Assembly: GCA_040005235.1 (NCBI GenBank)
Contig: JBDTZG010000007.1
Coordinates: 32,001-96,000 of the forward strand
Origin: Acidobacteriota bacterium
GTDB taxonomy: Bacteria; Acidobacteriota; Thermoanaerobaculia; Multivoradales; UBA5704
Direction: 5' to 3'
DNA: 64,000 nucleotides
A program made the translations under genes and the position numbers. Positions 1 through 64,000 of this stretch are shown here, piece after piece; the first letter of the stretch is position 1, and every line of letters begins with the position of its first letter. Below the pieces are notes generated by a model. That model was not told the origin of the DNA, ran no database searches, and saw only the letters and a program-made list of their open reading frames with translations.

Positions 1-1
1 C

Positions 2-214
2 GGTCTCGCCGCGCCGTTCGCCTGGTACCTCGGCAACAAAGAGCTGCAGCTGATCGCCGCAGGTCAGTCCTCTCCCGCAGGTGAGGGCGCGGCGAAAACC
101 GGCAAGATTCTCGGCATGGTCGGCTCGGCCCTGCTGGTTCTCGGCCTGGCCTGGGTCTTCATCGGCGGCGGAATGGCCATCGTCCAAGCCATGGCGGCCA
201 ACGCCGGGAAGTAA
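2..214 (+). CDS. DUF4190-like membrane protein, 5'-truncated by window edge
   Basis: Frame 2 reads GLAAPFAWYLGNKELQLIAAGQSSPAGEGAAKTGKILGMVG...AGK*, the two-TM DUF4190 pattern. Confidence 0.65.
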   Translation, partial: GLAAPFAWYLGNKELQLIAAGQSSPAGEGAAKTGKILGMVGSALLVLGLAWVFIGGGMAIVQAMAANAGK

Positions 215-219
215 CACCT

Positions 220-627
220 CTGACCCTACGCTCCCTTCGGCCGCTCGCCCCGTGGGTCCTGGTCGGACTCGGCGGGTGGGCGGCCTTCGCCGTCCTTGCC
301 GCCTGGCAGCCGACGGGGGGCGCCGAGAATTCGATCTGCCTGTTCCGCCGCGCGACCGGCCTACCCTGCCCGGGTTGCGGCTTGACCCGGGGCTTCGCGG
401 CGCTCGCCAAGGGGCATTTCGGCCAGGCTTTCGCGTTCCACCCGTTCGTCTACGTGATCGCGCTCGAAGCGCTCGCCGGCTGGCTCGCTTGGGGATGGTT
501 CGCGGCGAAGGGACGCCCGTGGCCGGAGAGCTGGTCGCGGCGGGCCGGACCGGTCGTCACCGGCCACGTCGCCGCATTGCTCGCGCTTTGGCTCGGCCGC
601 CTCGCGACCGGCACCCTCCCCTGGTAG
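220..627 (+). CDS. DUF2752 family membrane protein
   Basis: CLFRRATGLPCPGCGLTR...AFAFHP motif; frame is open upstream of the ORF-track start (382), so the true start (possibly CTG 220) is uncertain. Confidence 0.8.
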   Translation: MTLRSLRPLAPWVLVGLGGWAAFAVLAAWQPTGGAENSICLFRRATGLPCPGCGLTRGFAALAKGHFGQAFAFHPFVYVIALEALAGWLAWGWFAAKGRPWPESWSRRAGPVVTGHVAALLALWLGRLATGTLPW

Positions 628-637
628 GCTCCGCGCC

Positions 638-952
638 GTGGCCATGATCACCCGGCGCCGCGCCTTTCTCGGCGCGATCCTTTTCTTCGTTCTGCTCGCC
701 CTCGACCAGCTTCAACGGCCGGAGCATCAGGTATCCGCGAACTTCCTGCTCTTGGCGATTCACGGCTACCAGGCGACGCTCTCCAAAGCGATGCCCGCGC
801 TCGGGGTCCGCTGCCGCTTCACCCCCTCGTGCAGCCATTACGGCGAAGGGGCGATCCGCAAATACGGTGCGGTGATGGGCTCGATCCGCACCGCCGGAAG
901 GATCGCCCGCTGCGGCCCGTGGACGCCGCTCGGGACTTACGATCCGCCTTGA
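638..952 (+). CDS. yidD: membrane protein insertion efficiency factor YidD
   Basis: YQ...CRFTPSCSHY...RIARCGPW...YDPP motif. Confidence 0.9.
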   Translation: MAMITRRRAFLGAILFFVLLALDQLQRPEHQVSANFLLLAIHGYQATLSKAMPALGVRCRFTPSCSHYGEGAIRKYGAVMGSIRTAGRIARCGPWTPLGTYDPP

Positions 953-979
953 GGTTGACAGGGGAGGCGGCGGACGGCG

Positions 980-1528
980 ATGCTCGCGTGCATGGCCGAC
1001 GATCGATTGGATTATCAGGAGCTGGTGCGCGAGGCGTTGCGCGATGTCGTAAGGCGCTGCATGGAGGTCGTGGCCGAAGAGGGTGGGCTGCCGGGCGACC
1101 ATTTCTTCTACGTGAGTTTCCGCTCCAGCTTCCCCGGGGTGCGCATCCCGGCGTTCCTCCGCGATAGCTATCCGGACGAGGTGACGATCATCCTTCAGCA
1201 TCAGTTCTGGGACCTGGAGGTCGATCGCGAGGCGTTTTCCGTCTCGCTCAACTTCAACGCCTCGCGCCAGCGGGTCACCGTGCCCTACGAGGCTCTCACC
1301 TCGTTCGTCGATCCGTCGGCGGAATTCGGCCTGCGCTTCGGCCCGGTCGAGCCGGAAGAGGCGAAGGGGACGGAGGTCCGCGGGCCGCGCTCCATCGATC
1401 GGGGAACCCCGGGCGAAAACCGGCCGGCCGGCGTCCCTACGAACGTTCCCGAACCGGTCGGCGCCCCGGCGGGCGACGGCGGCAAAATCGCGGGCGTCCT
1501 GCCGTTCGATCCCTCTCGTCGCCGGTGA
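980..1528 (+). CDS. sspB: ClpXP adaptor SspB (alphaproteobacterial type)
   Basis: LPGDHFFYVSF, YPDEVTIILQHQFWDLEV, FVDPSAEFGLRF; C-terminal basic tail. Confidence 0.85.
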   Translation: MLACMADDRLDYQELVREALRDVVRRCMEVVAEEGGLPGDHFFYVSFRSSFPGVRIPAFLRDSYPDEVTIILQHQFWDLEVDREAFSVSLNFNASRQRVTVPYEALTSFVDPSAEFGLRFGPVEPEEAKGTEVRGPRSIDRGTPGENRPAGVPTNVPEPVGAPAGDGGKIAGVLPFDPSRRR

Positions 1529-1609
1529 CTTGGGACCAACGTCCGTAGCGAGCGGCGGCACCGTCCTGCCGGGGATGACAGGTTTCGGGTAAGCGCGGGC
1601 GGCGATTCG

Positions 1610-1625
1610 TGGCATCGGCTTTGCT
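1610..1625 (+). promoter_or_regulatory. sigma54 (-24/-12) promoter
   Basis: TGGCATCGGCTTTGCT, GG-N10-GC, about 45 nt upstream of GGAGGA + ATG 1669. Confidence 0.65.
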
Positions 1626-1668
1626 GTTTCGTTCCTGCGCAGGTTTCATTTCCCGGAGGAACATCGTC

Positions 1669-2727
1669 ATGAAGGCCCGTGGTTTCGCCCCTTTGATTCC
1701 TACGCTCGTTTTCGCGGCGCTCGCCGCGTGCTCGCCTCAGCAGGCTTCGAAATCCGGTGCGGAAGAGTCGCCCGCGCCGGTCGCGATCGCTCAGACTTCG
1801 CCCGCCCCGGCCTCTGAAGTCGTCTCCGAGGCGGATGCCCGCACCCATGACGAGCTGGGGGCCGGCCATGAGGTGGCGCCCGCCGAGCCCGCTCCGGAAC
1901 CCTCGCCTTCGGTGGATCTCAAAGCGGCGGATCTCGAAGCGAAGGAACGCGAGCTGGCCCGCCGCGAGCGCGACCTGCGCGCCCGTGAGGCCCGGGTTGC
2001 GAGAACGGCGATCCCGAAGCCGGCGCGCGACGTGGCTCCGAAACCGGCACCGGAACCGGCCCCGGCCGAGCCGGAGGCGATCGCCCCGGAAGACTCCGAG
2101 AACCCGGAGATCGCCGAAGGCACCGAGCCGGGAGACGATGCGGATCGCGGCTACGACTCAGAGCCTGCCGATCAGCCGGAGCCCGAGCGCGCGCCCCCGG
2201 TCACCGTGCCAGCTGGAGCGCACCTGACGGTCGAGCTTCTCGGCGGTCTGTCGAGTGCCACCGCAAAGACCGGCGACACCTTCCGGGTTCGGGTCGCTCG
2301 GGACGTCGGTGTCGACGGCGAGACCGTCATTCCTGAAGGGGCGGAGGTCCAGGGCGTGGTCGGCGAGGCCTCGGGTGCCCGCCGCGGCTCGCCCGCGCGG
2401 CTGGAGCTGCGGTTCACCGACCTGGTGCTCCCTGACGGCGAGACCCTGCCGATCCACGCCGTGCTGCAGCAGATCGGCGAGCAAGCCTCGCCCGGCCGCA
2501 AGGCGGCGGCGGTGGGCGGCGGTGCGGCGGCCGGAGCGGTGCTCGGCCGGGCCCTGAGCGGCAGCGGGTCGCGCGGCGCGGGAACCGTGATCGGCGCGCT
2601 GGTGGGCGCCCTCGCCGGCGCGGCGATCGCTTCGCACTCGACACCCGAGCAGATCGAGATCCCGGCGGGGACCCTGATGGTCCTGAAACTCGATCGCGAC
2701 GCGGAGATCGGCGGCGGCGCGCGGTAA
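1669..2727 (+). CDS. lipoprotein with Pro/Glu-rich linker and C-terminal glycine-zipper-containing domain
   Basis: RBS GGAGGA; lipobox LAAC; AAAVGGGAAAGAVLG...GTVIGALVGALAG zipper. Confidence 0.75.
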   Translation: MKARGFAPLIPTLVFAALAACSPQQASKSGAEESPAPVAIAQTSPAPASEVVSEADARTHDELGAGHEVAPAEPAPEPSPSVDLKAADLEAKERELARRERDLRAREARVARTAIPKPARDVAPKPAPEPAPAEPEAIAPEDSENPEIAEGTEPGDDADRGYDSEPADQPEPERAPPVTVPAGAHLTVELLGGLSSATAKTGDTFRVRVARDVGVDGETVIPEGAEVQGVVGEASGARRGSPARLELRFTDLVLPDGETLPIHAVLQQIGEQASPGRKAAAVGGGAAAGAVLGRALSGSGSRGAGTVIGALVGALAGAAIASHSTPEQIEIPAGTLMVLKLDRDAEIGGGAR

Positions 2728-2741
2728 AGGTTGAAGTTTGA

Positions 2742-2770
2742 TTGACACGACCCTCACCCTCGGTTAGCCT
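2742..2770 (+). promoter_or_regulatory. sigma70 promoter of the metH leader
   Basis: TTGACA-N17-TAGCCT directly upstream of the riboswitch. Confidence 0.7.
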
Positions 2771-2777
2771 CTCGGCA

Positions 2778-2915
2778 GCATTGCGAGAGGCTCCGCCGAA
2801 AGCGCGGGGCACGGCAACCTGGGGCGGACACCCAAGGTGCCATCCTGTTCGGAAGTCGGGTCGAACCCGAACGGGGATGCGGCCGATTCGAAAGAGTCGG
2901 CAACGAACTGTCCGC
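2778..2915 (+). ncRNA. SAM-I/IV-type riboswitch aptamer
   Basis: P1 GCAT/ATGC, GAGAG junction, GGCAACC...GGTGCC P3, P4 TCCTGTTCGG/CCGAACGGGGA, P5 GCCGATTC-GAAA-GAGTCGGC, and pseudoknot of L3 GCGGACA (2824-2830) with TGTCCGC (2909-2915); lies upstream of metH. Confidence 0.85.
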
Positions 2916-2925
2916 GGCGCACGAT

Positions 2926-2963
2926 AAGCCCGTTCTCGCGATGTTTGGCGATGCGGGCTTTTT
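2926..2963 (+). terminator. intrinsic terminator (riboswitch expression platform)
   Basis: AAGCCCGT...GCGGGCTT stem followed by a T run, before the metH start. Confidence 0.7.
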
Positions 2964-2987
2964 CGTTGGCCCGGGAAAGTACAGGCC

Positions 2988-5900
2988 GTGATGGCAACCG
3001 TTCCCGTCGTACCCGTGGAAATTCCGATCCCTCCGATTCCGGCGGATCTCGAAACCCGCCGCGATCTGCTGATCCGAGCGCTCGCCGAGCGCATTCTGGT
3101 GCTCGACGGCGCCACCGGCACGGCGCTCCAGGCGGCGGACCTCACCGCCGCGGATTTCGGCGGGCCGGAGCTCGAAGGGTGCAACGAGAACCTCTGCCGC
3201 ATCCGGCCGGACGTCGTCGACGGCGTCCACGAGCGCTACCTGAAAGCGGGCTGCGACATCGTCGAAACCGACTCGTTCGGCGGCACGCCCCTGGTGCTGG
3301 CCGAATACGGCTTAGCCTCCGATGCCTTCGAGCTGAACCGCCTCTCCGCTGCGATCGCCCGCACGGCCTGCGCGCGCTGGGACTCAACCCAGAAGCCGCG
3401 ATTCGTCGCGGGCTCGATGGGGCCGACGACGCGAGCGATCTCGGTCACCGGCAACGTCACCTTCGAAGAGCTTCAGGAGACCTTCCGGATTCAGGCGCTC
3501 GGCCTGATGGCGGGCGGTGCCGACTATCTGTTGCTCGAAACCGCGCAGGACACCCGCAACGTCAAGGCCGGCCTGATCGGCATCGAAGAAGCGTTTACCC
3601 AGGCCGGTTGGCGGATTTCGGTCGCGGTCTCCGCGACGTTCGAGACCACGGGCACGCTGCTCGGCGGCCAGGACGCCGAAGCGCTGGTCGCGTCGGTCGC
3701 CCACGCCGACCTGCTCTATCTGGGGATCAACTGCGCAACCGGCCCGGAGCGGATGACCGATCCCCTGCGGACGCTCGCCGAGCTAGCTCAGGTGCGGGTG
3801 GCCTGCGTGCCGAACGCGGGGCTCCCCGACGAGGAAGGCTGCTACCGCGAAGGCCCCGAGGTGTTCGAGAAGGTGTTCGGCCGCTTTCTGGACGCCGGCT
3901 GGCTCAACGTGGTGGGCGGCTGCTGCGGCACGACCGACGCCCACGTCCGCTCGCTGGTCGCCCTGGTCGAGGGGCGCAAGCCCCGCGCCGTGCCGCACCA
4001 TCATCGGGCGTGGGTCTCCGGCCTCGAAGCGGTCGAGCTGACCGACGACAACCGGCCGCTCCTGGTGGGCGAGCGGACGAACGTGCTCGGCAGCCGGAAG
4101 TTCAAGCGGCTGATCGCCTCCGGCGAGATCGAAGCCGCCGCGGAGGTTGGCCGTGCCCAGGTCCGGGCGGGCGCCCAGGTGCTCGACGTCTGCCTTCAAG
4201 ATCCCGACCGCGACGAGCGCGGCGACGTCGAGGCGTTTCTTGGCCGGCTGATTCGCCTGGTCAAGGCGCCCCTGATGATCGATTCGACCGACGCGGTGGT
4301 GATGGCGCGGGCGCTCACCTACTGCCAGGGCAAGTCGATTCTCAACTCGATCAACCTCGAAGACGGCCGCGTCCGCTTCGACCGGGTGGTGCCGATGGCG
4401 AAGAGCTTCGGCGCCGCGCTGGTGGTCGGCACGATCGACGAGAAGGGAATGGCGGTCACGGTCGAACGGAAAGTCGAGATCGCGCAGCGCAGCTTCCATC
4501 TGCTCACCGACGAGTTTCGCATCCCGCCCGAGGACATCTGGTGGGACGCGCTGGTCTTCCCTTGCGGCACGGGCGACGCGGCCTACATCGGCTCGGCGGC
4601 CCAGACCATCGCGGGGGTGGCGGCGCTCAAAGAACAGTTCCCGGAGGCCAAGACGATCTTGGGCGTTTCCAATGTCAGCTTCGGCCTGCCGGAGGCCGGG
4701 CGCGAGGTGCTCAACTCGGTCTTCCTCTACCACGCGACCAAAGCCGGGCTCGACGCGGCGATCGTCAACACCGAAAAACTCGCCCGCTACGCCGACATCC
4801 CGGAAGAGGAGCGCGCGCTCGCCGAGGCGCTGATCTTCCTACCACCCGGCGATGTCGAAGGATCGGAGCGGGCGATCACCGAGTTCACCGCCTACTTCCG
4901 CGGCCGGACCGGAACCGCAGCGCGCACCACGTCGCGCGCCGAGCTGCCGCTCGAACAGCGGATCGCCCGCGCGGTAGTCGAAGGCTCAAAGGAGGGGCTC
5001 GAAGCCGATCTCGAAGCGGCCCTCGCCGATCCGCGCTGGCCCGCGCCGCTCGACCTGATCAACGGCCCGCTGATGGCCGGCATGGCCGAGGTCGGCCGCC
5101 TGTTCAACGACAACCAGCTGATCGTGGCGGAGGTCCTCCAGAGCGCCGAGGTGATGAAGGCTGCGGTGTCGTTTCTCGAATTGCGGATGGAAAAAGTCGA
5201 AGGGAGCACGCGCGGCAAGATTCTGCTCGCAACGGTCAAAGGGGACGTCCACGACATCGGCAAGAACCTGGTCGACATCATCTTGTCGAACAACGGGTTC
5301 CAAGTCATCAACCTGGGGATCAAGGTGCCGTCCGAGAGGCTGATCGACGCCGTCCGCGAGCACAAGCCCGACCTGATCGGCCTCTCCGGCCTGCTGGTCA
5401 AATCGGCGCAGCAGATGGTGATCACGGCGGACGACCTGAAGGTCGCGGGGATCGACCTCCCGTTGATCGTCGGCGGCGCCGCGCTCACCCGGAGGTTCAC
5501 CCATCGGAAGATCGCGATGGCCTACGGCGGATTGTGTACCTACGCCAAGGACGCCATGCACGGCCTGTCGCTGGTCGAGCGCCTGACCGACCCGGCGGCG
5601 CGCCCGGCGCTCGAACGCGAGGTGGCCGAGATCCAAGCCGCCGACCGGGTGGATGCGGTCGAGTCCTCCGCGCCGAGCGAGGGAAGCACGGCGGCGCCCG
5701 TGATCGTCCGTCGCGATTTGATCGCACCTCCTCCGCCCGATTTCGAGCGCCATGTGGAAGATCTCGATCTCGATAAGGTCTGGAGCTTCTTGAATCCGCA
5801 GATGGTCTACGGCAAACACCTCGGCCTGCGCGGCTCGGTCAAGAAGCTCGAAGAGGCGGGGGACGAGCGGCTGGCGAAGCTGCGTGCCTTGATCGAGGAG

Positions 5901-6494
5901 CTTCAGGAAATCGGGCGCGGAGGCGCGATCCACGCTCGCGCGGTCTGGCGTTTCTTCCCTGCCGAGGCGGAAGGGGACCGGATTACCTTGCGCTGCCCAG
6001 GGACCGGTGGGGTCGCCGCCGAATGGACCTTTCCGCGTCAGGCGCGCGATGGAGGCTTGTGCCTTTCGGACTACGTGCTGCCGAACGATTCGATCGCCCT
6101 GTTCGTCACCACCGCGGGAGAAGGAGTCCGCGAGCGGGTCGAGACCTGGAAAAACAACGGCGAATATCTAAAAAGCCACGCCTTCGCGGCGCTCGCTCTA
6201 GAAACCGCCGAAGCCGCCGCCGAATATCTGCACCACAGGTTGCGCGCCGAATGGGGTTTCCCCGCCCCCCCCGATCTTTCGATGACCGATCAACTCGCCG
6301 CCCGCTACCGAGGCAAGCGCTACAGCTTCGGTTACCCGGCTTGTCCCGACCTCGCTTTTCAGCGCCAACTGTTTACCGCGCTCTCGCCCGAAGAGATCGG
6401 CGTACATCTCACCGAGGGCGACATGATGGACCCGGAGGCGAGCGTCTCGGCGCTGGTTTTGGAGCATCCGGATGCTCGGTATTTTGGGGTGTGA
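2988..6494 (+). CDS. metH: B12-dependent methionine synthase
   Basis: LDGATGT, GGCCGT Zn motif, GERTN pterin domain, GDVHDIGKN cobalamin motif, RYSFGYPACPDL activation domain. Confidence 0.97.
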   Translation: MMATVPVVPVEIPIPPIPADLETRRDLLIRALAERILVLDGATGTALQAADLTAADFGGPELEGCNENLCRIRPDVVDGVHERYLKAGCDIVETDSFGGTPLVLAEYGLASDAFELNRLSAAIARTACARWDSTQKPRFVAGSMGPTTRAISVTGNVTFEELQETFRIQALGLMAGGADYLLLETAQDTRNVKAGLIGIEEAFTQAGWRISVAVSATFETTGTLLGGQDAEALVASVAHADLLYLGINCATGPERMTDPLRTLAELAQVRVACVPNAGLPDEEGCYREGPEVFEKVFGRFLDAGWLNVVGGCCGTTDAHVRSLVALVEGRKPRAVPHHHRAWVSGLEAVELTDDNRPLLVGERTNVLGSRKFKRLIASGEIEAAAEVGRAQVRAGAQVLDVCLQDPDRDERGDVEAFLGRLIRLVKAPLMIDSTDAVVMARALTYCQGKSILNSINLEDGRVRFDRVVPMAKSFGAALVVGTIDEKGMAVTVERKVEIAQRSFHLLTDEFRIPPEDIWWDALVFPCGTGDAAYIGSAAQTIAGVAALKEQFPEAKTILGVSNVSFGLPEAGREVLNSVFLYHATKAGLDAAIVNTEKLARYADIPEEERALAEALIFLPPGDVEGSERAITEFTAYFRGRTGTAARTTSRAELPLEQRIARAVVEGSKEGLEADLEAALADPRWPAPLDLINGPLMAGMAEVGRLFNDNQLIVAEVLQSAEVMKAAVSFLELRMEKVEGSTRGKILLATVKGDVHDIGKNLVDIILSNNGFQVINLGIKVPSERLIDAVREHKPDLIGLSGLLVKSAQQMVITADDLKVAGIDLPLIVGGAALTRRFTHRKIAMAYGGLCTYAKDAMHGLSLVERLTDPAARPALEREVAEIQAADRVDAVESSAPSEGSTAAPVIVRRDLIAPPPPDFERHVEDLDLDKVWSFLNPQMVYGKHLGLRGSVKKLEEAGDERLAKLRALIEELQEIGRGGAIHARAVWRFFPAEAEGDRITLRCPGTGGVAAEWTFPRQARDGGLCLSDYVLPNDSIALFVTTAGEGVRERVETWKNNGEYLKSHAFAALALETAEAAAEYLHHRLRAEWGFPAPPDLSMTDQLAARYRGKRYSFGYPACPDLAFQRQLFTALSPEEIGVHLTEGDMMDPEASVSALVLEHPDARYFGV

Positions 6495-6507
6495 GGTCGC
6501 TGCAGGG

Positions 6508-6693
6508 TTATGCGCGCCTCAACACCGTTTCTTCTCGTTCCAGGTGCAGCCGAGACAGTTTCTCCTTGGCTGCAGCGGCGCGAAGTCGATAGAACGCGAT
6601 CAGCTCCTCGGCAGACAGGTTCTTGGTTTCTTCATATAGCTCATCGCGAATTCGGCGCACCCAACCGACCGCGTCGATTTCATGATCTTCCAT
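6508..6693 (-). CDS. small helical protein, probable antitoxin-like partner of a PIN toxin
   Basis: IDAVGWVRRIRDELYEETK resembles small proteins that follow PIN-domain genes. Confidence 0.55.
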   Translation of the reverse strand: MEDHEIDAVGWVRRIRDELYEETKNLSAEELIAFYRLRAAAAKEKLSRLHLEREETVLRRA

Positions 6694-6740
6694 AGCTCGT
6701 CACCTCGCGGGGTGAGTAGATCTGCGCAGGCCGGATTTAC
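6677..6740 (-). pseudogene. C-terminal remnant of a PIN-domain toxin
   Basis: Reads ...PAQIYSPREVTSYGRS*, overlapping the small gene start; IYSPxEV is a typical PIN C-terminus; no 5' part present. Confidence 0.4.
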
Positions 6741-6747
6741 CTACCCT

Positions 6748-7020
6748 CTATGCCGCCCGGAGTGGAAGGTAGTCCTGCTCGCCCAAAGGCAGCTCGCCGA
6801 GGTCCGATAGAAGCTGGTTGAGGCGCCCAAGAGCCACCGCCTGTGGGGCAGTGATCTCGACCCCCAAGGGTCGTCCGTTCGAGGAGTAGTCCACGACCAG
6901 CAGTCCGTCCGATGACGCCGCGGTCCTGGTGCTCCTCTGGCCGGTCGGATGCGATAGGTGCAGATACGCCGCAAAGGGACGACCTTTTCGGTAGGTGATC
7001 TGTAAGGTTCGTTCCGTCAT
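6748..7020 (-). CDS. DUF2283 family protein (putative antitoxin)
   Basis: AAYLHL...GLLVVDY...GRPLGVEI motif. Confidence 0.75.
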   Translation of the reverse strand: MTERTLQITYRKGRPFAAYLHLSHPTGQRSTRTAASSDGLLVVDYSSNGRPLGVEITAPQAVALGRLNQLLSDLGELPLGEQDYLPLRAA

Positions 7021-7211
7021 TCGGACACCTCGTACATAGTCACGACGACGAGCAAAGCCAGTTCAGGATCCGGCTCGACGATCACGATCCACGGGCGCCG
7101 CGCCTTACGGGTGTAGATCATGAATCGACCTTCGACCACGCCGGGCTCGAAGCGCGCGGCGCGCTCCAGCATAGCCCGAACTTCGATCTCGGTCACACCC
7201 CGCTGCTCCAT
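7017..7211 (-). CDS. DUF4258 family protein (putative toxin), probably 5'-truncated
   Basis: RMEQRGVTEIEV...WIVIVEPD...LVVVTMY; overlaps the DUF2283 start; borders the low-GC insert. Confidence 0.65.
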   Translation of the reverse strand: MEQRGVTEIEVRAMLERAARFEPGVVEGRFMIYTRKARRPWIVIVEPDPELALLVVVTMYEVSE

Positions 7212-7345
7212 CCGCAGCTCGGCAGGACATACAATTGAGTATGTTCCATTAATGCGAACGCAGCTACCGAAATCGACGGAGTGAGACCGGAGCGGTTTTA
7301 GTCAGCATCGTTCGCGTAGCGAAGCCCCGACTCACTTCGGTCTTG

Positions 7346-7975
7346 TCACGCTGGTTTTTTGTTCGCCGGTCCACCCGTATCTAACGCCACATTTCTTACT
7401 ATCTGCACGCACTTCCAAACATCGCCCGAATCACATGAGACCCTTGCGAAATAGGTTACAACCCACGCTTGCGCATGAAAAGTGCGATAAGTTTGGAACC
7501 GCCCTGTCTCACCCGTGTCAACGACAGCGACTCGCAATGCACCATCGGTCAGCTCCAGAGAATCTTTCCAGTGATCGATAGTGTCTATTGGCTGAGACCC
7601 TGACTCGTCGCTTACGAGGACTGCAACAGCGGGCCGGGGATTCCAGATAGCACTTCCTCCAACGTTCTTGAGTGACAGCGAAATCGTATGCAGCATGAGG
7701 CCGCTAGGTAGTGAGTGGACACAGACATTCAGATCTAGCTCTGCGCGGGTAGCGAGCGTGCGTCCATGGAAGAAGCGGAAATATGACAAGACAGCACCAA
7801 CTATAACAACAATGATATTGACAAAACTAGATGTTGCATCTAGCGCTTCCTTGTGCGCTTTAAGCGTATCCCATGTGATAATGCCTGACTTGATCAAGTT
7901 TGCTACACTCAGTACGAGGATAGCAACACTCAGAAATGCAATCGCAAGCCCCCGACGGCGTCCTGACCAGATCAT
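7346..7975 (-). CDS. hypothetical membrane-anchored protein in low-GC insert
   Basis: 209-aa ORF with two hydrophobic N-terminal segments and atypical codon usage. Confidence 0.6.
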   Translation of the reverse strand: MIWSGRRRGLAIAFLSVAILVLSVANLIKSGIITWDTLKAHKEALDATSSFVNIIVVIVGAVLSYFRFFHGRTLATRAELDLNVCVHSLPSGLMLHTISLSLKNVGGSAIWNPRPAVAVLVSDESGSQPIDTIDHWKDSLELTDGALRVAVVDTGETGRFQTYRTFHAQAWVVTYFARVSCDSGDVWKCVQIVRNVALDTGGPANKKPA

Positions 7976-7979
7976 TTAT

Positions 7980-8078
7980 TCACCTGAAAAAAAGAACGCC
8001 CAAGACGACCAAAATACCAGTAAGAAAAATGATTACCCAAAAGTTGATGACTCGTGTCTGCTTACGCGCCATGGCCAC
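7980..8078 (-). CDS. small single-TM peptide (32 aa)
   Basis: AGGAGG 8 nt before GTG; MAMARKQTRVINFWVIIFLTGILVVLGVLFFR*; stops 4 nt before the 209-aa ORF. Confidence 0.5.
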   Translation of the reverse strand: MAMARKQTRVINFWVIIFLTGILVVLGVLFFR

Positions 8079-8659
8079 GGTGACTTCCTCCTAAGGAGTT
8101 ACGGGTTGCCGAGAGTGTTCAACTTTTAAGCTCGCGCCAAATCCTACCTGCCTATAACCACCCATATCGCCCAGCAGTGTCGGAGGCATACGAAGTGCCT
8201 GCGCTACGATGCGCTGCCTTACCGTTTCCTTGAATTTCTAACCTATGCCGACGCTACCTCCAAATGGTCTTGGTTGTCAAAGCAAGATCTCTACCTCGAC
8301 GGTGAACAACGCGCGTCGAGCGTTCTGACCCCGCACTCGTCGCCCGCCGCAATTTGGCGGCGCGCGGCGTCGTCAGGGTGGATCAGAGGGGTGGCGACTC
8401 CTGGTCGCCACCGCTGCTTCGGCACGTTGGCGAAGATCGAATACAGAGAGTTTGATCCGCTGGCGTCATCAGGGCGAACGGGTATTCGAGAGACAGGGCG
8501 GCATTGCGCTGCGACGTCTCGTGCGAGGGCGTGAAGCCCGCGACCGGATCCAATCCGGACGGCGCCATTCTCTCGGAACGAATTCCAAGTTGCCGGACGC
8601 GGTCGGAAAGGCGTCGGAGCAGTAGGAGCCGATTGGGATAGCGGAGTCGCATCACGACC

Positions 8660-9040
8660 TCAGACCCTCTCCACCATGACGTCATGTGCATATTGAGCGA
8701 GAGCGCCGAGATCTCCGACATCCGAGGTCAGCACTGTTCCGCCTGGCTCGGCCAAGGCGACTACGAGCGCATCGACGGCCGAGCCTCGCCGCGCTAGGGT
8801 GCGTAACTGCGCTGCTCTCCGCGCCAGCGGTTCGCCGATCTCCTCCACGATGTCGCACGACTTGAGAAGGCTGTTCGGGAGAGCGTCGCGGCCCGGATGC
8901 CCTTGTAGACACTCCACGAGAACGATGGAGGGAACGAGGGGCGGCCAAAGTCCCACTCCGCGCAGCGTCGAGATTAGAGCTGTGACTTGCCGAGACCGTT
9001 CGGCCAAGCGGCTGACACCGCCCGAATCGAGAACCAGCAA
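8660..9040 (-). CDS. vapC: VapC/PIN domain toxin
   Basis: LVLDSG, VLVE, SAVDALVVA, LTSDxxDL acidic PIN residues. Confidence 0.85.
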   Translation of the reverse strand: MLVLDSGGVSRLAERSRQVTALISTLRGVGLWPPLVPSIVLVECLQGHPGRDALPNSLLKSCDIVEEIGEPLARRAAQLRTLARRGSAVDALVVALAEPGGTVLTSDVGDLGALAQYAHDVMVERV

Positions 9041-9045
9041 GACGG

Positions 9046-9294
9046 TCAGCCCACCTTGCGTGCGGGTTGTCGCGCAATCCGCCGCACGATGGTGGCAGCA
9101 TGCGCGCGCTCCGCTTCAGAAGGTGGTCCCACCTCGGCGATCAGATCCGCAATGTAACGGTCGGTTTCGGCGAGCAGGTCCTGTCGTCGCAATTCCGCGC
9201 GTAGAGCCTTCTGAAGTAGCTCTGAGGCCGGAAGACCGCGGGCTTTCACCAGCTCGTACAGATCTTCGGGAAGGTAAACTTGCATGCGGGCCAT
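9046..9294 (-). CDS. RHH antitoxin (CcdA/VapB-like)
   Basis: MARMQVYLPEDLY...PASELLQKAL ribbon-helix-helix; TATACT 7 nt upstream of ATG (leaderless). Confidence 0.8.
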   Translation of the reverse strand: MARMQVYLPEDLYELVKARGLPASELLQKALRAELRRQDLLAETDRYIADLIAEVGPPSEAERAHAATIVRRIARQPARKVG

Positions 9295-9340
9295 GCGCCT
9301 AAGTATACGCCCACGATAGCCGCGAGTGGCCGCTGCAACT

Positions 9341-9640
9341 GCGGTTCTGGATCCGATAGCGGTGTTTCGGGACGGCGAGTGCCATTCCGCAGCCGAAAGC
9401 CGCTTTCCGGGATGGCGAACGCTATTTCAGAGCCGAAAGCCGCGTTGCGGGACCGCGGCCGCAATTCTGGGACGGATAGCCGCTTCCTGGGACGGATAGC
9501 CGCGTCCTGGGACCGATAGCCGCTTGCTAGGACCGATAGCCGCGTTCTGGGACCGATAGCCGCTTTTCAGGACGGATAGCCGCGTATTGGGACGGATAGC
9601 CGCTTCCTGGGACGGTTCGCGGAGAATCGGGACGGCGTTG
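9341..9640. repeat. 20-bp tandem array, about 15 units
   Basis: Consensus CGCTTCCTGGGAC(G/C)GATAGC; best conserved 9461-9620, degenerate toward 9341. Confidence 0.9.
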
Positions 9641-9791
9641 AGAATTCAGACGCGTCCAGCGGTTTTTCGCGGCGTGAATGCGCTTTCGATCCTGGCTCCC
9701 TCTCGATCCCGCGGTATGTGGCGAGTTCCCGCCGTTGTTTCGGCGGAGGCCGCCGCGATCTGGAGTTTTGGGGCTCGCTCACGTGTTCCGC

Positions 9792-9809
9792 CTGGCACTC
9801 GTTTTGCTA
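9792..9809 (+). promoter_or_regulatory. sigma54 promoter
   Basis: CTGGCACTCGTTTTGCTA, near-consensus GG-N10-GC. Confidence 0.65.
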
Positions 9810-9898
9810 AAAGCCTGGCCTTTGGCCGGCTCTTGCGCCGATTCGACACGCGGGTAACGGTGTCGGTCTCTCGGGCGCCGAAGTTTCTGTCGTGGCGA

Positions 9899-9924
9899 TG
9901 TAACCGTTTGCAGTTTCTGACGTA
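9899..9924 (+). promoter_or_regulatory. ECF sigma-type promoter
   Basis: TGTAAC-N16-CGTA. Confidence 0.5.
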
Positions 9925-9932
9925 GAACAGAT

Positions 9933-10065
9933 GGCAGGCGGGGTTCGGATCGCTCCAACGAGCATCCTTGCCTCCTAAGATTTTCTCCCCGAGCTCCTCC
10001 GCAAGGTGCCTCCGAGAGGGCGAACCGCCTTCTCGATGGCGGGTTACGCCCTAGCCTCGCCTGCC
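9933..10065 (+). ncRNA. candidate structured RNA / 5' leader
   Basis: 13-bp closing stem GGCAGGCGGGGTT/AGCCTCGCCTGCC enclosing internal hairpins, followed by CTTTT. Confidence 0.4.
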
Positions 10066-10091
10066 CTTTTCCATTGAAAGGATCGAAGGTC

Positions 10092-10757
10092 ATGTCGTTC
10101 TCTTTACGCCTCCTGTTTCGGGGCTCTAGCCTCTTTGTGCCTTCTCCCCGCGGCGACGGTCTCTACGCTCTGCTCTGCCCTCGGAGCAGCGGCGCCAATC
10201 CGCGCCTCCGTTTCGACCCGCAGGACCTCGCCGAGGGGGGCGCCGAAGAGTCGCTGCTCGGCGGGTCGGCGCGGCCGGCCGGGCTGACCGCAGGCTTTTG
10301 GCCTCTGGCGGGGGCCGACCTCTCGCTCGTCGCCTCTACGATGGGCGAGCCCGCGAAGATCCCGGGCATCGAGCTCGAATCCAACCTAGAGGCCGATCTC
10401 GCCTCGGCCGGGCTCGGGCTTCACTGTCTGGCGCCGCGGCTCGGCGGAACGGCCGCCCTCGCCGCGGCGGGGCTCGGCGCCCGGCTGCGGCTTCCTCTGG
10501 GAACCCTAGGCGCCTGGTCCGCGAGCGGTTGGCAGCGGCTGCGGACGGGCTGGCTCTTCCGAGGCGACACGGCCGGCGGGTGCGCTTTCTTCCTGGCGGA
10601 AATCTCTGTCGATGCGCTGGAGATCGAAGACCTCGAAGCCGGCCGCACCCTCCGGCTCGCGCCGCACGCGCGCCGGATGTTGGAGCTGGAAATCGAGCCT
10701 GCCGAAGCGGCCCCTGCCTTTGCGCTGGAGGAGGGGGAGCTGGCAGGCGTTGGTTGA
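10092..10757 (+). CDS. hypothetical protein
   Basis: Long ORF with GAAGG-type RBS, start MSFSLRLLFRG; no family recognised. Confidence 0.6.
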   Translation: MSFSLRLLFRGSSLFVPSPRGDGLYALLCPRSSGANPRLRFDPQDLAEGGAEESLLGGSARPAGLTAGFWPLAGADLSLVASTMGEPAKIPGIELESNLEADLASAGLGLHCLAPRLGGTAALAAAGLGARLRLPLGTLGAWSASGWQRLRTGWLFRGDTAGGCAFFLAEISVDALEIEDLEAGRTLRLAPHARRMLELEIEPAEAAPAFALEEGELAGVG

Positions 10758-10773
10758 TCGCAAAAACGAAAGT

Positions 10774-10790
10774 TTGGCGCAACTTTTGCT
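10774..10790 (+). promoter_or_regulatory. sigma54 promoter
   Basis: TTGGCGCAACTTTTGCT, GG-N10-GC, upstream of the DUF4332 gene. Confidence 0.6.
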
Positions 10791-10865
10791 CCTTGCTCGC
10801 GTAATCTGCGGCGGTCTTCGATACTCCGTGGCCGCAACGGATTCGCAACGAGGAGGAAGAACGGC

Positions 10866-11273
10866 ATGAGCTATCCCCTGGAGGAAATCGAGGGTATCGG
10901 TCCGGCCTACGCCGCAAAGCTCGGAAACATCGGTATCAAGACGACCTCCACCCTGCTCAAGCGGTGCGCGGACCCCAAGGGCCGCAAGCGAATCTCGGCC
11001 GAGAGCGGCGTCTCTGAAGAGCTGCTGCTCAAGTGGGCCAATCTGGCCGATTTGATGCGCGTTCGCGGGGTCGGCCGGCAGTATGCGGAGCTGCTGGAAG
11101 GGGCGGGGATCGACTCGGTCAAGGAGCTGCGGACCCGGCGGCCGAGCCACCTGGCGGTCAAGATGGCCGAGGTCAACGCGGTGCGGAAACTGACCCGGCG
11201 CATCCCGATCCCGAGCATGATCGAGGAGTGGATCGAGCTCGCGGCGAAGCTCGCGCCGGTCATTACGTACTGA
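10866..11273 (+). CDS. DUF4332 family HhH protein
   Basis: IEGIGPAYAAKL, WANLADLMRVRGVG, LLEGAGIDSVKEL; AGGAGG RBS. Confidence 0.9.
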   Translation: MSYPLEEIEGIGPAYAAKLGNIGIKTTSTLLKRCADPKGRKRISAESGVSEELLLKWANLADLMRVRGVGRQYAELLEGAGIDSVKELRTRRPSHLAVKMAEVNAVRKLTRRIPIPSMIEEWIELAAKLAPVITY

Positions 11274-11311
11274 TCGTGTAAGTCCTTTTTGTAGTCTTTA
11301 CCGAATCCTCG

Positions 11312-12523
11312 TCATTCGCGCCAGTCGCCGAGGGGTAGGATCTCGCACCGCGCGCCGGCCGGCTGTGGCGGGGCGCCCGCTCGAACCCGCACCAGGGCGG
11401 TGCCGAGCGCAAAGGCGCCGAGGTCGTGCGATCCGCGCGAAAGATTCGGCGTGGCGCGGATTGCACCCGAAGAGAAGGTCACCGCCGCGGTCAGGAAGCG
11501 ATCGCGGGCCCCCGTGCCGGGGAGAGGCGCCTCAAGCTCCGCCGCGAGCGCGCCGTGCCAGAAGCCGTCGGGCACGCCGAGCCAACGCCGGAGCGCCGGG
11601 CGGACGAACAGCCAGAAACAGGCCATGACGGACGCCGGGTTGCCCGGCAGGCCGAATACGATGCCGCCGTCGTGGACTGCGAAGACCAGCGGTTGCCCCG
11701 GCTGGATCGCCACCTTGTCGAGCACGATCCGGCAGCCGAGCCGGGTGAGCACGCCCTCGACCAGATCGTGCTCGCCCATCGAGACCCCGCCGCACAAAAG
11801 CAGCACGTCGTAGCCGAGGCCGCGCTCGATCCGGGCCGAAAGCTCCTCCTGCCGATCCGGCGCGATGCCCAACGAGTCGGCGGCGAGTCCGAACGAGCGG
11901 CAAGCCGCGAGCAGGAAATCGGTGTGCGAATCGCGCAATTGGCCCGGTCCGGGCTCGAGCTCGGGCGGCACCACCTCGTCGCCGGTCGCAAGGATCGCGA
12001 CGGTCGGCGGCCGGACCACCGGGATGTCGCCGTAGCCGTGGGTGGCGAGCAAGGAGAGCGCGCCCGGGCCGAGGCGGGCTCCGGCGGGAAACAGGGGGTC
12101 CCCTGCGCGCTGGATCTCGCCGCGGCGGCGAATGTGGTCGCCCGCGGCCGGGGCGGCGCGAGAGATCACCCGGTCGCTTCCGCCGTCGGTCTGCTCAACC
12201 GGGATCACCCGGTCGGCGCCCTCCGGGATGGGGGCGCCGGTCATGATCCGGACCGCGGCGCCGGCCGGCAGGACGAAGCCCGGCGGATCGCCCGCGCGGA
12301 TCGCCCCGACCACCGTCGTCGGCTCGCCGCCGGGAGCGAAATCTCCCCCCAGCGCATACCCGTCCATCGCCGAGACATCCGAGGCGGGCACGTCCACCCG
12401 TGCCGCCAAGGCTTCCGCGAGCGTCCGGCCCGCCGCCTGGCGGCGCGGCAGCGAAAGCGTCTGCGGCTGGCGGCGGTCAAGCTCCCGGGCGATCCGTGCC
12501 CAGGCTTCCTCGGGGGCGATCAT
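11312..12523 (-). CDS. moeA: molybdopterin molybdotransferase MoeA
   Basis: SAMDGYA, RIMTGAPIP, TGDEV, GGVSMG, GLPGNP motifs. Confidence 0.95.
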   Translation of the reverse strand: MIAPEEAWARIARELDRRQPQTLSLPRRQAAGRTLAEALAARVDVPASDVSAMDGYALGGDFAPGGEPTTVVGAIRAGDPPGFVLPAGAAVRIMTGAPIPEGADRVIPVEQTDGGSDRVISRAAPAAGDHIRRRGEIQRAGDPLFPAGARLGPGALSLLATHGYGDIPVVRPPTVAILATGDEVVPPELEPGPGQLRDSHTDFLLAACRSFGLAADSLGIAPDRQEELSARIERGLGYDVLLLCGGVSMGEHDLVEGVLTRLGCRIVLDKVAIQPGQPLVFAVHDGGIVFGLPGNPASVMACFWLFVRPALRRWLGVPDGFWHGALAAELEAPLPGTGARDRFLTAAVTFSSGAIRATPNLSRGSHDLGAFALGTALVRVRAGAPPQPAGARCEILPLGDWRE

Positions 12524-12600
12524 GAGTGGGGGCTCCTCAGGGCGACTTAAACGACGGTCTCCAATGGTATCCTTCGCGCGATCCGAAAAGAGAGCGGGGC

Positions 12601-13449
12601 ATGATGCAGTCGCAAACGGAGGCAGACCTCCCCCCCACCGAGGAAGCTTCGTTTCAATACCGTGGCAGCCTGTCCGAGGTCGCCCTGCCGGAGATCCTCT
12701 ACACGATCGACCGTTTTCAGGTGCCGGGGCAGATGGAAGCCTGGCGCGAAGGATCGGTCAAGAAGATTTTTCTGCGCGAAGGCAACGTCGTTTCGGCCAG
12801 CTCGTCCGATCTCGTCGACAGTCTCGGCCATCACCTGGAGCGCAGCGGCCTGCTGACGCCCCAGGCGGTCGCCGAGGCGATGGAAGAGCGTCGGCAGACC
12901 AACCGGCGGCTCGGGGTGCTGCTGATCGAGCGCGGTCTGCTCACCCCGGCGCAGGTGTATCAGGCGATCCGCCAGCAGGTCGAGGGGATCGTCTGGAGCC
13001 TGTTCGACTGGCCGGACGGCGAGATCCGATTCAAGATCGGCGGTTTTCGGACGCCGGACGCGGTCCGCATCCAGCTGCCCATGCGCCAGGTGATCCTGCG
13101 CGGCATCGAACGGTCGCAAAACGCCAAGACCCTGGTCGCCCGGCTGGGCCGCAAAGAAACGGTGTTCGAGGCCTGCTTCCGCACCGAGGATCTGATCGAA
13201 ACCGCGCTCGACACCGACGAGATGCGCCTGCTGGAGCTGGTCGATGGTCGCCGCACCCTGTTCGACATCTGCACCCAGGGACCCCGGGGGGTGGCGGAAA
13301 ACGGCAAGCTGCTCTACGCTTTTGCCGCGCTGCAGTTGATCCGCCGGTGCGAGGTGCCCGCGGCGCCGGTCGCGGAGCCCCCCCTCGACGAGGGCACGGG
13401 GGCGATCCGCATCCGGTTCAAGACCGCCACCCCCAAGCCCGGCCCCTGA
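12601..13449 (+). CDS. DUF4388 (PatA-N-like) domain protein
   Basis: YRGSLSEVALPEIL, RRLGVLLIERGLL, LFDWPDGEIRF, LVDGRRT. Confidence 0.8.
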   Translation: MMQSQTEADLPPTEEASFQYRGSLSEVALPEILYTIDRFQVPGQMEAWREGSVKKIFLREGNVVSASSSDLVDSLGHHLERSGLLTPQAVAEAMEERRQTNRRLGVLLIERGLLTPAQVYQAIRQQVEGIVWSLFDWPDGEIRFKIGGFRTPDAVRIQLPMRQVILRGIERSQNAKTLVARLGRKETVFEACFRTEDLIETALDTDEMRLLELVDGRRTLFDICTQGPRGVAENGKLLYAFAALQLIRRCEVPAAPVAEPPLDEGTGAIRIRFKTATPKPGP

Positions 13450-13485
13450 AGCGCCGCCCTACCCCCTTCGAGGAGTCGCTCCAAG

Positions 13486-13845
13486 ATGCCGATCTACGAA
13501 TACCAATGCCTGGTGTGCGGCACGCGCACCGAGCACCTGCAAAAGATGTCCGATCCCCCTCTGCCGGCCTGTCCAAAATGCGGCGGCGAGGTGAAGAAGC
13601 TGATCTCCTCCCCGGCGTTTCAATTCAAGGGGAGTGGCTGGTACGCCACCGATTACGCAGGCAAGAGCGGCGCCGGTAAACCCGAGTCCTCCTCGTCCGA
13701 GGCGAAAGACGCGAAATCGGATGCCGCCAAGAGCGAGAAGAGCGATGGCGGCTCTTCGAGCTCGTCGAGCTCGTCGGAGAGCAAGCCGGAAACCAAGAGC
13801 GAGGCCAAGCCCGAAAAGAAGGACACCGCGCCGAAAGTGGACTGA
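13486..13845 (+). CDS. FmdB family zinc-ribbon protein
   Basis: MPIYEYQCxxCG...CPKCGG...FKGSGWYATDY. Confidence 0.92.
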   Translation: MPIYEYQCLVCGTRTEHLQKMSDPPLPACPKCGGEVKKLISSPAFQFKGSGWYATDYAGKSGAGKPESSSSEAKDAKSDAAKSEKSDGGSSSSSSSSESKPETKSEAKPEKKDTAPKVD

Positions 13846-13879
13846 ATCGGCCGTTCGGTGTCGACCACCTGACGCTCGC

Positions 13880-14050
13880 CTGCACAATCGCAATGCACCT
13901 CTGCGCGGGCGCTGTGCACGACTGCAATCTCCCGGCGCACCTGTGCACTCCGCCGGAGCACAACGGCAGAGTTCCAGCGCAGAGGTGCAAAATCCGGGGG
14001 CACCTCTGCAAAACCGGATTCCACCGGCTTTCAGGCGCCTTGCACCCGGA
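13880..14050. repeat. degenerate 21-bp periodic array
   Basis: GCAC at 13895, 13916, 13937, 13958, (GCAG 13979), 14000; internal inverted repeat GCACCTCTGCGC/GCGCAGAGGTGC. Confidence 0.7.
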
Positions 14051-14056
14051 ATCCGC

Positions 14057-14087
14057 TTGACTATTCATGCAGCTTCATGCAGTATCC
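14057..14087 (+). promoter_or_regulatory. arg operon promoter with ARG-box-like operators
   Basis: TTGACT overlapped by TGACTATTCATGCA and TGCAGCTTCATGCA, upstream of argR. Confidence 0.55.
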
Positions 14088-14147
14088 GCCGCATTCTTTT
14101 GCGCGCAGCGCTGTTCTGCGCGAGTAGCGCGCGATGGGAGCCCTAGC

Positions 14148-14612
14148 ATGAGCCCTGAAGACGATCTGCACCGAGACCGACGCCGCGTGATCCTGGATCT
14201 TCTCCGGGCGCGCCGGGTCGCGAACCAGCTGGAGCTGGTGGGGCTGCTTGGTCTCCAGGGGATTGAGGCGACGCAGTCGAGCGTCAGCCGCGATCTGCGG
14301 TTTCTCGGGGTGGCGAAAGTCGCCGGGCACTACGTGGCGCCCACGGGCGACGTGCCGGCCGGGGCAGATTTCGGGCCGATCGGCCGCTTCGTCCATGGCG
14401 CGCGGACGGCGGGACCGAATCTGATCGTGCTTGAAACCGCGGTCGGTACGGCGCAGACGGTGGCGATCGCGATCGATCGCTCCGGCTGGCCCGAGGTGGT
14501 GGGTACTTTGGCGGGCGACGACACGATCTTCGTCGCCACCGCGAACGCGCGGGATCAACAGCGGTTCCTTCGTCATCTGGACCTTTTGCGGGAGGAACAC
14601 ATCCATGGCTGA
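14148..14612 (+). CDS. argR: arginine repressor
   Basis: [12 protein letters not shown] and [10 protein letters not shown] arginine-binding motif. Confidence 0.95.
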
Positions 14613-15867
14613 TACGACTGAGACGACTGAGAGGACGGCGATTCCTGGTCTCGATCCGCGCCGCGGCGAGCCGATCGTCCTGGCGTTTTCCGGCGGGCTC
14701 GATACGTCGTACTGCATCCCCTGGCTCGCCGAGAGCTACGGCCGGCCGGTGGTGACGGTGACGGTCGATACCGGCGGGCTCGATTCCGCGGCGGCCGACG
14801 AGTTGGCCGAACGTTCGCGCGCTCTCGGGGCCGTGGCGCACCACCGCATCGAGGCTAGGACCGAATTCTTCGACCGGGTGCTCCGGTTCCTGATCCTCGG
14901 AAATGTCCGGCGGGGTCAGCTCTATCCGCTCTGCGTCGGCGCCGAGCGGTCAATCCAGGCGCAGGCCGTCGCCCACGCCGCGGCGGGGCTGGGCTCGCGC
15001 ACGGTGGCCCACGGCTGCACCGCGGCGGGCAACGACCAGGTCCGGTTCGAGGTGGCGCTCCGGACGCTCGCCCCGAGCCTCGAAATCCTCGCTCCGGTGC
15101 GCGACCATCCCCGGCCGCGGGCTTCGCAGGTGGCGTATCTCCAGGCGAAGAATCTGCCGATTCCGCCGTTCGGCGCCGCCTATTCGATCAATCGCGGCCT
15201 GTGGGGGACGACGATCGGCGGCCAGGAAACGCTTACGAGCGAAGGCACGATCCCCGAGGAGGCGTGGGTGCTGTCGCACGGCGCTTTCGACGATCCGCGC
15301 CCCGCGGCTTTCCATCGGCTCGGATTCGTGCGCGGCATTCCGACCTCGTGGGACGGCGAGAACCTCGCGCCCGTCGAGCTGATCGAGCGGATCGAGCGCG
15401 AGGCGGCGCCGTATGCGATCGGCCGAGGAATCCATCTCGGCGACACGATTCTCGGCACCAAGGGGCGGGTGGCGTTCGAGGCGCCGGCCGCGGAAGTGCT
15501 GCTCGTCGCCCACCGCGAGCTGGAGAAACTGACCCTCACCGGCCGGCAGCAGCGGGTGAAGGAAACCGTCGCCGCCACCTATGGCGATCTGGTCCACGAG
15601 GGGCAGCATCTCGATCCGGTCTGCCGCGACATCGAGGCGCTGTTGCTGTCTTCCCAGGAGCGGGTGACGGGAGAGGTGCGGCTGCGCTTCCGGCCGGGCA
15701 ACCTGTTCGTCGAGGGGGTTGTGTCGTCCTTTTCGTTGCTCGCCGCCACGCGCGGCGTCTACGGTGAGGCGGCGGGGGAGTGGACATCGGAGGATGCACG
15801 GGGCTTGTCGCGTTTGGCGGCTCTTCCCGGCATGCTCCATCGGCGGGCCGGTTCGGAGGACCTCTAA
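14605..15867 (+). CDS. argG: argininosuccinate synthase
   Basis: [34 protein letters not shown]. Confidence 0.95.
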
Positions 15868-16953
15868 ATGAAAGCCGTGATTCTCGACAAGATCGCATCG
15901 GTGACCCGCACCTGCCGCTTGAAGCGAGAGGTGCTCACCAGCTCGGAGATTCCCTGCCGCGAGGGGATCGTGGTCGCCGTGCGCGTGCTGACCGACAAGA
16001 CGACCTATAACCAGATGGAGCTGCCGAGCGGCCGGATGGCTCTGGTGAAGAAAGGCGACGTGATCGCCGGTGCGCTCGGCCACCGTCAGGCGCTGTTCGG
16101 CTATTCCGGGCACCTGCCCGACCACCTGGTGCCGGGCGACAAGGTCCAGCTGCTCAACATCGGCGGCGTGATCGGCATCTGCGATTCGATCAATCCGGAC
16201 CTGGGGCCGCCGTTCGAGGCCGAGGTGATCGGCGCCGTCCTGTCGTTCCCGTTCCTGGGCGAGCGGGTGGGCGTGCCGGCGCGGATCGGCGAACGGCCGC
16301 TCGACCTTTCCGCTCCGTTGGAGGCGGCCGGGGTGCCGGTGATCGCGCTCGTCGGCTCGTGCATGAACAGCGGCAAGACCGCGGCGGCCTGCACCTTGAT
16401 CCGCCATCTGACCCACGCCGGCTACACGGTCGACGCGTTCAAGGCGACCGGCGTGTCGCTGCGCCGCGACATCCTGGCGATGGAGGACGCGGGCGCCCGG
16501 ACGACGGCGATCTTCACCGACTTCGGCGTCGTTTCGACCTCGGGGGTGAACGCCGCCGCGGTCACCCGGACGATGCTCACCCAACTCGCCGCCGGCAAAC
16601 CCGAGGCGATCATGGTCGAGCTGGGCGATGGGCTGCTCGGCGCCTACGGAGTAGACGCGATCCTCGACGACGAGGAGGTGAAGAAGGCTTTCACCGCGGT
16701 GATCCTGGCAGCGAACGATCCCGTAGCCGCGTGGGGCGGCGTGCGCCTGCTGCGCGAGCGGTTCGGCGTCGAGCCGGTGGCGGTGACCGGACCCGCGACC
16801 GACAACCTGGTGGGCACCCGGATCATCGAGGAGACGGTGGGCGTGCCGGCGATCAACGCCCGCACCGAAGGGGAGCGGCTCGCCAAGCTGGTCCGCTCGC
16901 GTTTGATGCCGTACGACCCCGCGCGCGTCGCGGGCGGGGAGCTCGCATCATGA
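15868..16953 (+). CDS. DUF1611/DgcN-like P-loop protein of unknown function inside the arg operon
   Basis: GSCMNSGKT P-loop, KATG, DAGA, FTDFG, VELGDG motifs; abuts argG and overlaps argC. Confidence 0.8.
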   Translation: MKAVILDKIASVTRTCRLKREVLTSSEIPCREGIVVAVRVLTDKTTYNQMELPSGRMALVKKGDVIAGALGHRQALFGYSGHLPDHLVPGDKVQLLNIGGVIGICDSINPDLGPPFEAEVIGAVLSFPFLGERVGVPARIGERPLDLSAPLEAAGVPVIALVGSCMNSGKTAAACTLIRHLTHAGYTVDAFKATGVSLRRDILAMEDAGARTTAIFTDFGVVSTSGVNAAAVTRTMLTQLAAGKPEAIMVELGDGLLGAYGVDAILDDEEVKKAFTAVILAANDPVAAWGGVRLLRERFGVEPVAVTGPATDNLVGTRIIEETVGVPAINARTEGERLAKLVRSRLMPYDPARVAGGELAS

Positions 16954-18029
16954 TCTCTTCCCACCACACGGCACGCACAGTGGTGATCGGCGGCTCGGGC
17001 TACGTTGCGGGCGAGCTGCTGCGGCTGCTCGCCGTCCATCCGTTCCTGCGCGACCTGGCGGTGATTTCCGAGAGCAAGCCGGGCACGCGGATCGAGGAGG
17101 CGTTTCCGCATCTCGAAGGGGCGTATCCCGATTTGAAGTTCCTGGGGACCGATGCGCTGCCGCGGCTGTTCGCCGAGAACGAGACGGTCGCGGTTTTTTC
17201 GGCCGCGCCCCACGGTGCGTCGGCGCCGCTCGTCGATTCGCTGCTCCTTAATGCCGAGCATGCGGGCGCGCGCGTGCGGTTGGTCGATCTGTCGGCCGAT
17301 TTCCGCTTTCCCGATGCCGGAAGCTACGAGCAGGTTTACGGCCACCCGCACGGCGCGCCGGGGCGGCTGGCTGAATTCGTCTCTGCCGTGCCCGAGCACT
17401 TGGCCGAAGCGCCGCTCGGGCGGGTCTCCCATCCGGGATGTTTCACCACGTCGGTTCTGCTCGCCTCGGTGCCTCTCCTTTCTCTTGGGCTGATCGAGCC
17501 GCGATTCACCGTGGTCGCGGTCACCGGCAGCACGGGCGCCGGGCGAACGCCGACCGCCACCACCCACCACCCGGAGCGGCGCAGCAACCTGTTCGCCTAC
17601 AACCCGCTCGGCCATCGCCACGAGCCCGAGATGCGGCTTCACGCGGGCAAGGCCGCCGGCCGGCCGGTCGAGATCGCATTCGTGCCGCAGTCCGGACCGT
17701 ACGCCCGCGGTATCTACGCGACGATCCAGGCCCGCCTGGCGAGGCCGGTCGATCTGGAAGAGATGGTGGCGGGGGTGGCGCAGTTTTACGCCGGCTCGCC
17801 GTTCGTCAAAGTCGCCCCGGCGGGCGGCAAACCGCCGCGGCTGCAAGACGTCGCCGGCACCAACCGGGCGCTGCTCTCGTTCGCACTGCGCGGCGAGGAT
17901 CTGGTCGCGTTCTCGACCCTCGACAACCTGGTCAAAGGCGCGGCCGGCGGCGCGGTGCAGTGGATGAACCGGTTGCTCGATCTGCCCGAGGTCGCAGGGT
18001 TGGCGCAGCCGGGGTTGGGCTGGATCTAA
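16950..18029 (+). CDS. argC: N-acyl-gamma-glutamyl-phosphate reductase
   Basis: GGSGYVAGEL, DLSADFR, HPGCF, DNLVKGAAG. Confidence 0.95.
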   Translation: MISSHHTARTVVIGGSGYVAGELLRLLAVHPFLRDLAVISESKPGTRIEEAFPHLEGAYPDLKFLGTDALPRLFAENETVAVFSAAPHGASAPLVDSLLLNAEHAGARVRLVDLSADFRFPDAGSYEQVYGHPHGAPGRLAEFVSAVPEHLAEAPLGRVSHPGCFTTSVLLASVPLLSLGLIEPRFTVVAVTGSTGAGRTPTATTHHPERRSNLFAYNPLGHRHEPEMRLHAGKAAGRPVEIAFVPQSGPYARGIYATIQARLARPVDLEEMVAGVAQFYAGSPFVKVAPAGGKPPRLQDVAGTNRALLSFALRGEDLVAFSTLDNLVKGAAGGAVQWMNRLLDLPEVAGLAQPGLGWI

Positions 18030-18065
18030 AAGATTTTCGAACGGCAGATCAAGAAGGGGAACGAG

Positions 18066-19268
18066 ATGGTCGAGCTTGAAACAGCACCGGCGAAAGCCGC
18101 CGAAGACGAAGCCCGCTGGCTGCTGCCGGTCTACGCCCAGCTGCCGGTCGAGCCGGTGAGCGGATCGGGTGTCGTGCTCAAGACCCGCGACGGCCGCGAG
18201 CTGCTCGATTTCTACGGCGGCCACGCGGTGGCTCTCCTCGGTTACGGCCATCCGCGCCTGCTGGCGGCGCTGGCCGCCCAAGCGGAGACGATGTTCTTCC
18301 AGAGCAACCTGGTGCCGCTCGAAGTGCGCGCCCGCGCGGCGCACGCCCTGGTCTCGTTCGCTCCCAAGGGATTGACGCGGGCGTTCCTGGTCAACAGCGG
18401 CGCCGAGGCGAACGAGAACGCGTTGCGCCTCGCGATCCGGCAGACCGGACGCGGCCGGGTGATCGCTCTTGAAGGGAGCTTCCACGGCCGCACCGCGGCG
18501 GCGGCGGCGGTCACCTGGGGGTCGGAGAAATGGGCCGCCTTCCCCTCGAATCCGTTTGAAGTCGAGTTCGTGCCGGTCGGCGATCTGGACGCGCTGGAGC
18601 GCGCTCTCCAACCTCGCGGTGAGGGCGATTCCGGCGTCGCCGCTTTGATCCTCGAACCGGTGCAGGGGATGGCCGGCGCGGTCGATCTCGGCGCTTCGTA
18701 CCTGTCTGCCGCGCGCGAATTGACCCAAGCCGCCGGGGCGCTGCTGATCTTCGACGAGGTCCAGTGTGGCATGGGCCGCACCGGCCAGCCGTTCGCGGCG
18801 CAGCTCCATGGCGTCACCCCGGATCTGCTGACCACGGCCAAGGGCCTCGCGGGCGGATTTCCCGCCGCCGCGGTGCTGGTCTCGGATGCGGCGGCGGCGG
18901 GTTTGAAGAAAGGTGATCTCGGCACCACGTTCGGCGGCGGGCCGCTCGCCTGCGCATTGATCGAGGCGACGATCGGCGCGATCGAAGAAGAGGATCTGCT
19001 CGCCCGGGTGCGACGGCTCTCCGCTCGCCTGCGGTCCGAATGCCTGGGCGGCGTCGTGACTTCCGTTCAGGGCGCCGGTTTTCTGCTCGGCCTGCGCTGC
19101 GTCCGTCCGGCCAAAGAGGTGCAGGCCGAGCTGCTCGATCGCGGCCTGATGACCGGCACCAGCGCCGACCCGTACGTGCTGCGGCTGCTGCCGCCGCTGG
19201 TGCTCGAAGACGCCCATGTGGACGCGCTGGTCGCGGCGCTTCGCGAGCTGCCCGGGGCTTCTGCATGA
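18066..19268 (+). CDS. argD: acetyl/succinyl-ornithine aminotransferase
   Basis: NSGAEANE, SFHGRT, DEVQCGMGRTG, TAKGL, GTTFGG. Confidence 0.92.
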   Translation: MVELETAPAKAAEDEARWLLPVYAQLPVEPVSGSGVVLKTRDGRELLDFYGGHAVALLGYGHPRLLAALAAQAETMFFQSNLVPLEVRARAAHALVSFAPKGLTRAFLVNSGAEANENALRLAIRQTGRGRVIALEGSFHGRTAAAAAVTWGSEKWAAFPSNPFEVEFVPVGDLDALERALQPRGEGDSGVAALILEPVQGMAGAVDLGASYLSAARELTQAAGALLIFDEVQCGMGRTGQPFAAQLHGVTPDLLTTAKGLAGGFPAAAVLVSDAAAAGLKKGDLGTTFGGGPLACALIEATIGAIEEEDLLARVRRLSARLRSECLGGVVTSVQGAGFLLGLRCVRPAKEVQAELLDRGLMTGTSADPYVLRLLPPLVLEDAHVDALVAALRELPGASA

Positions 19269-20320
19269 AGCGCTTCGTCTCGCTTTCCGAGCACTCGGGC
19301 GAAGAGATCGGCGAGCTGCTGGCGCTAGCCTCGCGGCTGGAGAAGCATTCCGATCCGGCGGCGCTCTCTCGCACGTTGCCGGGCAAAGTTCTCGGGCTGC
19401 TGTTCTTCAACCCGTCGCTCCGGACGCTTTCGAGTTTCCAGGCGGGCATGGCGCGGCTCGGCGGCTCGTGCTTCGTGATCTCGCCCGGTCAGGGGAGCTG
19501 GCAGCTCGAAACCCGCACGGGAGTCGTCATGGACGGTGCGGCGGCCGAGCACGTGCGCGAGGCGATTCCGGTGCTCGCGGGCTACGCCCATGCGCTCGGC
19601 ATCCGGTCGTTCGCGGGCGGGACGGATCTCCATGCCGATCTTTCCGATGCGACGTTCGCCGCGATGGCCGCGACGCTCGAAGCGTCATACCCCGTACCGT
19701 TGATCAACCTCGAGTCGGCGATCGACCACCCGTGCCAGGCGCTTGGCGATTGGAAGACGCTCGACGATCTGGGCGTTCCTGCGGGCGGCAAGCTCGTGCT
19801 CAGCTGGGCGCGTCATCCCAAGCCGCTTCCGCTCGCGGTGCCCGCGACCGTAGTGCAGATGGCCGCGGCGCGCGGCATGGACGTGACGGTGCTGCGGCCC
19901 GACGAATACGCGCTTCCCGAGCCGCTGATGGCGCGCGCCCGGGCCTCGGCCGCCCTTTCCGGCGGAACGGTTTCTGAGACCGCGGATCGGGAGGCGGCGA
20001 TTGCCGGAGCGCACGTGATCTACGCCAAGTCGTGGGCTTCCGCCAAGCACTACGGCGATCTGGCAATGGAAACCGAGCTGCGCGCCCGCTACTCCGACTG
20101 GACGGTCGACGAGTCGTGGTTCCGCCCGGCGGCGCCCGGCGCGCACTTTCTTCACTGCCTGCCGGTGCGGCGGAACGTGGTGGTCGCGGACGAAGTGCTG
20201 GACGGGCCGCGGAGCGCCGTATTGCCCCAAGCCCACAATCGGATGTGGGCGCAGATGGCGGTGTTGCATCGAATGTTGGGCGGGTTGGCCGGCTTGGCCG
20301 GACAGGAGGGAGCCGCATGA
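19265..20320 (+). CDS. argF: N-acylornithine carbamoyltransferase (ArgF', AOTCase/SOTCase family)
   Basis: FFNPSLRT, HPCQ, HPKPLP proline-rich loop, KSW, HCLPVRR. Confidence 0.92.
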   Translation: MKRFVSLSEHSGEEIGELLALASRLEKHSDPAALSRTLPGKVLGLLFFNPSLRTLSSFQAGMARLGGSCFVISPGQGSWQLETRTGVVMDGAAAEHVREAIPVLAGYAHALGIRSFAGGTDLHADLSDATFAAMAATLEASYPVPLINLESAIDHPCQALGDWKTLDDLGVPAGGKLVLSWARHPKPLPLAVPATVVQMAAARGMDVTVLRPDEYALPEPLMARARASAALSGGTVSETADREAAIAGAHVIYAKSWASAKHYGDLAMETELRARYSDWTVDESWFRPAAPGAHFLHCLPVRRNVVVADEVLDGPRSAVLPQAHNRMWAQMAVLHRMLGGLAGLAGQEGAA

Positions 20321-21240
20321 ATCACCACGATTCGAACCTAGAAGTCGCAGGCTTGAAGCTCGCGATTCCGTATATCCGCCTCTATCAGGGCAAGACCTTC
20401 GTGATCAAAGCCGGCGGCGGCGCGTTCGCCGACGAGCGGACCACGATCGCGCTGCTCGAACAGGTGGAGATCCTCCATCGGCTCGGCGTGCGGGTGGTGC
20501 TCGTCCACGGCGGCGGGCCGCAAGCCTCGGCGCTCGCCGCGATCTTGGGCGCTTCGGTCGAGTTCAAGGCCGGCCGCCGGGTCACCGATCCGGTCTCGCT
20601 CGATGCCGCGACGATGGTGTTGAACGGCGCGGTCAACACGCAGATCCTCGCCCTCTGCCGCCGGGTGGGCGTACCGGCGGTGGGCCTTTCGGGCGTGGAC
20701 GCCGGCCTGATCGTCGCGCGCCGCCGGCCGCCGGTCGAGGTGGACGGCGAGACCGTCGATTACGGCCTGGTGGGCGACGTGATTCGGGTCGATCCCAAAG
20801 TGGTGCTGGCCCAGCTCGACGCGGGGCTGGTGCCGGTCGTGAGCCCGATCTCGGCCGACGAGGCGGGCGGCCTGCTGAACGTCAACGCCGACACGGTCGC
20901 CGCCCGGCTCGCGGTCGCTCTTTCTGCCGAGAAGCTGATCGTTCTGACCGGCGCCGCCGGCATTCTCGAACGCGAGGAGGACGCGGGGTCGCGGATCTCC
21001 TACACCGACCTCGCGGGGCTCGCCGAGCTGAACAGCAAAGGGGCGCTCGGCGCCGGCATGCGGCCTAAAGCGGCGGCGATCGAGCAGGCGTTGCTCCAGG
21101 GAGTCCGGCGGGTTCACGTGATCTCGCAGACCGCTCCCGACGCGCTGCTGCGCGAGGTGTTCACCAACGAGGGGAGCGGCACCCTTGTGGTGGCCGACAT
21201 CCACGCCCTCTCCCCTGCCGAGCTGGCGGCCGCGGGTTAG
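20317..21240 (+). CDS. argB: N-acylglutamate kinase
   Basis: VIKAGG, VHGGGPQ, NVNAD, GMRPK; no C-terminal GNAT domain. Confidence 0.93.
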   Translation: MNHHDSNLEVAGLKLAIPYIRLYQGKTFVIKAGGGAFADERTTIALLEQVEILHRLGVRVVLVHGGGPQASALAAILGASVEFKAGRRVTDPVSLDAATMVLNGAVNTQILALCRRVGVPAVGLSGVDAGLIVARRRPPVEVDGETVDYGLVGDVIRVDPKVVLAQLDAGLVPVVSPISADEAGGLLNVNADTVAARLAVALSAEKLIVLTGAAGILEREEDAGSRISYTDLAGLAELNSKGALGAGMRPKAAAIEQALLQGVRRVHVISQTAPDALLREVFTNEGSGTLVVADIHALSPAELAAAG

Positions 21241-21249
21241 GCCGGATCA

Positions 21250-22353
21250 GTGAACGCTACCCCCTCGCCTGCGGACGTTCTCGCGCTCCACCGGCTCGCG
21301 GTCTCGACCCCTTCGGTTTCCGGCGACGAAGGTCCTCTCGCCGAGCACATGGGCGCCTGGCTCGGAGCGCGCGGTGCATGGGTCGAGCGCCTGGGAAACA
21401 CTCTGCTCGCGATCTACGAGAGCGAAATCCCGGGGGCGTCGCCGACCGCGCCGATCATTCTCCTCGACACCCATCTCGACACCGTGCCCCCCGCGCCCGG
21501 TTGGTCCCGCGATCCGTTCGCGGCGACCGTCGAGGAGGGGCGCGTCTACGGTCTCGGGTCGAACGACGCCAAAGCCTCGGTCGCGGCGATGTCGGCGGCA
21601 TTCGTCGCCTGTCTCGGCCGGCCGCTGCCGTTCACCTTGGCCCTTGCGTTGGTCGAGCAGGAAGAGACGAAGGGTCTGGGCACCGAACGCGTGCTCGCGG
21701 CGCTTGAACAGCGCGGCCGGCGCCTCGCGAGCGCGATCGTCGGCGAGCCGACGGGGCTCGACGTAGCGGTCGCCCAGAAGGGGCTGATGGTTTTAGAGCT
21801 GGTTGCCCGCGGCGACGCCTGCCACGCGGCCCACGCCAAATCGCTCGGCGCTCGAAACGCGGCGCGCGAGTTGGCGCGCGACCTGCTCGCGCTGGAAGCG
21901 ATCGAATTCCCCATCCACGAGGCGCTGGGGCCGGTCACCGTCGAGCCGACCCAGCTGCGCGCCGGCACCGCGCGCAACGTCCTCCCCGCCGAGGCGGCGG
22001 CGTTGCTCGACGTGCGGACCACGCCCGCCATCTCGCCGGAAGAAATCGCGCTCGCGATCGGCGGGGCGGTGGGCGCCGAGATCCGCGTGCTCTCCGACCG
22101 CCTCCGGCCGCGTGCGACTCCCGAAGATTCGCCGCTGCTGGCCGCCGTTCTCTCCGTCCGTCCGGTCGCGCGGCTGTACGGGTCGCCGACGCTCTCCGAT
22201 TGGGCGCTGATCGACGCGCCCGCGATCAAATGCGGCCCCGGCCGGTCCGAGCGCTCGCACCGGGTGGACGAGTACGTCGAAGAGGAAGAAATCCTCGCCG
22301 GGGTGCGGTTCTACGGCGAGTTGATCGATGCGCTCGCCCGAGGGTGGCGATGA
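21250..22353 (+). CDS. argE: M20 family N-acyl-ornithine/citrulline deacylase
   Basis: HLDTV, GLGSNDAK, QEE, GEPT, SH..DE metal ligands. Confidence 0.88.
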   Translation: MNATPSPADVLALHRLAVSTPSVSGDEGPLAEHMGAWLGARGAWVERLGNTLLAIYESEIPGASPTAPIILLDTHLDTVPPAPGWSRDPFAATVEEGRVYGLGSNDAKASVAAMSAAFVACLGRPLPFTLALALVEQEETKGLGTERVLAALEQRGRRLASAIVGEPTGLDVAVAQKGLMVLELVARGDACHAAHAKSLGARNAARELARDLLALEAIEFPIHEALGPVTVEPTQLRAGTARNVLPAEAAALLDVRTTPAISPEEIALAIGGAVGAEIRVLSDRLRPRATPEDSPLLAAVLSVRPVARLYGSPTLSDWALIDAPAIKCGPGRSERSHRVDEYVEEEEILAGVRFYGELIDALARGWR

Positions 22354-23555
22354 CCCGGCTCTGGGATAAAGGCGTGCCGCTCGACGAGCGGGTGCTCCGC
22401 TACACCGCGGGCGAGGACCACGCCCTGGATGAGCGGCTGGTCGCTTACGACGTCCGCGCCTCGATCGCTCACGCCGAGATGCTGACCGGACAAAAGCTAT
22501 TGGCGGAAGAAGATCTCGCCGCAATCCGCGCCGGCCTCGAAGCGCTGGGCGCCGAGCACGCCGCGGGAGCGTGGCGGATCGAGCTGGCGGACGAGGATTG
22601 CCACACCGCGCTCGAACGGCGGCTCACCGAACGAATCGGCGAAGCCGGCGCGCGCATCCACCTCGGCCGTTCGCGGAACGACCAGGTGCTCGCGGCGTTA
22701 CGCATCTATTTGCGCGACGCGGTGGCGAATCTGGCCGAAGGTGCCCGGGCGATCGGTTCGGCGCTCGACGATCTCGCCGCGCGCCATTCGGACGTTGCGC
22801 TCTCCGGCTACACCCACATGCAGCCGGCCATGCCGAGCACCGTGGCGCTCTGGGCCGGCGGCTTCGCGAGCGAGCTGCGCGACGACGCGGAAGGGTTCGA
22901 GGCGGCGCTCCGGCGGATCGACAAAAATCCGCTCGGCTCCGCCGCCGGCTACGGCGTCCCCGCCATTCTGCCGATCGACCGCGAATCAACGCGAGAGAAG
23001 CTCGGCTTCCGCGAGATCCACCAGCCCGTGACCGCCGTCCAGCTCTCTCGCGGCAAGGCCGAAGCGCAGGTGCTGTTCGAGGTCGCCCTTCTGCTCCAGG
23101 ACTGCGGCCGGCTGGCCGCCGATCTCGTCCTCTTCTCGATGAAAGAGCTGGGCTTCGTGAGCCTGCCGGCCGAGATGACAACCGGCTCGTCGATCATGCC
23201 CCAGAAGCGCAACCCGGACGTCTTCGAGCTGATCCGAGCCCGCACCGCAGCGGGCCACGCGGGCCTGCTCGAAGCGCTCGCGATTCCGGCCAAGCTCCCG
23301 TCGGGATACCACCGCGATCTCCAATTGCTCAAAGCTCCCCTCTTTCGCGGCATCGACCTCGCGCTCGAAACTGGCGCGATCCTCGCTCACGCGCTCCCCG
23401 GCGTCCGCTTCCACCCGGAGAAGATTCATCTCGATCCGGAGCTGTCCGCGGCGGAAGACGCCTATCGGCTGGTGCTCGAAGAGGGGATCCCGTTCCGCGA
23501 GGCCTATGCCCGGGTGGCGGCGGGGCTGGCGCACGATAAGATGCCGAAACGCTGA
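22350..23555 (+). CDS. argH: argininosuccinate lyase (short type)
   Basis: RSRNDQ, GYTHMQ, GSSIMPQKRNPD. Confidence 0.95.
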   Translation: MTRLWDKGVPLDERVLRYTAGEDHALDERLVAYDVRASIAHAEMLTGQKLLAEEDLAAIRAGLEALGAEHAAGAWRIELADEDCHTALERRLTERIGEAGARIHLGRSRNDQVLAALRIYLRDAVANLAEGARAIGSALDDLAARHSDVALSGYTHMQPAMPSTVALWAGGFASELRDDAEGFEAALRRIDKNPLGSAAGYGVPAILPIDRESTREKLGFREIHQPVTAVQLSRGKAEAQVLFEVALLLQDCGRLAADLVLFSMKELGFVSLPAEMTTGSSIMPQKRNPDVFELIRARTAAGHAGLLEALAIPAKLPSGYHRDLQLLKAPLFRGIDLALETGAILAHALPGVRFHPEKIHLDPELSAAEDAYRLVLEEGIPFREAYARVAAGLAHDKMPKR

Positions 23556-23629
23556 CCTTGGCTAAGCACGATCCGCGCTCACACCCTTCCGGCGTAGGTG
23601 TGTCCGTTGTCAGCATGAAGAGACCGGTC

Positions 23630-26302
23630 ATGAAGAAAATCTGCTGGGCCTTGGCGCTTGCCGCCGCGCTCTCGCCGTCCGCCTCTTGGGCACTCAGCCC
23701 GTACCTGGTTGCAGATCTCGACCCCGGCTTTTTCAGCGCCGGCTCGCAGCCGTACGGTTTCGTTTCGCTGGGATCGCGGGTGGTCTTCCAGATCCTCGAA
23801 AAGCCGGTGCTTTGGGGCACCGCGGGCGTGTTGGATGATCCGGTTCCCCTGGGTCCTCCGAATTTGCGGGTCGATACGGCTCCCGTGGCTGCCGGGGGAC
23901 GCGGGTATTTTAACGGCTGCGACGGCAGCGACTGCGGTTTCTACGCCACCGACGGCACACCCGCGGGGACTCGGCGGCTCCTCCGCTTCCGGTTCGCTTC
24001 GTTCTTTACGCCCGAGGCGGTGGCGCCGGCCGGACTGCCGCGCACCCTGGTCATTTTGAGCGCCGAAAACGGCCCTACGCTCTGGCGCACCGATGGCACC
24101 CCCGCGGGCACACGTAAGGTCGGGGCGCCCGCGCGTGCGCGCCGCCTGCGCGAGCTGACCGAATTCCGCGGCAAAGGTTGGTTCTTCGCCGATCTGCCGA
24201 ACGCGCCCGGGGCGCTCCTGTCCTCCGACGGCCTGGCGGCCGGCACCCGGCGAATCGGCACATCGACGCTCGGGTCCGGTTTCACAACGCTCGGTGGACG
24301 GCTGCTGTTCTACGCCGACCAGGGCATCTGGGCGAGCGACGGCACGGCGGCCGGCACCGGCCGGCTCGCGGCCCTGCCCGGCCTCGACCCCAGCTTTAGG
24401 CCGCCGATCGTCGCCGCGGGCGGCCGCGCCTTCTTCTTTTACCTCGGCGGGGGCGAACGGGAGCTTTGGACCACCGACGGCACCCCCGAGGGCACGCGCC
24501 GGGTCAAGGCGGTCGCGGGTGATGGCCGGAACGATCTTCGGGCGCTCGGCGCGAAAGTCGGGTTCGTCGGTTTCGACGCGGCCCGCGGCGCGGAGCTTTG
24601 GACGAGCGACGGCACGGCCGCGGGCACCCGGCAAGCCAAGGACCTCTGCCCCGGCCCGTGCAGCGGGGTTTCCGAGCTGGGTCCCTCGGCGCTCGGAAAG
24701 ATCTGGCTCGCTGGAACGACCCCCGATCGCGGCCTGGAGGTCTGGACCAGCGACCTTTCACCTGCCGGCACCCGCCAGCTGCGCGACCTGTGCGCGGGGG
24801 CCTGCTCCAGCGATCCACGCCAGTGGCGGGCGGCCGGAGGGCGGATGTATTTCCTCGCCCGCGTCGATTTCGTCGAGCGCCTGATCGCGAGCGACGGCAC
24901 GGCGGCGGGCACTCTGGCCGTCGGGGTCCCTGCGCGCGCCGCCCGAACGCTCGACGCCGTACCGCTCGGCGCGGCCCTGGTCTTCGTGGGATACGGCGCC
25001 GCGCAGGGCGAAGAGCCCTGGATTTCGGACGGTACTGCCGCGGGCACGCGGCTGCTCGCCGATCTCGACTCCGCCAACCTGGCCGGCTCCTACCCGCTCT
25101 CCTATGCCGAAGCCGGGGGCCGGCCGTTCTTCTTCGCCTTCGATGGCATCCTAACGACCTGGCTCTGGACCACCGACGGCACCGCCGAGGGAACCCGGGT
25201 CGCCTACGAATTGCCGGACGAGCTTTGCCTGGAAGAGATCGGCCGGACCGCCGAGGCCGGCGGGCGGCTCGTGGCCTTCCTGGAGATGTGCGAAGAGGAT
25301 CGTCTGTTCGAGGTGGTGGGAAGCGACGGCACCCCGGCCGGCAGCGGGCCGCTCCTGCCCGCGGGCGTGTTCGGCGACGGCCGCTTCGTGCCTGCGGGCG
25401 GCCAGGTGTTGTTCAGCGCCTTCGACGAGGTCCACGGCTTCGAGCTCTGGTCGACCGACGGCACTCCCGGCGGAACTACGCGGCTCTCCGATTTCGTTCT
25501 TCCCGATCCGTTTCGTCCCGAAGGCGCGGGATTCCCGATGTTCTTCTCTTTCGGAGACCGTGCGGTCGTTCCCGTGCTCTCGGTGGCTGGCGGCGAGGAG
25601 CTTTGGATCTCGGACGGTACCGCAGCCGGCACCCGCCCGCTCCACGAGGTCTTCCCCTTTCTGGAGGCGCCGCTCGAAAATGCCAAAAGCGCGACTGCGG
25701 CGCTCGACGGCCGGTTCTACTTCGTCGCCGCTGCGCCGGGGGATGCCGCGGCGACGCTTTGGAGTACCGATCTCTCCGCCTCGGGCACGCGATCGGTCGG
25801 GCCGCTCGATCTCTCGCGCGCCGAGGCGGGCGGTTGGTCGCTCTTCCCGCTCGGCGTCAAGCTCCTCCTCTCCGGTTCTTCGACCACGCTGGGGCAAACG
25901 CTCTGGACCAGCGACGGAACCGCCGCTGGAACGCGCCTGGTCGGCGCCCAGCCCATCAGCTCGCTCCTGGCGCCGGTCGCATTCTCGAACCGCCTCTGGT
26001 TTCAAAACGAATTCGGCGAGCTGTGGTCGACCGACGGCACGACCGAGGGCACGAAGATCTTCGAGATCGACGGCGGGCCTCTGTTCCCTCTGGCGCTCGC
26101 CCCGTTCGCCGGCCGTTTGATCCTCTCCTCGCGCCAGGGCTTTTTCGCGAGCGACGGAACCGCCGCGGGCACCGTGCGGATTGACCTGCCGGGTCCCGCG
26201 GGTCCCTACCCGGGCTCGCTGCTACCGGTGGGGGACCGGCTCTACTTTAGGTGGGACGACCTCGTGCATGGCGCCGAGCCCTGGGCGCTTCGCCCCGATT
26301 GA
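23630..26302 (+). CDS. secreted ELWxxDGT repeat protein
   Basis: Signal peptide; many ELW(T/S)(S/T)DGTxxGT repeats; ends GAEPW. Confidence 0.9.
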   Translation: MKKICWALALAAALSPSASWALSPYLVADLDPGFFSAGSQPYGFVSLGSRVVFQILEKPVLWGTAGVLDDPVPLGPPNLRVDTAPVAAGGRGYFNGCDGSDCGFYATDGTPAGTRRLLRFRFASFFTPEAVAPAGLPRTLVILSAENGPTLWRTDGTPAGTRKVGAPARARRLRELTEFRGKGWFFADLPNAPGALLSSDGLAAGTRRIGTSTLGSGFTTLGGRLLFYADQGIWASDGTAAGTGRLAALPGLDPSFRPPIVAAGGRAFFFYLGGGERELWTTDGTPEGTRRVKAVAGDGRNDLRALGAKVGFVGFDAARGAELWTSDGTAAGTRQAKDLCPGPCSGVSELGPSALGKIWLAGTTPDRGLEVWTSDLSPAGTRQLRDLCAGACSSDPRQWRAAGGRMYFLARVDFVERLIASDGTAAGTLAVGVPARAARTLDAVPLGAALVFVGYGAAQGEEPWISDGTAAGTRLLADLDSANLAGSYPLSYAEAGGRPFFFAFDGILTTWLWTTDGTAEGTRVAYELPDELCLEEIGRTAEAGGRLVAFLEMCEEDRLFEVVGSDGTPAGSGPLLPAGVFGDGRFVPAGGQVLFSAFDEVHGFELWSTDGTPGGTTRLSDFVLPDPFRPEGAGFPMFFSFGDRAVVPVLSVAGGEELWISDGTAAGTRPLHEVFPFLEAPLENAKSATAALDGRFYFVAAAPGDAAATLWSTDLSASGTRSVGPLDLSRAEAGGWSLFPLGVKLLLSGSSTTLGQTLWTSDGTAAGTRLVGAQPISSLLAPVAFSNRLWFQNEFGELWSTDGTTEGTKIFEIDGGPLFPLALAPFAGRLILSSRQGFFASDGTAAGTVRIDLPGPAGPYPGSLLPVGDRLYFRWDDLVHGAEPWALRPD

Positions 26303-26335
26303 CCTCGACGATTCGAATCCAGGAGTGAAGACGCC

Positions 26336-29020
26336 ATGAATTTCCGCCGCTCGATCCTCGCCGTTCTCGGCGTCGCTTTTCTCTTTCTCGCCGCCAGCAT
26401 TCCCGCGCGGGCGCTTGTCCCGTACCGCGTCGCCGACATCGATCCCACCTTCCGGAGCGTCGGATCGGACCCCAACCGCTTCGTGCGGGTCGGCGCCCGC
26501 TCGCTGTTCGTGGCCACCACGCCCGGCGTCGGCCTCTGGTCGAGCGACGGCACCGCGCCGGGCACGGTGCGTCTGGTGCGCAACCAGGTTTCGATCGAGC
26601 ACTTGGTCGCAACAGGAGACCTCGCCTTTTTCATCGCCTGCGACCCGACGCTCTGCCGCCTTTACTCCGCCGACGGCACGGTGGGCGGAACGCGAGCGAT
26701 CGCGTCGCCGTTCGTTTCGGCGTCGCCCGCCGCGGTCGCCGCCGGGCCGCGCCGAATTTATTTCGCCCGGCAGACCCCCGCCTTGGGCAGCGAGCTGTGG
26801 ACCAGCGACGGCACGCTCGCAGGCACCCGCCTGGTCAAGGATCTGGCGTCCGGCCCCGGCGGCTCCACGCCGAGCCGGCTGGTCTGGTTCCGCGGCCGCC
26901 TCTGGTTCTTCGCGCTCGATGGCCTCTGGACGAGCGACGGCACGGCCTCCGGCACGCGGCGAATCGCCACGGTCGGCAGCGCTTTCCAGGCCTCCTCGGC
27001 CGGCTCGCGGCTGCTGTTTTTCGCGGCGGCGGCGGGCAGCCCCCAGGCGCGTCTCTGGTCGAGCGACGGCACGGCCGCGGGGACGCGCGTTCTGGCGGGT
27101 GTCGCTCCGGTGGAGTCTGCCACGGTGCGGCCGTTCGGTTCGACCGCGACCGAAGCGTTTTTCTTCATCTCGCGGGAAGATCCGGCCGACGCCCGCCAGG
27201 AGCTGTGGGCGAGCGACGGGACGCCGGCCCGCACCCGCAAGCTCGCGAGGTTCGAGGCGGGCAACGCCGCAACGCCGTTTCTCGTCGTCGGTTCGCGGGT
27301 CGGATTCCTCGCTTACGACTCCGAGCACGGCCGGGAGCTTTGGGCGAGCGATGGCAAACCCGGCGGGACGCGCTCCCTCGACATCTGCCCGGGCAACTGC
27401 GATGGCGTGGAAAGACTCGGAGTTTCCGACGGCCTCCGGATCTGGTTTGCCGGCGACGACGGAGTTCACCGCTCCGAGCCCTGGATCAGCGACCTCACGC
27501 CGGCCGGGACCCGTCTGATCAAGGACATCGTCCCCCTCTCCACGTCGAACCCTGAAGGGTTTATTGCGGAGGGAGGCAAGGCGTATTTCATCGCGAGCGG
27601 CTTGGCGGAAGAGGCGCTCTGGACCAGCGACGGCACCGCCGCCGGTACGTTCCGGATCGTGCGCCCGGCCGAGGACGTGTTTTTCTCGCTCGGGCTCGGG
27701 ACGATCGTCGGTGGCCGGGTCTTCTTCCGGATGGACGACTCTGTGCACGGCGCCGAGCCGTGGGTCTCCGACGGCACCGCGGCGGGATCGGCGCTGGTCG
27801 CCGACCTCGACCCGAGCCAGGACGGCGGCTCGGCCCCGCACCAGTTGAGCGCCGGGGGCGCGCGTTGCTTCTTTTTCGCCAACGCAAAATTCGGCGAGCG
27901 CGAGACGGAACTCTGGTCGTCGGACGGCACGGCGGCGGGGACCGCTTTTCTGGAGCGATTCGAATTCGGCTTCGAGCTGATCGCCCAGGCCGACCTGGGA
28001 TCGCGCGTCGCGCTGGTCGAAGGCCGGGGCGGGGTCGAAATCTGGCTCAGCGACGGGACCGCGGACGGCACCTTTATCGCCCACGGCAATGATGTGTACC
28101 CGACCGGCAGGATTCGCGCGGTCGGCAGCCGGCTCTTCTTCGAAGCGTCGGACAGCGATCACGGCGATGAGCTGTGGACCACGGACGGCACCCCGGCGGG
28201 GACCCTGCGGCTCACCGACTTCACGAATCCCGAGCCGTTCACCGACACTTTCAACTTCCAACGCGCCGCCTTCCGAGTCCTGGGGGATCGCCTCGTGTTC
28301 CTCGCCGCCGACGCCTTCGGCCGCTTCGAGCCTTGGATCTCGGACGGCACGATCGGCGGCACCCGCCATCTCGGCGAGGTTTATCCCGCGATCGCCGCGC
28401 CGCTCGCCGAGCTGTCGAGCGAGATCGTGCCGGTCGGTAACCGCTACTTCTTCGTCTCGGGCGAAGAGACCACCGTCGACCCCGGCCTTTGGGTCACCGA
28501 CCTCACGGCGGCCGGAACGAAAAGAATCGGCGATCTGCGCGATCCGCAAGGTCGGTGGGTGGCCGAGGCAGGGCTCTTCGCGCTCGGCTCGCGGGCGATC
28601 CTTTTCTACCAGGGGCAATTCGACGACGTGGGCTTCGTGACGAGCGACGGCACCACGCTCACGCCAGGGGCCGGCGTCGGGCTCCCCTTCGGCGTTACGC
28701 CCGTCCTTTGGGGCAGCCGCCTCGTCTTTCGCGCAGAGGACGGTCTTTACGCCACCGATGGCACCCCCTCCGGAACCGTGCAGCTCCACGGAGCCAACGG
28801 CCAGGAGATCCGCGCCACCGCCTACGCCCTGATCGGCGGCCGGCTCGCCTACCTTGCCGCCGACGGCATCTGGGAGACCAACGGCACCCCGGCGGGCACG
28901 AAGCGGCTCCTCGCCCCGCGCGAAGGCCAGACTCTCGACTTCGTCCGCGCGGGCGATCGCATCTTCTTCCCCTGGTACGACAAGGCGACCGGGGTCGAGC
29001 TTTGGGCGCTGCGGCCTTAG
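26336..29020 (+). CDS. secreted ELWxxDGT repeat protein (paralog)
   Basis: Signal peptide; same repeat architecture; ends GVELW. Confidence 0.9.
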   Translation: MNFRRSILAVLGVAFLFLAASIPARALVPYRVADIDPTFRSVGSDPNRFVRVGARSLFVATTPGVGLWSSDGTAPGTVRLVRNQVSIEHLVATGDLAFFIACDPTLCRLYSADGTVGGTRAIASPFVSASPAAVAAGPRRIYFARQTPALGSELWTSDGTLAGTRLVKDLASGPGGSTPSRLVWFRGRLWFFALDGLWTSDGTASGTRRIATVGSAFQASSAGSRLLFFAAAAGSPQARLWSSDGTAAGTRVLAGVAPVESATVRPFGSTATEAFFFISREDPADARQELWASDGTPARTRKLARFEAGNAATPFLVVGSRVGFLAYDSEHGRELWASDGKPGGTRSLDICPGNCDGVERLGVSDGLRIWFAGDDGVHRSEPWISDLTPAGTRLIKDIVPLSTSNPEGFIAEGGKAYFIASGLAEEALWTSDGTAAGTFRIVRPAEDVFFSLGLGTIVGGRVFFRMDDSVHGAEPWVSDGTAAGSALVADLDPSQDGGSAPHQLSAGGARCFFFANAKFGERETELWSSDGTAAGTAFLERFEFGFELIAQADLGSRVALVEGRGGVEIWLSDGTADGTFIAHGNDVYPTGRIRAVGSRLFFEASDSDHGDELWTTDGTPAGTLRLTDFTNPEPFTDTFNFQRAAFRVLGDRLVFLAADAFGRFEPWISDGTIGGTRHLGEVYPAIAAPLAELSSEIVPVGNRYFFVSGEETTVDPGLWVTDLTAAGTKRIGDLRDPQGRWVAEAGLFALGSRAILFYQGQFDDVGFVTSDGTTLTPGAGVGLPFGVTPVLWGSRLVFRAEDGLYATDGTPSGTVQLHGANGQEIRATAYALIGGRLAYLAADGIWETNGTPAGTKRLLAPREGQTLDFVRAGDRIFFPWYDKATGVELWALRP

Positions 29021-29151
29021 GAAAGGATGGCCCGGAGACTTGGAAACTCGTCAGTCCCGCGCGGCGGCGGGCCGAATGTGCGACCGATTCTCGCGTCTAG
29101 ATCCTTAGAATAGGTCGCACCTCTCGCATTTCAACGGTTTGGAGGACGCCC

Positions 29152-31332
29152 ATGCCGCCGGTGTTCAAGAACATTTCCTGGAATTTGTCGGGCCTCATGG
29201 ATGCGATCTCTTCGGGCCACATCGGCTTGCCCGACCTGCAACGCCCCTTTGTCTGGCCGAACAAGAAGGCCCGGGATCTCTTCGACTCGATGTACCGCGG
29301 CTACCCGGTCGGCTACTTCCTGTTTTGGGAGAACGCCGGCTCGGGCGGACATGCCATCGGAGAAGGCTCCAAGCAGATGGCCGCCCAGCTCCTGGTGATC
29401 GACGGACAGCAGCGCTTGACGTCTCTTTACGCGGTGCTCCGCGGTCAGCCGGTCAAGCGGCAGGACTTCTCGGTCGAGAACATTCAAATCGCCTTCCGGC
29501 CGTTCGACGGCTCGTTCGAGGTGGCTGACGCCGCGATCCGCAAGGACGCCTCATGGATTCCCGACATCTCGGTGATCTGGAAGCCGGACACGGACCTGTT
29601 CGAGCTGGCGAGCGATTACCTGGAACGCCTCGCGGCGGTGCGGGAGGTCACGAACGAGGATCGGCGCGCGAGCCAGCAGGCGATCATGCGGGTGAGCCAA
29701 CTCGCGAACTTCCCGTTCACGGCCCTGGCGCTCGAAGGGGATCTCGACGAAGAGCAGGTGGCCGACGTCTTCGTTCGGATCAACAGCAAGGGGACGCCGC
29801 TCAATCAGGCAGACTTCATTCTGACGCTGATGTCGGTGTTCAAGGAGGCGCAGCGGGTGGAGCTGGAGACCTTCTGCCAATTCGCGCGGATTCCGGCGCA
29901 CGCGGGAGCCTCGCCGTTCAACCGCTTCCTCGAACCGGATCCCGATCACCTCCTCCGGGTGAGCGTCGGCCTCGGTTTCCGGCGCGCCCGCCTTTTGCAC
30001 GTCTATTCGATCCTGCGCGGCAAGGATTTGGAGACCGGAGTTTTCACGCCCGAGCGCCGGGACCGGCAGTTCGCCGTGCTGGACCAGGCGCAAGCCGCGA
30101 CGCTCAATCTCCAAAATTGGCACGACTTCTGGAGATGCCTGTTGCGGGCGGGCTTCCAGAGCGGCTCGATGGTCACCTCGAAGAACGCCATTCTGTACGC
30201 CTATACCTTCTTCCTCATCGGCAAGCGCGATTTCAAGGTCGATCATCATCGGCTGCGCAACACGATCGCTCGCTGGTTCTTCTTCGTTTCCTTGACCGGC
30301 CGATACACCGATTCGACCGAGACCAAGATGGAGCAGGATCTCGCCGATCTGCGCGACATTTCGACCGGAGAGCAGTTTGTCGCTCACCTCGAACGGGTGA
30401 TGACGTCGACGCTCACGCGCGACTACTGGAGCTTCACGCTGCCGACCGAGCTCACCTCCTCGTCGGCGCGAAGCCCGGCGCTGTCGGCATACCACGCGGC
30501 CCTCAACCTGCTCGACGCGCGGGCCTTGTTCTCGACGTTGCGCGTCCGGGACCTGCTCGACCCCGCGGCCCGGGGAAAGCGGGCGACGCTCGAACGGCAC
30601 CATCTCTTCCCCAAGGCTTACCTGCAGAAACTCGGCACCGATAGCCGCCGCGATACGAACCAGATCGCGAACTACGCTCTGATCGAGTGGCCGGACAACT
30701 CGGAGGTCGGCAAAAGGCCGCCACGGGAGTACTTCCCTCTCCTGATCGCCGGAAAGTCCGCCGAGGAGATCCAGCGGATGGCGTTCTGGCACGCGCTTCC
30801 CAAGGGTTGGGAAAAAATGGAGTACTCCCGGTTCCTCGAAGAACGCCGGAAGCTGATGGCCCAGGTGGTCCAGGCGGGCTTCGACAGCTTGGCCTCAGCA
30901 TCCCTGCAAGGGTTCGAGCCGGCGGCCGATATGCCGGCCGAAGCGGAAGGCACGGAAAGCTTGGCCGATCAGGCGTTGAGCCTGTTGGAACCTGAAGCGG
31001 CTGAATATTTTCAGGAGCTGCTCGCCGAGCCCCTGATCGCGCTGGAGCGCTTGCGCGCCGAGGTCCGCGGCTACGTGGCGAAGCTCGAAAGCCTGGCGGC
31101 GTACGAATCGGGCCTGGACATCGACCGCGCGCGGCGGATCGGCGACCGCTGTCTTCATCTACTCGAGACCCCGGGCCGAAGCGAAGACGAAATTCGGCTG
31201 GTACAGGCCGCGGTATCGCATTTCACCGTGGAGGACGACCTCGCCTCGGATCTCGGACCGAACGGTTTCCTGGACGACGAAGCCGCCGTGGCGGCGGTCG
31301 AGGCGGTCCTTCGGAGCCGGCGCGCGGCGTGA
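29152..31332 (+). CDS. DUF262 / GmrSD-like modification-dependent restriction protein with HNH-type domain and C-terminal extension
   Basis: QRPFVW, GYPVG, DGQQR, FVRINSKG; RHHLFPK...IANY...N. Confidence 0.85.
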   Translation: MPPVFKNISWNLSGLMDAISSGHIGLPDLQRPFVWPNKKARDLFDSMYRGYPVGYFLFWENAGSGGHAIGEGSKQMAAQLLVIDGQQRLTSLYAVLRGQPVKRQDFSVENIQIAFRPFDGSFEVADAAIRKDASWIPDISVIWKPDTDLFELASDYLERLAAVREVTNEDRRASQQAIMRVSQLANFPFTALALEGDLDEEQVADVFVRINSKGTPLNQADFILTLMSVFKEAQRVELETFCQFARIPAHAGASPFNRFLEPDPDHLLRVSVGLGFRRARLLHVYSILRGKDLETGVFTPERRDRQFAVLDQAQAATLNLQNWHDFWRCLLRAGFQSGSMVTSKNAILYAYTFFLIGKRDFKVDHHRLRNTIARWFFFVSLTGRYTDSTETKMEQDLADLRDISTGEQFVAHLERVMTSTLTRDYWSFTLPTELTSSSARSPALSAYHAALNLLDARALFSTLRVRDLLDPAARGKRATLERHHLFPKAYLQKLGTDSRRDTNQIANYALIEWPDNSEVGKRPPREYFPLLIAGKSAEEIQRMAFWHALPKGWEKMEYSRFLEERRKLMAQVVQAGFDSLASASLQGFEPAADMPAEAEGTESLADQALSLLEPEAAEYFQELLAEPLIALERLRAEVRGYVAKLESLAAYESGLDIDRARRIGDRCLHLLETPGRSEDEIRLVQAAVSHFTVEDDLASDLGPNGFLDDEAAVAAVEAVLRSRRAA

Positions 31333-31540
31333 CGGAGTGGCCACCGGCGCTACATGCACCGCGGCTTGGCAGATCCGCCGTATTGGGCTAACTGTCCTGT
31401 GTGCGACCGAGCTTCTCCAGCTGCTCGATGTCCGCTAGATCTTGGAGCCGCCCGGAAGCCCGCTTGTTCGTGATGATGTGGGCTCGCGTGGGGCTCCGCT
31501 ATCCGCGGCTGCGATTCGCTTTCGGCGTAGCCGAACACGA

Positions 31541-31900
31541 TTCCACGGCCGGGAGCCTCTTTCCGAGCCGGATAGCCCCGACCCAGCGTCGCGAGCCGAT
31601 TTCCGAGGCCGCGGCCTCCTATCGGCGTCTGCGATTCCGATTTCGGGACCGCCGCTCCTGTACGGGACCTACATTCCAATTCGGGGACCGCTGATCCAGT
31701 CCTGGGACCGCTGATCCGATTCCGGGACCGTAGATCCGATACCGGGACCGCTGATCCGATTCCGGGACCGTAGATCCGATCCCGGGACCGCTGATCCGAT
31801 CCCGGGACCGTAATTCCGATTCTGGGACGGATAGGTGCTATCCGGGGCGAATAGCCGCTATCCACGGCTTAAGGCGGCTATCCGAGAGCGGAAGCGGCTT
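31541..31900. repeat. 20-bp tandem array
   Basis: Core units (T/C)CCGGGACCG(CT/TA)GATCCGAT at 31681-31820; flanking degenerate units include GGGACGGATAG and ATAGCCGC. Confidence 0.9.
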
Positions 31901-32289
31901 TATGGGGGCAGGAAATCGCTCGGAATCACCACCTCGCAGGGTAGCGAGCGGAAATCGCGATCGAGGGTTAAGAGTGGGCAATTCTCGGCCGCGGCCAGTG
32001 CGTAAGCGAAACAATCGCCCAGGTTCAGCGGGTAGAGAAGCCGAGCTTCGGCGGCGATGCGCGCTTGCTCGACATCCGGAGCAATGAAGCGGATGCCGCT
32101 TGCGAGGAGGCGATCTTCGAGTTCGGGAGCCTGGTCTGGCTGCCGGTCGTGGAGGCGAATGAGGACTTCCGTCAGGTTGACCGTGCTCATGCGGAGCTCT
32201 CCGGCATGTTCGGCCAAGCGATCGGCAGCCCAAACCGCGAGCGGCTCTTCGAAGTAGATGGCGAGGAGGACGGATGAATCGACAACCAC
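31900..32289 (-). CDS. vapC: VapC/PIN toxin
   Basis: VVDSSVLLA, NLTEV, LNLGDCFAYALA, LLTLDRDF. Confidence 0.92.
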   Translation of the reverse strand: MVVDSSVLLAIYFEEPLAVWAADRLAEHAGELRMSTVNLTEVLIRLHDRQPDQAPELEDRLLASGIRFIAPDVEQARIAAEARLLYPLNLGDCFAYALAAAENCPLLTLDRDFRSLPCEVVIPSDFLPP

Positions 32290-32296
32290 GCTTTTC

Positions 32297-32539
32297 TCAA
32301 TCGCCCCAGAGATCGTCGTCCGAACGGAAGCGAGAATTTGGATTCAGTGGTGTCTTGCACGCGAGACCAATCCACGAGTGGAAATCGGTGACGGGGGCTC
32401 TGCTCTCGAGCGACCGCTCAAGGGTCTCCTCCACCGCGATCCGAACCGCTTCGGACTTGGTCTTAATCTGCCGGACCCGCATCAAACGCGACAGTCGATG
32501 CTCGAACTCCTGGGTCAAGTGGATGTTGAGCTGGCTCAT
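32297..32539 (-). CDS. RHH antitoxin (VapB-like)
   Basis: MSQLNIHLT...TKSEAVRIAV; TATACT 6 nt upstream of ATG. Confidence 0.8.
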   Translation of the reverse strand: MSQLNIHLTQEFEHRLSRLMRVRQIKTKSEAVRIAVEETLERSLESRAPVTDFHSWIGLACKTPLNPNSRFRSDDDLWGD

Positions 32540-32633
32540 GGCTGGAGTATAGCGCACTGTTATAGATCAGATACAGAACAGCAGGGCGGTAGCGCGCCGT
32601 AGCCTCGTCCTCCGCGCTATCCTCCCTCCACCC

Positions 32634-35600
32634 ATGCGCATCGACACCTTCGCCCCCCACCTCTCTGAAGCAGAAGCCGCAGAAATCATATTTTGGGTCT
32701 GGGGACTCTCCGGCACGCTTCGCCGCCTGCCCGGCGAGTATGACAACAATTTCCACCTGACCCGTTTCGACGGGTCGCAGCGGGTGCTCAAGGTGATGCA
32801 CCCGGAAAGGGAGGCATCGTTCGTCGATCTCCAGGCGGCGGCGCTTGCGCATGTCGCTCGGACGGCTCCGGATCTCGACATGCCGCGGGTGGTTCCCAAT
32901 TCCGCGGGAACCCCTTGGACGCAGGTGAAGATGGCGCGCAAGTCGCGGTTGGTCTGGATGCTCGGCTGGATACCCGGCCGGCCGTTGGCGGAGGTGGAGG
33001 TGCGGACTCCTGAATTGCTGAGCGGCGTCGGCCGGCTGCTTGGGCGGGTCGGGGTGGCGCTTTCTGAATTCGAGCATCCGGCGCTCGATCGGGAGCTGCG
33101 GTGGGACCTGGTGCGGGCGGGGTGGATTCGCGAACGGCTGGATGCGATCAAGTTTCCCGCGCACCGTGCGGTGGTCGAGCGGGCTCTCGCGCGTTTCGAC
33201 GCGGAGGCGGTCCCGGTGCTCGCGACCTTGCCGAAGGTCGCGATCCATGGGGATGCGAACGATTGGAATGTCCTCGTTCAAGGCGGGAGCGGCCGGGCGC
33301 CCGAGGCGGTGTCGCTGATCGACTTCGGCGACATGGTGCGCTCGCCGCGGATCTGTGATTTGGCGATCGGGGCGGCGTATGCCTTGTTTGGCGTGGACGA
33401 TCCGCTCGCCGCTCTGGAGCACGTGGTGGCGGGTTACGCACAGGTGGCGCCACTCACAGAGATAGAGGTCGAGATCCTAGCTCCGCTCGTGGCGATGCGG
33501 CTTGCGGTGTCGGTGACAAACGCCGCGATTCGTCGCTCGCTGGCTCCGCATGATCCGTATGTCTCGGTAAGCGCAGCGCCCGCTTGGGCGACGCTTGAAG
33601 CTCTGGATCGAATTCCTCCGCGCCTGGTGCGCGCGACGGTTCGCCATGCTTACGGGCTGGTCCCGCTGGCGATCCCCGCGATGAAAAGCCGCAAAAGGCA
33701 AGCGCCCGCGCCGATCCTCGCGCCGCGGCTGCTCGGTCGCCTGTCGAGGATTCGCCCGCTCGATCTTTCGGTGGGGAGTCTGATGCTCGGGGCCGATCCA
33801 CGAAATCTCGAACCCTCAGGGCTGCGCGCGCTGATCGAGCGCGAGCTTGGGCCGGGAGAGACTGCGGAGATCGGTCTAGGGAGCTACGGCGAGGCGCGCC
33901 TGCTCGATCCGCTGGGGCCGATTCCGCCCGAGCCGGGAATCGAGCCGGCGACGATTCAGCTGGGTGCGGAGCTTTACCTGCCCGCGGGGAGCGAGATCCG
34001 TTCGCCGTTCGCGGGAACGGTGGTCGAAGTTCTGGAGACGGAGGTAGGGGCGCGGGTGCTGATCCAACACCCAGCCCTCACCCTCTGGCTCGGTCTCGCT
34101 GCAAATTCCCTCCCCGCCGTCGGCACCGCCATCAAACGCGGCGCCTCGATCGGTCGAGTGGCGGGACCGGAAGAAAACGGCGGCTGGCCGCCGCACGTCC
34201 GGCTTCAGCTTCTTGCCGACGATCTCGGCCTCGGCGCGCGGTTCCCGACGGCGGCTCGGCCCAGCGAGCGCGCGGTCTGGCAGGCGCTGTCGCCCGACCC
34301 GACGGCGCTGCTCGGCATACCGGCCGATCGCCTTCCGGCGCCGCTTCCGACGTTCGACGAGATCCTCGCCGCCCGTCGCTCTCGGGTGGGGCGCAACCTC
34401 TCGTTGTCGTATCGCCGGCCGCTCGAAATCGTGCGCGGGTTTCGCCAACATCTGTTCGACGCGGACGGCCGCGCCTATCTGGACGTTTACAACAACGTCG
34501 CCCATGTGGGGCACCAGCACCCGCGGGTGGTCGAGGCGATCCAGGCACAGGCGGGGCTGCTCAACACCAACACCCGCTATCTGCATCCGAACCTGGTGCG
34601 CTACGCCGAGCGGCTGGCTCAAAAAATGCCGGCAAAAATGCCCGCACCGCTTTCGGTGGTTTACGTCGTCAACTCGGCGAGCGAAGCGAACGAGCTTGCA
34701 CTTCGGCTCGCACGGGCCGCAACAGGCGGGCGGGATCTGATCGTGCTCGAAGCGGCGTACCACGGCCACACCACGAGCCTGATCGACGCGAGCCCCTACA
34801 AGCACGACGGACCGGGGGGCGCGGGGGCGCCCGATTGGGTGCACACGGCCCCGATTCCGGACGACTACCGCGGCGCGTGGAAACGCGGCGACCGCCAAGC
34901 GGGACCGAACTTCGCGCGACCGGTCGAAGAGATCGCGACGCGGCTCGCGCGGGAGGGGAAGCGCGTGACCTTCCTCGCGGAATCTTGCCCCAGCGTCGGC
35001 GGACAGATCGTGCCGCCGCCGGGATATCTCGAAGCGGTCTACCGCGCGGTGCGAAGTCACGGCGGCGTGGTCATCGCGGACGAAGTGCAGACCGGGTTCG
35101 GACGTCTGGGCCACGCGTTCTGGGGTTTCGAGCTGCAAGGCGTGGTGCCCGACATCGTGGTGCTCGGCAAGCCGATCGGCAACGGCCACCCGCTGGGCGC
35201 CGTCGTTACGACCCCGGAGATCGCTGCCGCGTTCGACAACGGGATGGAGTTCTTCTCCACCTTCGGAGGCAACCCCGTCTCCTGCGCCGCCGGCCTTGCG
35301 GTGCTCGACGTGGTCGAAGAGGAAGGGCTCCAAGAAAACGCCCGCCGGGTGGGCGATCGCCTGCTCGCGGATCTCCGTGCGCTGACCGAAAAGCACGAGA
35401 TCGCAGGAGATGCCCGCGGCGCGGGGCTCTTCTTGGGGCTGGAGCTGGTCCGCGACCGCAAGACGCTCGAACCCGCCACGGAAGAAGCCGCCTATGCCGT
35501 CGACCGCCTCCGCGACCTTGGAATCCTCGCCGGTACCGACGGCCCGCACCACAATGTGATCAAGCTCCGTCCCGCGATGATCTTCGCCGAGGCGGATGCC

Positions 35601-35651
35601 GAGCGGCTGATTGCGGGGTTGGATCAGGTGTTGGGGGAGCTGAAAAACTGA
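32634..35651 (+). CDS. phosphotransferase + degenerate M23-like + class III PLP aminotransferase/phospho-lyase fusion
   Basis: IHGDANDWN and IDFGD kinase motifs; central NGGWPPH; [22 protein letters not shown]. Confidence 0.9.
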
Positions 35652-35686
35652 GGGGCCCGCCCATCGGTGCGCCCTCAAGCCTGGAC

Positions 35687-37273
35687 CTACCCCTTCGGTA
35701 CCGCCTGAAACTCCGCGCGGCCCCAGATCGTCGTGCCGTCGCTCAAGCCGCCGAGGGTGAAAGCCATCTTCTGGCCGACGTTCCTCACCTTGATCACGGT
35801 CTGGAAGCGGGCGAGCGTGCCCGCGGGGAGAGTCGCGGGAAGGTTCGCTTGGAGGCGCGAGCCGGCGAGCTCGGAGCGGCGACCTTCGGTGTCGAGGATT
35901 GCGACCGCGAGCGGCAGCTCAATCCTTTGCGGGCCGGGCGCTCTTCCTTCGAGCAGCAACTCGACCGGCACGCCGAGCGTCACGGGGATTTCGACCTCTT
36001 TGCGGTTCAGCCGCTTCGGCGCGCCGAGTAGCACGTATAGCCTTTGGCGAGTCGGATCTCCGCCGAGCAGGAGGACCCCTTCGGCGCGGGCCGCTGCGTC
36101 CCGGCTCGACGTACGGTCGAGGAACGAGCCGCGGGTGCGGACGGTAAGCCCCGGCCGGGTGACTTTGACTTCCACGTGGTGGCGAATCTCGTTGGCTTTC
36201 CAGGCCGGGCTGAAGCCGAGGAGATAGTAGGAGCTGGTGTCCTGCTCGACCGCGGGGAGGATTCGCAGATTCGCGGCGACCACGGCATGACCTCCGGTGG
36301 CGCGGCCGAGCTGGTCGAAGGCGGAGATTTCACTGGCGCTCGAATTCGCCAGGTCGACGGGATAGATCGTGTAGCCGTTCTGGTCCGCCGCCGCGAGCAG
36401 CGGCCCGAACAGATGTCCTGCCACCTGCATCGACCAGGCGCCCGAGAGCAGCAGCATCACTTTGCGGCCCGGCGGGGCCTCGAGCCCGCGAAGAGCGCCC
36501 GCGAGCGCTTCGGTCACTTTACCGATCTCCGTGCGCGCCTCGGGGCTGATGCGTTTCGACATCGTGTCGATCAGGTTGCGGGCGGAGTTGGCGCCCTGGG
36601 TCGAATCGCCATCGGCCAACGCCTCGCCGTTTTCCCGAATGAAGTCGGTATCTCCTTCCAGGCGCCGCTGATCGGCGATCAGCCGGTTGCCGACCGCGGG
36701 GCGCTGACGCGCCCGGTCGAGCGCGGCGGCGACCTGCTTCGGGTCGCCGGTCCACGGGCAGAGGACGTCGATCTTCTTGCCGTCGAACGCGAGGACCGAG
36801 ACGCGATCCGCCGGCCCCAGAGTCGAAAGATCGGTTGCCAGATGCGCGAGCACCACGTCGCGCACGTTGGCGAGGGCGAACACCTCGTCGATGTAGATCA
36901 GATAGTTGCGCGCCACCCGCTCCGGCTCCGGCGCGGCGACCGGAACTTTCGCCGTCGTCGCCGTCGCCGCCGTCGTCACCGCGGACGAGCTCGAAGGCTT
37001 CACCTCCGCGCCTTCGGCGATCTCGGAGAAATAATCGACACCCACCTTCTTGCCGTCGACGATCAGCTCGAAATCCCCGCGGCCGAGGTTTCGGACGCGC
37101 TTACCGGCGGCGTCGGTGATCACCGCTTCGACGTTCACCACCCTCACCTCGACCTCTTCGCCTTCGATCCGAGGAGGATCGTCTTTTTTCGTCGCGGCAA
37201 AGCCGGTACCGAGCGCGAGAACGCCGAACACGAGTCCACCGAGAATGAGACCGACCGCGGGACGTTGCAACAT
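35687..37273 (-). CDS. VWFA-related acidobacterial domain protein
   Basis: VRVVNVEAVITD, GRKVMLLLS, ATGG, YYLLGF, VRTRGSF; signal peptide. Confidence 0.8.
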   Translation of the reverse strand: MLQRPAVGLILGGLVFGVLALGTGFAATKKDDPPRIEGEEVEVRVVNVEAVITDAAGKRVRNLGRGDFELIVDGKKVGVDYFSEIAEGAEVKPSSSSAVTTAATATTAKVPVAAPEPERVARNYLIYIDEVFALANVRDVVLAHLATDLSTLGPADRVSVLAFDGKKIDVLCPWTGDPKQVAAALDRARQRPAVGNRLIADQRRLEGDTDFIRENGEALADGDSTQGANSARNLIDTMSKRISPEARTEIGKVTEALAGALRGLEAPPGRKVMLLLSGAWSMQVAGHLFGPLLAAADQNGYTIYPVDLANSSASEISAFDQLGRATGGHAVVAANLRILPAVEQDTSSYYLLGFSPAWKANEIRHHVEVKVTRPGLTVRTRGSFLDRTSSRDAAARAEGVLLLGGDPTRQRLYVLLGAPKRLNRKEVEIPVTLGVPVELLLEGRAPGPQRIELPLAVAILDTEGRRSELAGSRLQANLPATLPAGTLARFQTVIKVRNVGQKMAFTLGGLSDGTTIWGRAEFQAVPKG

Positions 37274-37390
37274 GGAGGGTTCCTTCCGTCGAAAAGCTAC
37301 GAATCGCGAGAGTATGCCGTTCGCGGGCGGCGCGCATCCGGGCAGGGACGAACGGCACCATTTCGTTCTCGCGTGCCTCTTGCACCAGGG

Positions 37391-37406
37391 CGGCATCGAA
37401 CTTGCT
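37391..37406 (+). promoter_or_regulatory. sigma54 promoter
   Basis: CGGCATCGAACTTGCT, GG-N10-GC, upstream of the small membrane protein. Confidence 0.5.
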
Positions 37407-37520
37407 CTTTGGCAGTGCATCTCGGCAAGGTGCTCGGGATTCAACGATGGAAAGATTCGACGGACAGCATCGGCTGGCCGATCGGTTCCCGGACTGAACG
37501 CTCTCGAAGGAGGAGTCAAA

Positions 37521-37670
37521 ATGCTTTGGACGATCGTCGTGATTCTGCTGGTGCTTTGGGTGCTGGGGCTCGTCACCTCCTACACCATGGGTGGCATGAT
37601 TCACATCCTGCTGGTCATCGCCATCGTGGTCATCCTGGTTCGCCTGATACAAGGTAGACGACCCATCTGA
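37521..37670 (+). CDS. lmo0937 family small membrane protein
   Basis: AGGAGG RBS; MLWTIVVILLVLWVLGL...GGMIHILLVIAIVV. Confidence 0.9.
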   Translation: MLWTIVVILLVLWVLGLVTSYTMGGMIHILLVIAIVVILVRLIQGRRPI

Positions 37671-37861
37671 CCCGAAGTCCTGTCTCCCGGGTCGGCCCTC
37701 TCCGCTTCGCCGCGGATCGGGGCCGGCCCGAAGCCCTCTCTCGACCTTCGGTCGGCAAGCCTTTCCGGTCCTTCTTTTCCCTGTCAGAAAATCCGGCTTT
37801 CTGAGGCGTCCGCCGCCCATCGATGGGCGCCACCGCCTTTTGTGGCAGAGTAACGGCCGGG

Positions 37862-38677
37862 ATGTATGACGAGTTCTACGGCTTTACCGAGCCACCGTTC
37901 AACCTGACACCGGATCCGCGGTTCCTGTTTTTCTCGGACCGCCATCGCGAGGCGTACAACCACGTCCTGTTCGGCCTTCAGGAGCGCAAAGGCTTCATCC
38001 AGCTGACTGGAGAGGTCGGGGCGGGCAAGACCACGATCTGCCGCGCGCTGCTCGAACAGCTCGGATCGCGCTACAAGACGGCGCTGATCCTGAATCCGAT
38101 GCTCACCTCGGCGCAGCTGATCCGCACTATCTTGGTCGAGCTGGGCCTGCCGCACCACTCGCGGATCGACCGAGTGACCGCGCTCGAAACGCTCAATCGC
38201 TTTCTGCTCGAACAGCTCGATTCCGGCAACGACGTGGTGCTGGTGATCGACGAGGCGCAGGATCTCGATGCCGAGCTGCTCGAACAGGTGCGCCTGCTCT
38301 CGAACCTGGAAACCGACCAGAGGAAGCTGCTGCAGATCGTGCTGATCGGCCAGCCGGAGCTGCGCGACAAGCTGAACGACCGGCGCCTGCGCCAACTGCG
38401 CCAGCGGATCACCGTGCGCTACCACCTCGCGCCGCTAAGCCTTGCCGAGACGGAGCAGTACGTCCAGCATCGTTTGCAGGTGGCGGGGGCCAACGGCCGG
38501 CCGACTTTCACGCGCTGGGCGATCCGGCGCATCCACCGTTATGCCGGAGGCGTACCCCGCTTGATCAACGCGGTGTGCGACAAGGCGCTGCTCTGCGGCT
38601 TCGTCCTCGGCGCCGACGAGCTGAGATTCCGCCACGTCGGGCGGGCGATCAGCGAGCTCGAAGGAGTAGCCTCTTGA
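37862..38677 (+). CDS. ExeA/GspA family AAA ATPase
   Basis: MYDEFYGF..PF..TPDP, GEVGAGKT, IDEAQ, GQPEL, LRQRI, GVPRLIN. Confidence 0.9.
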   Translation: MYDEFYGFTEPPFNLTPDPRFLFFSDRHREAYNHVLFGLQERKGFIQLTGEVGAGKTTICRALLEQLGSRYKTALILNPMLTSAQLIRTILVELGLPHHSRIDRVTALETLNRFLLEQLDSGNDVVLVIDEAQDLDAELLEQVRLLSNLETDQRKLLQIVLIGQPELRDKLNDRRLRQLRQRITVRYHLAPLSLAETEQYVQHRLQVAGANGRPTFTRWAIRRIHRYAGGVPRLINAVCDKALLCGFVLGADELRFRHVGRAISELEGVAS

Positions 38678-39474
38678 GTCTGATCGATGAAGCGCTCAAA
38701 CGCGCCCGCCACGAAGCCTCGCGCCAAGAAGCGGTAAAGCGCGACGCCGCCCGCCACGACGGCCCGCGCCCGATTCCCAGGCTCTACGCCGAGCGGCAAT
38801 CGGGTCGCGCCCCGCTCTGGGCCGGCATCGCGACGGGAGCCGTGGTGGCGCTTCTTGCGGTGATCGCCTGGCTGCTCTGGGGCCGTCCGCCCGTTGCGCC
38901 TCCGATGGCCCCGGTCGTAGTGGAGGTTCCGGAGGTCCCCGCGGGTTCCGCCACGCCGGTTCGACCGGGGCCGCCCGTTGCGGCTGTGCCCAACCCCTCG
39001 ACCCCTGCCGCGGCTCGTAAAGAAGCGGCGTCCGCGCCCAGGGTCTCCCGGTCGGAGGCGCCTTCTGTTGCCCCAGTCGCACCGGCCCCGGCGGCCTCCG
39101 CTGTCGTTCCATCTGCCGCACCGATCGGGCCCATCTCATCGCCGCTCGTTCGTGAGCAGCCCCCCAAGCTCCGCGAGTCGCCGGCCGCGGCACCGAGGCC
39201 CCCCTCGGCGCCACGCTCCGGATCAACCTCCGCCGCAGGATCGGGCTCGACGGCGGCACCTCAGACCTACGTTCGTGAAACGACCCTCCCCGGCGGCGGC
39301 CCCCACTTCCGCCTAGGCGGAATCGCCTACTCCGAAGAGGCGCCGATCGCCCTGATCAACGGTGCCGCCTTGGGCAGGGGAGAAGTGGTCGAGGGCTACG
39401 TCGTCCGTCGCATCGACGCGGCGGAAGTGGAGCTGGAAGGGCCGGGCGGGCGGGTGGTGTTGCGGTTGAAGTAG
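38674..39474 (+). CDS. ExeB/GspB-like protein
   Basis: TTG start overlapping the exeA stop; SLIDEALKR, one TM, Pro-rich linker, LGGIAYS...ALING. Confidence 0.8.
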   Translation: MSLIDEALKRARHEASRQEAVKRDAARHDGPRPIPRLYAERQSGRAPLWAGIATGAVVALLAVIAWLLWGRPPVAPPMAPVVVEVPEVPAGSATPVRPGPPVAAVPNPSTPAAARKEAASAPRVSRSEAPSVAPVAPAPAASAVVPSAAPIGPISSPLVREQPPKLRESPAAAPRPPSAPRSGSTSAAGSGSTAAPQTYVRETTLPGGGPHFRLGGIAYSEEAPIALINGAALGRGEVVEGYVVRRIDAAEVELEGPGGRVVLRLK

Positions 39475-39558
39475 GGCAGTCTGGAGGAGGCAGCCTCCCT
39501 TGAGCCGGGTGAGCTGCGACGCGCTCGGCAGCTCCCCGGCTCGATCGCCCGCTTCCGT

Positions 39559-40764
39559 TCAAATCCGGCGCTCGTTGAACTTCCCGAATAGGAAGGACCC
39601 GGAGCTGATGCCGGCCAGGAACAGAAGCTCCTTGGAGAAGGCGGGCATCTCCATGTTCGACAACACCTGCCAGACAAAGATGGCACCTAAGGCCACCGTC
39701 CAGAGGACGGCCTGCAGCCTGGCCAGGCTGGGAGCGTCGCCATCCTTGAGGAGATCGGAGAAGAACCCGACGTTCGTCTGATAGACCGGAGCCACCTTCT
39801 GTTCTCCAGCGATCTGTTGCATCCGCTGGCCGGCGGCCATGGCGTCCGCCGGTGCAGCACCGGCGGTGAGGTTGGGCCGGAGCGCGGCCACTTCATTTTT
39901 CGCTTCGTCCGCCTTGGCTTTCTCCTGTTCCTTACCCTTCTGCATGACTCCCGCGGTTGCGGTCGTGGCCACGCTGACTCCCAAGAGAATGAGCGCCTCC
40001 GGGGTGAAGCTCTCGTAATTTCCCGTCGAGACGAGGATGACGATCCAACCGGAAAAGACGATCGCGGTCCACCATGCCAGCTGCGTGCGTCCGAGGCTCC
40101 AGGGTCTGGCACCGACGGGATTGGGATTGGGATCGGGTTTGGGATCGGGTTCCTTCAAAAGACCGGGGAATATCCGGACGAGAACGAGGACCAAGAGAGA
40201 AAGACCTAGGAAGAGAAGCAGGGCCGTCGTCTTCTCCAGACGAGGCTGCGTCACTGCGACGTCTACGAGCTGAGTGATCGGGGTGGAGCAATTCGCGGTG
40301 GCGGCGGCAGTCAAAGAGACTTGGTGGCCTTCCACTGTCCCGAGAAGGTTTTTCGGCAGCGAGGAGATCTCGTACCCGAAGCGGTTCCCGCCCAGCGCAG
40401 AACTTTCCTTCGGATTGTTCTTCAGAGGAACTATCTTTCCATCGAGACAGAGATGGGGCAGGACGAGCCCGCCCTCGCCTCCCACCGTTACGATCAAGGT
40501 GTCTCCCGGGCCGAGGCAGACGACCTTCCCTGGTCCTTTCGCGCTGCCGCACCATCCGGCGTTGCGATTCGATTCGAGATCCAGCTTGCGAGGCGTCGGC
40601 GCGGCTCCCTCGTTGTTTGCCGGGTCTTTCTTCGTGCCTGGTTTAGCTGCGTCGTCCTTGGCGGATTCGGCGGGTTTCACGGGCGTGCCCGCGTTATCCT
40701 GTGGCAGAGCGAAAGCGGCGCGAACGGCGAGGAACCCGACAACGGCGAGCGGGGCGAGACGCAT
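39559..40764 (-). CDS. hypothetical multi-pass membrane protein
   Basis: Signal peptide, Cys-containing soluble domain, two SL(G/A)R.Q..WT TM-hairpin repeats. Confidence 0.75.
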   Translation of the reverse strand: MRLAPLAVVGFLAVRAAFALPQDNAGTPVKPAESAKDDAAKPGTKKDPANNEGAAPTPRKLDLESNRNAGWCGSAKGPGKVVCLGPGDTLIVTVGGEGGLVLPHLCLDGKIVPLKNNPKESSALGGNRFGYEISSLPKNLLGTVEGHQVSLTAAATANCSTPITQLVDVAVTQPRLEKTTALLLFLGLSLLVLVLVRIFPGLLKEPDPKPDPNPNPVGARPWSLGRTQLAWWTAIVFSGWIVILVSTGNYESFTPEALILLGVSVATTATAGVMQKGKEQEKAKADEAKNEVAALRPNLTAGAAPADAMAAGQRMQQIAGEQKVAPVYQTNVGFFSDLLKDGDAPSLARLQAVLWTVALGAIFVWQVLSNMEMPAFSKELLFLAGISSGSFLFGKFNERRI

Positions 40765-40798
40765 GGCGACTTCTCCTTTCCCATTTGGACGGAACCGG

Positions 40799-41443
40799 AT
40801 GGCTGCTTCCGAGCCTCAAATCCCTTGGAAAGAGACCATAGCGATCACGCCGGAGGAATCGGAGAACCTGGCGATCATCGAGCGCTACTTCGCCGTGATC
40901 CATTCGGGCGGGGATCCGTTTCCCCGTCTGGCGCCGCGGGTTGCGCTGCGCCGCCTCGCCCCAGCCGACCTCGAAGACTTTCAGGCCTACCGCTCCGATC
41001 CGGAGGTTGCCCGCTACCAGAGCTGGTCCTCGATGTCGGTAGCCGAAGCCACGGCGTTTCTCACCGAACGAGAAACTGCGCCGTTCGGCCGGCCGGGGTG
41101 GTTTCAGATCGGCATCGCTGAACGCTCAACCGGCCGTCTTGTGGGCGACATCGGCATCTGCCTGCACCGCAACGCATCCGAGCCCGCCGAGATCGGCTTC
41201 ACTCTGGCGACTCTGTGGCAGCGCCAAGGTTTGGCATCCGAAGCGGTGCGCGAAACCCTCGCCATGCTGTTCGAGAACACGGAAGTCGCCCAGGTCATCG
41301 CGATCACCGATACGCGCAACCTGGCTTCGATCCGTCTGCTCGAACGGGTGGGCTTTCTGTTGAGCCGGACGATCCCCGCCTCCTTTCGCGGCGAGCCGTG
41401 CACCGAGCACGTGTTCGTGCTGGGTCGTTCCGTCAAAACCTGA
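40799..41443 (+). CDS. RimJ/RimL-type GNAT acetyltransferase
   Basis: YRSDPEVARYQ, QRQGLASEA, NLASIRLLERVGF; start uncertain. Confidence 0.85.
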   Translation: MAASEPQIPWKETIAITPEESENLAIIERYFAVIHSGGDPFPRLAPRVALRRLAPADLEDFQAYRSDPEVARYQSWSSMSVAEATAFLTERETAPFGRPGWFQIGIAERSTGRLVGDIGICLHRNASEPAEIGFTLATLWQRQGLASEAVRETLAMLFENTEVAQVIAITDTRNLASIRLLERVGFLLSRTIPASFRGEPCTEHVFVLGRSVKT

Positions 41444-41533
41444 AGCCGGCACCCCGCCCTAGGTCGAATGAAGCTGGCCGTTGTGCGGGATGCCGCCCGG
41501 GATGCCGCCGAGGTCGTCGATAGCTTGCCGGGC

Positions 41534-42808
41534 TTAGGCGCGCACCCGCCGTCGTCGCAGGATCACGAACGCCCCGGCCGCGAGAAGCGCCGCGAGCGCC
41601 GCGAGGCCCGGGACCCCGAGGGCCGGGACGGCGAGCACTCCGGCCGAGAGATCCACCCGGTAGTCTTCGACCTCGCCGCCGCCTTGGGCCGGACCGTCGG
41701 GGCCGAGGACGCCGTTGGACGAGACGCGGAATCGCGCATAGGAAGTGCCCGTGGACAAGGTGCAGGGCACCGGGACCGAAAGCGTGTTCGCCCCGGGAAC
41801 CAGCGTGAGCCGCGTTGCGATCACTTCGCCGAAGTCGTTGAAGTCGCCATCGCGGTTCCAGTCGATCCAGGCGTCGAGCCGCTCGGTGAAGCTCGCGACG
41901 ATCGTGAGATCGGCGATCTCGCAGGCCACCAAGGGGGGGATCGTCACGCCGTCCTCGTCGTCTCCCGGCGTGGCGCAGGTGCCGGTGGTGAGGTTGCCCG
42001 GGGCGTTGTCGTCGCCCGTTCCGTCGAACGGCATGCGGGCGCCCGATTCGGAATCGACGCAGGCGCCGAGGTAGAGAGGGTTGCCTCCCACCGAGTGGGT
42101 CGGCCCGTTCGAAGCCAGAGCCGTGCCGTAACTGTCGGGCGCGTCGCCGAAATCGACCTCTTCAACCGTAAGGGTGTAGTCCTCGACCTCGCCGTCGGCC
42201 GCGGGGCCGGCCGGGCCGAGACCGCCGGCCGAGCTGATACGAAAGCGGGCGTAGGACGTTCCGGCCGAGGTGCCGCATGGCACGGGGACGTTCAAGGTGC
42301 TCGGCCCGGCCGGCACGGCGAGATTCGTCGCGATCTGCTCGCCCGCGTCGAGAAAGTCGCCGTCGCGATTCCAGTCGATCCAGGCGTCGAGCTGACCGGG
42401 CAAGCTCGCGGTGATCCCGATCTGATTCGATTGGCAGGCGACAAACGTCGAGGCGGGAAAGGTCACGCCGTCCTCGTCGTCGCCGGTATCGCAGGACCCG
42501 ATCGGCACCCCAAGGTCCGCATCGTCGCCCGTGCCGTCGAAGGGCATTCGGGCATCGTTTTCGGCGTCGGCGCAGGAACCGAGCAATAGGAGCGAATTGA
42601 ACGGATCGAGCACGTGCCGCGCGCCGTTGGCGGCGAGCGACGTGCCGTAGCTGTCGGGGGCGTCGCCGAAGTCGATCCCCCCGACTACGCCGCGGCCCAT
42701 TGCGGCTCCAATCGGTGTCGCCCCGATGGCCCCGAGCGCCGCGAGAGCGCAGAGCATTAGCGCGATGCTGCGCGCTCCGGTAAGCCTACACGCTGAAAAT
42801 CGAGTCAT
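41534..42808 (-). CDS. secreted GEVED-domain repeat protein with IPTL-CTERM-like sorting tail
   Basis: Two DFGDAPDSYGT...DDEDG...WIDWN.DGDF...GEVEDY modules; VPALG + TM + RRRR. Confidence 0.85.
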   Translation of the reverse strand: MTRFSACRLTGARSIALMLCALAALGAIGATPIGAAMGRGVVGGIDFGDAPDSYGTSLAANGARHVLDPFNSLLLLGSCADAENDARMPFDGTGDDADLGVPIGSCDTGDDEDGVTFPASTFVACQSNQIGITASLPGQLDAWIDWNRDGDFLDAGEQIATNLAVPAGPSTLNVPVPCGTSAGTSYARFRISSAGGLGPAGPAADGEVEDYTLTVEEVDFGDAPDSYGTALASNGPTHSVGGNPLYLGACVDSESGARMPFDGTGDDNAPGNLTTGTCATPGDDEDGVTIPPLVACEIADLTIVASFTERLDAWIDWNRDGDFNDFGEVIATRLTLVPGANTLSVPVPCTLSTGTSYARFRVSSNGVLGPDGPAQGGGEVEDYRVDLSAGVLAVPALGVPGLAALAALLAAGAFVILRRRRVRA

Positions 42809-42865
42809 ACGGTCTCCCCAATGTTTCCGCTCCTCGCGTGAAATCGAAGGATAGCTTTACTGCCG

Positions 42866-43687
42866 TCAGAATGGATGCTCGAAGCTCAGATAAAGAAAAA
42901 TCGCCTTCTCGCCGTCGCTCGGGCCGACGCCGATCGGGAAGGCGATGCCGGGCACAATCTGCAATCCGCTCGGGAAGTTGTACGACCAACGGATTCCCGG
43001 GCTGATCGTCAGGCTCTCGGATTTTTCGGTGCGACCTTTGGAGATCGTCGACTCCTCGTTCGCATACACGGCTTCGAGCATCAGGTTGACGCGCGGATGG
43101 ACCGCCCAGATCAAGCTCTGTCCGAACTGGGGGGTAAAGTTGTCGGCCTTGTCGCCGAATTCGTCCTCGGCGTTGGGCGTCCAGGTGAAGCCCACGTTGG
43201 TATGAGCCGAAAGATGGGGCGAAACGACCACCGATAGCGGCAAGTTCACCTGCAAGCCGGCCGCTCCCGCGCCGCGTCCCTTTTTCTCGTCGCCGGTCGG
43301 CAACAGCAGTGTGAGCCGAGGCGAAAACGCGACCGGCGCGTTGCCGTCACCGACCAGTTGGTACCGGTAGTTGATCGCAAGGTCACCCTGACCGCCGTCG
43401 CCGCCATCGATCCCACGATCCGCATGGTCCCAAGCGAGCGTGTAGCTCAGCTGGTGCTTCGGGGAGAGGAACGGCCATTCCTGGGTGAACGTCGCGTTCC
43501 AGTCGTGGCTGTCGCGATCCTGCTCCCAGGTGGTGATGTGCTGAACCACGCCCATCTCTTGGTTGTAGGCCTCTTCGATCAGGAACGAGTTGTCCTGGAT
43601 CGGCGGGACCTCGTCGGAAGCTTGAGCAAATGTCGGGGCGGCGAGCAGGAGGGCCAAAGGGAGCGAGAGGAGGGCGAGAGGGCGCAT
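42866..43687 (-). CDS. outer-membrane beta-barrel transporter (MetA-pathway phenol degradation-like)
   Basis: Signal peptide, DNSFLIEEAYNQ, LPTGD, C-terminal SFEHPF. Confidence 0.7.
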   Translation of the reverse strand: MRPLALLSLPLALLLAAPTFAQASDEVPPIQDNSFLIEEAYNQEMGVVQHITTWEQDRDSHDWNATFTQEWPFLSPKHQLSYTLAWDHADRGIDGGDGGQGDLAINYRYQLVGDGNAPVAFSPRLTLLLPTGDEKKGRGAGAAGLQVNLPLSVVVSPHLSAHTNVGFTWTPNAEDEFGDKADNFTPQFGQSLIWAVHPRVNLMLEAVYANEESTISKGRTEKSESLTISPGIRWSYNFPSGLQIVPGIAFPIGVGPSDGEKAIFLYLSFEHPF

Positions 43688-43699
43688 GCTGCAATTATC

Positions 43700-44851
43700 T
43701 CAGATCACCACTTCCCGCGCCGGCTCGCGAAGGTTGTAGTGGGAGCTCATCGAATGGCCGTAGGCCCCGGCGGTGGCAATCAGGAGGACGTCTCCCTCGT
43801 GGGTTTCGGGGAGTAGGCGATCGACTCCGAGGACGTCGCCGGTTTCGCAGATCGGGCCGACGATCTCGACCCGCGCGGTCGGGAGCTCGCCCCAGCGGGT
43901 GAGGTTCACGATCTCTTGGTGGGCGCCGTAGAGCATCGGCCGGATCAGGGAGTTCATCCCGGTGTCGACGCCGACGTAGCGGTTTTCGCCCTTGCCCTTC
44001 ACTTGAGTGACCGTCGCGAGCAGGACCCCGGCTTCGGCCACGAGGTAGCGGCCGGGTTCGAGCCAGAGTTGAAAGCGACGCCCGGAGGTTTCCAAGTTCC
44101 TGCCTAGCGCGCGAAGCGCTTCGGCGAGCGGGGCGAGATCGAGCCGCGGTCGGTTCGCCTGGTCGGGAACGCCCAGACCGCCGCCTAGATCGAGCACAGA
44201 CACCTCGGGAAAGAGCGCGGTCGCGTCCGCGAGATCGAGAGCGGTCTCGCGCCACACCTCGGGGTCGAGAATGCCGCTGCCGGCGTGGCTGTGGAGGCCC
44301 CTGATGCGCACTCCCGCGCGACAGGCGAGATCCGCCAGCTCCGGCCACTCTTCGCGCGGGATGCCGAACTTCGACTGCGCTCCGGCGGTGCGGACGTGGG
44401 AATGGTGCCCCGCGCCGCGGCCGAGATCGAGGCGGACGAAGACCTCGCGGCCGGTCAGGCTCTCCTGCCAGTGAAGGAGCGGATGCAGGCTGTCGAGCGT
44501 CAGGTGGACGCCGGTTTCCAGCGCCTGCTCGTACTCGAGGCGCGGGGCGAAATTCGGCGTGAACAGAATTCGATCCGGCGAGACCTCGGGGCAGGCTTGG
44601 AGTACGCGCTCGATCTCGCCGGGCGAGACGCTCTCGAAGCCGAGCCCGAGCCGGGCGAACCTTCGGAGGATCTCCGGGTGCGGGTTCGCCTTCACCGCGT
44701 AGAGAAGGCGATCGAACACCCCGAGCGCCGCAAGCTCCGCGGCGGCGCGGTCGAGGCTCGCGAGATCGTAGACGTAGGCGGGACTGGCCTCAGCGGCGAG
44801 TGCGAGCAGCTCGGCGCGCCGGATGAGCCACCAGGGCTCGAAGTCGTTCAC
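43700..44851 (-). CDS. lysA: diaminopimelate decarboxylase
   Basis: YAVKAN, SKFG, HSHAGSG, DLGGG, EPGRY, GPICETGD, GAYG. Confidence 0.92.
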   Translation of the reverse strand: MNDFEPWWLIRRAELLALAAEASPAYVYDLASLDRAAAELAALGVFDRLLYAVKANPHPEILRRFARLGLGFESVSPGEIERVLQACPEVSPDRILFTPNFAPRLEYEQALETGVHLTLDSLHPLLHWQESLTGREVFVRLDLGRGAGHHSHVRTAGAQSKFGIPREEWPELADLACRAGVRIRGLHSHAGSGILDPEVWRETALDLADATALFPEVSVLDLGGGLGVPDQANRPRLDLAPLAEALRALGRNLETSGRRFQLWLEPGRYLVAEAGVLLATVTQVKGKGENRYVGVDTGMNSLIRPMLYGAHQEIVNLTRWGELPTARVEIVGPICETGDVLGVDRLLPETHEGDVLLIATAGAYGHSMSSHYNLREPAREVVI

Positions 44852-44855
44852 CGGC

Positions 44856-46223
44856 TTAATGTTCCGGCAGTTCCACGGACGATTCGGACTGCACGGTGGC
44901 GCGCAGGGTTTTGACCCGATGCCCGTCGATCGCGATCACTTCGAGCAGCAGGGGGCCGAGCACGATCGAGTCGCCGACCTGCGGCACGCGGCCCAGCTCG
45001 GAAAGGACGACGCCGCCGATCGTGTCCTCGTCGCGCTCCGACAGCTCCAGGTCCAGCTCGTCTTCGAGGTCCTCGACCAGCATCGCGCCGGAGACGTGGT
45101 AGACCCCGTCGCTCCCCGCGAGCCCTTCCAGCTCCGCTGGTTCGCGGTCGAATTCGTCCTGGATCTCGCCGACGATCTCCTCGATCACGTTTTCCAGCGT
45201 GACGATGCCTGAGACCCCGCCGTATTCGTCCATCACCGCCGCCAGGTGGAACTTCTCGGCGCGCATCCGCTTGAGCAGGCGGTCGAGCTCCAGCGTTTCG
45301 GGAACGAAGACGATCGGCCGCGCAATGTCCTGGATCTTCGCGATCGGCCGGTCGGCGCGGAAAATATCCTTGATGTGGACGATCGCGATGGGGTGGTCGA
45401 GATCGCCTTCGCAAAGCGGAAAACGGGTGTGGCCGGAGCGCCGCGCGATCCGCAGGTTCTCATCCAACGGCCGTTCGGTCGACAGATAGATCACGTCGCC
45501 GCGCGGCACCATGATCTGCCGCGCCACCCGGTGCGACAGCTCGAAGATGTTGTCCAGCAGCTCGCGCTTCTGAATCGACAGGTCGCCCGCCTGCGGCCCG
45601 GAGAGAAGCAGCCGCAGCTCCTCCTCGTCGTGCGCCAGCTCGCTTTCTGATGCCGGCTGCAGGCCGACCATTCGCAGCAGCCCCTGCGCCGCCTTGTTGA
45701 GCAGCCAGATCGCCGGATAGGTCACCTTGTAGAACGCGAACAGAGGCAAGGCGATGAAGAGGCTGGTCGCCTCCGGCTTGCGGATCGCGACGGTCTTCGG
45801 CGCCTGCTCGCCGAGGACGATGTGAAGAATGGTAATCGCCAGGAACGACAGGGTCACGGCGGCCGAATGGACGAGCACCGGGTTGGTCCCGCCGGTGATC
45901 CAATCGACCACCGGGGCGACCAGCCAGGCGAAGGCCGGCTCGCCCACCCAGCCGAGCGCCAAGCTCGCGAGCGTAATGCCGAGCTGGGTGGCCGAGAGGT
46001 AGGCGTCGAGATGGCGCAGCATGTGCCGCGCGATCTCGGCGCTCTTTCCCCCTTCGGCGGCGAGAGGATCGAGCTGCGTCGGCCGCACCTTGACCAGCGC
46101 GAACTCGGCGGCGACGAAAAAACCGTTCAAGAGGATCAGGGCCGCGGCGAGCAAAAGCCCCGTCCAAGGCGCGCTAGGAGCCGCCTCGCCGGGTACAGCC
46201 GCCAGGATCAATAAAGGGATCAT
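44856..46223 (-). CDS. CNNM/CBS/CorC domain protein (hemolysin family)
   Basis: NGFFVAAEFA, QLGIT, GHTRFP, DEYGG, TIGG. Confidence 0.92.
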   Translation of the reverse strand: MIPLLILAAVPGEAAPSAPWTGLLLAAALILLNGFFVAAEFALVKVRPTQLDPLAAEGGKSAEIARHMLRHLDAYLSATQLGITLASLALGWVGEPAFAWLVAPVVDWITGGTNPVLVHSAAVTLSFLAITILHIVLGEQAPKTVAIRKPEATSLFIALPLFAFYKVTYPAIWLLNKAAQGLLRMVGLQPASESELAHDEEELRLLLSGPQAGDLSIQKRELLDNIFELSHRVARQIMVPRGDVIYLSTERPLDENLRIARRSGHTRFPLCEGDLDHPIAIVHIKDIFRADRPIAKIQDIARPIVFVPETLELDRLLKRMRAEKFHLAAVMDEYGGVSGIVTLENVIEEIVGEIQDEFDREPAELEGLAGSDGVYHVSGAMLVEDLEDELDLELSERDEDTIGGVVLSELGRVPQVGDSIVLGPLLLEVIAIDGHRVKTLRATVQSESSVELPEH

Positions 46224-46340
46224 CGGTTACAGGAGGGGGATATGCTGGGTGCCCGGCCGATCCGGCAGGCGCCAAAGCGCAGCCGAAGGGTGGTGTACGA
46301 ACTCGGAGGGTCGTCGTTCAAAGCGCGATCGAGTCTAGCA

Positions 46341-47126
46341 TTACTCCGAAAACGGCGCGCTTCTGACCCGCCCCGCGAACCCCAGCCGGCAAAGTCCAGC
46401 CAAGCGGGTATGCGAGTGCAATCCCGCATCGCACAAGAGCGTCGCGGCCAACTCCTTTGACAGCCCGAGCCGCGGATGCCGCTCGAGTACTTCTGCCCGC
46501 GTCGCCGCCGCGACCTCGCCGAAGCGCAGCCCCACGACGTCGAGCCCGGAGCCCTGGCGTAGCAGGTGCGCTTCGGGGCCTTCTTCCCTCGAAACGGTCG
46601 GATTTAGATGCAGGCAGATCGCCTCGGCAAGGATCTCGGCGCGAAGCGTGGTCCACCCCTCCCGCCGGGCGAAGCGCTCCGCCGCCTCGGCACCCGAAAG
46701 GGCGAAGCAGGCGACCTGGCCCTGCGGAGCGAATCTCTCGGTGAGGCCAAGGTCGTGCAGCAGACTCGCGACGTAGAACAGCTCGGCGTCGTACCTCACT
46801 CCGTCGCGCGCGGCGAGGAGAGCGCCCCAGAGATAGGTGCGGTGGCAATGATCGGCGAGCGCCGGGGTTGAATGTTCTGTGCAAAGGGCTGCGGCGGCGA
46901 CCGCGATCGGCGTACCCGGCAGCGGGATCTCCCCGAGCGCCAGGGCGATCTGCTTCGGACCGGCAAAACCCAGCCGGCGCAGAGCGCGTTCGGTTTCAGA
47001 ACGCAGAGTCCGGCCGATCGTCGCCCGGGCGTAGGCGAACCTCTCGCCCGCGCTTAGGCGCCCGCCATTGCGTCGAGCCCAAGCGAGCGCCCCTATGCGG
47101 CTTCGGTGATCGGATTCGTCGGTCAC
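46341..47126 (-). CDS. HD domain hydrolase (cyanamide hydratase-like)
   Basis: HCHRTY, LLHDLGL, AICLH, GSGLDV; GAGGAG RBS before GTG 47126. Confidence 0.8.
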   Translation of the reverse strand: MTDESDHRSRIGALAWARRNGGRLSAGERFAYARATIGRTLRSETERALRRLGFAGPKQIALALGEIPLPGTPIAVAAAALCTEHSTPALADHCHRTYLWGALLAARDGVRYDAELFYVASLLHDLGLTERFAPQGQVACFALSGAEAAERFARREGWTTLRAEILAEAICLHLNPTVSREEGPEAHLLRQGSGLDVVGLRFGEVAAATRAEVLERHPRLGLSKELAATLLCDAGLHSHTRLAGLCRLGFAGRVRSAPFSE

Positions 47127-47145
47127 AGGATTCTCCTCTAAGGAT

Positions 47146-47157
47146 ACGGACGTTCGT
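47146..47157. promoter_or_regulatory. putative TetR operator
   Basis: ACGGACGTTCGT near-palindrome; identical copy at 47808. Confidence 0.65.
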
Positions 47158-47200
47158 GTTTTATGGGACCCCAAGGCTACATCAGGACAGAAAAGCGCTT

Positions 47201-47791
47201 CTACGCCGCGCTCCTCACGAGTAGATCGTTCGAAGCGGCTCGTGCCAGGGCAAAACCTTCTTCCGTCTTCCCCAGACCGCGCCAGACCAGCACGCCGAGT
47301 TGCGAGCTCAAGAGCTCGAAAGCGAAGCGCCGTGAATTGAGCTCCGCCCGCAGCTCGCCGCGCGCAATTGCTTCCACCGCCAGGCGCTCGATCAGGTCGA
47401 GATACCGCCCATACTGTCCGGCGACCGCGCCTCGCGCCTCTACCTCCTCCAGATTGTCCAACTCCAACAGAGCATTGGTGAAGAAGCAGCCCCCTTCGAA
47501 CGTCTCGGCCGCCAGATAGGAGAACCAGGCGTCGGTGAGGGTGCGCAGCCGTTCGAGCCCGGGCGGGCGGGCAAAGATCGGTTCGACCACGGCGCCGCGG
47601 AAGATCTCTGCCGCCCGCTCGACCACCGCGGCCTGAAGCGTGGCTTTGGAAGGGAAGTGCGCGCAGATCCCCCCCTTCGACATCGCGACCGCCGCCGCGA
47701 CGCCGCCGATTGAAAGCCCGTCCAAACCCTTCACCGAAGCGATCTGCACCGCCCGGTCGAGAATCGATTCCCGAGAATTGTCGCGCGCCAT
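47201..47791 (-). CDS. TetR/AcrR family regulator
   Basis: GLSIGGVA..MSKGGI.AHFPSK HTH; GGCFF. Confidence 0.92.
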   Translation of the reverse strand: MARDNSRESILDRAVQIASVKGLDGLSIGGVAAAVAMSKGGICAHFPSKATLQAAVVERAAEIFRGAVVEPIFARPPGLERLRTLTDAWFSYLAAETFEGGCFFTNALLELDNLEEVEARGAVAGQYGRYLDLIERLAVEAIARGELRAELNSRRFAFELLSSQLGVLVWRGLGKTEEGFALARAASNDLLVRSAA

Positions 47792-47798
47792 GGCAGGA

Positions 47799-47827
47799 GT
47801 CTACAAAACGGACGTTCGTATTTCAAG
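47799..47827 (-). promoter_or_regulatory. tetR promoter with operator in the spacer (leaderless)
   Basis: Minus strand TTGAAA-N17-TAGACT, about 6 nt before ATG; spacer holds ACGAACGTCCGT. Confidence 0.65.
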
Positions 47828-47834
47828 ATGAGGG

Positions 47835-47862
47835 CCGGCGGGTGATCACGTTCACCCGCCGG
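47835..47862 (-). terminator. hairpin downstream of the peptide gene
   Basis: 11-bp stem CCGGCGGGTGA/TCACCCGCCGG; no strong U-tract. Confidence 0.5.
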
Positions 47863-47873
47863 GGCTGCGAGGG

Positions 47874-48077
47874 TCAGTAGGGATTCACCGTACAACCCGC
47901 GCCGCAGGTGAGGACGATCGTCTGGGGCGGGCAGAACCTCGTGGGACAAAGGTTGGTCGGGCAGAACAGGCTCGGCGTGATTCCGATCTCGCCACCTTGG
48001 GCGGCCGCGAGCGGCGAGAGGTCGAGGACGGCGAGGGTTTCGCGGTGGAGGGTGAGACGGGAGGCTTTCTTCTTCAT
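47874..48077 (-). CDS. RiPP (lanthipeptide-like) precursor peptide
   Basis: GGAGA RBS; leader MKKKASRLTLHRETLAVL...QGG; core with 5 Cys, 6 Thr, 1 Ser. Confidence 0.75.
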   Translation of the reverse strand: MKKKASRLTLHRETLAVLDLSPLAAAQGGEIGITPSLFCPTNLCPTRFCPPQTIVLTCGAGCTVNPY

Positions 48078-48327
48078 GGCTCGATCTCCAGAAGTTTTTG
48101 AGTGAAGCCGGCCTCCTCATGAGGCCGACCGCTGATCTGCGGAACGACCTTCACTTTAGGGGGCCGAGGCGAGGGGGCGCCTCTCCCGAAAGTCTGGATT
48201 TGGGGCAGACGAAAGTCAGGGTTGCGGGGACGATCGAGCCGCTCTTCGTGGCGAGCGAGTCGCACCAAGCGGCGCCGGCTTTCGCCGACGCCGATCCGAA
48301 TCCGTAGGAGACCCTAGTAGGGTACTG

Positions 48328-48603
48328 GAGTGCCGAATTCGGTTTTCTGGGTGAGCGGAGCGTTTTTCTGAGTGCCGAATTCGCTTTGCGCCCTGGAAAT
48401 TGACGTTTTGAGTCAGCCGAGGGGTTTCGGCGATCAGGAAACCGAATTCGGCGGTGAGCGAAGGGGTTTGCTGGCCGAGAAAAGGCCTCGCGGCGGTCAG
48501 AAAATGGATTTGGCGGTCGCGAAGTGGATTCCGGAGTTAGAAAATCGAATTCGGCGCTCAGAAAAACGCTCCGCGCGCTCGCCAAAGCAAATTCGGCGCT
48601 CAG
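48328..48603. repeat. palindromic element built of about 21-bp degenerate units
   Basis: Recurrent CGAATTCG; 29-bp inverted repeat 48355-48383 / 48546-48574 with one mismatch. Confidence 0.75.
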
Positions 48604-48684
48604 CTTTCGGGGCTCGACGGTCGGAACCCTTCACCGGGATAGGATCTCCCCTCGTTCGATCACCCCCCGGGGAGGAGCCTCACC

Positions 48685-51087
48685 ATGCCGATGGATGCCG
48701 CGACGTACGAGAAGTTGGGCGCCTTTTACTTGGGGCGGCGGCGGGATGCGGCGGGGAAGCCTAGCGAGGAGCCTCTGCTCTATGACTCCCAGGATCTTCT
48801 GACCCACGCACTGTGCGTCGGGATGACCGGGTCGGGCAAGACCGGGCTTTGCCTGTCTTTGCTCGAAGAGGCGGCGATCGATGGGGTTCCGGCTCTGGTG
48901 ATCGACCCGAAGGGCGATCTGGCGAACTTGATGCTGACGTTCCCGAATCTGGCTCCGGCAGACTTTGCCCCTTGGGTCGACCCCGACCGGGCGGTGCGGG
49001 AGGGGATTACGATCGATCAGCTCGCGGCCAAAGAGGCGGAGAATTGGAAGAGCGGCCTCGCGAAGTGGGGCGAGAACGGCGAGCGGATCGCGCGCTTGAA
49101 GCAGGCGGCGGATTTTCGGATCTATACGCCAGGCAGCTCGGCGGGCTGGCCGGTTTCGATGCTTTCGACATTTACGGCGCCTCCGGCCGAGGTGCTTGAA
49201 GACGACGAGCTGCTCCGCGACCACATTGGGACCTTGGTAGGGAGCCTTCTTGGACTGCTCGGGATCGAGGCCGATCCGGTCAAAAGCCGCGAGCACATTT
49301 TGATCTCGACGATCCTCGACCGGACTTGGCGGAACGGGAAGGAGATCGACATCGCGGGATTGGTTCCGCAGATCCAGAAGCCATCATTCGACATGATCGG
49401 CGCGCTCCCGATCGAATCGTTCTACCCGGGCAAAGAGCGTTTCGAGCTGGCGATGGCGGTCAACAACCTGCTCGCCGCGCCGGGTTTTTCCGCCTGGCGG
49501 GAGGGCGATCCGCTTGACGTCGGCCGTCTTCTCTATACCGAAAGCGGCAAGCCGCGAATCGCGATCCTGTCGATCGCTCATTTGGGCGACGCCGAACGGA
49601 TGTCCTTCGTGGCGCTCCTCCTCTCGCAGACCGTGGCGTGGATGCGCACCCGGCCGGGTACCTCGTCGCTTCGCGCACTGGTCTACATGGACGAGATTTT
49701 CGGGTTTTTCCCGCCCGTGGCCGTGCCGCCCTCCAAAAAACCGCTGCTTACTCTCCTCAAGCAGGCTCGCGCGTTCGGGGTGGGGATCGTGCTCGCGACC
49801 CAGAACCCGGTCGATCTAGATTATCGGGGCCTCGCCAACATCGGGACCTGGTTCCTGGGGCGTATGCAGACCGATCAGGACAAGCAGCGCATTCTCGACG
49901 GGCTGGAGGGCGCGGTCGGAGCGGGTTTCGATCGCGGACATTTCGATGCGCTGCTCTCGGGCCTGGAAAAGCGGAACTTCCTGCTCCACGATGTCCATCA
50001 AGGTGCGCCCGAGGTTTTCGAAACCCGCTGGGCGATGTCTTATCTCAGAGGGCCCCTCACCCGGCAGGAGATCAAACGCCTAATGGATCCGCAGAAAGCG
50101 GCGGCGGGGGCGACCGACGCCGCGAAGACCCCGGTCGCCCAGCCTAGTGCGGGATTGCCTTCGGTCGCTTCAATGGCGCCGGTTCTGCCGGACGCCGTTC
50201 CCGTGGCCTTCCTGCCCGTGCGCGGTAAGCCCGCGGGGATCGCGTACCGCCCAGCGCTGTTCGGACTCGCGCAGATCCATTATTCGGATGCCAAGCGGGG
50301 CATCGAATCGACCGAAGAGGTGCGGCTGCTCACCCCGTTTGCGGCGCAGGCTCCTTGGGTCGATTGGTATGCGGGGAAAGACATTTCCGTGAGGGCCGAC
50401 GAGCTGGAGCACGAGGCGGTCGCCGCAGCGAGCTTCGCCAGTCTGCCGGGCGATGCCACAAAGGCGAAGTGCTACGCCGACTGGGAGAAGGACCTGGCCG
50501 ACTGCCTGTTCCGCACCCGCCAGGTGAACCTGTGGCAGAGCGCGCTTGGGCTAACCTCGAAGTCGGGCGAGAGCGAGCGCGATTTCCGCATCCGGCTGGC
50601 CGACCTGGGGCGCGAGCGACGGGACGCCGAAAAGGCGAAGTTGAACGAGAAATACGGCGCGCAGTTGGCGCGGATCCAAGACCAGATCCGACGCGCCACC
50701 GAGAGAAAAGAGCGGGAGGCCGCGCAATCGCACGGCCAATGGCTCCAGGCGGGGCTGTCGGTCGGCGGTACGCTTCTGGGTGCCCTGTTCGGTGGGCGCA
50801 AGCTCTCGGTCTCCAAAATGACGACGGCGGCCAAGAGCGCGACCCGGATCTATAAGGAAGGCAAGGACGTGGATGTGGCCGAAGAGAGCCTGGAGCAGCT
50901 CCAGGGGCGGCTGCACGACATCTCCGCCCAGCTGGATACGGAAGTGGCCGCTCTCGCCCAGCGCTTCGACCCGGCGACCGAGCAGCTCGCCAACGCGCCG
51001 ATCAAGCCGAAGAAGACCGATGTGGACGTCCGGCTGCTAACACTGGTCTGGGTGCCCGAACGGGGCGGAGCCGCAGCCTGGGAGTAA
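48685..51087 (+). CDS. HerA/FtsK-superfamily (DUF87-like) ATPase with coiled-coil C-terminus
   Basis: GMTGSGKT, IDPKGD, VYMDE, ATQNP. Confidence 0.85.
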   Translation: MPMDAATYEKLGAFYLGRRRDAAGKPSEEPLLYDSQDLLTHALCVGMTGSGKTGLCLSLLEEAAIDGVPALVIDPKGDLANLMLTFPNLAPADFAPWVDPDRAVREGITIDQLAAKEAENWKSGLAKWGENGERIARLKQAADFRIYTPGSSAGWPVSMLSTFTAPPAEVLEDDELLRDHIGTLVGSLLGLLGIEADPVKSREHILISTILDRTWRNGKEIDIAGLVPQIQKPSFDMIGALPIESFYPGKERFELAMAVNNLLAAPGFSAWREGDPLDVGRLLYTESGKPRIAILSIAHLGDAERMSFVALLLSQTVAWMRTRPGTSSLRALVYMDEIFGFFPPVAVPPSKKPLLTLLKQARAFGVGIVLATQNPVDLDYRGLANIGTWFLGRMQTDQDKQRILDGLEGAVGAGFDRGHFDALLSGLEKRNFLLHDVHQGAPEVFETRWAMSYLRGPLTRQEIKRLMDPQKAAAGATDAAKTPVAQPSAGLPSVASMAPVLPDAVPVAFLPVRGKPAGIAYRPALFGLAQIHYSDAKRGIESTEEVRLLTPFAAQAPWVDWYAGKDISVRADELEHEAVAAASFASLPGDATKAKCYADWEKDLADCLFRTRQVNLWQSALGLTSKSGESERDFRIRLADLGRERRDAEKAKLNEKYGAQLARIQDQIRRATERKEREAAQSHGQWLQAGLSVGGTLLGALFGGRKLSVSKMTTAAKSATRIYKEGKDVDVAEESLEQLQGRLHDISAQLDTEVAALAQRFDPATEQLANAPIKPKKTDVDVRLLTLVWVPERGGAAAWE

Positions 51088-51202
51088 GCAAGGGGTCCCT
51101 GGCGCTTGCCTCGGCCCTCTTTTTCGCTCCTTTTGCCGCACCGCGGAAACCTGCCCGCCCAGTGGGTCGTAGTGTCGATCCTAGGAGGTGTAAGCTTCTG
51201 CC

Positions 51203-51769
51203 ATGGAAACCTTGCTCAGTGTCCTGATCGGTCTCGGACTCTCTGCCGCCTGCGGGTTTCGCGTCTTCGTCCCGATGCTGATTGCGAGCCTCGCGGCGCG
51301 GAGCGGCCATCTTCAGATCTGGTCGGGGCTCGACTGGATCGGCTCGACCCCGGCGTTGATCGCGTTCTCGGTCGCGACCGTGCTCGAAATCGCCGGCTAC
51401 TACATTCCGTGGGTCGACCACCTGCTGGACGCGGTCGCCACGCCGACCGCGGTGGTGGCCGGGGTGATCCTCACCGCGGGCGCCCTCACCCAGGGGATGG
51501 ACCCGTTCCTGCGCTGGACGCTCGCCCTGGTCGCCGGAGGGGGCACCGCCGCGGTGTTCCAGGGGGTAACCGCCTCGGTGCGGGGTCTGTCGACCCTGAC
51601 CACCGGGGGCCTGGGCAATCCGGTCGTGGCGACCGTCGAAGCGGGGGGCTCGGCCCTCCTCTCGGTGGTTGCGATCGTCCTGCCGGTCGTCGCCGTCTTC
51701 GGGATCGTCCTGCTGCTAGCGTTCGTCTCGCGGCGGCTACTCTTCCGCCGCGCGCCCGCCCGAGCGTAG
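51203..51769 (+). CDS. DUF4126 family membrane protein
   Basis: GLSAACGFRVF, YYIPWVDHLLD, TGGLGNPVV. Confidence 0.9.
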   Translation: METLLSVLIGLGLSAACGFRVFVPMLIASLAARSGHLQIWSGLDWIGSTPALIAFSVATVLEIAGYYIPWVDHLLDAVATPTAVVAGVILTAGALTQGMDPFLRWTLALVAGGGTAAVFQGVTASVRGLSTLTTGGLGNPVVATVEAGGSALLSVVAIVLPVVAVFGIVLLLAFVSRRLLFRRAPARA

Positions 51770-51788
51770 ACCCCGAAGCGAGGCGACG

Positions 51789-52937
51789 ATGGCGCGGGCT
51801 CTCTCCGAAGTCGCCGGCCGGCGGTTCAGAGGAGCCGCCCTCGCGCTCGCCATTCTCGGGCTCGCGGGCTGCGCGAGCGTAGGGGGCGCCGATCGGCCCG
51901 ATCTGGTTCGGAAGATCCGCGACCGCGGGCTCGATCCCGAAAGGATCGTGATCCCGTTCGAGGTCACGCCCGAGATGCGGGAGTGGGCCCTGAAGGCGGC
52001 GCCCGAAGGGTTGCCGCTCGAAATCCGCCTCGATCGGCTGTTCAATGCCGTGCTGCTCGATCTGAAGCCCGCCTACGTCGGCGGACGGACGACCACGGCG
52101 CCGGTGGTGTTCGCCGAGCGGCAGGCCAACTGCCTCGGCTTCACGAGCCTGTTGGTGGGCCTTGCGCGGTCGATCGGCATTCCGACGTTTTATCTCGCGA
52201 TCGACGACATCGAGCGCTTCTCCCGCGATGGCGATCTGGTCGTGATCTCGAACCACGTGAGCGCGGCATTCGACACCGGGGCGCAGACCCGGGTGCTCGA
52301 CTTCACCGTGGCTCCCGTCGTTTCCTACCGCGACGCGCGGGCACTCGACGACCTCGCCGCGGTCGGCCTCTACTATTCGAACTTGGGCGCGGAGAAGCTC
52401 CGGTCCGGCGACCTGCCCGCCGCGATCGAGCTGCTCAAGACCTCGGTGACGCTCGCCCCGGACATCTCGGGCGCCAGAGTAAACTTAGGGGTAGCCCTGC
52501 GTCGCCAGGGCGATCAGGCCGGCGCCGAGGCGCAATACCGGGCGGCGCTCGAAGCCGACCCGCTGGCGTCTTCCGCCTATCAAAACCTGGCCGCCCTACT
52601 GCGCCAGCGCGGCGACGCGGGGGAGGCCGAAGAGCTGCTGCGGATCTCGGAGCAGCAGGGATCGAGAAACCCCTACAGTTTTTTAAGTCTGGGCGATTTG
52701 GCCCTTTCGCGCAGCCGTTTCGACGAGGCGCGGCGCTTTTATCGCCGGGCGCTCGGCCTCTACCGCGAAAACGCCGAGCCGTACGCCGCGATGGGGCAGT
52801 GGGCGGTCGCCAAGGGGAACCTCGCGGAGGCGAGGAAATGGCTCAAGAAGGCGCTGGCGATCGAACCCGAGAACGACAGGGTGCGGCGCCTGGACAAGCG
52901 CCTTGCCGCGAAGTCTTCTCCGGGCGCGACGCGATGA
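51789..52937 (+). CDS. lipoprotein with transglutaminase-like domain and TPR repeats
   Basis: Lipobox LAGC; ANCL, NHV, LDF putative triad; NLG/NLA TPR repeats. Confidence 0.75.
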   Translation: MARALSEVAGRRFRGAALALAILGLAGCASVGGADRPDLVRKIRDRGLDPERIVIPFEVTPEMREWALKAAPEGLPLEIRLDRLFNAVLLDLKPAYVGGRTTTAPVVFAERQANCLGFTSLLVGLARSIGIPTFYLAIDDIERFSRDGDLVVISNHVSAAFDTGAQTRVLDFTVAPVVSYRDARALDDLAAVGLYYSNLGAEKLRSGDLPAAIELLKTSVTLAPDISGARVNLGVALRRQGDQAGAEAQYRAALEADPLASSAYQNLAALLRQRGDAGEAEELLRISEQQGSRNPYSFLSLGDLALSRSRFDEARRFYRRALGLYRENAEPYAAMGQWAVAKGNLAEARKWLKKALAIEPENDRVRRLDKRLAAKSSPGATR

Positions 52938-52953
52938 GATCCCGGCCCGGCGG

Positions 52954-55248
52954 ATGACCTCGGCGATCTGGCAGATCTGGGTCGACACCGGCGGTACCTT
53001 CACCGACTGCATCGCGGTCTCTCCCGAAGGGGTGATCCGCCGCGTGAAGGTGCTGTCGTCGAGCGCCCTGCGAGGCCGGTTTGCGGGGCCGATGGGAAGC
53101 CGCGGTCTGCGAATCGAAGGGCTCCCTGAGCTGCCGGCCGGTTTCTTTCGAGGGTTTGCCTTCCGCCCGCTGCTCGGAGACTCCGGCGCGGATGGCGCGA
53201 ATATCCTGGACGTCGGAGTGATCCTGGCCACCGATTGGAACACCGAGGAGAAGCGGCTCGATCTAGGGGTCGATCGGGACTCGGTCCCCTCTCTGGCCGC
53301 GCTCTCCGAGGGGGCGGCCTGCGAGCTCTTGTGCTCAGAGGAGGCGCCGATCCTCGCGGCGCGAATCGCCACCGGGACTCCTCCCGACCGGCCGCTGCCG
53401 CCGTTGGCGATGCGCCTGGCCACCACCCGTGGCACGAACGCGCTGCTCGAAAGGAAAGGCGCTCCGGTCGCCTTCTTCGTCACCGAGGGGTTCGCCGACC
53501 TGCTCGCGATCGGCACCCAGCAGCGGCCCGACCTGTTCGCGCTCGCGATCGAAAAGCCGGAGCCGCTCTACGCGCGGGTGATTGAGGTCACGGAACGGCT
53601 GGCGACGGACGGCACGGTGCTCCGGCCGCTCGACCTCGAAACCGCAAGGCGGAACGCCCGCGCGGCGCTTGGCCAGGGAGCGACCTCGGCGGCGATCGCG
53701 CTGCTTCACGCGTATCGCGAGCCGCGCCATGAGCGGCAACTGGCGGCGGCTCTGCGCGAGGAGGGTTTTTCGCGCGTTGCCCTGTCGTCCGAGCTGGCGC
53801 CCGAAATTGGCTTCCTGCCGCGAGCGGCGACCACGGTGGTCGAGGCGTATCTGGCGCCGATCCTCGGCGGCTATCTGGAGCGGGTGGCGGGCGCGCTGGG
53901 GAATTCCGGAAAAAGCTCGCTTCTGGTGATCACCAGCGCCGGAGGTCTCGCTCGCGCGGACGGCTATCGCGCCAAGGACGGCCTGCTTTCAGGCCCCGCG
54001 GGGGGCGTGCTCGGAGCAGCGGCCGCCGGGAACCGTTCCGGTTTCTCTCGCGTGCTGTCGTTCGACATGGGGGGCACCTCCACCGACGTGGCGCGCTACG
54101 ACGGGGATTTCGAGTTGCGCTTCGAGCACCGGGTGGGCGACGCGCATCTGGTCGCCCCGGCGCTTAGCGTCGAGACCGTGGCGGCGGGCGGCGGCTCGAT
54201 CTGTTCCTTGGTGGGGGATCAACGTTGCGGGCAGCTCGGCGTGGGGCCGGAGAGCGCAGGGGCATTCCCGGGGCCGGCCGCCTACGGCGCGGGCGGGCCC
54301 CTCACGATCACCGACGTCAATCTTCTACTCGGCCGGCTCGACCCGGCGCGGTTCGGAATTCCGATCGAGCCGGCCGCGGCCGAGCGGCGGATTGCCGAGA
54401 TCGCAAACCGTTTGGAGTCGGAGGCTGAGCCGCTGCTCGAAGGATTCTTGGAGATCGCGAACGAACGGATGGCCGATGCGATTCGGCGGATCTCGATCGG
54501 CCGCGGCTACGATCCGGCAGAATATGCCCTCGTCGCGTTCGGCGGAGCGGGGGCGCAGCACGCCTGCGCGGTGGCCGAGCTGCTCGGCATCTCGACCGTC
54601 CTGGTGCCGGAGGACGCGAGCCTCCTTTCTGCGCGCGGGTTGGGCGTCGCGGCGGTCGAACGCTTCGCGGTCGCCCAAGTGCTCCGGCCTCTCGACGAGA
54701 TCGAGGGCGAGCTGGCCGAACGGCTCGATCGGCTGGCGGCGGTGGCGCTGGCTGAAATTGCCGGGGCCGAGGTGTCGGGAGGAAGGGAGATTGGGGTCCG
54801 CCGCCGCATCGTGCAGATGCGTTTTGCCGGCCAGGAGGCCGCCCTCGCGATCGAGCCGCAGGGGTCCGGCGCCCAGCTTGGCCCGGACCTTCGCGTACGG
54901 TTCCTCGCCGCCTACCGCGATCTGTACGGCTATGCGCCCGAAGGACGCACGCTCGAAATCGAAGCGCTTCGGGTGGTCGTCTCGGCCGGAGGGAACGGTG
55001 AGGTGCAGTCGGCCGCGAAGCCGTCGCGGACGGCCGTGGCTTGTCGTTTGGAATCGCGCCGGGCGCGGTTTGGCTGCGTCTGGCGCGAAGTCGAAGTGTT
55101 CGAGCGGAGCGCGCTCCTGCCCGGCGATCGGTTCGCCGGCCCCTGCCTGATCGTCGAGCCGCTTTCCTCGACCGTGGTCGAGTCGGGGTGGAGCGGCCAT
55201 AAAGATGGGGCCGAAGCGCTCGTGCTGCTAAAGGGTAGTGCCCTATGA
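52954..55248 (+). CDS. hydantoinase A / 5-oxoprolinase N-terminal subunit
   Basis: VDTGGTFTD, TTRGTNALLE, SGPAGG, DMGGTSTD, AAGGGS, FGGAG. Confidence 0.92.
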   Translation: MTSAIWQIWVDTGGTFTDCIAVSPEGVIRRVKVLSSSALRGRFAGPMGSRGLRIEGLPELPAGFFRGFAFRPLLGDSGADGANILDVGVILATDWNTEEKRLDLGVDRDSVPSLAALSEGAACELLCSEEAPILAARIATGTPPDRPLPPLAMRLATTRGTNALLERKGAPVAFFVTEGFADLLAIGTQQRPDLFALAIEKPEPLYARVIEVTERLATDGTVLRPLDLETARRNARAALGQGATSAAIALLHAYREPRHERQLAAALREEGFSRVALSSELAPEIGFLPRAATTVVEAYLAPILGGYLERVAGALGNSGKSSLLVITSAGGLARADGYRAKDGLLSGPAGGVLGAAAAGNRSGFSRVLSFDMGGTSTDVARYDGDFELRFEHRVGDAHLVAPALSVETVAAGGGSICSLVGDQRCGQLGVGPESAGAFPGPAAYGAGGPLTITDVNLLLGRLDPARFGIPIEPAAAERRIAEIANRLESEAEPLLEGFLEIANERMADAIRRISIGRGYDPAEYALVAFGGAGAQHACAVAELLGISTVLVPEDASLLSARGLGVAAVERFAVAQVLRPLDEIEGELAERLDRLAAVALAEIAGAEVSGGREIGVRRRIVQMRFAGQEAALAIEPQGSGAQLGPDLRVRFLAAYRDLYGYAPEGRTLEIEALRVVVSAGGNGEVQSAAKPSRTAVACRLESRRARFGCVWREVEVFERSALLPGDRFAGPCLIVEPLSSTVVESGWSGHKDGAEALVLLKGSAL

Positions 55249-55777
55249 TTCGACCGCCATGGAAGGTTTGACCGATCCCGACGGCGTTCGAGCCCCCGAG
55301 AGCCCTGATGTGCTCCTTGCCGCTTCGGCGCGCGAGCGGACCCGCACGGTATCCGGCCTCGAACGGCTGGCGCTCGGCGCGCTCTCCGGCTGCGTGGTCG
55401 CCGCGGCCTTGGCGCTTTTCGCCTTTCCTGCGGCGCGGGCGAAAGAGCCGCCCGAGGCGTTCCGCGCGGCGGGCACGGTGCTGCCGTTTCTCGCCATGAT
55501 CTTCATTCTCGCCGCCTCGCGGCTGCGCGGCATGCTGCTCAACGCGGCGCGGCGCCAGGCGAAGTTCTCCTCCTCTGCGCTTCCCGACCTGATTGCGGCA
55601 TACCGGCGCGCGATCTGGGTCGATTTCATCCTGCTCGAAGGGGTCGCCTGGCTTGGGCTGGCGATGGTTCCTCTCACCGGCTCGGTCCGCTACGCCTTGG
55701 TGCTGATCGTCGCGGCGATCCTCGGCATGGCCGTGCGCTGGCCGAGGCTGCCGGAGCTCGAGCGTCTCGCGCGCTAG
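55238..55777 (+). CDS. hypothetical 4-TM membrane protein
   Basis: Four hydrophobic segments; overlaps the upstream stop; start may be 55259. Confidence 0.65.
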   Translation: MPYDSTAMEGLTDPDGVRAPESPDVLLAASARERTRTVSGLERLALGALSGCVVAAALALFAFPAARAKEPPEAFRAAGTVLPFLAMIFILAASRLRGMLLNAARRQAKFSSSALPDLIAAYRRAIWVDFILLEGVAWLGLAMVPLTGSVRYALVLIVAAILGMAVRWPRLPELERLAR

Positions 55778-55817
55778 AGTCGATCGTTCTTCCTCATCCC
55801 GAATTCACGGAGGAAAC

Positions 55818-57893
55818 ATGTCCCGCCAACTCGCACTCGCCTTCGCAGCTCTCGCTTTCTGCTTCCATCCGGCGGCCCGCGCCGACGAGGGAATGTGGAC
55901 GTTCGACAACGTGCCGCGCGCGGCGATCGAAGCGAAATACGGCGTTCCGGTCACCGACGCCTGGCTCGATCACTTGCGCATCTCCTCCGTCCGGCTCGAA
56001 GGGGGCTGCTCGGGCTCGTTCGTCTCGGGCGACGGCCTCGTGCTCACCAACCATCACTGCGTCGACTCGTGCCTGCAGGAGCTTTCGTCGGCGGGCAAAG
56101 ATCTTGTCGCCGACGGCTTCTACGCCAAGACCGCAGCGGACGAGCACCGCTGCGAGGCGTTTGAGGCGTCGAGCCTGATCAAGCTGGAGAACGTGAGCGC
56201 GAAAATCGCCGCCGCAATCCGCGGGCTCGACAGCGCGGCGGCCTATCCCGTCCGCGAGGCCGAAAAAACCCGGCTCGAAACGGAATGCGAGAAAGCGTCG
56301 GGCCGCGCGGACATTCGCTGCGAGATCGTCGACCTTTACAGCGGCGGCGAAAATTGGCTTTACACCTACCGCCGTTATCAAGATGTCCGGATGGTGTTCG
56401 CGCCCGAGCTTGCGATCGCGAATTTCGGCGGCGATCCGGACAATTTCAACTTTCCGCGCTACGACCTCGACATGGCGATTGTGCGGGTCTACGACGACGG
56501 CAAGCCGCTGCATCCGGATCAGCACCTGACCTGGAGCCCCGCGGGAGCCCAGACCGGAGAGCCGGTGTTCGTGACGGGGCACCCCGGTTCGACCAACCGC
56601 CAGCTGACGGTCGAGCAGCTCCAGACCCGCCGCACCGCGATCTTGCCATTGCGGCTCTACCTCGCCTCCGAGCTGCGCGGCCGGCTGATCCAGTTCGGCA
56701 AGCTTGGACCCGAGCCGTATCGGGTGATGCTCGACAACCTGCTGCGGATCGAAAACAGCCTCAAGGTCGGGCGCGGTCAGCTCGCGGCGATCGACGACGC
56801 CGATTTCATCCGCCGGAAAGCCGAGCAGGAAACGGCGTTTCGCAAAGCCGTCGCGGCCTCGACCGATCCGCAGGTAAAGGCCGCCGCCGAGGCGTGGGAC
56901 GAGATCGCCCGCGCACATGAGATCTATCGCGCGATCTATCCGCGCTACCTTCTGGTCGAGGCTCGGCAAGGGTTTCTCGGCGATCTGTTCCAGCACGCCC
57001 GGATTCTGGTGCGCGCCGGAAACGAGCGCACGTTGCCGAACACCGAAAGGCTCCGCGACTACACCGATACGCAGCTACCATCGCTCGAACTGTCGCTCGC
57101 CTCCAAAGCGCCGATCGCGCTCGACCTCGAAGAGATGGAGCTGGGTTTCGCGCTCGAAAAGCTACGCGAATGGCTCGGCCCGGACGATCTGCTGGTGAAA
57201 AAGGTACTCGGCGATCAATCGCTGGACGAGCTGGCGCACGCCGCGGTCACGAGCACGAAGCTCACCGATCCGAATTTCCGCAAGACGCTTTGGCAGGGTG
57301 GCAAGGCCGCCGTCGATGCCTCGAACGATCCAATGATCCGCCTCGCCCGTCTGGTCGAGCCGGATGCGCGCGCCGTGCTTGACCGTTACAAAAAGGAGGT
57401 CGAGGCGGTAGAGACGAGCGCCACGGAGCGGATCTCCCGCGCCCGGTTCCTGATCGAGGGGACGAGCGTCTACCCGGACGCCACGTTCACCTTGCGCATG
57501 ACCTATGGTGCAGTCGAAGGATGGGACGAGGCCGGCAAGAAAGTCGGACCGTTCGCAACGATCGGCGCGCTCTATCCGCGCGTGACCGGCAAAGACCCGT
57601 TCGCCCTGCCGCCGAGCTGGCTCGCGGCGAAACCGAAGCTCGATCCCGGTCGAACGATCAACTTCGTCGCGACGACCGATATTACGGGTGGCAACTCGGG
57701 AAGCCCGGTGGTCGACAAACACGGCCAGCTCGTGGGACTTTGCTTCGACGGCAACATCCATTCAATCGGCGGCAGCTTCTGGTTCGATCCGACCAAGAAC
57801 CGGTCCGTCGCGGTCGATTCGGGCGGCATGCTCGAAGCGCTGCGCAGGATCTACGGCGCGGATCGCCTGGTGGCGGAGCTGACGGGCAAGTAG
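55818..57893 (+). CDS. S46 family dipeptidyl peptidase (DPP7-like)
   Basis: Signal peptide, DEGMW, GCSGSFVS, TNHHC, DITGGNSGS, FDGN. Confidence 0.95.
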   Translation: MSRQLALAFAALAFCFHPAARADEGMWTFDNVPRAAIEAKYGVPVTDAWLDHLRISSVRLEGGCSGSFVSGDGLVLTNHHCVDSCLQELSSAGKDLVADGFYAKTAADEHRCEAFEASSLIKLENVSAKIAAAIRGLDSAAAYPVREAEKTRLETECEKASGRADIRCEIVDLYSGGENWLYTYRRYQDVRMVFAPELAIANFGGDPDNFNFPRYDLDMAIVRVYDDGKPLHPDQHLTWSPAGAQTGEPVFVTGHPGSTNRQLTVEQLQTRRTAILPLRLYLASELRGRLIQFGKLGPEPYRVMLDNLLRIENSLKVGRGQLAAIDDADFIRRKAEQETAFRKAVAASTDPQVKAAAEAWDEIARAHEIYRAIYPRYLLVEARQGFLGDLFQHARILVRAGNERTLPNTERLRDYTDTQLPSLELSLASKAPIALDLEEMELGFALEKLREWLGPDDLLVKKVLGDQSLDELAHAAVTSTKLTDPNFRKTLWQGGKAAVDASNDPMIRLARLVEPDARAVLDRYKKEVEAVETSATERISRARFLIEGTSVYPDATFTLRMTYGAVEGWDEAGKKVGPFATIGALYPRVTGKDPFALPPSWLAAKPKLDPGRTINFVATTDITGGNSGSPVVDKHGQLVGLCFDGNIHSIGGSFWFDPTKNRSVAVDSGGMLEALRRIYGADRLVAELTGK

Positions 57894-57905
57894 GGGAGAG
57901 ACCGG

Positions 57906-59489
57906 ATGGATCGTTCCCGTCCGGAGGCGGTCGAGCTGGAGCTGTTCACCCAGCGGCTCGCGGCGGTCGCCCGCGACATGGGCGAGCAGCTCCGGCGCAC
58001 GGCGGTTTCGACCAACGTCAAAGAGCGCTTGGATTTCTCCTGCGCGCTGCTCGATCCGGCAGGGGTCCTGGTCGCCAACGCGCCCCACATCCCGGTGCAC
58101 CTCGGCGCCCTCGGGTTGTGCGTCCGCCGGCTGCTGGAGACGATCTCAATCGGCCCGGGCGACGCCGTAGTCACCAACCACCCGGCCTACGGCGGTTCGC
58201 ACCTGCCCGACGTGACGCTCGTCTCCGGGGTGTTCGATGACGACGGACAGTTGCTTGGCTACGTCGCGAACCGCGCCCATCACGCGGAGATCGGCGGCAC
58301 CCGGCCCGGATCGATGCCGCCCGACGCTACGCGCTTGATCGAAGAGGGGGTGGTGATCCCTCCAACCTATCTGGTGCAGCGCGGCGTGCCCCGCTGGGGC
58401 GAAATCGAACGCCTGCTGACCGGAGGGCCGTATCCGACCCGGGCGGTGCGCGAAAACCTGGCCGATCTGGAAGCCGCGCTCGCGGCAAACCGCTGTGGCG
58501 AACAAGCTCTCCGCGCCCTTGCCGCGCGCCACGGCCACGAGGCGGTGCATCACTACATGGCGGCGCTCGCCGACCAGGCCGAAGCGCGCATGCGCGACGC
58601 GCTGTCTCGCATCGTTCCCGGTCGCTACTCCGCGGTCGAACGGCTCGACGATGGCTCGCCGATCGCGGTCGAGATCGAAGTTTCGAGCGAAAGTGCGACG
58701 ATCGATTTCGCCGGCACGGGGGCCGTTCATCCCGGCAACCTGAATGCGCCGCCCGCGGTGATCCGCAGCGCGATCCTTTACGTCTTACGCCTGCTGGTGG
58801 CCGAGCCGATGCCGCTGAACGAAGGGTTCCTGCGGCCGATCGAGATCCGCATGCCGCCCGGCTGTCTGCTCGATCCGCAGTTTCCTTCGGATCCTGAGAA
58901 CGCGCCGGCGGTGGTCGGCGGCAATGTCGAGACCAGCCAGCGGCTGGTCGATGCGTTGCTCCACGCGCTCGGCCTCGTCGCGGGAGGGCAAGGGACGATG
59001 AACAACACCCTGTTCGGCAATTCGAGCTTCGGCTACTACGAGACGGTCTGCGGCGGCGCCGGAGCCTGCCAAGGGCATCCCGGCGCGAGCGCGGTCCACA
59101 CCCACATGACCAATACCCGGATCACCGACCCGGAGATCCTCGAACACCGCTATCCGGTGCGCCTGCACCGCTTCGGGATCCGCCGTGGCTCGGGCGGTGC
59201 CGGACGTTTTCGCGGTGGCGACGGCGCGGTGCGGGAGATCGAATTCCTGGCGCCCGTCTCGCTTTCCCTGCTCACCCAGCACCGGGTCGAGGCGCCGTAC
59301 GGTCTCGAAGGCGGAGAGCCGGGCGAGCGCGGCCGGCAGACGCTGATCCGTGCGAACGGCGAGCGGGAAGTGCTGCCGCCGTCGGCCGCACGCGAGGTCG
59401 GTCCGGGCGATCGGCTGTTGCTCGAAACTCCCGGCGGCGGCGGTTTTGGATCGGTGGAACCGGTCACGGAGCAGCGAGACGCGCCCTGA
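57906..59489 (+). CDS. hydantoinase B / 5-oxoprolinase C-terminal subunit
   Basis: SxNVKERLDFSC, HIPVH, GGSHLPD, GGNVETSQ, HMTNT, TPGGGG. Confidence 0.93.
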   Translation: MDRSRPEAVELELFTQRLAAVARDMGEQLRRTAVSTNVKERLDFSCALLDPAGVLVANAPHIPVHLGALGLCVRRLLETISIGPGDAVVTNHPAYGGSHLPDVTLVSGVFDDDGQLLGYVANRAHHAEIGGTRPGSMPPDATRLIEEGVVIPPTYLVQRGVPRWGEIERLLTGGPYPTRAVRENLADLEAALAANRCGEQALRALAARHGHEAVHHYMAALADQAEARMRDALSRIVPGRYSAVERLDDGSPIAVEIEVSSESATIDFAGTGAVHPGNLNAPPAVIRSAILYVLRLLVAEPMPLNEGFLRPIEIRMPPGCLLDPQFPSDPENAPAVVGGNVETSQRLVDALLHALGLVAGGQGTMNNTLFGNSSFGYYETVCGGAGACQGHPGASAVHTHMTNTRITDPEILEHRYPVRLHRFGIRRGSGGAGRFRGGDGAVREIEFLAPVSLSLLTQHRVEAPYGLEGGEPGERGRQTLIRANGEREVLPPSAAREVGPGDRLLLETPGGGGFGSVEPVTEQRDAP

Positions 59490-59964
59490 CCGCCCGCTGC
59501 CGCAACGCCTCGTAGGAAGAGATCGCGACCGAATTCGACAGATTCAACGAACGCAGCTCCGGATCGGCCATCGGAATCTTCACCAGGCGCTTGGCGTAGC
59601 GCGCGCGGATCTCGGGAGAAAGCCCAACGCTCTCGCGCCCGAACACGAGCACCGTTTGATCCGGAAAGTTGATCTCCCAGAGCGTCCTTTTCGCTTCGGC
59701 CGAAAAGAAGAACGCGGCGCCCAAGGCTGATAGCTCAGTCTCGAATTCCGGCCAGCTCTCCCACACTCGGGGGTTCACCCGCGGCCAATAATCGAGCCCC
59801 GCCCGCCGCACCTGCTTATCTTCGAGGGAAAACCCGAGCGGCCGAATCAAATGCAACCGCGCGCCGGTCGCCAGACACGTCCGTCCGACCGCACCGGTGT
59901 TCCAGTGGATCTCCGGATGGACCAGCGCGAGGTGGAGGGCGGGGGGGAGGGACAGAGAGGTCAT
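59464..59964 (-). CDS. trmL: tRNA (cytidine/uridine-34-2'-O)-methyltransferase
   Basis: PEI.WNTG, RAGLDYW, FGRESVGL, RSLNLSN. Confidence 0.93.
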   Translation of the reverse strand: MTSLSLPPALHLALVHPEIHWNTGAVGRTCLATGARLHLIRPLGFSLEDKQVRRAGLDYWPRVNPRVWESWPEFETELSALGAAFFFSAEAKRTLWEINFPDQTVLVFGRESVGLSPEIRARYAKRLVKIPMADPELRSLNLSNSVAISSYEALRQRAVRARLAAP

Positions 59965-60018
59965 CGAACTCTTCCGGCCGGGGAAGGTAGCACGCCATTC
60001 CCGCTACAATCGCTTTCG

Positions 60019-60477
60019 ATGCGCATCGGCCTGCTTTCCGACACCCACGGCCTGCTCCGTCCACGGGTCCTGGAGCTGCTCGCCGGATGCGACCGGATTT
60101 TCCATGCGGGAGACGTCGGATCGCCGGAGATCCTGGCCCGGCTCTCCGGGTTAACTCCCGGCGTTCCGGTCGCCGCGGTCCGGGGCAATACGGATGGCGG
60201 CGAGCTTGCAAGTCTGCCCGACACGGCCACCGTGGAGATCGAGGGGGTCTCGCTCGGGCTGGTTCATCGGCGTGAGGACATTCCGGTCCGTTGGCAGCGA
60301 TCGATGCGAGTGATCGCGTTCGGTCACTCCCATCGGCCGGAGCTGGAATGGCGGGGCGAGGCGTTGTGGATCAACCCGGGCGCCTGCGGCGCGCGCCGGT
60401 TTCGGCTGCCGCTCACTCTCGCCGTTCTAACCCTCGACGAGGGGCGAATCGTGCCGGAAATCTTTGCCGTCGATTAA
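60019..60477 (+). CDS. YfcE-like metallophosphoesterase
   Basis: SDTH, HAGD, RGN, GHSH, NPG. Confidence 0.92.
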   Translation: MRIGLLSDTHGLLRPRVLELLAGCDRIFHAGDVGSPEILARLSGLTPGVPVAAVRGNTDGGELASLPDTATVEIEGVSLGLVHRREDIPVRWQRSMRVIAFGHSHRPELEWRGEALWINPGACGARRFRLPLTLAVLTLDEGRIVPEIFAVD

Positions 60478-60529
60478 GATCCATTGACTACGGCCGCTCC
60501 CCCAAAGGGGCCGCCCTCGGGAGGTTCGC

Positions 60530-61828
60530 GTGCTCCACTTCTCGTCTCGTCTCTTCGGTTTCCGGCGCTCGGTGTTTGCCGGCGCGCCGGTTCTCTTGTT
60601 TGGGTTCGTCCTGCTCGCCGCGAATCCCGCGGGCGCCGTGGGCTACGGTCTGTTTCAGCACGGCGGCCGGACGACCGGCCAGGCGGGGGCGTTCACGGCC
60701 CGGGCCTCTGACCCCTCAGCCCTCACGTTCAATCCCGCTGCCATTGCGCGGCTCGACGGATTTCAATTTCAAGGCGGCCTCGATTTTCAGAACGACACCG
60801 ACACCTTCCGAACTAACACCGGTTCGTTCGATGCCGGGCACGTGATCCAGTTTCCGCCCGCCGCCTATGCCACTTGGCGCCCCGGGAAGGATTCCCGCTG
60901 GGCTTTCGGGCTCGGGCTTGATGCGCCGTTCTGGACCACTCTCGATTGGAAGCCGGTGTTTTTCCCCGAGCGGTTCACTCAGAAGAAGTTCGAGCTGACC
61001 GTCTTCCAACTGCATCCGGTCGTTGCGTTTCGCCTGAGCGACGGCTGGAGCGTCGGCGGCGGCGTCCGCTACTTGAAGGGCTCGCTTGAACAAGACGACA
61101 GCAAAAGCTTTCTGGTGGTCACAGGACCGCTCCATCGGGAGGTCGTAGAGGAGCAACGGGAAGGGAAATCCGACGTCGATGGCCTCGGCTGGGATCTGGC
61201 GCTGCACTACGCCGGAGAGCGCTGGGGCTGGGGAGGCGTCGTCCGTAGCGCGGTCAAGTTGGACGGCTCCGGGGACGCTCGTTATCGCATTCTCGATTTC
61301 CAGCTGCCCCCGGCGGATCAGGCGCTCTTCAGGTCCGGCGGATCGGTTTCCCAGAAGTTTGAGCTGCCCGCTGAATTTTCGACCGGAATCTGGTTCGCAC
61401 CCTACCCGGAGCTGCGGTTTGAGGTGGACGCCGTGTGGCAGAAGTGGTCGGACGTGAGCGCTTCGACCGTTCGGTTCGGCCCGGGAGGGCTGACGTTGCA
61501 CGACGACAGCGTGAGCCGTTTCGGCAATTGGGACGACACGCTGTCGCTTCGGCTCGGGGTCGAAGGCGACCTGAACGATCAGGTGAGCCTGTTCGGCGGC
61601 ATCGCGCGGGAGGAGTCTCCGGTTGGAGGGCAGGCCGTATCACCCGGTTTCCCGCGCGGCGACGGAATGGTCTACGCGGCCGGCGCGACCTACAACTTCC
61701 CGCAGATCTCGTTCGATCTCGGCTACTCGATCCACCAGCACGACCGAAATCGCGCGGCTTCGGGCAGCTACACCGCCCGCTCGTCCGTCTGGTCGGCTTC
61801 CGCCCGATGGCGGTTCGGCAAACCTTAG
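60530..61828 (+). CDS. FadL/OmpP1 family outer-membrane transporter
   Basis: GQAGAFTARASDPSALTFNPA hatch; beta-strand pattern; start uncertain. Confidence 0.85.
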   Translation: MLHFSSRLFGFRRSVFAGAPVLLFGFVLLAANPAGAVGYGLFQHGGRTTGQAGAFTARASDPSALTFNPAAIARLDGFQFQGGLDFQNDTDTFRTNTGSFDAGHVIQFPPAAYATWRPGKDSRWAFGLGLDAPFWTTLDWKPVFFPERFTQKKFELTVFQLHPVVAFRLSDGWSVGGGVRYLKGSLEQDDSKSFLVVTGPLHREVVEEQREGKSDVDGLGWDLALHYAGERWGWGGVVRSAVKLDGSGDARYRILDFQLPPADQALFRSGGSVSQKFELPAEFSTGIWFAPYPELRFEVDAVWQKWSDVSASTVRFGPGGLTLHDDSVSRFGNWDDTLSLRLGVEGDLNDQVSLFGGIAREESPVGGQAVSPGFPRGDGMVYAAGATYNFPQISFDLGYSIHQHDRNRAASGSYTARSSVWSASARWRFGKP

Positions 61829-61832
61829 GAGA

Positions 61833-63392
61833 TCAGCTCCAGGGGCGCGAAATCACGCAGGCGTTGATGCCCCCGATGCCCATGGAGAGCTTGCCGGCCG
61901 GACCTTTCGGCGCAGGGCAGGGAGCATCGAAGACGTAGAGCGGGTGCAGCCTGCCGATCTCTTCGTTCAGTTCCGGCGGGGAGAGCGGAGTGGGGTAGAG
62001 GCGCCCGCGGTCGTAGCCGAGGTATTGGGCGGTCAGCTCCCAACCGCCGCCGGCGGACATGCCATGGCCGAAGGTCCCCTTGCGCGCGGTGACCAGCACC
62101 TGTCCGGACACCATGCTGCGCAGCGTCGCGATTTCCTTCCAGTCACCCGGGGTCGCGGTGGCGTGAAGGTCCCACGAGCCGAGGGTCGCCTCGTCGATGC
62201 CTGAGGCGGCGAGCGCTTCGCGGATCGCGGTGGACGGCCCCTCGATCGAAGGAGTGATGATGTGATCGGCGTCCGATGAGACGCCTACCGCGACCGGTTC
62301 CATGCCAAGCGGCTTGAAACCCCGTGCGGTCATGTGGTCGTAATCGCCGACGATCCAGATCGCCGCGCCGCCCGACACGTGGGTGCCGCGCAGGGTGGTG
62401 AGCGGCTTGGACACGGCGGCGTCGGCCGAGATGACCCGCCCGGCGTAAAACGCGGCGACGGTGATCGGCAGCGGCGGCGGGTCGGTCGCGCCGAGCACCA
62501 CCGCGTCCGCCTCTCCCGCCTGGATCGCATCCATCGCGAGCTTCAAGGTGACGCCGAACGTCGAGCAGGCGGCAACCGGCGCGAACGCGAGGCCGGTGAT
62601 CTTGCCCAGGATCGAGATCTGCGACGAGGGTGTGTTCTGGATGTTCCACAGCAGGTTCGCGGAGACCGAGCGCCAGGGCGGCTCGGGGCACTGCCACTTT
62701 TCTTGCAGTTTCGCGTGGCCGCGCTGCTTCTCCTTCATCACCGACATCTTGGCCTTCTCGACGTCGCCGTGAATGCCGTGCCCCTCGATCTCGGCCAGCT
62801 CGGAAAGGTAGGCAGCCAGCTCCGGCGAGCGTTCCGCCCACCAGTGCCACCAGGCGCCCCAAGCGTCGTCCCGATCGTCGATTTCGATCGTGTCGGGATG
62901 CGGCGGGCGCGTGAGATCGTTAGGCTCTCCGCTTCCGGCGTTCGCCGTCGCGAATTCGGGAAGCCGCTCGGCCCAGAAGCGATCCCACCGCCGTTGGCCG
63001 CGGCGAAGGGCGAGCGTGGCATCCGAGATGGTCGCCAGATTGCCGAGCCCGGTGCCGACGTAGACCCGGGTCCGGGTGCCCAGCCGCGACAGCTCCTGCT
63101 CGATGCCCGGGTTCTGCTGGAGCGCCTGGATGAAGCCGCCGATCGCGAATTGCGTCGGCAGGTCCATCTTCGCTTCGAGCGTGTGGAACCGGCTCGGCGG
63201 GAAGCGCTCGACGATCCACGAGCGGTACTCCTCGAACGAGAATTCCGGCTTTCCGATGAGAAAGGTGTCGGGGCCGAAGCCGTGGAACGGCGTGAGCCAG
63301 CTCTCTGCGGATTCGAGATTGGCCGCGAACGCTGCGACATTGGGCGACCGGGGAGCGACGATCCCCCAACCGAAGATTCCTACTCGACGCAA
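61833..63392 (-). CDS. standalone beta-ketoacyl synthase (FabF/FabB-like) with large insertion
   Basis: GGAGG RBS + TTG; AACST, LHATAT, KGTFGH (Cys-His-His), MGIGGIN. Confidence 0.85.
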   Translation of the reverse strand: MRRVGIFGWGIVAPRSPNVAAFAANLESAESWLTPFHGFGPDTFLIGKPEFSFEEYRSWIVERFPPSRFHTLEAKMDLPTQFAIGGFIQALQQNPGIEQELSRLGTRTRVYVGTGLGNLATISDATLALRRGQRRWDRFWAERLPEFATANAGSGEPNDLTRPPHPDTIEIDDRDDAWGAWWHWWAERSPELAAYLSELAEIEGHGIHGDVEKAKMSVMKEKQRGHAKLQEKWQCPEPPWRSVSANLLWNIQNTPSSQISILGKITGLAFAPVAACSTFGVTLKLAMDAIQAGEADAVVLGATDPPPLPITVAAFYAGRVISADAAVSKPLTTLRGTHVSGGAAIWIVGDYDHMTARGFKPLGMEPVAVGVSSDADHIITPSIEGPSTAIREALAASGIDEATLGSWDLHATATPGDWKEIATLRSMVSGQVLVTARKGTFGHGMSAGGGWELTAQYLGYDRGRLYPTPLSPPELNEEIGRLHPLYVFDAPCPAPKGPAGKLSMGIGGINACVISRPWS

Positions 63393-63516
63393 CGTAAAGT
63401 CCTCCCAGGAAAAACCGGAGATCCCTCGGGATGGGTTCTCTCCACCGGATCGGGTGATTGTCGCCCAGAGGGGCGCAGAGGGCAAACCGGCGCTCCTCGC
63501 GGCTATGATGAAGAAC

Positions 63517-63885
63517 ATGCCGAGCTTTCGTCTACGCGTTCGAGGCCGTTTCGAGGCCGCCCACCATTTGACCTCCTACCGCGGCTCGGTCGAGTCCGTC
63601 CACGGCCACTCATGGCGAGTCGAGGCGTTCCTCGAAACCGACCATCTGGACGCGGACGGCATGGCCTGGGATTTCGTCGAGGTGAAAACCGCGCTCCTGG
63701 CGCTCTGTGCCGAGCTCGATCACCAGGATCTAAACGCGGTGGCGCCGTTTACCCGGATCAGCCCGACCACCGAGCACGTCGCGGCCTGGTTCTTCGACCG
63801 GCTCGCCGAAGCCCTCCCCGGCGCGCCGCTTTTGGAGGTGGAGGTCTGGGAAGGCCCCGACTGCTCGGCGACCTATCGGCCGTAA
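63517..63885 (+). CDS. queD: 6-carboxy-5,6,7,8-tetrahydropterin synthase
   Basis: FEAAHHL, HGHSW, LDHQDLN, PTTE, VWE. Confidence 0.85.
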   Translation: MPSFRLRVRGRFEAAHHLTSYRGSVESVHGHSWRVEAFLETDHLDADGMAWDFVEVKTALLALCAELDHQDLNAVAPFTRISPTTEHVAAWFFDRLAEALPGAPLLEVEVWEGPDCSATYRP

Positions 63886-64000
63886 GGGCTCGCTCGGGCA
63901 AATCAGGTCGTCATTTTGGTGCGGTTTCGTGTTCGCGCGTTCGTGTTACAGTCTGTTACAGCCTCGCTCCCTGTTCTTCTCTGCGCAAGAGGCGCCCCTC

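What the first reader, a model, noticed from the sequence alone, without database searches (positions are those of the whole stretch)
15868..16953. DUF1611/DgcN-like protein fills the missing ArgA slot: candidate new N-acylglutamate synthase
Seen: a tightly coupled operon argR-argG-X-argC-argD-argF'-argB-argE-argH covers every glutamate-to-arginine step except the first, glutamate N-acylation. There is no argA/argJ, and ArgB has no GNAT fusion. X starts immediately after the argG stop and overlaps argC (ATGA). It has a P-loop (GSCMNSGKT) plus KATG and ELGDG motifs of the DUF1611/BioD-like fold. Known: a deacylase (ArgE) route does not recycle the acyl group, so it needs a stoichiometric synthase; DgcN, a DUF1611 protein, is a D-glutamate N-acetyltransferase. 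Inference: X is a non-GNAT L-glutamate N-acetyl- or N-succinyl-transferase (or an ATP-dependent acyl ligase), a non-orthologous replacement of ArgA.
Basis: partly seen in the sequence, partly recalled or inferred. Interest (0 to 1): 0.85.

Follow-up and report, generated by a model that had tools for sequence, protein, structure and literature searches.

The report
Predicted non-GNAT N-succinylglutamate synthase gene
A conserved gene of no named family inside the arginine operon most likely makes the missing first intermediate of arginine synthesis (probably N-succinylglutamate), an idea a recent preprint already proposes for this kind of protein and nobody has tested at the bench.

Summary
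X (15868-16953, 361 aa) lies in a translationally coupled argR-argG-X-argC-argD-argF'-argB-argE-argH operon. The 100%-complete genome has no ArgJ, classical ArgA or NAT domain.

X passes no Pfam or NCBIfam cut-off. Its C-terminal half is a BioD/DUF1611_C-like P-loop domain. Its N-terminal 148 residues form a confidently predicted beta domain with no solved relative found.

- Synteny: argC follows X in 29 of 30, 20 of 20 and 71 of 80 loci, from many phyla.
- Distribution in 301 Acidobacteriota genomes: 73 carry X. All 73 have argC and none has ArgJ or ArgA.
- ArgF' link: 59 of the 63 genomes with ArgF' over the model's cut-off carry X.
- Acyl group: the window's ArgF' has the N-succinylornithine signature (A/P/V at the Glu92/Asn185/Lys302 positions), so the acyl group is probably succinyl.

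bioRxiv 10.1101/2024.10.14.618325 (GapMind 2026) predicts the same role, on the same arguments, for a Steroidobacter protein and its homologs. I could not fetch that sequence to align it.

No biochemistry exists. Whether X uses succinyl-CoA or succinate plus ATP is open.

The parts
14067..14612 (+). argR, arginine repressor, first gene of the cluster
   Evidence: PF01316 and PF02863 hits; TIGR01529 E 1.1e-26
14605..15867 (+). argG, argininosuccinate synthase. The ORF is open from 14431. The likely start is ATG 14605, behind GGAGG.
   Evidence: PF00764 and PF20979 hits; start codons listed
15868..16953 (+). X, 361 aa: candidate N-succinyl-L-glutamate synthase. It has an N-terminal beta domain (about residues 1-148) and a BioD/DUF1611_C-like P-loop domain (about 150-350). 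Family-invariant residues are P84, G169, K170, K192, E251 and D284.
16950..18029 (+). [quoted passage not shown]
   Evidence: TIGR01850, 282.3 bits against a cut-off of 233.6; sequence
18066..19268 (+). argD, N-acylornithine aminotransferase
   Evidence: PF00202 E 7.7e-91; NF002874 E 1.1e-101
19265..20320 (+). argF', N-acylornithine carbamoyltransferase with the N-succinylornithine signature: Ala94, Pro189 and Val306 stand at the Glu92, Asn185 and Lys302 positions of the Xanthomonas enzyme
   Evidence: NF003384, 340.9 bits; alignment to PDB 3l02, 3l05 and 3m4n; discriminating residues from review PMC4581275; positions computed
20317..21240 (+). argB, N-acylglutamate kinase, without an acyltransferase domain
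   Evidence: PF00696 only; TIGR00761, 192.7 bits; start codon
21250..22353 (+). argE-like M20 deacylase (probably N-succinylcitrulline or N-succinylornithine desuccinylase)
   Evidence: PF01546 and PF07687 hits. All NCBIfam ArgE/DapE models are below their cut-offs.
22350..23555 (+). argH, argininosuccinate lyase
   Evidence: TIGR00838, 288.7 bits against a cut-off of 279.5, matching model positions 21-386 of 455; start codon

Best explanation
X is the enzyme for the first step of arginine synthesis in this organism. It acylates the alpha-amino group of L-glutamate, taking the place of ArgA or ArgJ. The product is most likely N-succinyl-L-glutamate. The operon's ArgB, ArgC, ArgD, ArgF' (as an N-succinylornithine carbamoyltransferase) and the M20 desuccinylase would then carry it on.

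X is not a GNAT. Its catalytic core is a SIMIBI-class P-loop domain, remotely related to DUF1611_C (the family that includes the D-glutamate N-acetyltransferase DgcN) and to dethiobiotin synthetase. It is joined to a family-specific N-terminal beta domain that probably holds the substrates.

Shown here: gene position, conservation, distribution across genomes, fold and the ArgF' signature.
Inferred: the reaction itself. By analogy with DgcN I favour succinyl-CoA as the donor (about 55%). The alternative is ATP-dependent ligation of free succinate (about 25-30%).
For: 1. Only the first step lacks a gene. The operon encodes ArgB, C, D, F', E, G, H and ArgR. The complete genome has no ArgJ, classical ArgA or NAT domain.

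2. Synteny is deep.
- argC lies directly downstream on the same strand in 29 of 30 loci.
- The same holds in 20 of 20 loci from 17 Acidobacteriota families, with X identity down to about 33%.
- It holds in 71 of 80 loci from records labelled Chloroflexia, Planctomycetota, Elusimicrobiota, Gemmatimonadota, Bdellovibrionota, Myxococcota, Alphaproteobacteria, Bacteroidetes and others. argG lies directly upstream in 58 of those 80.

3. Distribution in one fixed sample of 301 Acidobacteriota genomes.
- 73 have full-length X at E<=1.4e-108. All 73 have argC. None of the 73 has ArgJ or ArgA over cut-off.
- 84 have ArgJ.
- Families f30 and f51 hold X genera and ArgJ genera side by side. So does f7, through the unpublished genome G024. 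The switch therefore happened repeatedly.

4. ArgF' over its cut-off occurs in 63 of the 301 genomes. 59 of those 63 have X, one more has an X fragment, and none has ArgJ.

5. In 40 X-bearing genomes of other phyla, ArgJ occurs in 2. In the 14 control genomes it occurs in 10.

6. Fold.
- AF2 model: pLDDT 95.
- The best solved matches all fall on residues about 150-349: DUF1611 2g0t (Z 17.4, rmsd 2.8, 181 aligned), BioD 3of5 (Z 16.9), DUF1611 2obn (Z 16.8) and DgcN 7xrj (Z 15.7, rmsd 3.0, 182 aligned).
- hhalign to a DUF1611 alignment: 89%, E 2.3e-6, 216 columns.
- hhalign to a BioD alignment: 83%, E 8.7e-6, 171 columns.
- A paralogous subfamily reaches PF07755 at 26.2 bits against a cut-off of 25.

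7. Succinyl.
- The window's ArgF' has A/P/V at the three positions that review PMC4581275 gives as E/N/K in the acetyl enzyme and A,S,P,V,Q / P / V,I,E in the succinyl enzyme.
- In 62 X-linked ArgF' proteins, position 92 is T30, A21, S4, V4, P3; position 185 is P60, A2; position 302 is V22, I22, E16, K2.

8. The same conclusion is reached in bioRxiv 10.1101/2024.10.14.618325.
Against: - No biochemical or genetic test exists for any member.
- The own genome has 25 GNAT (PF00583) matches. A GNAT-type synthase elsewhere cannot be excluded.
- Unrecognised synthases do exist in this phylum. G158, G179 and G048 have argR-argC-argB-argF-argG-argH but no X, ArgJ or ArgA.
- Exceptions to the pattern:
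  - G181 has argC-argD-argF'-argB with Mla transporter genes upstream, and no X at E<=0.01.
  - G144 and G184 have ArgF' but no X. They are 91% and 94% complete.
  - Two X-bearing genomes, the ones holding L109 and L121, also have ArgJ.
  - 14 of the 73 X genomes have no ArgF' over cut-off.
- Related genomes are not independent, so the counts overstate the statistics.
- Likeness to DgcN is remote, covers one domain only, and is no closer than likeness to BioD, which does different chemistry.
- Thr, the commonest residue at position 92, is not in the review's list.
- I did not read Shi et al. 2007 or Yu et al. 2023. Neither is held.
Confidence: 0.7

Rival explanations
1. Same role, other chemistry. 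X is an ATP-dependent amide ligase. Like BioD, CobB/CobQ and CTP synthase, it would phosphorylate a carboxylate (here succinate) on the P-loop domain and let the amino group of glutamate attack the acyl phosphate. No CoA thioester would be needed.
For: - The Walker A Gly-Lys is invariant and the Thr nearly so (G169, K170, T171). E251 of VELGDG is invariant.
- The profile search of the PDB finds BioD first (3fgn, E 2e-4) and no DUF1611 chain among 42 hits.
- In hhalign, BioD's invariant K37-P aligns with X's invariant K192, and EGAGG aligns with ELGDG.
- In the DUF1611 alignment that position is Gly or a gap.
- CTP synthase also scores Z 15.7.
Against: - The structural neighbour that acts on glutamate is, by its PDB title and NCBIfam name, an N-acetyltransferase.
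- DUF1611 proteins keep the same P-loop and E-G-x-G motifs, so these motifs do not discriminate.
- The Lys to Gly spacing differs between X (K-x-T-G) and BioD (K-P-x-x-x-G).
- All known N-acylglutamate synthases use acyl-CoA (review PMC4490483, abstract and passages).
Confidence: 0.2
2. X is an accessory or regulatory P-loop NTPase of the arginine pathway. It could be a metal-insertion or assembly factor for the M20 deacylase, or a partner that regulates ArgB or ArgC. One of the genome's GNATs would acylate the glutamate.
For: - SIMIBI relatives such as HypB, UreG, MeaB and ApbC are chaperones and score Z 12-15.
- There is a weak MobB hit (E 0.002).
- The own genome has 25 GNAT matches.
- Three argC-bearing genomes manage without X, ArgJ or ArgA.
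Against: - An accessory factor would not be expected to exclude ArgJ: 0 of 73 and 2 of 40.
- ArgE is detected in only 17 of 80 X loci, while argC is adjacent in 71.
- The best fold matches are enzymes of the BioD/DUF1611 group, not the G3E GTPases.
- The conserved 148-residue N-domain, with invariant E51, R73 and P84, looks like a substrate-binding module.
Confidence: 0.07
3. X recycles the acyl group, as the ornithine acetyltransferase side of ArgJ does. It would pass succinyl from N-succinylornithine or N-succinylcitrulline to glutamate, rather than make N-succinylglutamate de novo.
For: - X is mutually exclusive with ArgJ specifically.
- Many X loci show no argE nearby: 63 of 80.
- The preprint notes that Steroidobacter also lacks ArgE.
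Against: - This window and 17 of 80 loci do carry a deacylase in the operon.
- A cycle still needs a priming synthase.
- No P-loop enzyme is known to me to do such a transfer (recalled, not searched).
Confidence: 0.03

Closest known systems
[quoted passage not shown]
   Same: - A hypothetical protein set among argR, argG, argC, argD, argF', argB, argE and argH.
- Never found with ArgA homologs.
- Weak Foldseek likeness to DgcN 7XRJ.
- The neighbouring ArgF' lacks Glu at position 92, hence succinylated intermediates.

I reproduced each of these features for X before I found and read the preprint; later calls (54, 91) extended them. The nearest ESM Atlas clusters are mostly from Pseudomonadota.
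   Different: - I could not obtain the Steroidobacter sequence, so identity of the family is inferred and not aligned.
- Steroidobacter lacks ArgE. This operon has an M20 deacylase.
- In the parts of the preprint that I read I did not see the exclusion of ArgJ, the two-domain anatomy, the unmatched N-terminal domain or the BioD-like Lys.
DgcN / DUF1611 (PF07755 plus its N-terminal domain; NF041892; PDB 7xrj, 2g0t, 2obn)
   Same: - The P-loop C-domain fold matches: Z 15.7-17.4.
- hhalign gives 89% over 216 columns.
- The substrate of the named member is also glutamate, though the D form, and the reaction is N-acylation (PDB title; NCBIfam name; preprint).
   Different: - No PF07755 or NF041892 hit for X.
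- The N-terminal halves do not align.
- True DUF1611 genes coexist with X in G089, G101 and G124.
- DUF1611 lacks X's invariant K192.
- The context is different: DgcN belongs to D-glutamate catabolism (PMC12363236 passages).
Dethiobiotin synthetase BioD (TIGR00347, PF13500)
   Same: - Best sequence-profile hit in the PDB (3fgn, E 2e-4).
- Fold Z 15.2-16.9.
- hhalign 83%.
- The P-loop, the Lys after strand 2 and the E-G-x-G-G-like motif align.
   Different: - BioD is a single domain of about 220 aa. X has an extra 148-residue domain.
- X has no PF13500 or TIGR00347 hit.
- The context is the arg operon, not the bio genes.
- BioD closes a ureido ring with ATP and CO2. It does not acylate an amino acid.
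GNAT-type N-acylglutamate synthases: ArgA, short and fused NAGS, and the Bacteroides BT3761/Cabys_1732 type (probable N-succinylglutamate synthase)
   Same: - The same proposed step, and for BT3761 the same proposed product (PMC7311316 passages).
- Both sit in arg clusters together with a succinyl-type ArgF'.
   Different: - Unrelated fold. X has no GNAT domain.
- ArgA over cut-off is found in 4 of 301 phylum genomes and in none with X.
ArgJ (PF01960), bifunctional ornithine acetyltransferase / N-acetylglutamate synthase
   Same: It supplies N-acylglutamate in the sister lineages. Its distribution is complementary to X: 84 against 73 of 301 genomes, with no overlap.
   Different: - Ntn-hydrolase-type fold (recalled).
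- It recycles acetyl, and it goes with an ordinary OTCase rather than ArgF'. None of the 63 ArgF' genomes has ArgJ.

Membership tests
ACG33_RS14135-like predicted N-succinylglutamate synthase (GapMind 2026 preprint) | Sequence homology to ACG33_RS14135 / A0A127FCT3 | not testable with these tools
   The reference sequence could not be fetched. The listing of cluster members was shut off. The 80 genome-contig loci kept held no Steroidobacter record.
ACG33_RS14135-like predicted N-succinylglutamate synthase (GapMind 2026 preprint) | Homologs virtually always sit in arginine synthesis operons | tested here: met
   argC is adjacent in 29 of 30 loci, 20 of 20 and 71 of 80.
ACG33_RS14135-like predicted N-succinylglutamate synthase (GapMind 2026 preprint) | Never in the same genome as ArgA homologs | tested here: met
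   TIGR01890 over cut-off occurs in 4 of 301 genomes and in none of the 73 with X. The own genome has none.
ACG33_RS14135-like predicted N-succinylglutamate synthase (GapMind 2026 preprint) | Weak structural likeness to DgcN (PDB 7XRJ) | tested here: met
   VIA-align Z 15.7, rmsd 3.0, 182 residues aligned, model residues 140-344. 7xrj is not among the 50 Foldseek rows shown.
ACG33_RS14135-like predicted N-succinylglutamate synthase (GapMind 2026 preprint) | Neighbouring ArgF' has A, P, S, V (or T, I) instead of Glu at position 92 | tested here: met
   The window has Ala. In 62 X-linked ArgF' proteins the residue is T30, A21, S4, V4, P3 and never E.
DUF1611 / DgcN | PF07755 (DUF1611_C) or NF041892 (DgcN) match at the curated cut-off | tested here: not met
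   X has no hit at E<=0.01. Genuine DUF1611 proteins of the same phylum score E 1e-44 to 1e-71 on PF07755 and 258 bits on NF041892.
DUF1611 / DgcN | P-loop C-terminal domain of the DUF1611 fold | tested here: met
   2g0t Z 17.4, 2obn Z 16.8, 7xrj Z 15.7. hhalign gives 89%, E 2.3e-6, 216 columns.
DUF1611 / DgcN | DUF1611-type N-terminal domain | tested here: inconclusive
   hhalign aligns only X columns 109-345 with DUF1611 columns 122-367. The N-domain model alone gave no chain with Z>=5 among 48,161 and no DUF1611 entry among the 31 rows with Z>=2. DSSP shows X residues 1-126 to be nearly all beta.
Dethiobiotin synthetase (BioD) | TIGR00347 or PF13500 match | tested here: not met
   X has no hit at E<=0.01. 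The likeness is only at profile-profile level: 83%, E 8.7e-6.
Dethiobiotin synthetase (BioD) | P-loop GxxxxGKT, Lys37 equivalent and E-G-x-G-G Mg site | tested here: met
   The alignments pair these with G169-K170-T171, K192 and E251-L-G-D-G, invariant or nearly so in 55 family members.
GNAT or ArgJ N-acetylglutamate synthases | GNAT (PF00583, PF04768) or ArgJ (PF01960) domain | tested here: not met
   The Pfam scan of X shows only a weak MobB hit.

The most novel reading that the evidence does not exclude
X is a new kind of amino-acid N-acylating enzyme. It would be an ATP-dependent succinate:L-glutamate ligase that works through an acyl phosphate on a BioD-like P-loop domain. A previously unseen beta domain would position the glutamate. 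Arginine synthesis in at least 592 species-level genomes would then start without any acyl-CoA.
Probability: 0.2. Interest if true: 0.75.

Novelty: already known. Interest (0 to 1): 0.45.

Why it matters
The gene for glutamate succinylation was called unidentified in a 2015 review of N-acetylglutamate synthases (PMC4490483, passage). For Bacteroides, a GNAT has since been proposed (PMC7311316).

X-type proteins would be a second, unrelated solution. They are widespread:
- at least 592 loci among species-representative genomes;
- more than 7,000 protein clusters at 90% identity.

In the public names I saw they are 'hypothetical protein', and the neighbouring ArgF' matches a model named for N-acetylornithine. 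Genome-based predictions of arginine prototrophy for Acidobacteriota, Planctomycetota, Chloroflexia and others therefore depend on this assignment.

The idea is already in a preprint, so the value here is independent confirmation plus added detail:
- complementarity with ArgJ;
- linkage to ArgF';
- a two-domain anatomy with an N-terminal domain that has no solved relative found;
- a BioD-like lysine that keeps an ATP-dependent mechanism open.

The enzyme itself is still untested. A simple assay would settle it.

Tried and rejected
- **Fusions as Rosetta-stone evidence: rejected.**
  - The long 'open frames' (600-867 aa) are out-of-frame, Arg/Pro-rich readings of argG in high-GC DNA.
  - The 15 longer proteins are singletons joined to ArgG or ArgC domains, that is to the neighbouring genes. 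They are probably gene-calling or assembly artefacts.
  - P0195 (X plus AA_kinase) is a single metagenome protein.

- **A known fold for the N-terminal domain: not found.** Foldseek against the PDB gave 0 hits at E<=1e-3. VIA-align against 48,161 chains gave a best Z of 3.3 (LexA C-domain) and none with Z>=5. This does not prove that the fold is new.

- **Sequence search of X and of its paralog against the PDB: nothing meaningful**.

- **Paralogous 'X-low' subfamily.**
  - It is the best hit in 12 of the 301 genomes. It is 27-34% identical to X.
  - No arg genes lie nearby. 9 of the 12 genomes have no argC and 3 have ArgJ.
  - The neighbours differ between the three loci scanned: P-type ATPase and flavin reductase; M20 peptidase and FMN reductase; YheC/D ATP-grasp. 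No role could be read from them.

- **The 22 argC-positive genomes without X, ArgJ or ArgA.** I fetched 16 of them.
  - 10 show an argC-like / argB-like (28-34% identity) / argD-like arrangement.
  - The one of these tested by Pfam (L143) holds LysW and LysX. At least part of this class is therefore the LysW pathway, not a gap.
  - Two loci were too short to read.
  - Three (family f37) and G181 remain true exceptions.

- **Tools and papers that were not available.**
  - Complex prediction, read laying and the look-up of sequencing runs were not used. I make no binding or expression claim.
  - Supplements were not consulted. Figure S2 of the preprint is an image that I could not see.
  - Yu et al. 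2023 (DgcN) and Shi et al. 2007 (Glu92) are not held. What I say of them comes from the preprint's Appendix 2, review PMC4581275, the PDB titles and the NCBIfam name.

- **Literature coverage.** The first literature search was badly framed and gave nothing useful. A search for 'N-acetylglutamate synthase' + 'missing' + 'Acidobacteria' found 4 papers, of which 3 were listed, none on this protein. I do not claim that nothing else is in print.
Full report
**What is there.**
The ORF at 15868-16953 (+) encodes 361 residues (P0001). Its ATG follows the argG stop codon directly, and its TGA overlaps the argC ATG as ATGA.

Pfam and NCBIfam identify the neighbours as argR, argG, argC, argD, an ArgF'-type carbamoyltransferase (NF003384, 340.9 bits against a cut-off of 288), argB (amino-acid kinase domain only), an M20 ArgE/DapE-type deacylase and argH. 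Three further ATGA overlaps (argD/argF', argF'/argB, argE/argH) and a GGAGG before the likely argG start at 14605 show tight translational coupling.

The genome that holds the window is 100% complete by marker genes (140 contigs). It has no ArgJ, no TIGR01890 match other than the operon's own argB and no NAT domain PF04768. It does have 25 GNAT matches. One lies in the window at about 41090-41356, outside the operon, and matches no NCBIfam model at E<=1e-5.

**What X is as a protein.**
- X passes no curated cut-off. The only hits are MobB at E 0.002 (Pfam) and E 0.00058 (TIGR00176). PF07755 (DUF1611) and NF041892 (DgcN) do not appear at E<=0.01.
- The family is large. 7,205 of 8,000 scored candidates in the 90% clusters match at E<=1e-3. 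All 120 listed lack Pfam domains, and those with a name are called 'hypothetical protein'. The closest come from Thermoanaerobaculia MAGs.
- Among 50% representatives, 1,472 match at E<=1e-3 and 194 at E<=1e-30.
- An alignment of 55 full-length members (A1; 27-63% identical to X) has invariant P84, G169, K170, K192, E251 and D284. Nearly invariant are S11, G33, E51, G71, R73, T171, G195, D201 and others.
- AlphaFold2 on A1 gives pLDDT 95 and pTM 0.90. The model has an almost all-beta N-terminal part (strands to residue 126) and an alpha/beta P-loop domain from about residue 155.

**Fold and remote homology of the C-domain.**
- Foldseek ranks BioD first (1dae, E 5.2e-7), followed by SRP/FtsY, HypB and the DUF1611 protein 2obn (E 5.5e-6).
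- VIA-align against 48,161 chains gives a near tie, all on residues about 150-349: DUF1611 2g0t (Z 17.4, rmsd 2.8, 181 aligned), BioD 3of5 (Z 16.9), DUF1611 2obn (Z 16.8), CTP synthase 7dpt (Z 15.7) and 'N-acetyltransferase DgcN' 7xrj (Z 15.7).
- A profile of A1 against PDB sequences finds BioD (3fgn, E 2e-4) and no DUF1611 chain among 42 hits.
- I built a DUF1611 alignment from 12 genes of the same phylum (A4). One of them scores 258 bits on NF041892 DgcN. hhalign of A1 against A4 gives 89% probability, E 2.3e-6, over 216 columns. It covers the C-domain only. GSCMNSGKT pairs with GTDSAVGKRTT, and VELGDG pairs with VEGQGS.
- A BioD alignment of 8 genes (A5) gives 83%, E 8.7e-6, over 171 columns. 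BioD's invariant Lys37 pairs with X's K192. In the DUF1611 alignment that position is Gly or a gap.
- A paralogous subfamily just reaches PF07755 (26.2 bits against a cut-off of 25). The ESM Atlas's nearest clusters are auto-named 'DUF1611 domain-containing protein'.

The C-domain is therefore a separate branch of the BioD/DUF1611_C group. X is not a member of either family.

**The N-domain.**
I modelled it alone from 59 sequences (A3, pLDDT 93.8). It has no Foldseek hit at E<=1e-3. No chain among 48,161 reaches Z>=5; the best is Z 3.3. I found no solved relative, which is not proof of a new fold.

**Context elsewhere.**
- In the 30 best loci of a 301-genome sample of the phylum, argC follows X on the same strand in 29; L022 is the exception. 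argG lies directly upstream in 24 and argR in 4. In the other 2, argG lies upstream on the opposite strand.
- In 20 longer stretches from 17 families, X is inside an arg cluster in all 20. ArgF' is detected in 17 and ArgE in 7.
The 80 kept come from records labelled Chloroflexia, Planctomycetota, Elusimicrobiota, Gemmatimonadota, Bdellovibrionota, Myxococcota, Alphaproteobacteria, Bacteroidetes, Sumerlaeota, Blastocatellia/Pyrinomonadaceae and a few others.
- Among those 80, argC is within 400 nt downstream in 71 and argG within 400 nt upstream in 58. ArgD is detected in 60, ArgF' in 54, ArgB in 53 and ArgE in 17.

**Distribution.**
The same 301 Acidobacteriota genomes were searched five times.
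- X matches 87 genomes. 73 are full-length at E<=1.4e-108. 12 carry only the paralog (E 1e-59 to 1e-66). 2 are fragments.
- ArgJ is in 84 genomes, ArgA over cut-off in 4, and ArgC-family genes in 178.
- All 73 X genomes have ArgC. None has ArgJ or ArgA.
- 83 of the 84 ArgJ genomes have ArgC.
- Families f30 and f51 contain both X genera and ArgJ genera. So does f7, through the unpublished G024. The exchange is therefore not one ancient split.
- ArgF' over cut-off is in 63 genomes. 59 of them have X, one has an X fragment, and none has ArgJ. 14 X genomes have only an ordinary OTCase-level hit.
- In 40 X-bearing genomes of other phyla, ArgJ occurs in 2, those holding L109 and L121.

**Results against a perfect pattern.**
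- 22 ArgC-positive genomes have none of the three. Of the 16 fetched, 10 look like LysW-type clusters. LysW and LysX were confirmed by Pfam in L143.
- G158, G179 and G048 have a classical arg cluster without any recognised synthase. G181 has argC-argD-argF'-argB without X anywhere at E<=0.01.
- Related genomes are not independent. I give counts and no P-values.

**Which acyl group.**
- The window's ArgF' aligns best with the E92A mutant of the Xanthomonas N-acetylornithine enzyme (3l02, E 9.6e-65). The three top PDB sequences differ at exactly the position where the window has Ala.
- Review PMC4581275 (passage read) states that Glu92, Asn185 and Lys302 mark the acetyl enzyme, and that A/S/P/V/Q, P and V/I/E mark the succinyl enzyme.
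- The window has Ala94, Pro189 and Val306 at these positions.
- Of the 100 loci L032-L131, 62 had an ArgF' hit at E<=1e-20. In these, position 92 is T30, A21, S4, V4, P3; position 185 is P60, A2; position 302 is V22, I22, E16, K2. Thr is not in the review's list.

The pathway most likely runs on N-succinyl intermediates, as shown for Bacteroides (PMC7311316 passages).

**Already in print.**
bioRxiv 10.1101/2024.10.14.618325 ('Novel enzymes for amino acid biosynthesis... [quoted passage not shown] I read the passage and the whole appendix. It reports the following:
- The hypothetical protein ACG33_RS14135 of Steroidobacter denitrificans lies in the arg cluster.
- Its homologs are 'virtually always' in arg operons.
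- They never co-occur with ArgA homologs.
- The predicted structure resembles DgcN 7XRJ weakly (E 1.4e-7).
- 90% of 70 neighbouring ArgF' proteins have A, P, S or V at position 92.
- No experiment on this protein is reported in the parts I read.

I could not fetch that sequence. That X belongs to the same family is therefore an inference from identical context, fold likeness and ArgF' pattern. I put it at about 90%.

**How it most likely works.**
- Shown: position, conservation, exclusivity and fold.
- Inferred: X binds L-glutamate and a succinyl donor and forms N-succinyl-L-glutamate.
- By analogy with DgcN, the P-loop may hold the nucleotide part of succinyl-CoA.
- The intact Walker A, the invariant E251 and the BioD-like K192 keep an ATP-dependent, acyl-phosphate route open.
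- The motifs cannot decide between the two, because DUF1611 proteins keep the same P-loop.
- The conserved N-domain residues (E51, R73, P84) are candidates for substrate binding. I could not inspect model coordinates.

**Verdict.**
The finding is real and its interpretation is well supported by comparative evidence. It is not novel as an idea, and it is unproven biochemically.

Noticed in passing
L132:9902-10915, L133:9283-10125, L134:9240-10472, L135-L142 (paralogs in other genomes): A paralogous subfamily is the best hit in 12 of 301 phylum genomes. It is 27-34% identical to X and lies away from arg genes. 9 of the 12 genomes have no argC. One copy reaches PF07755 DUF1611_C at 26.2 bits against a cut-off of 25. 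The neighbours differ: P-type ATPase and flavin reductase; M20 peptidase and FMN reductase; YheC/D ATP-grasp. Its role is unknown.
   Followed up: partly
window 22350-23555: ArgH matches TIGR00838 only over model positions 21-386 of 455, and the protein ends about 12 residues later. It seems to lack the usual C-terminal 70 residues. Orthologs in related loci align over the same length.
   Followed up: no
window 19265-20320: ArgF' scores above the cut-off of the NCBIfam model named N-acetylornithine carbamoyltransferase, but it carries the N-succinylornithine signature (A/P/V). This is a likely systematic misnaming in such genomes.
   Followed up: yes
G000:C76:44998-45909 (own genome, outside the window): A second carbamoyltransferase gene scores 192.6 bits on NF003384, below the cut-off. 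It is an ordinary OTCase/ATCase-type gene present besides ArgF'.
   Followed up: no
L143:9964-10602 and L145:8339-8977: In the LysW-type clusters of two genomes, a conserved 212-aa ORF starting MCR(L/I)L sits between the argC-like and argB-like genes. It has a weak hit to glutamine amidotransferase domain PF13522 (E 3.8e-4).
   Followed up: no
window 32634-35651: A 1005-aa ORF combines an APH-type phosphotransferase domain, a weak M23 peptidase hit and a class-III aminotransferase domain. This is an unusual fusion.
   Followed up: no
window 23558-31332: Directly after the operon come two long ORFs (914 and 894 aa) with no Pfam hit at E<=1e-4. They are followed by a GmrSD-type restriction endonuclease gene (29152-31332). 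In DNA this GC-rich the long ORFs may be spurious.
   Followed up: no
window 2988-6494, 11312-12523, 12526-13449, 52903-55248, 55818-57893: Ordinary flanking genes: MetH (B12-dependent methionine synthase), MoeA (minus strand), a DUF4388 protein, a hydantoinase/oxoprolinase and an S46 peptidase.
   Followed up: no
table, e.g. L042, L043, L051: 'Open frame' lengths of 600-867 aa around X in high-GC genomes are out-of-frame readings of the upstream argG. They are not fusions.
   Followed up: yes
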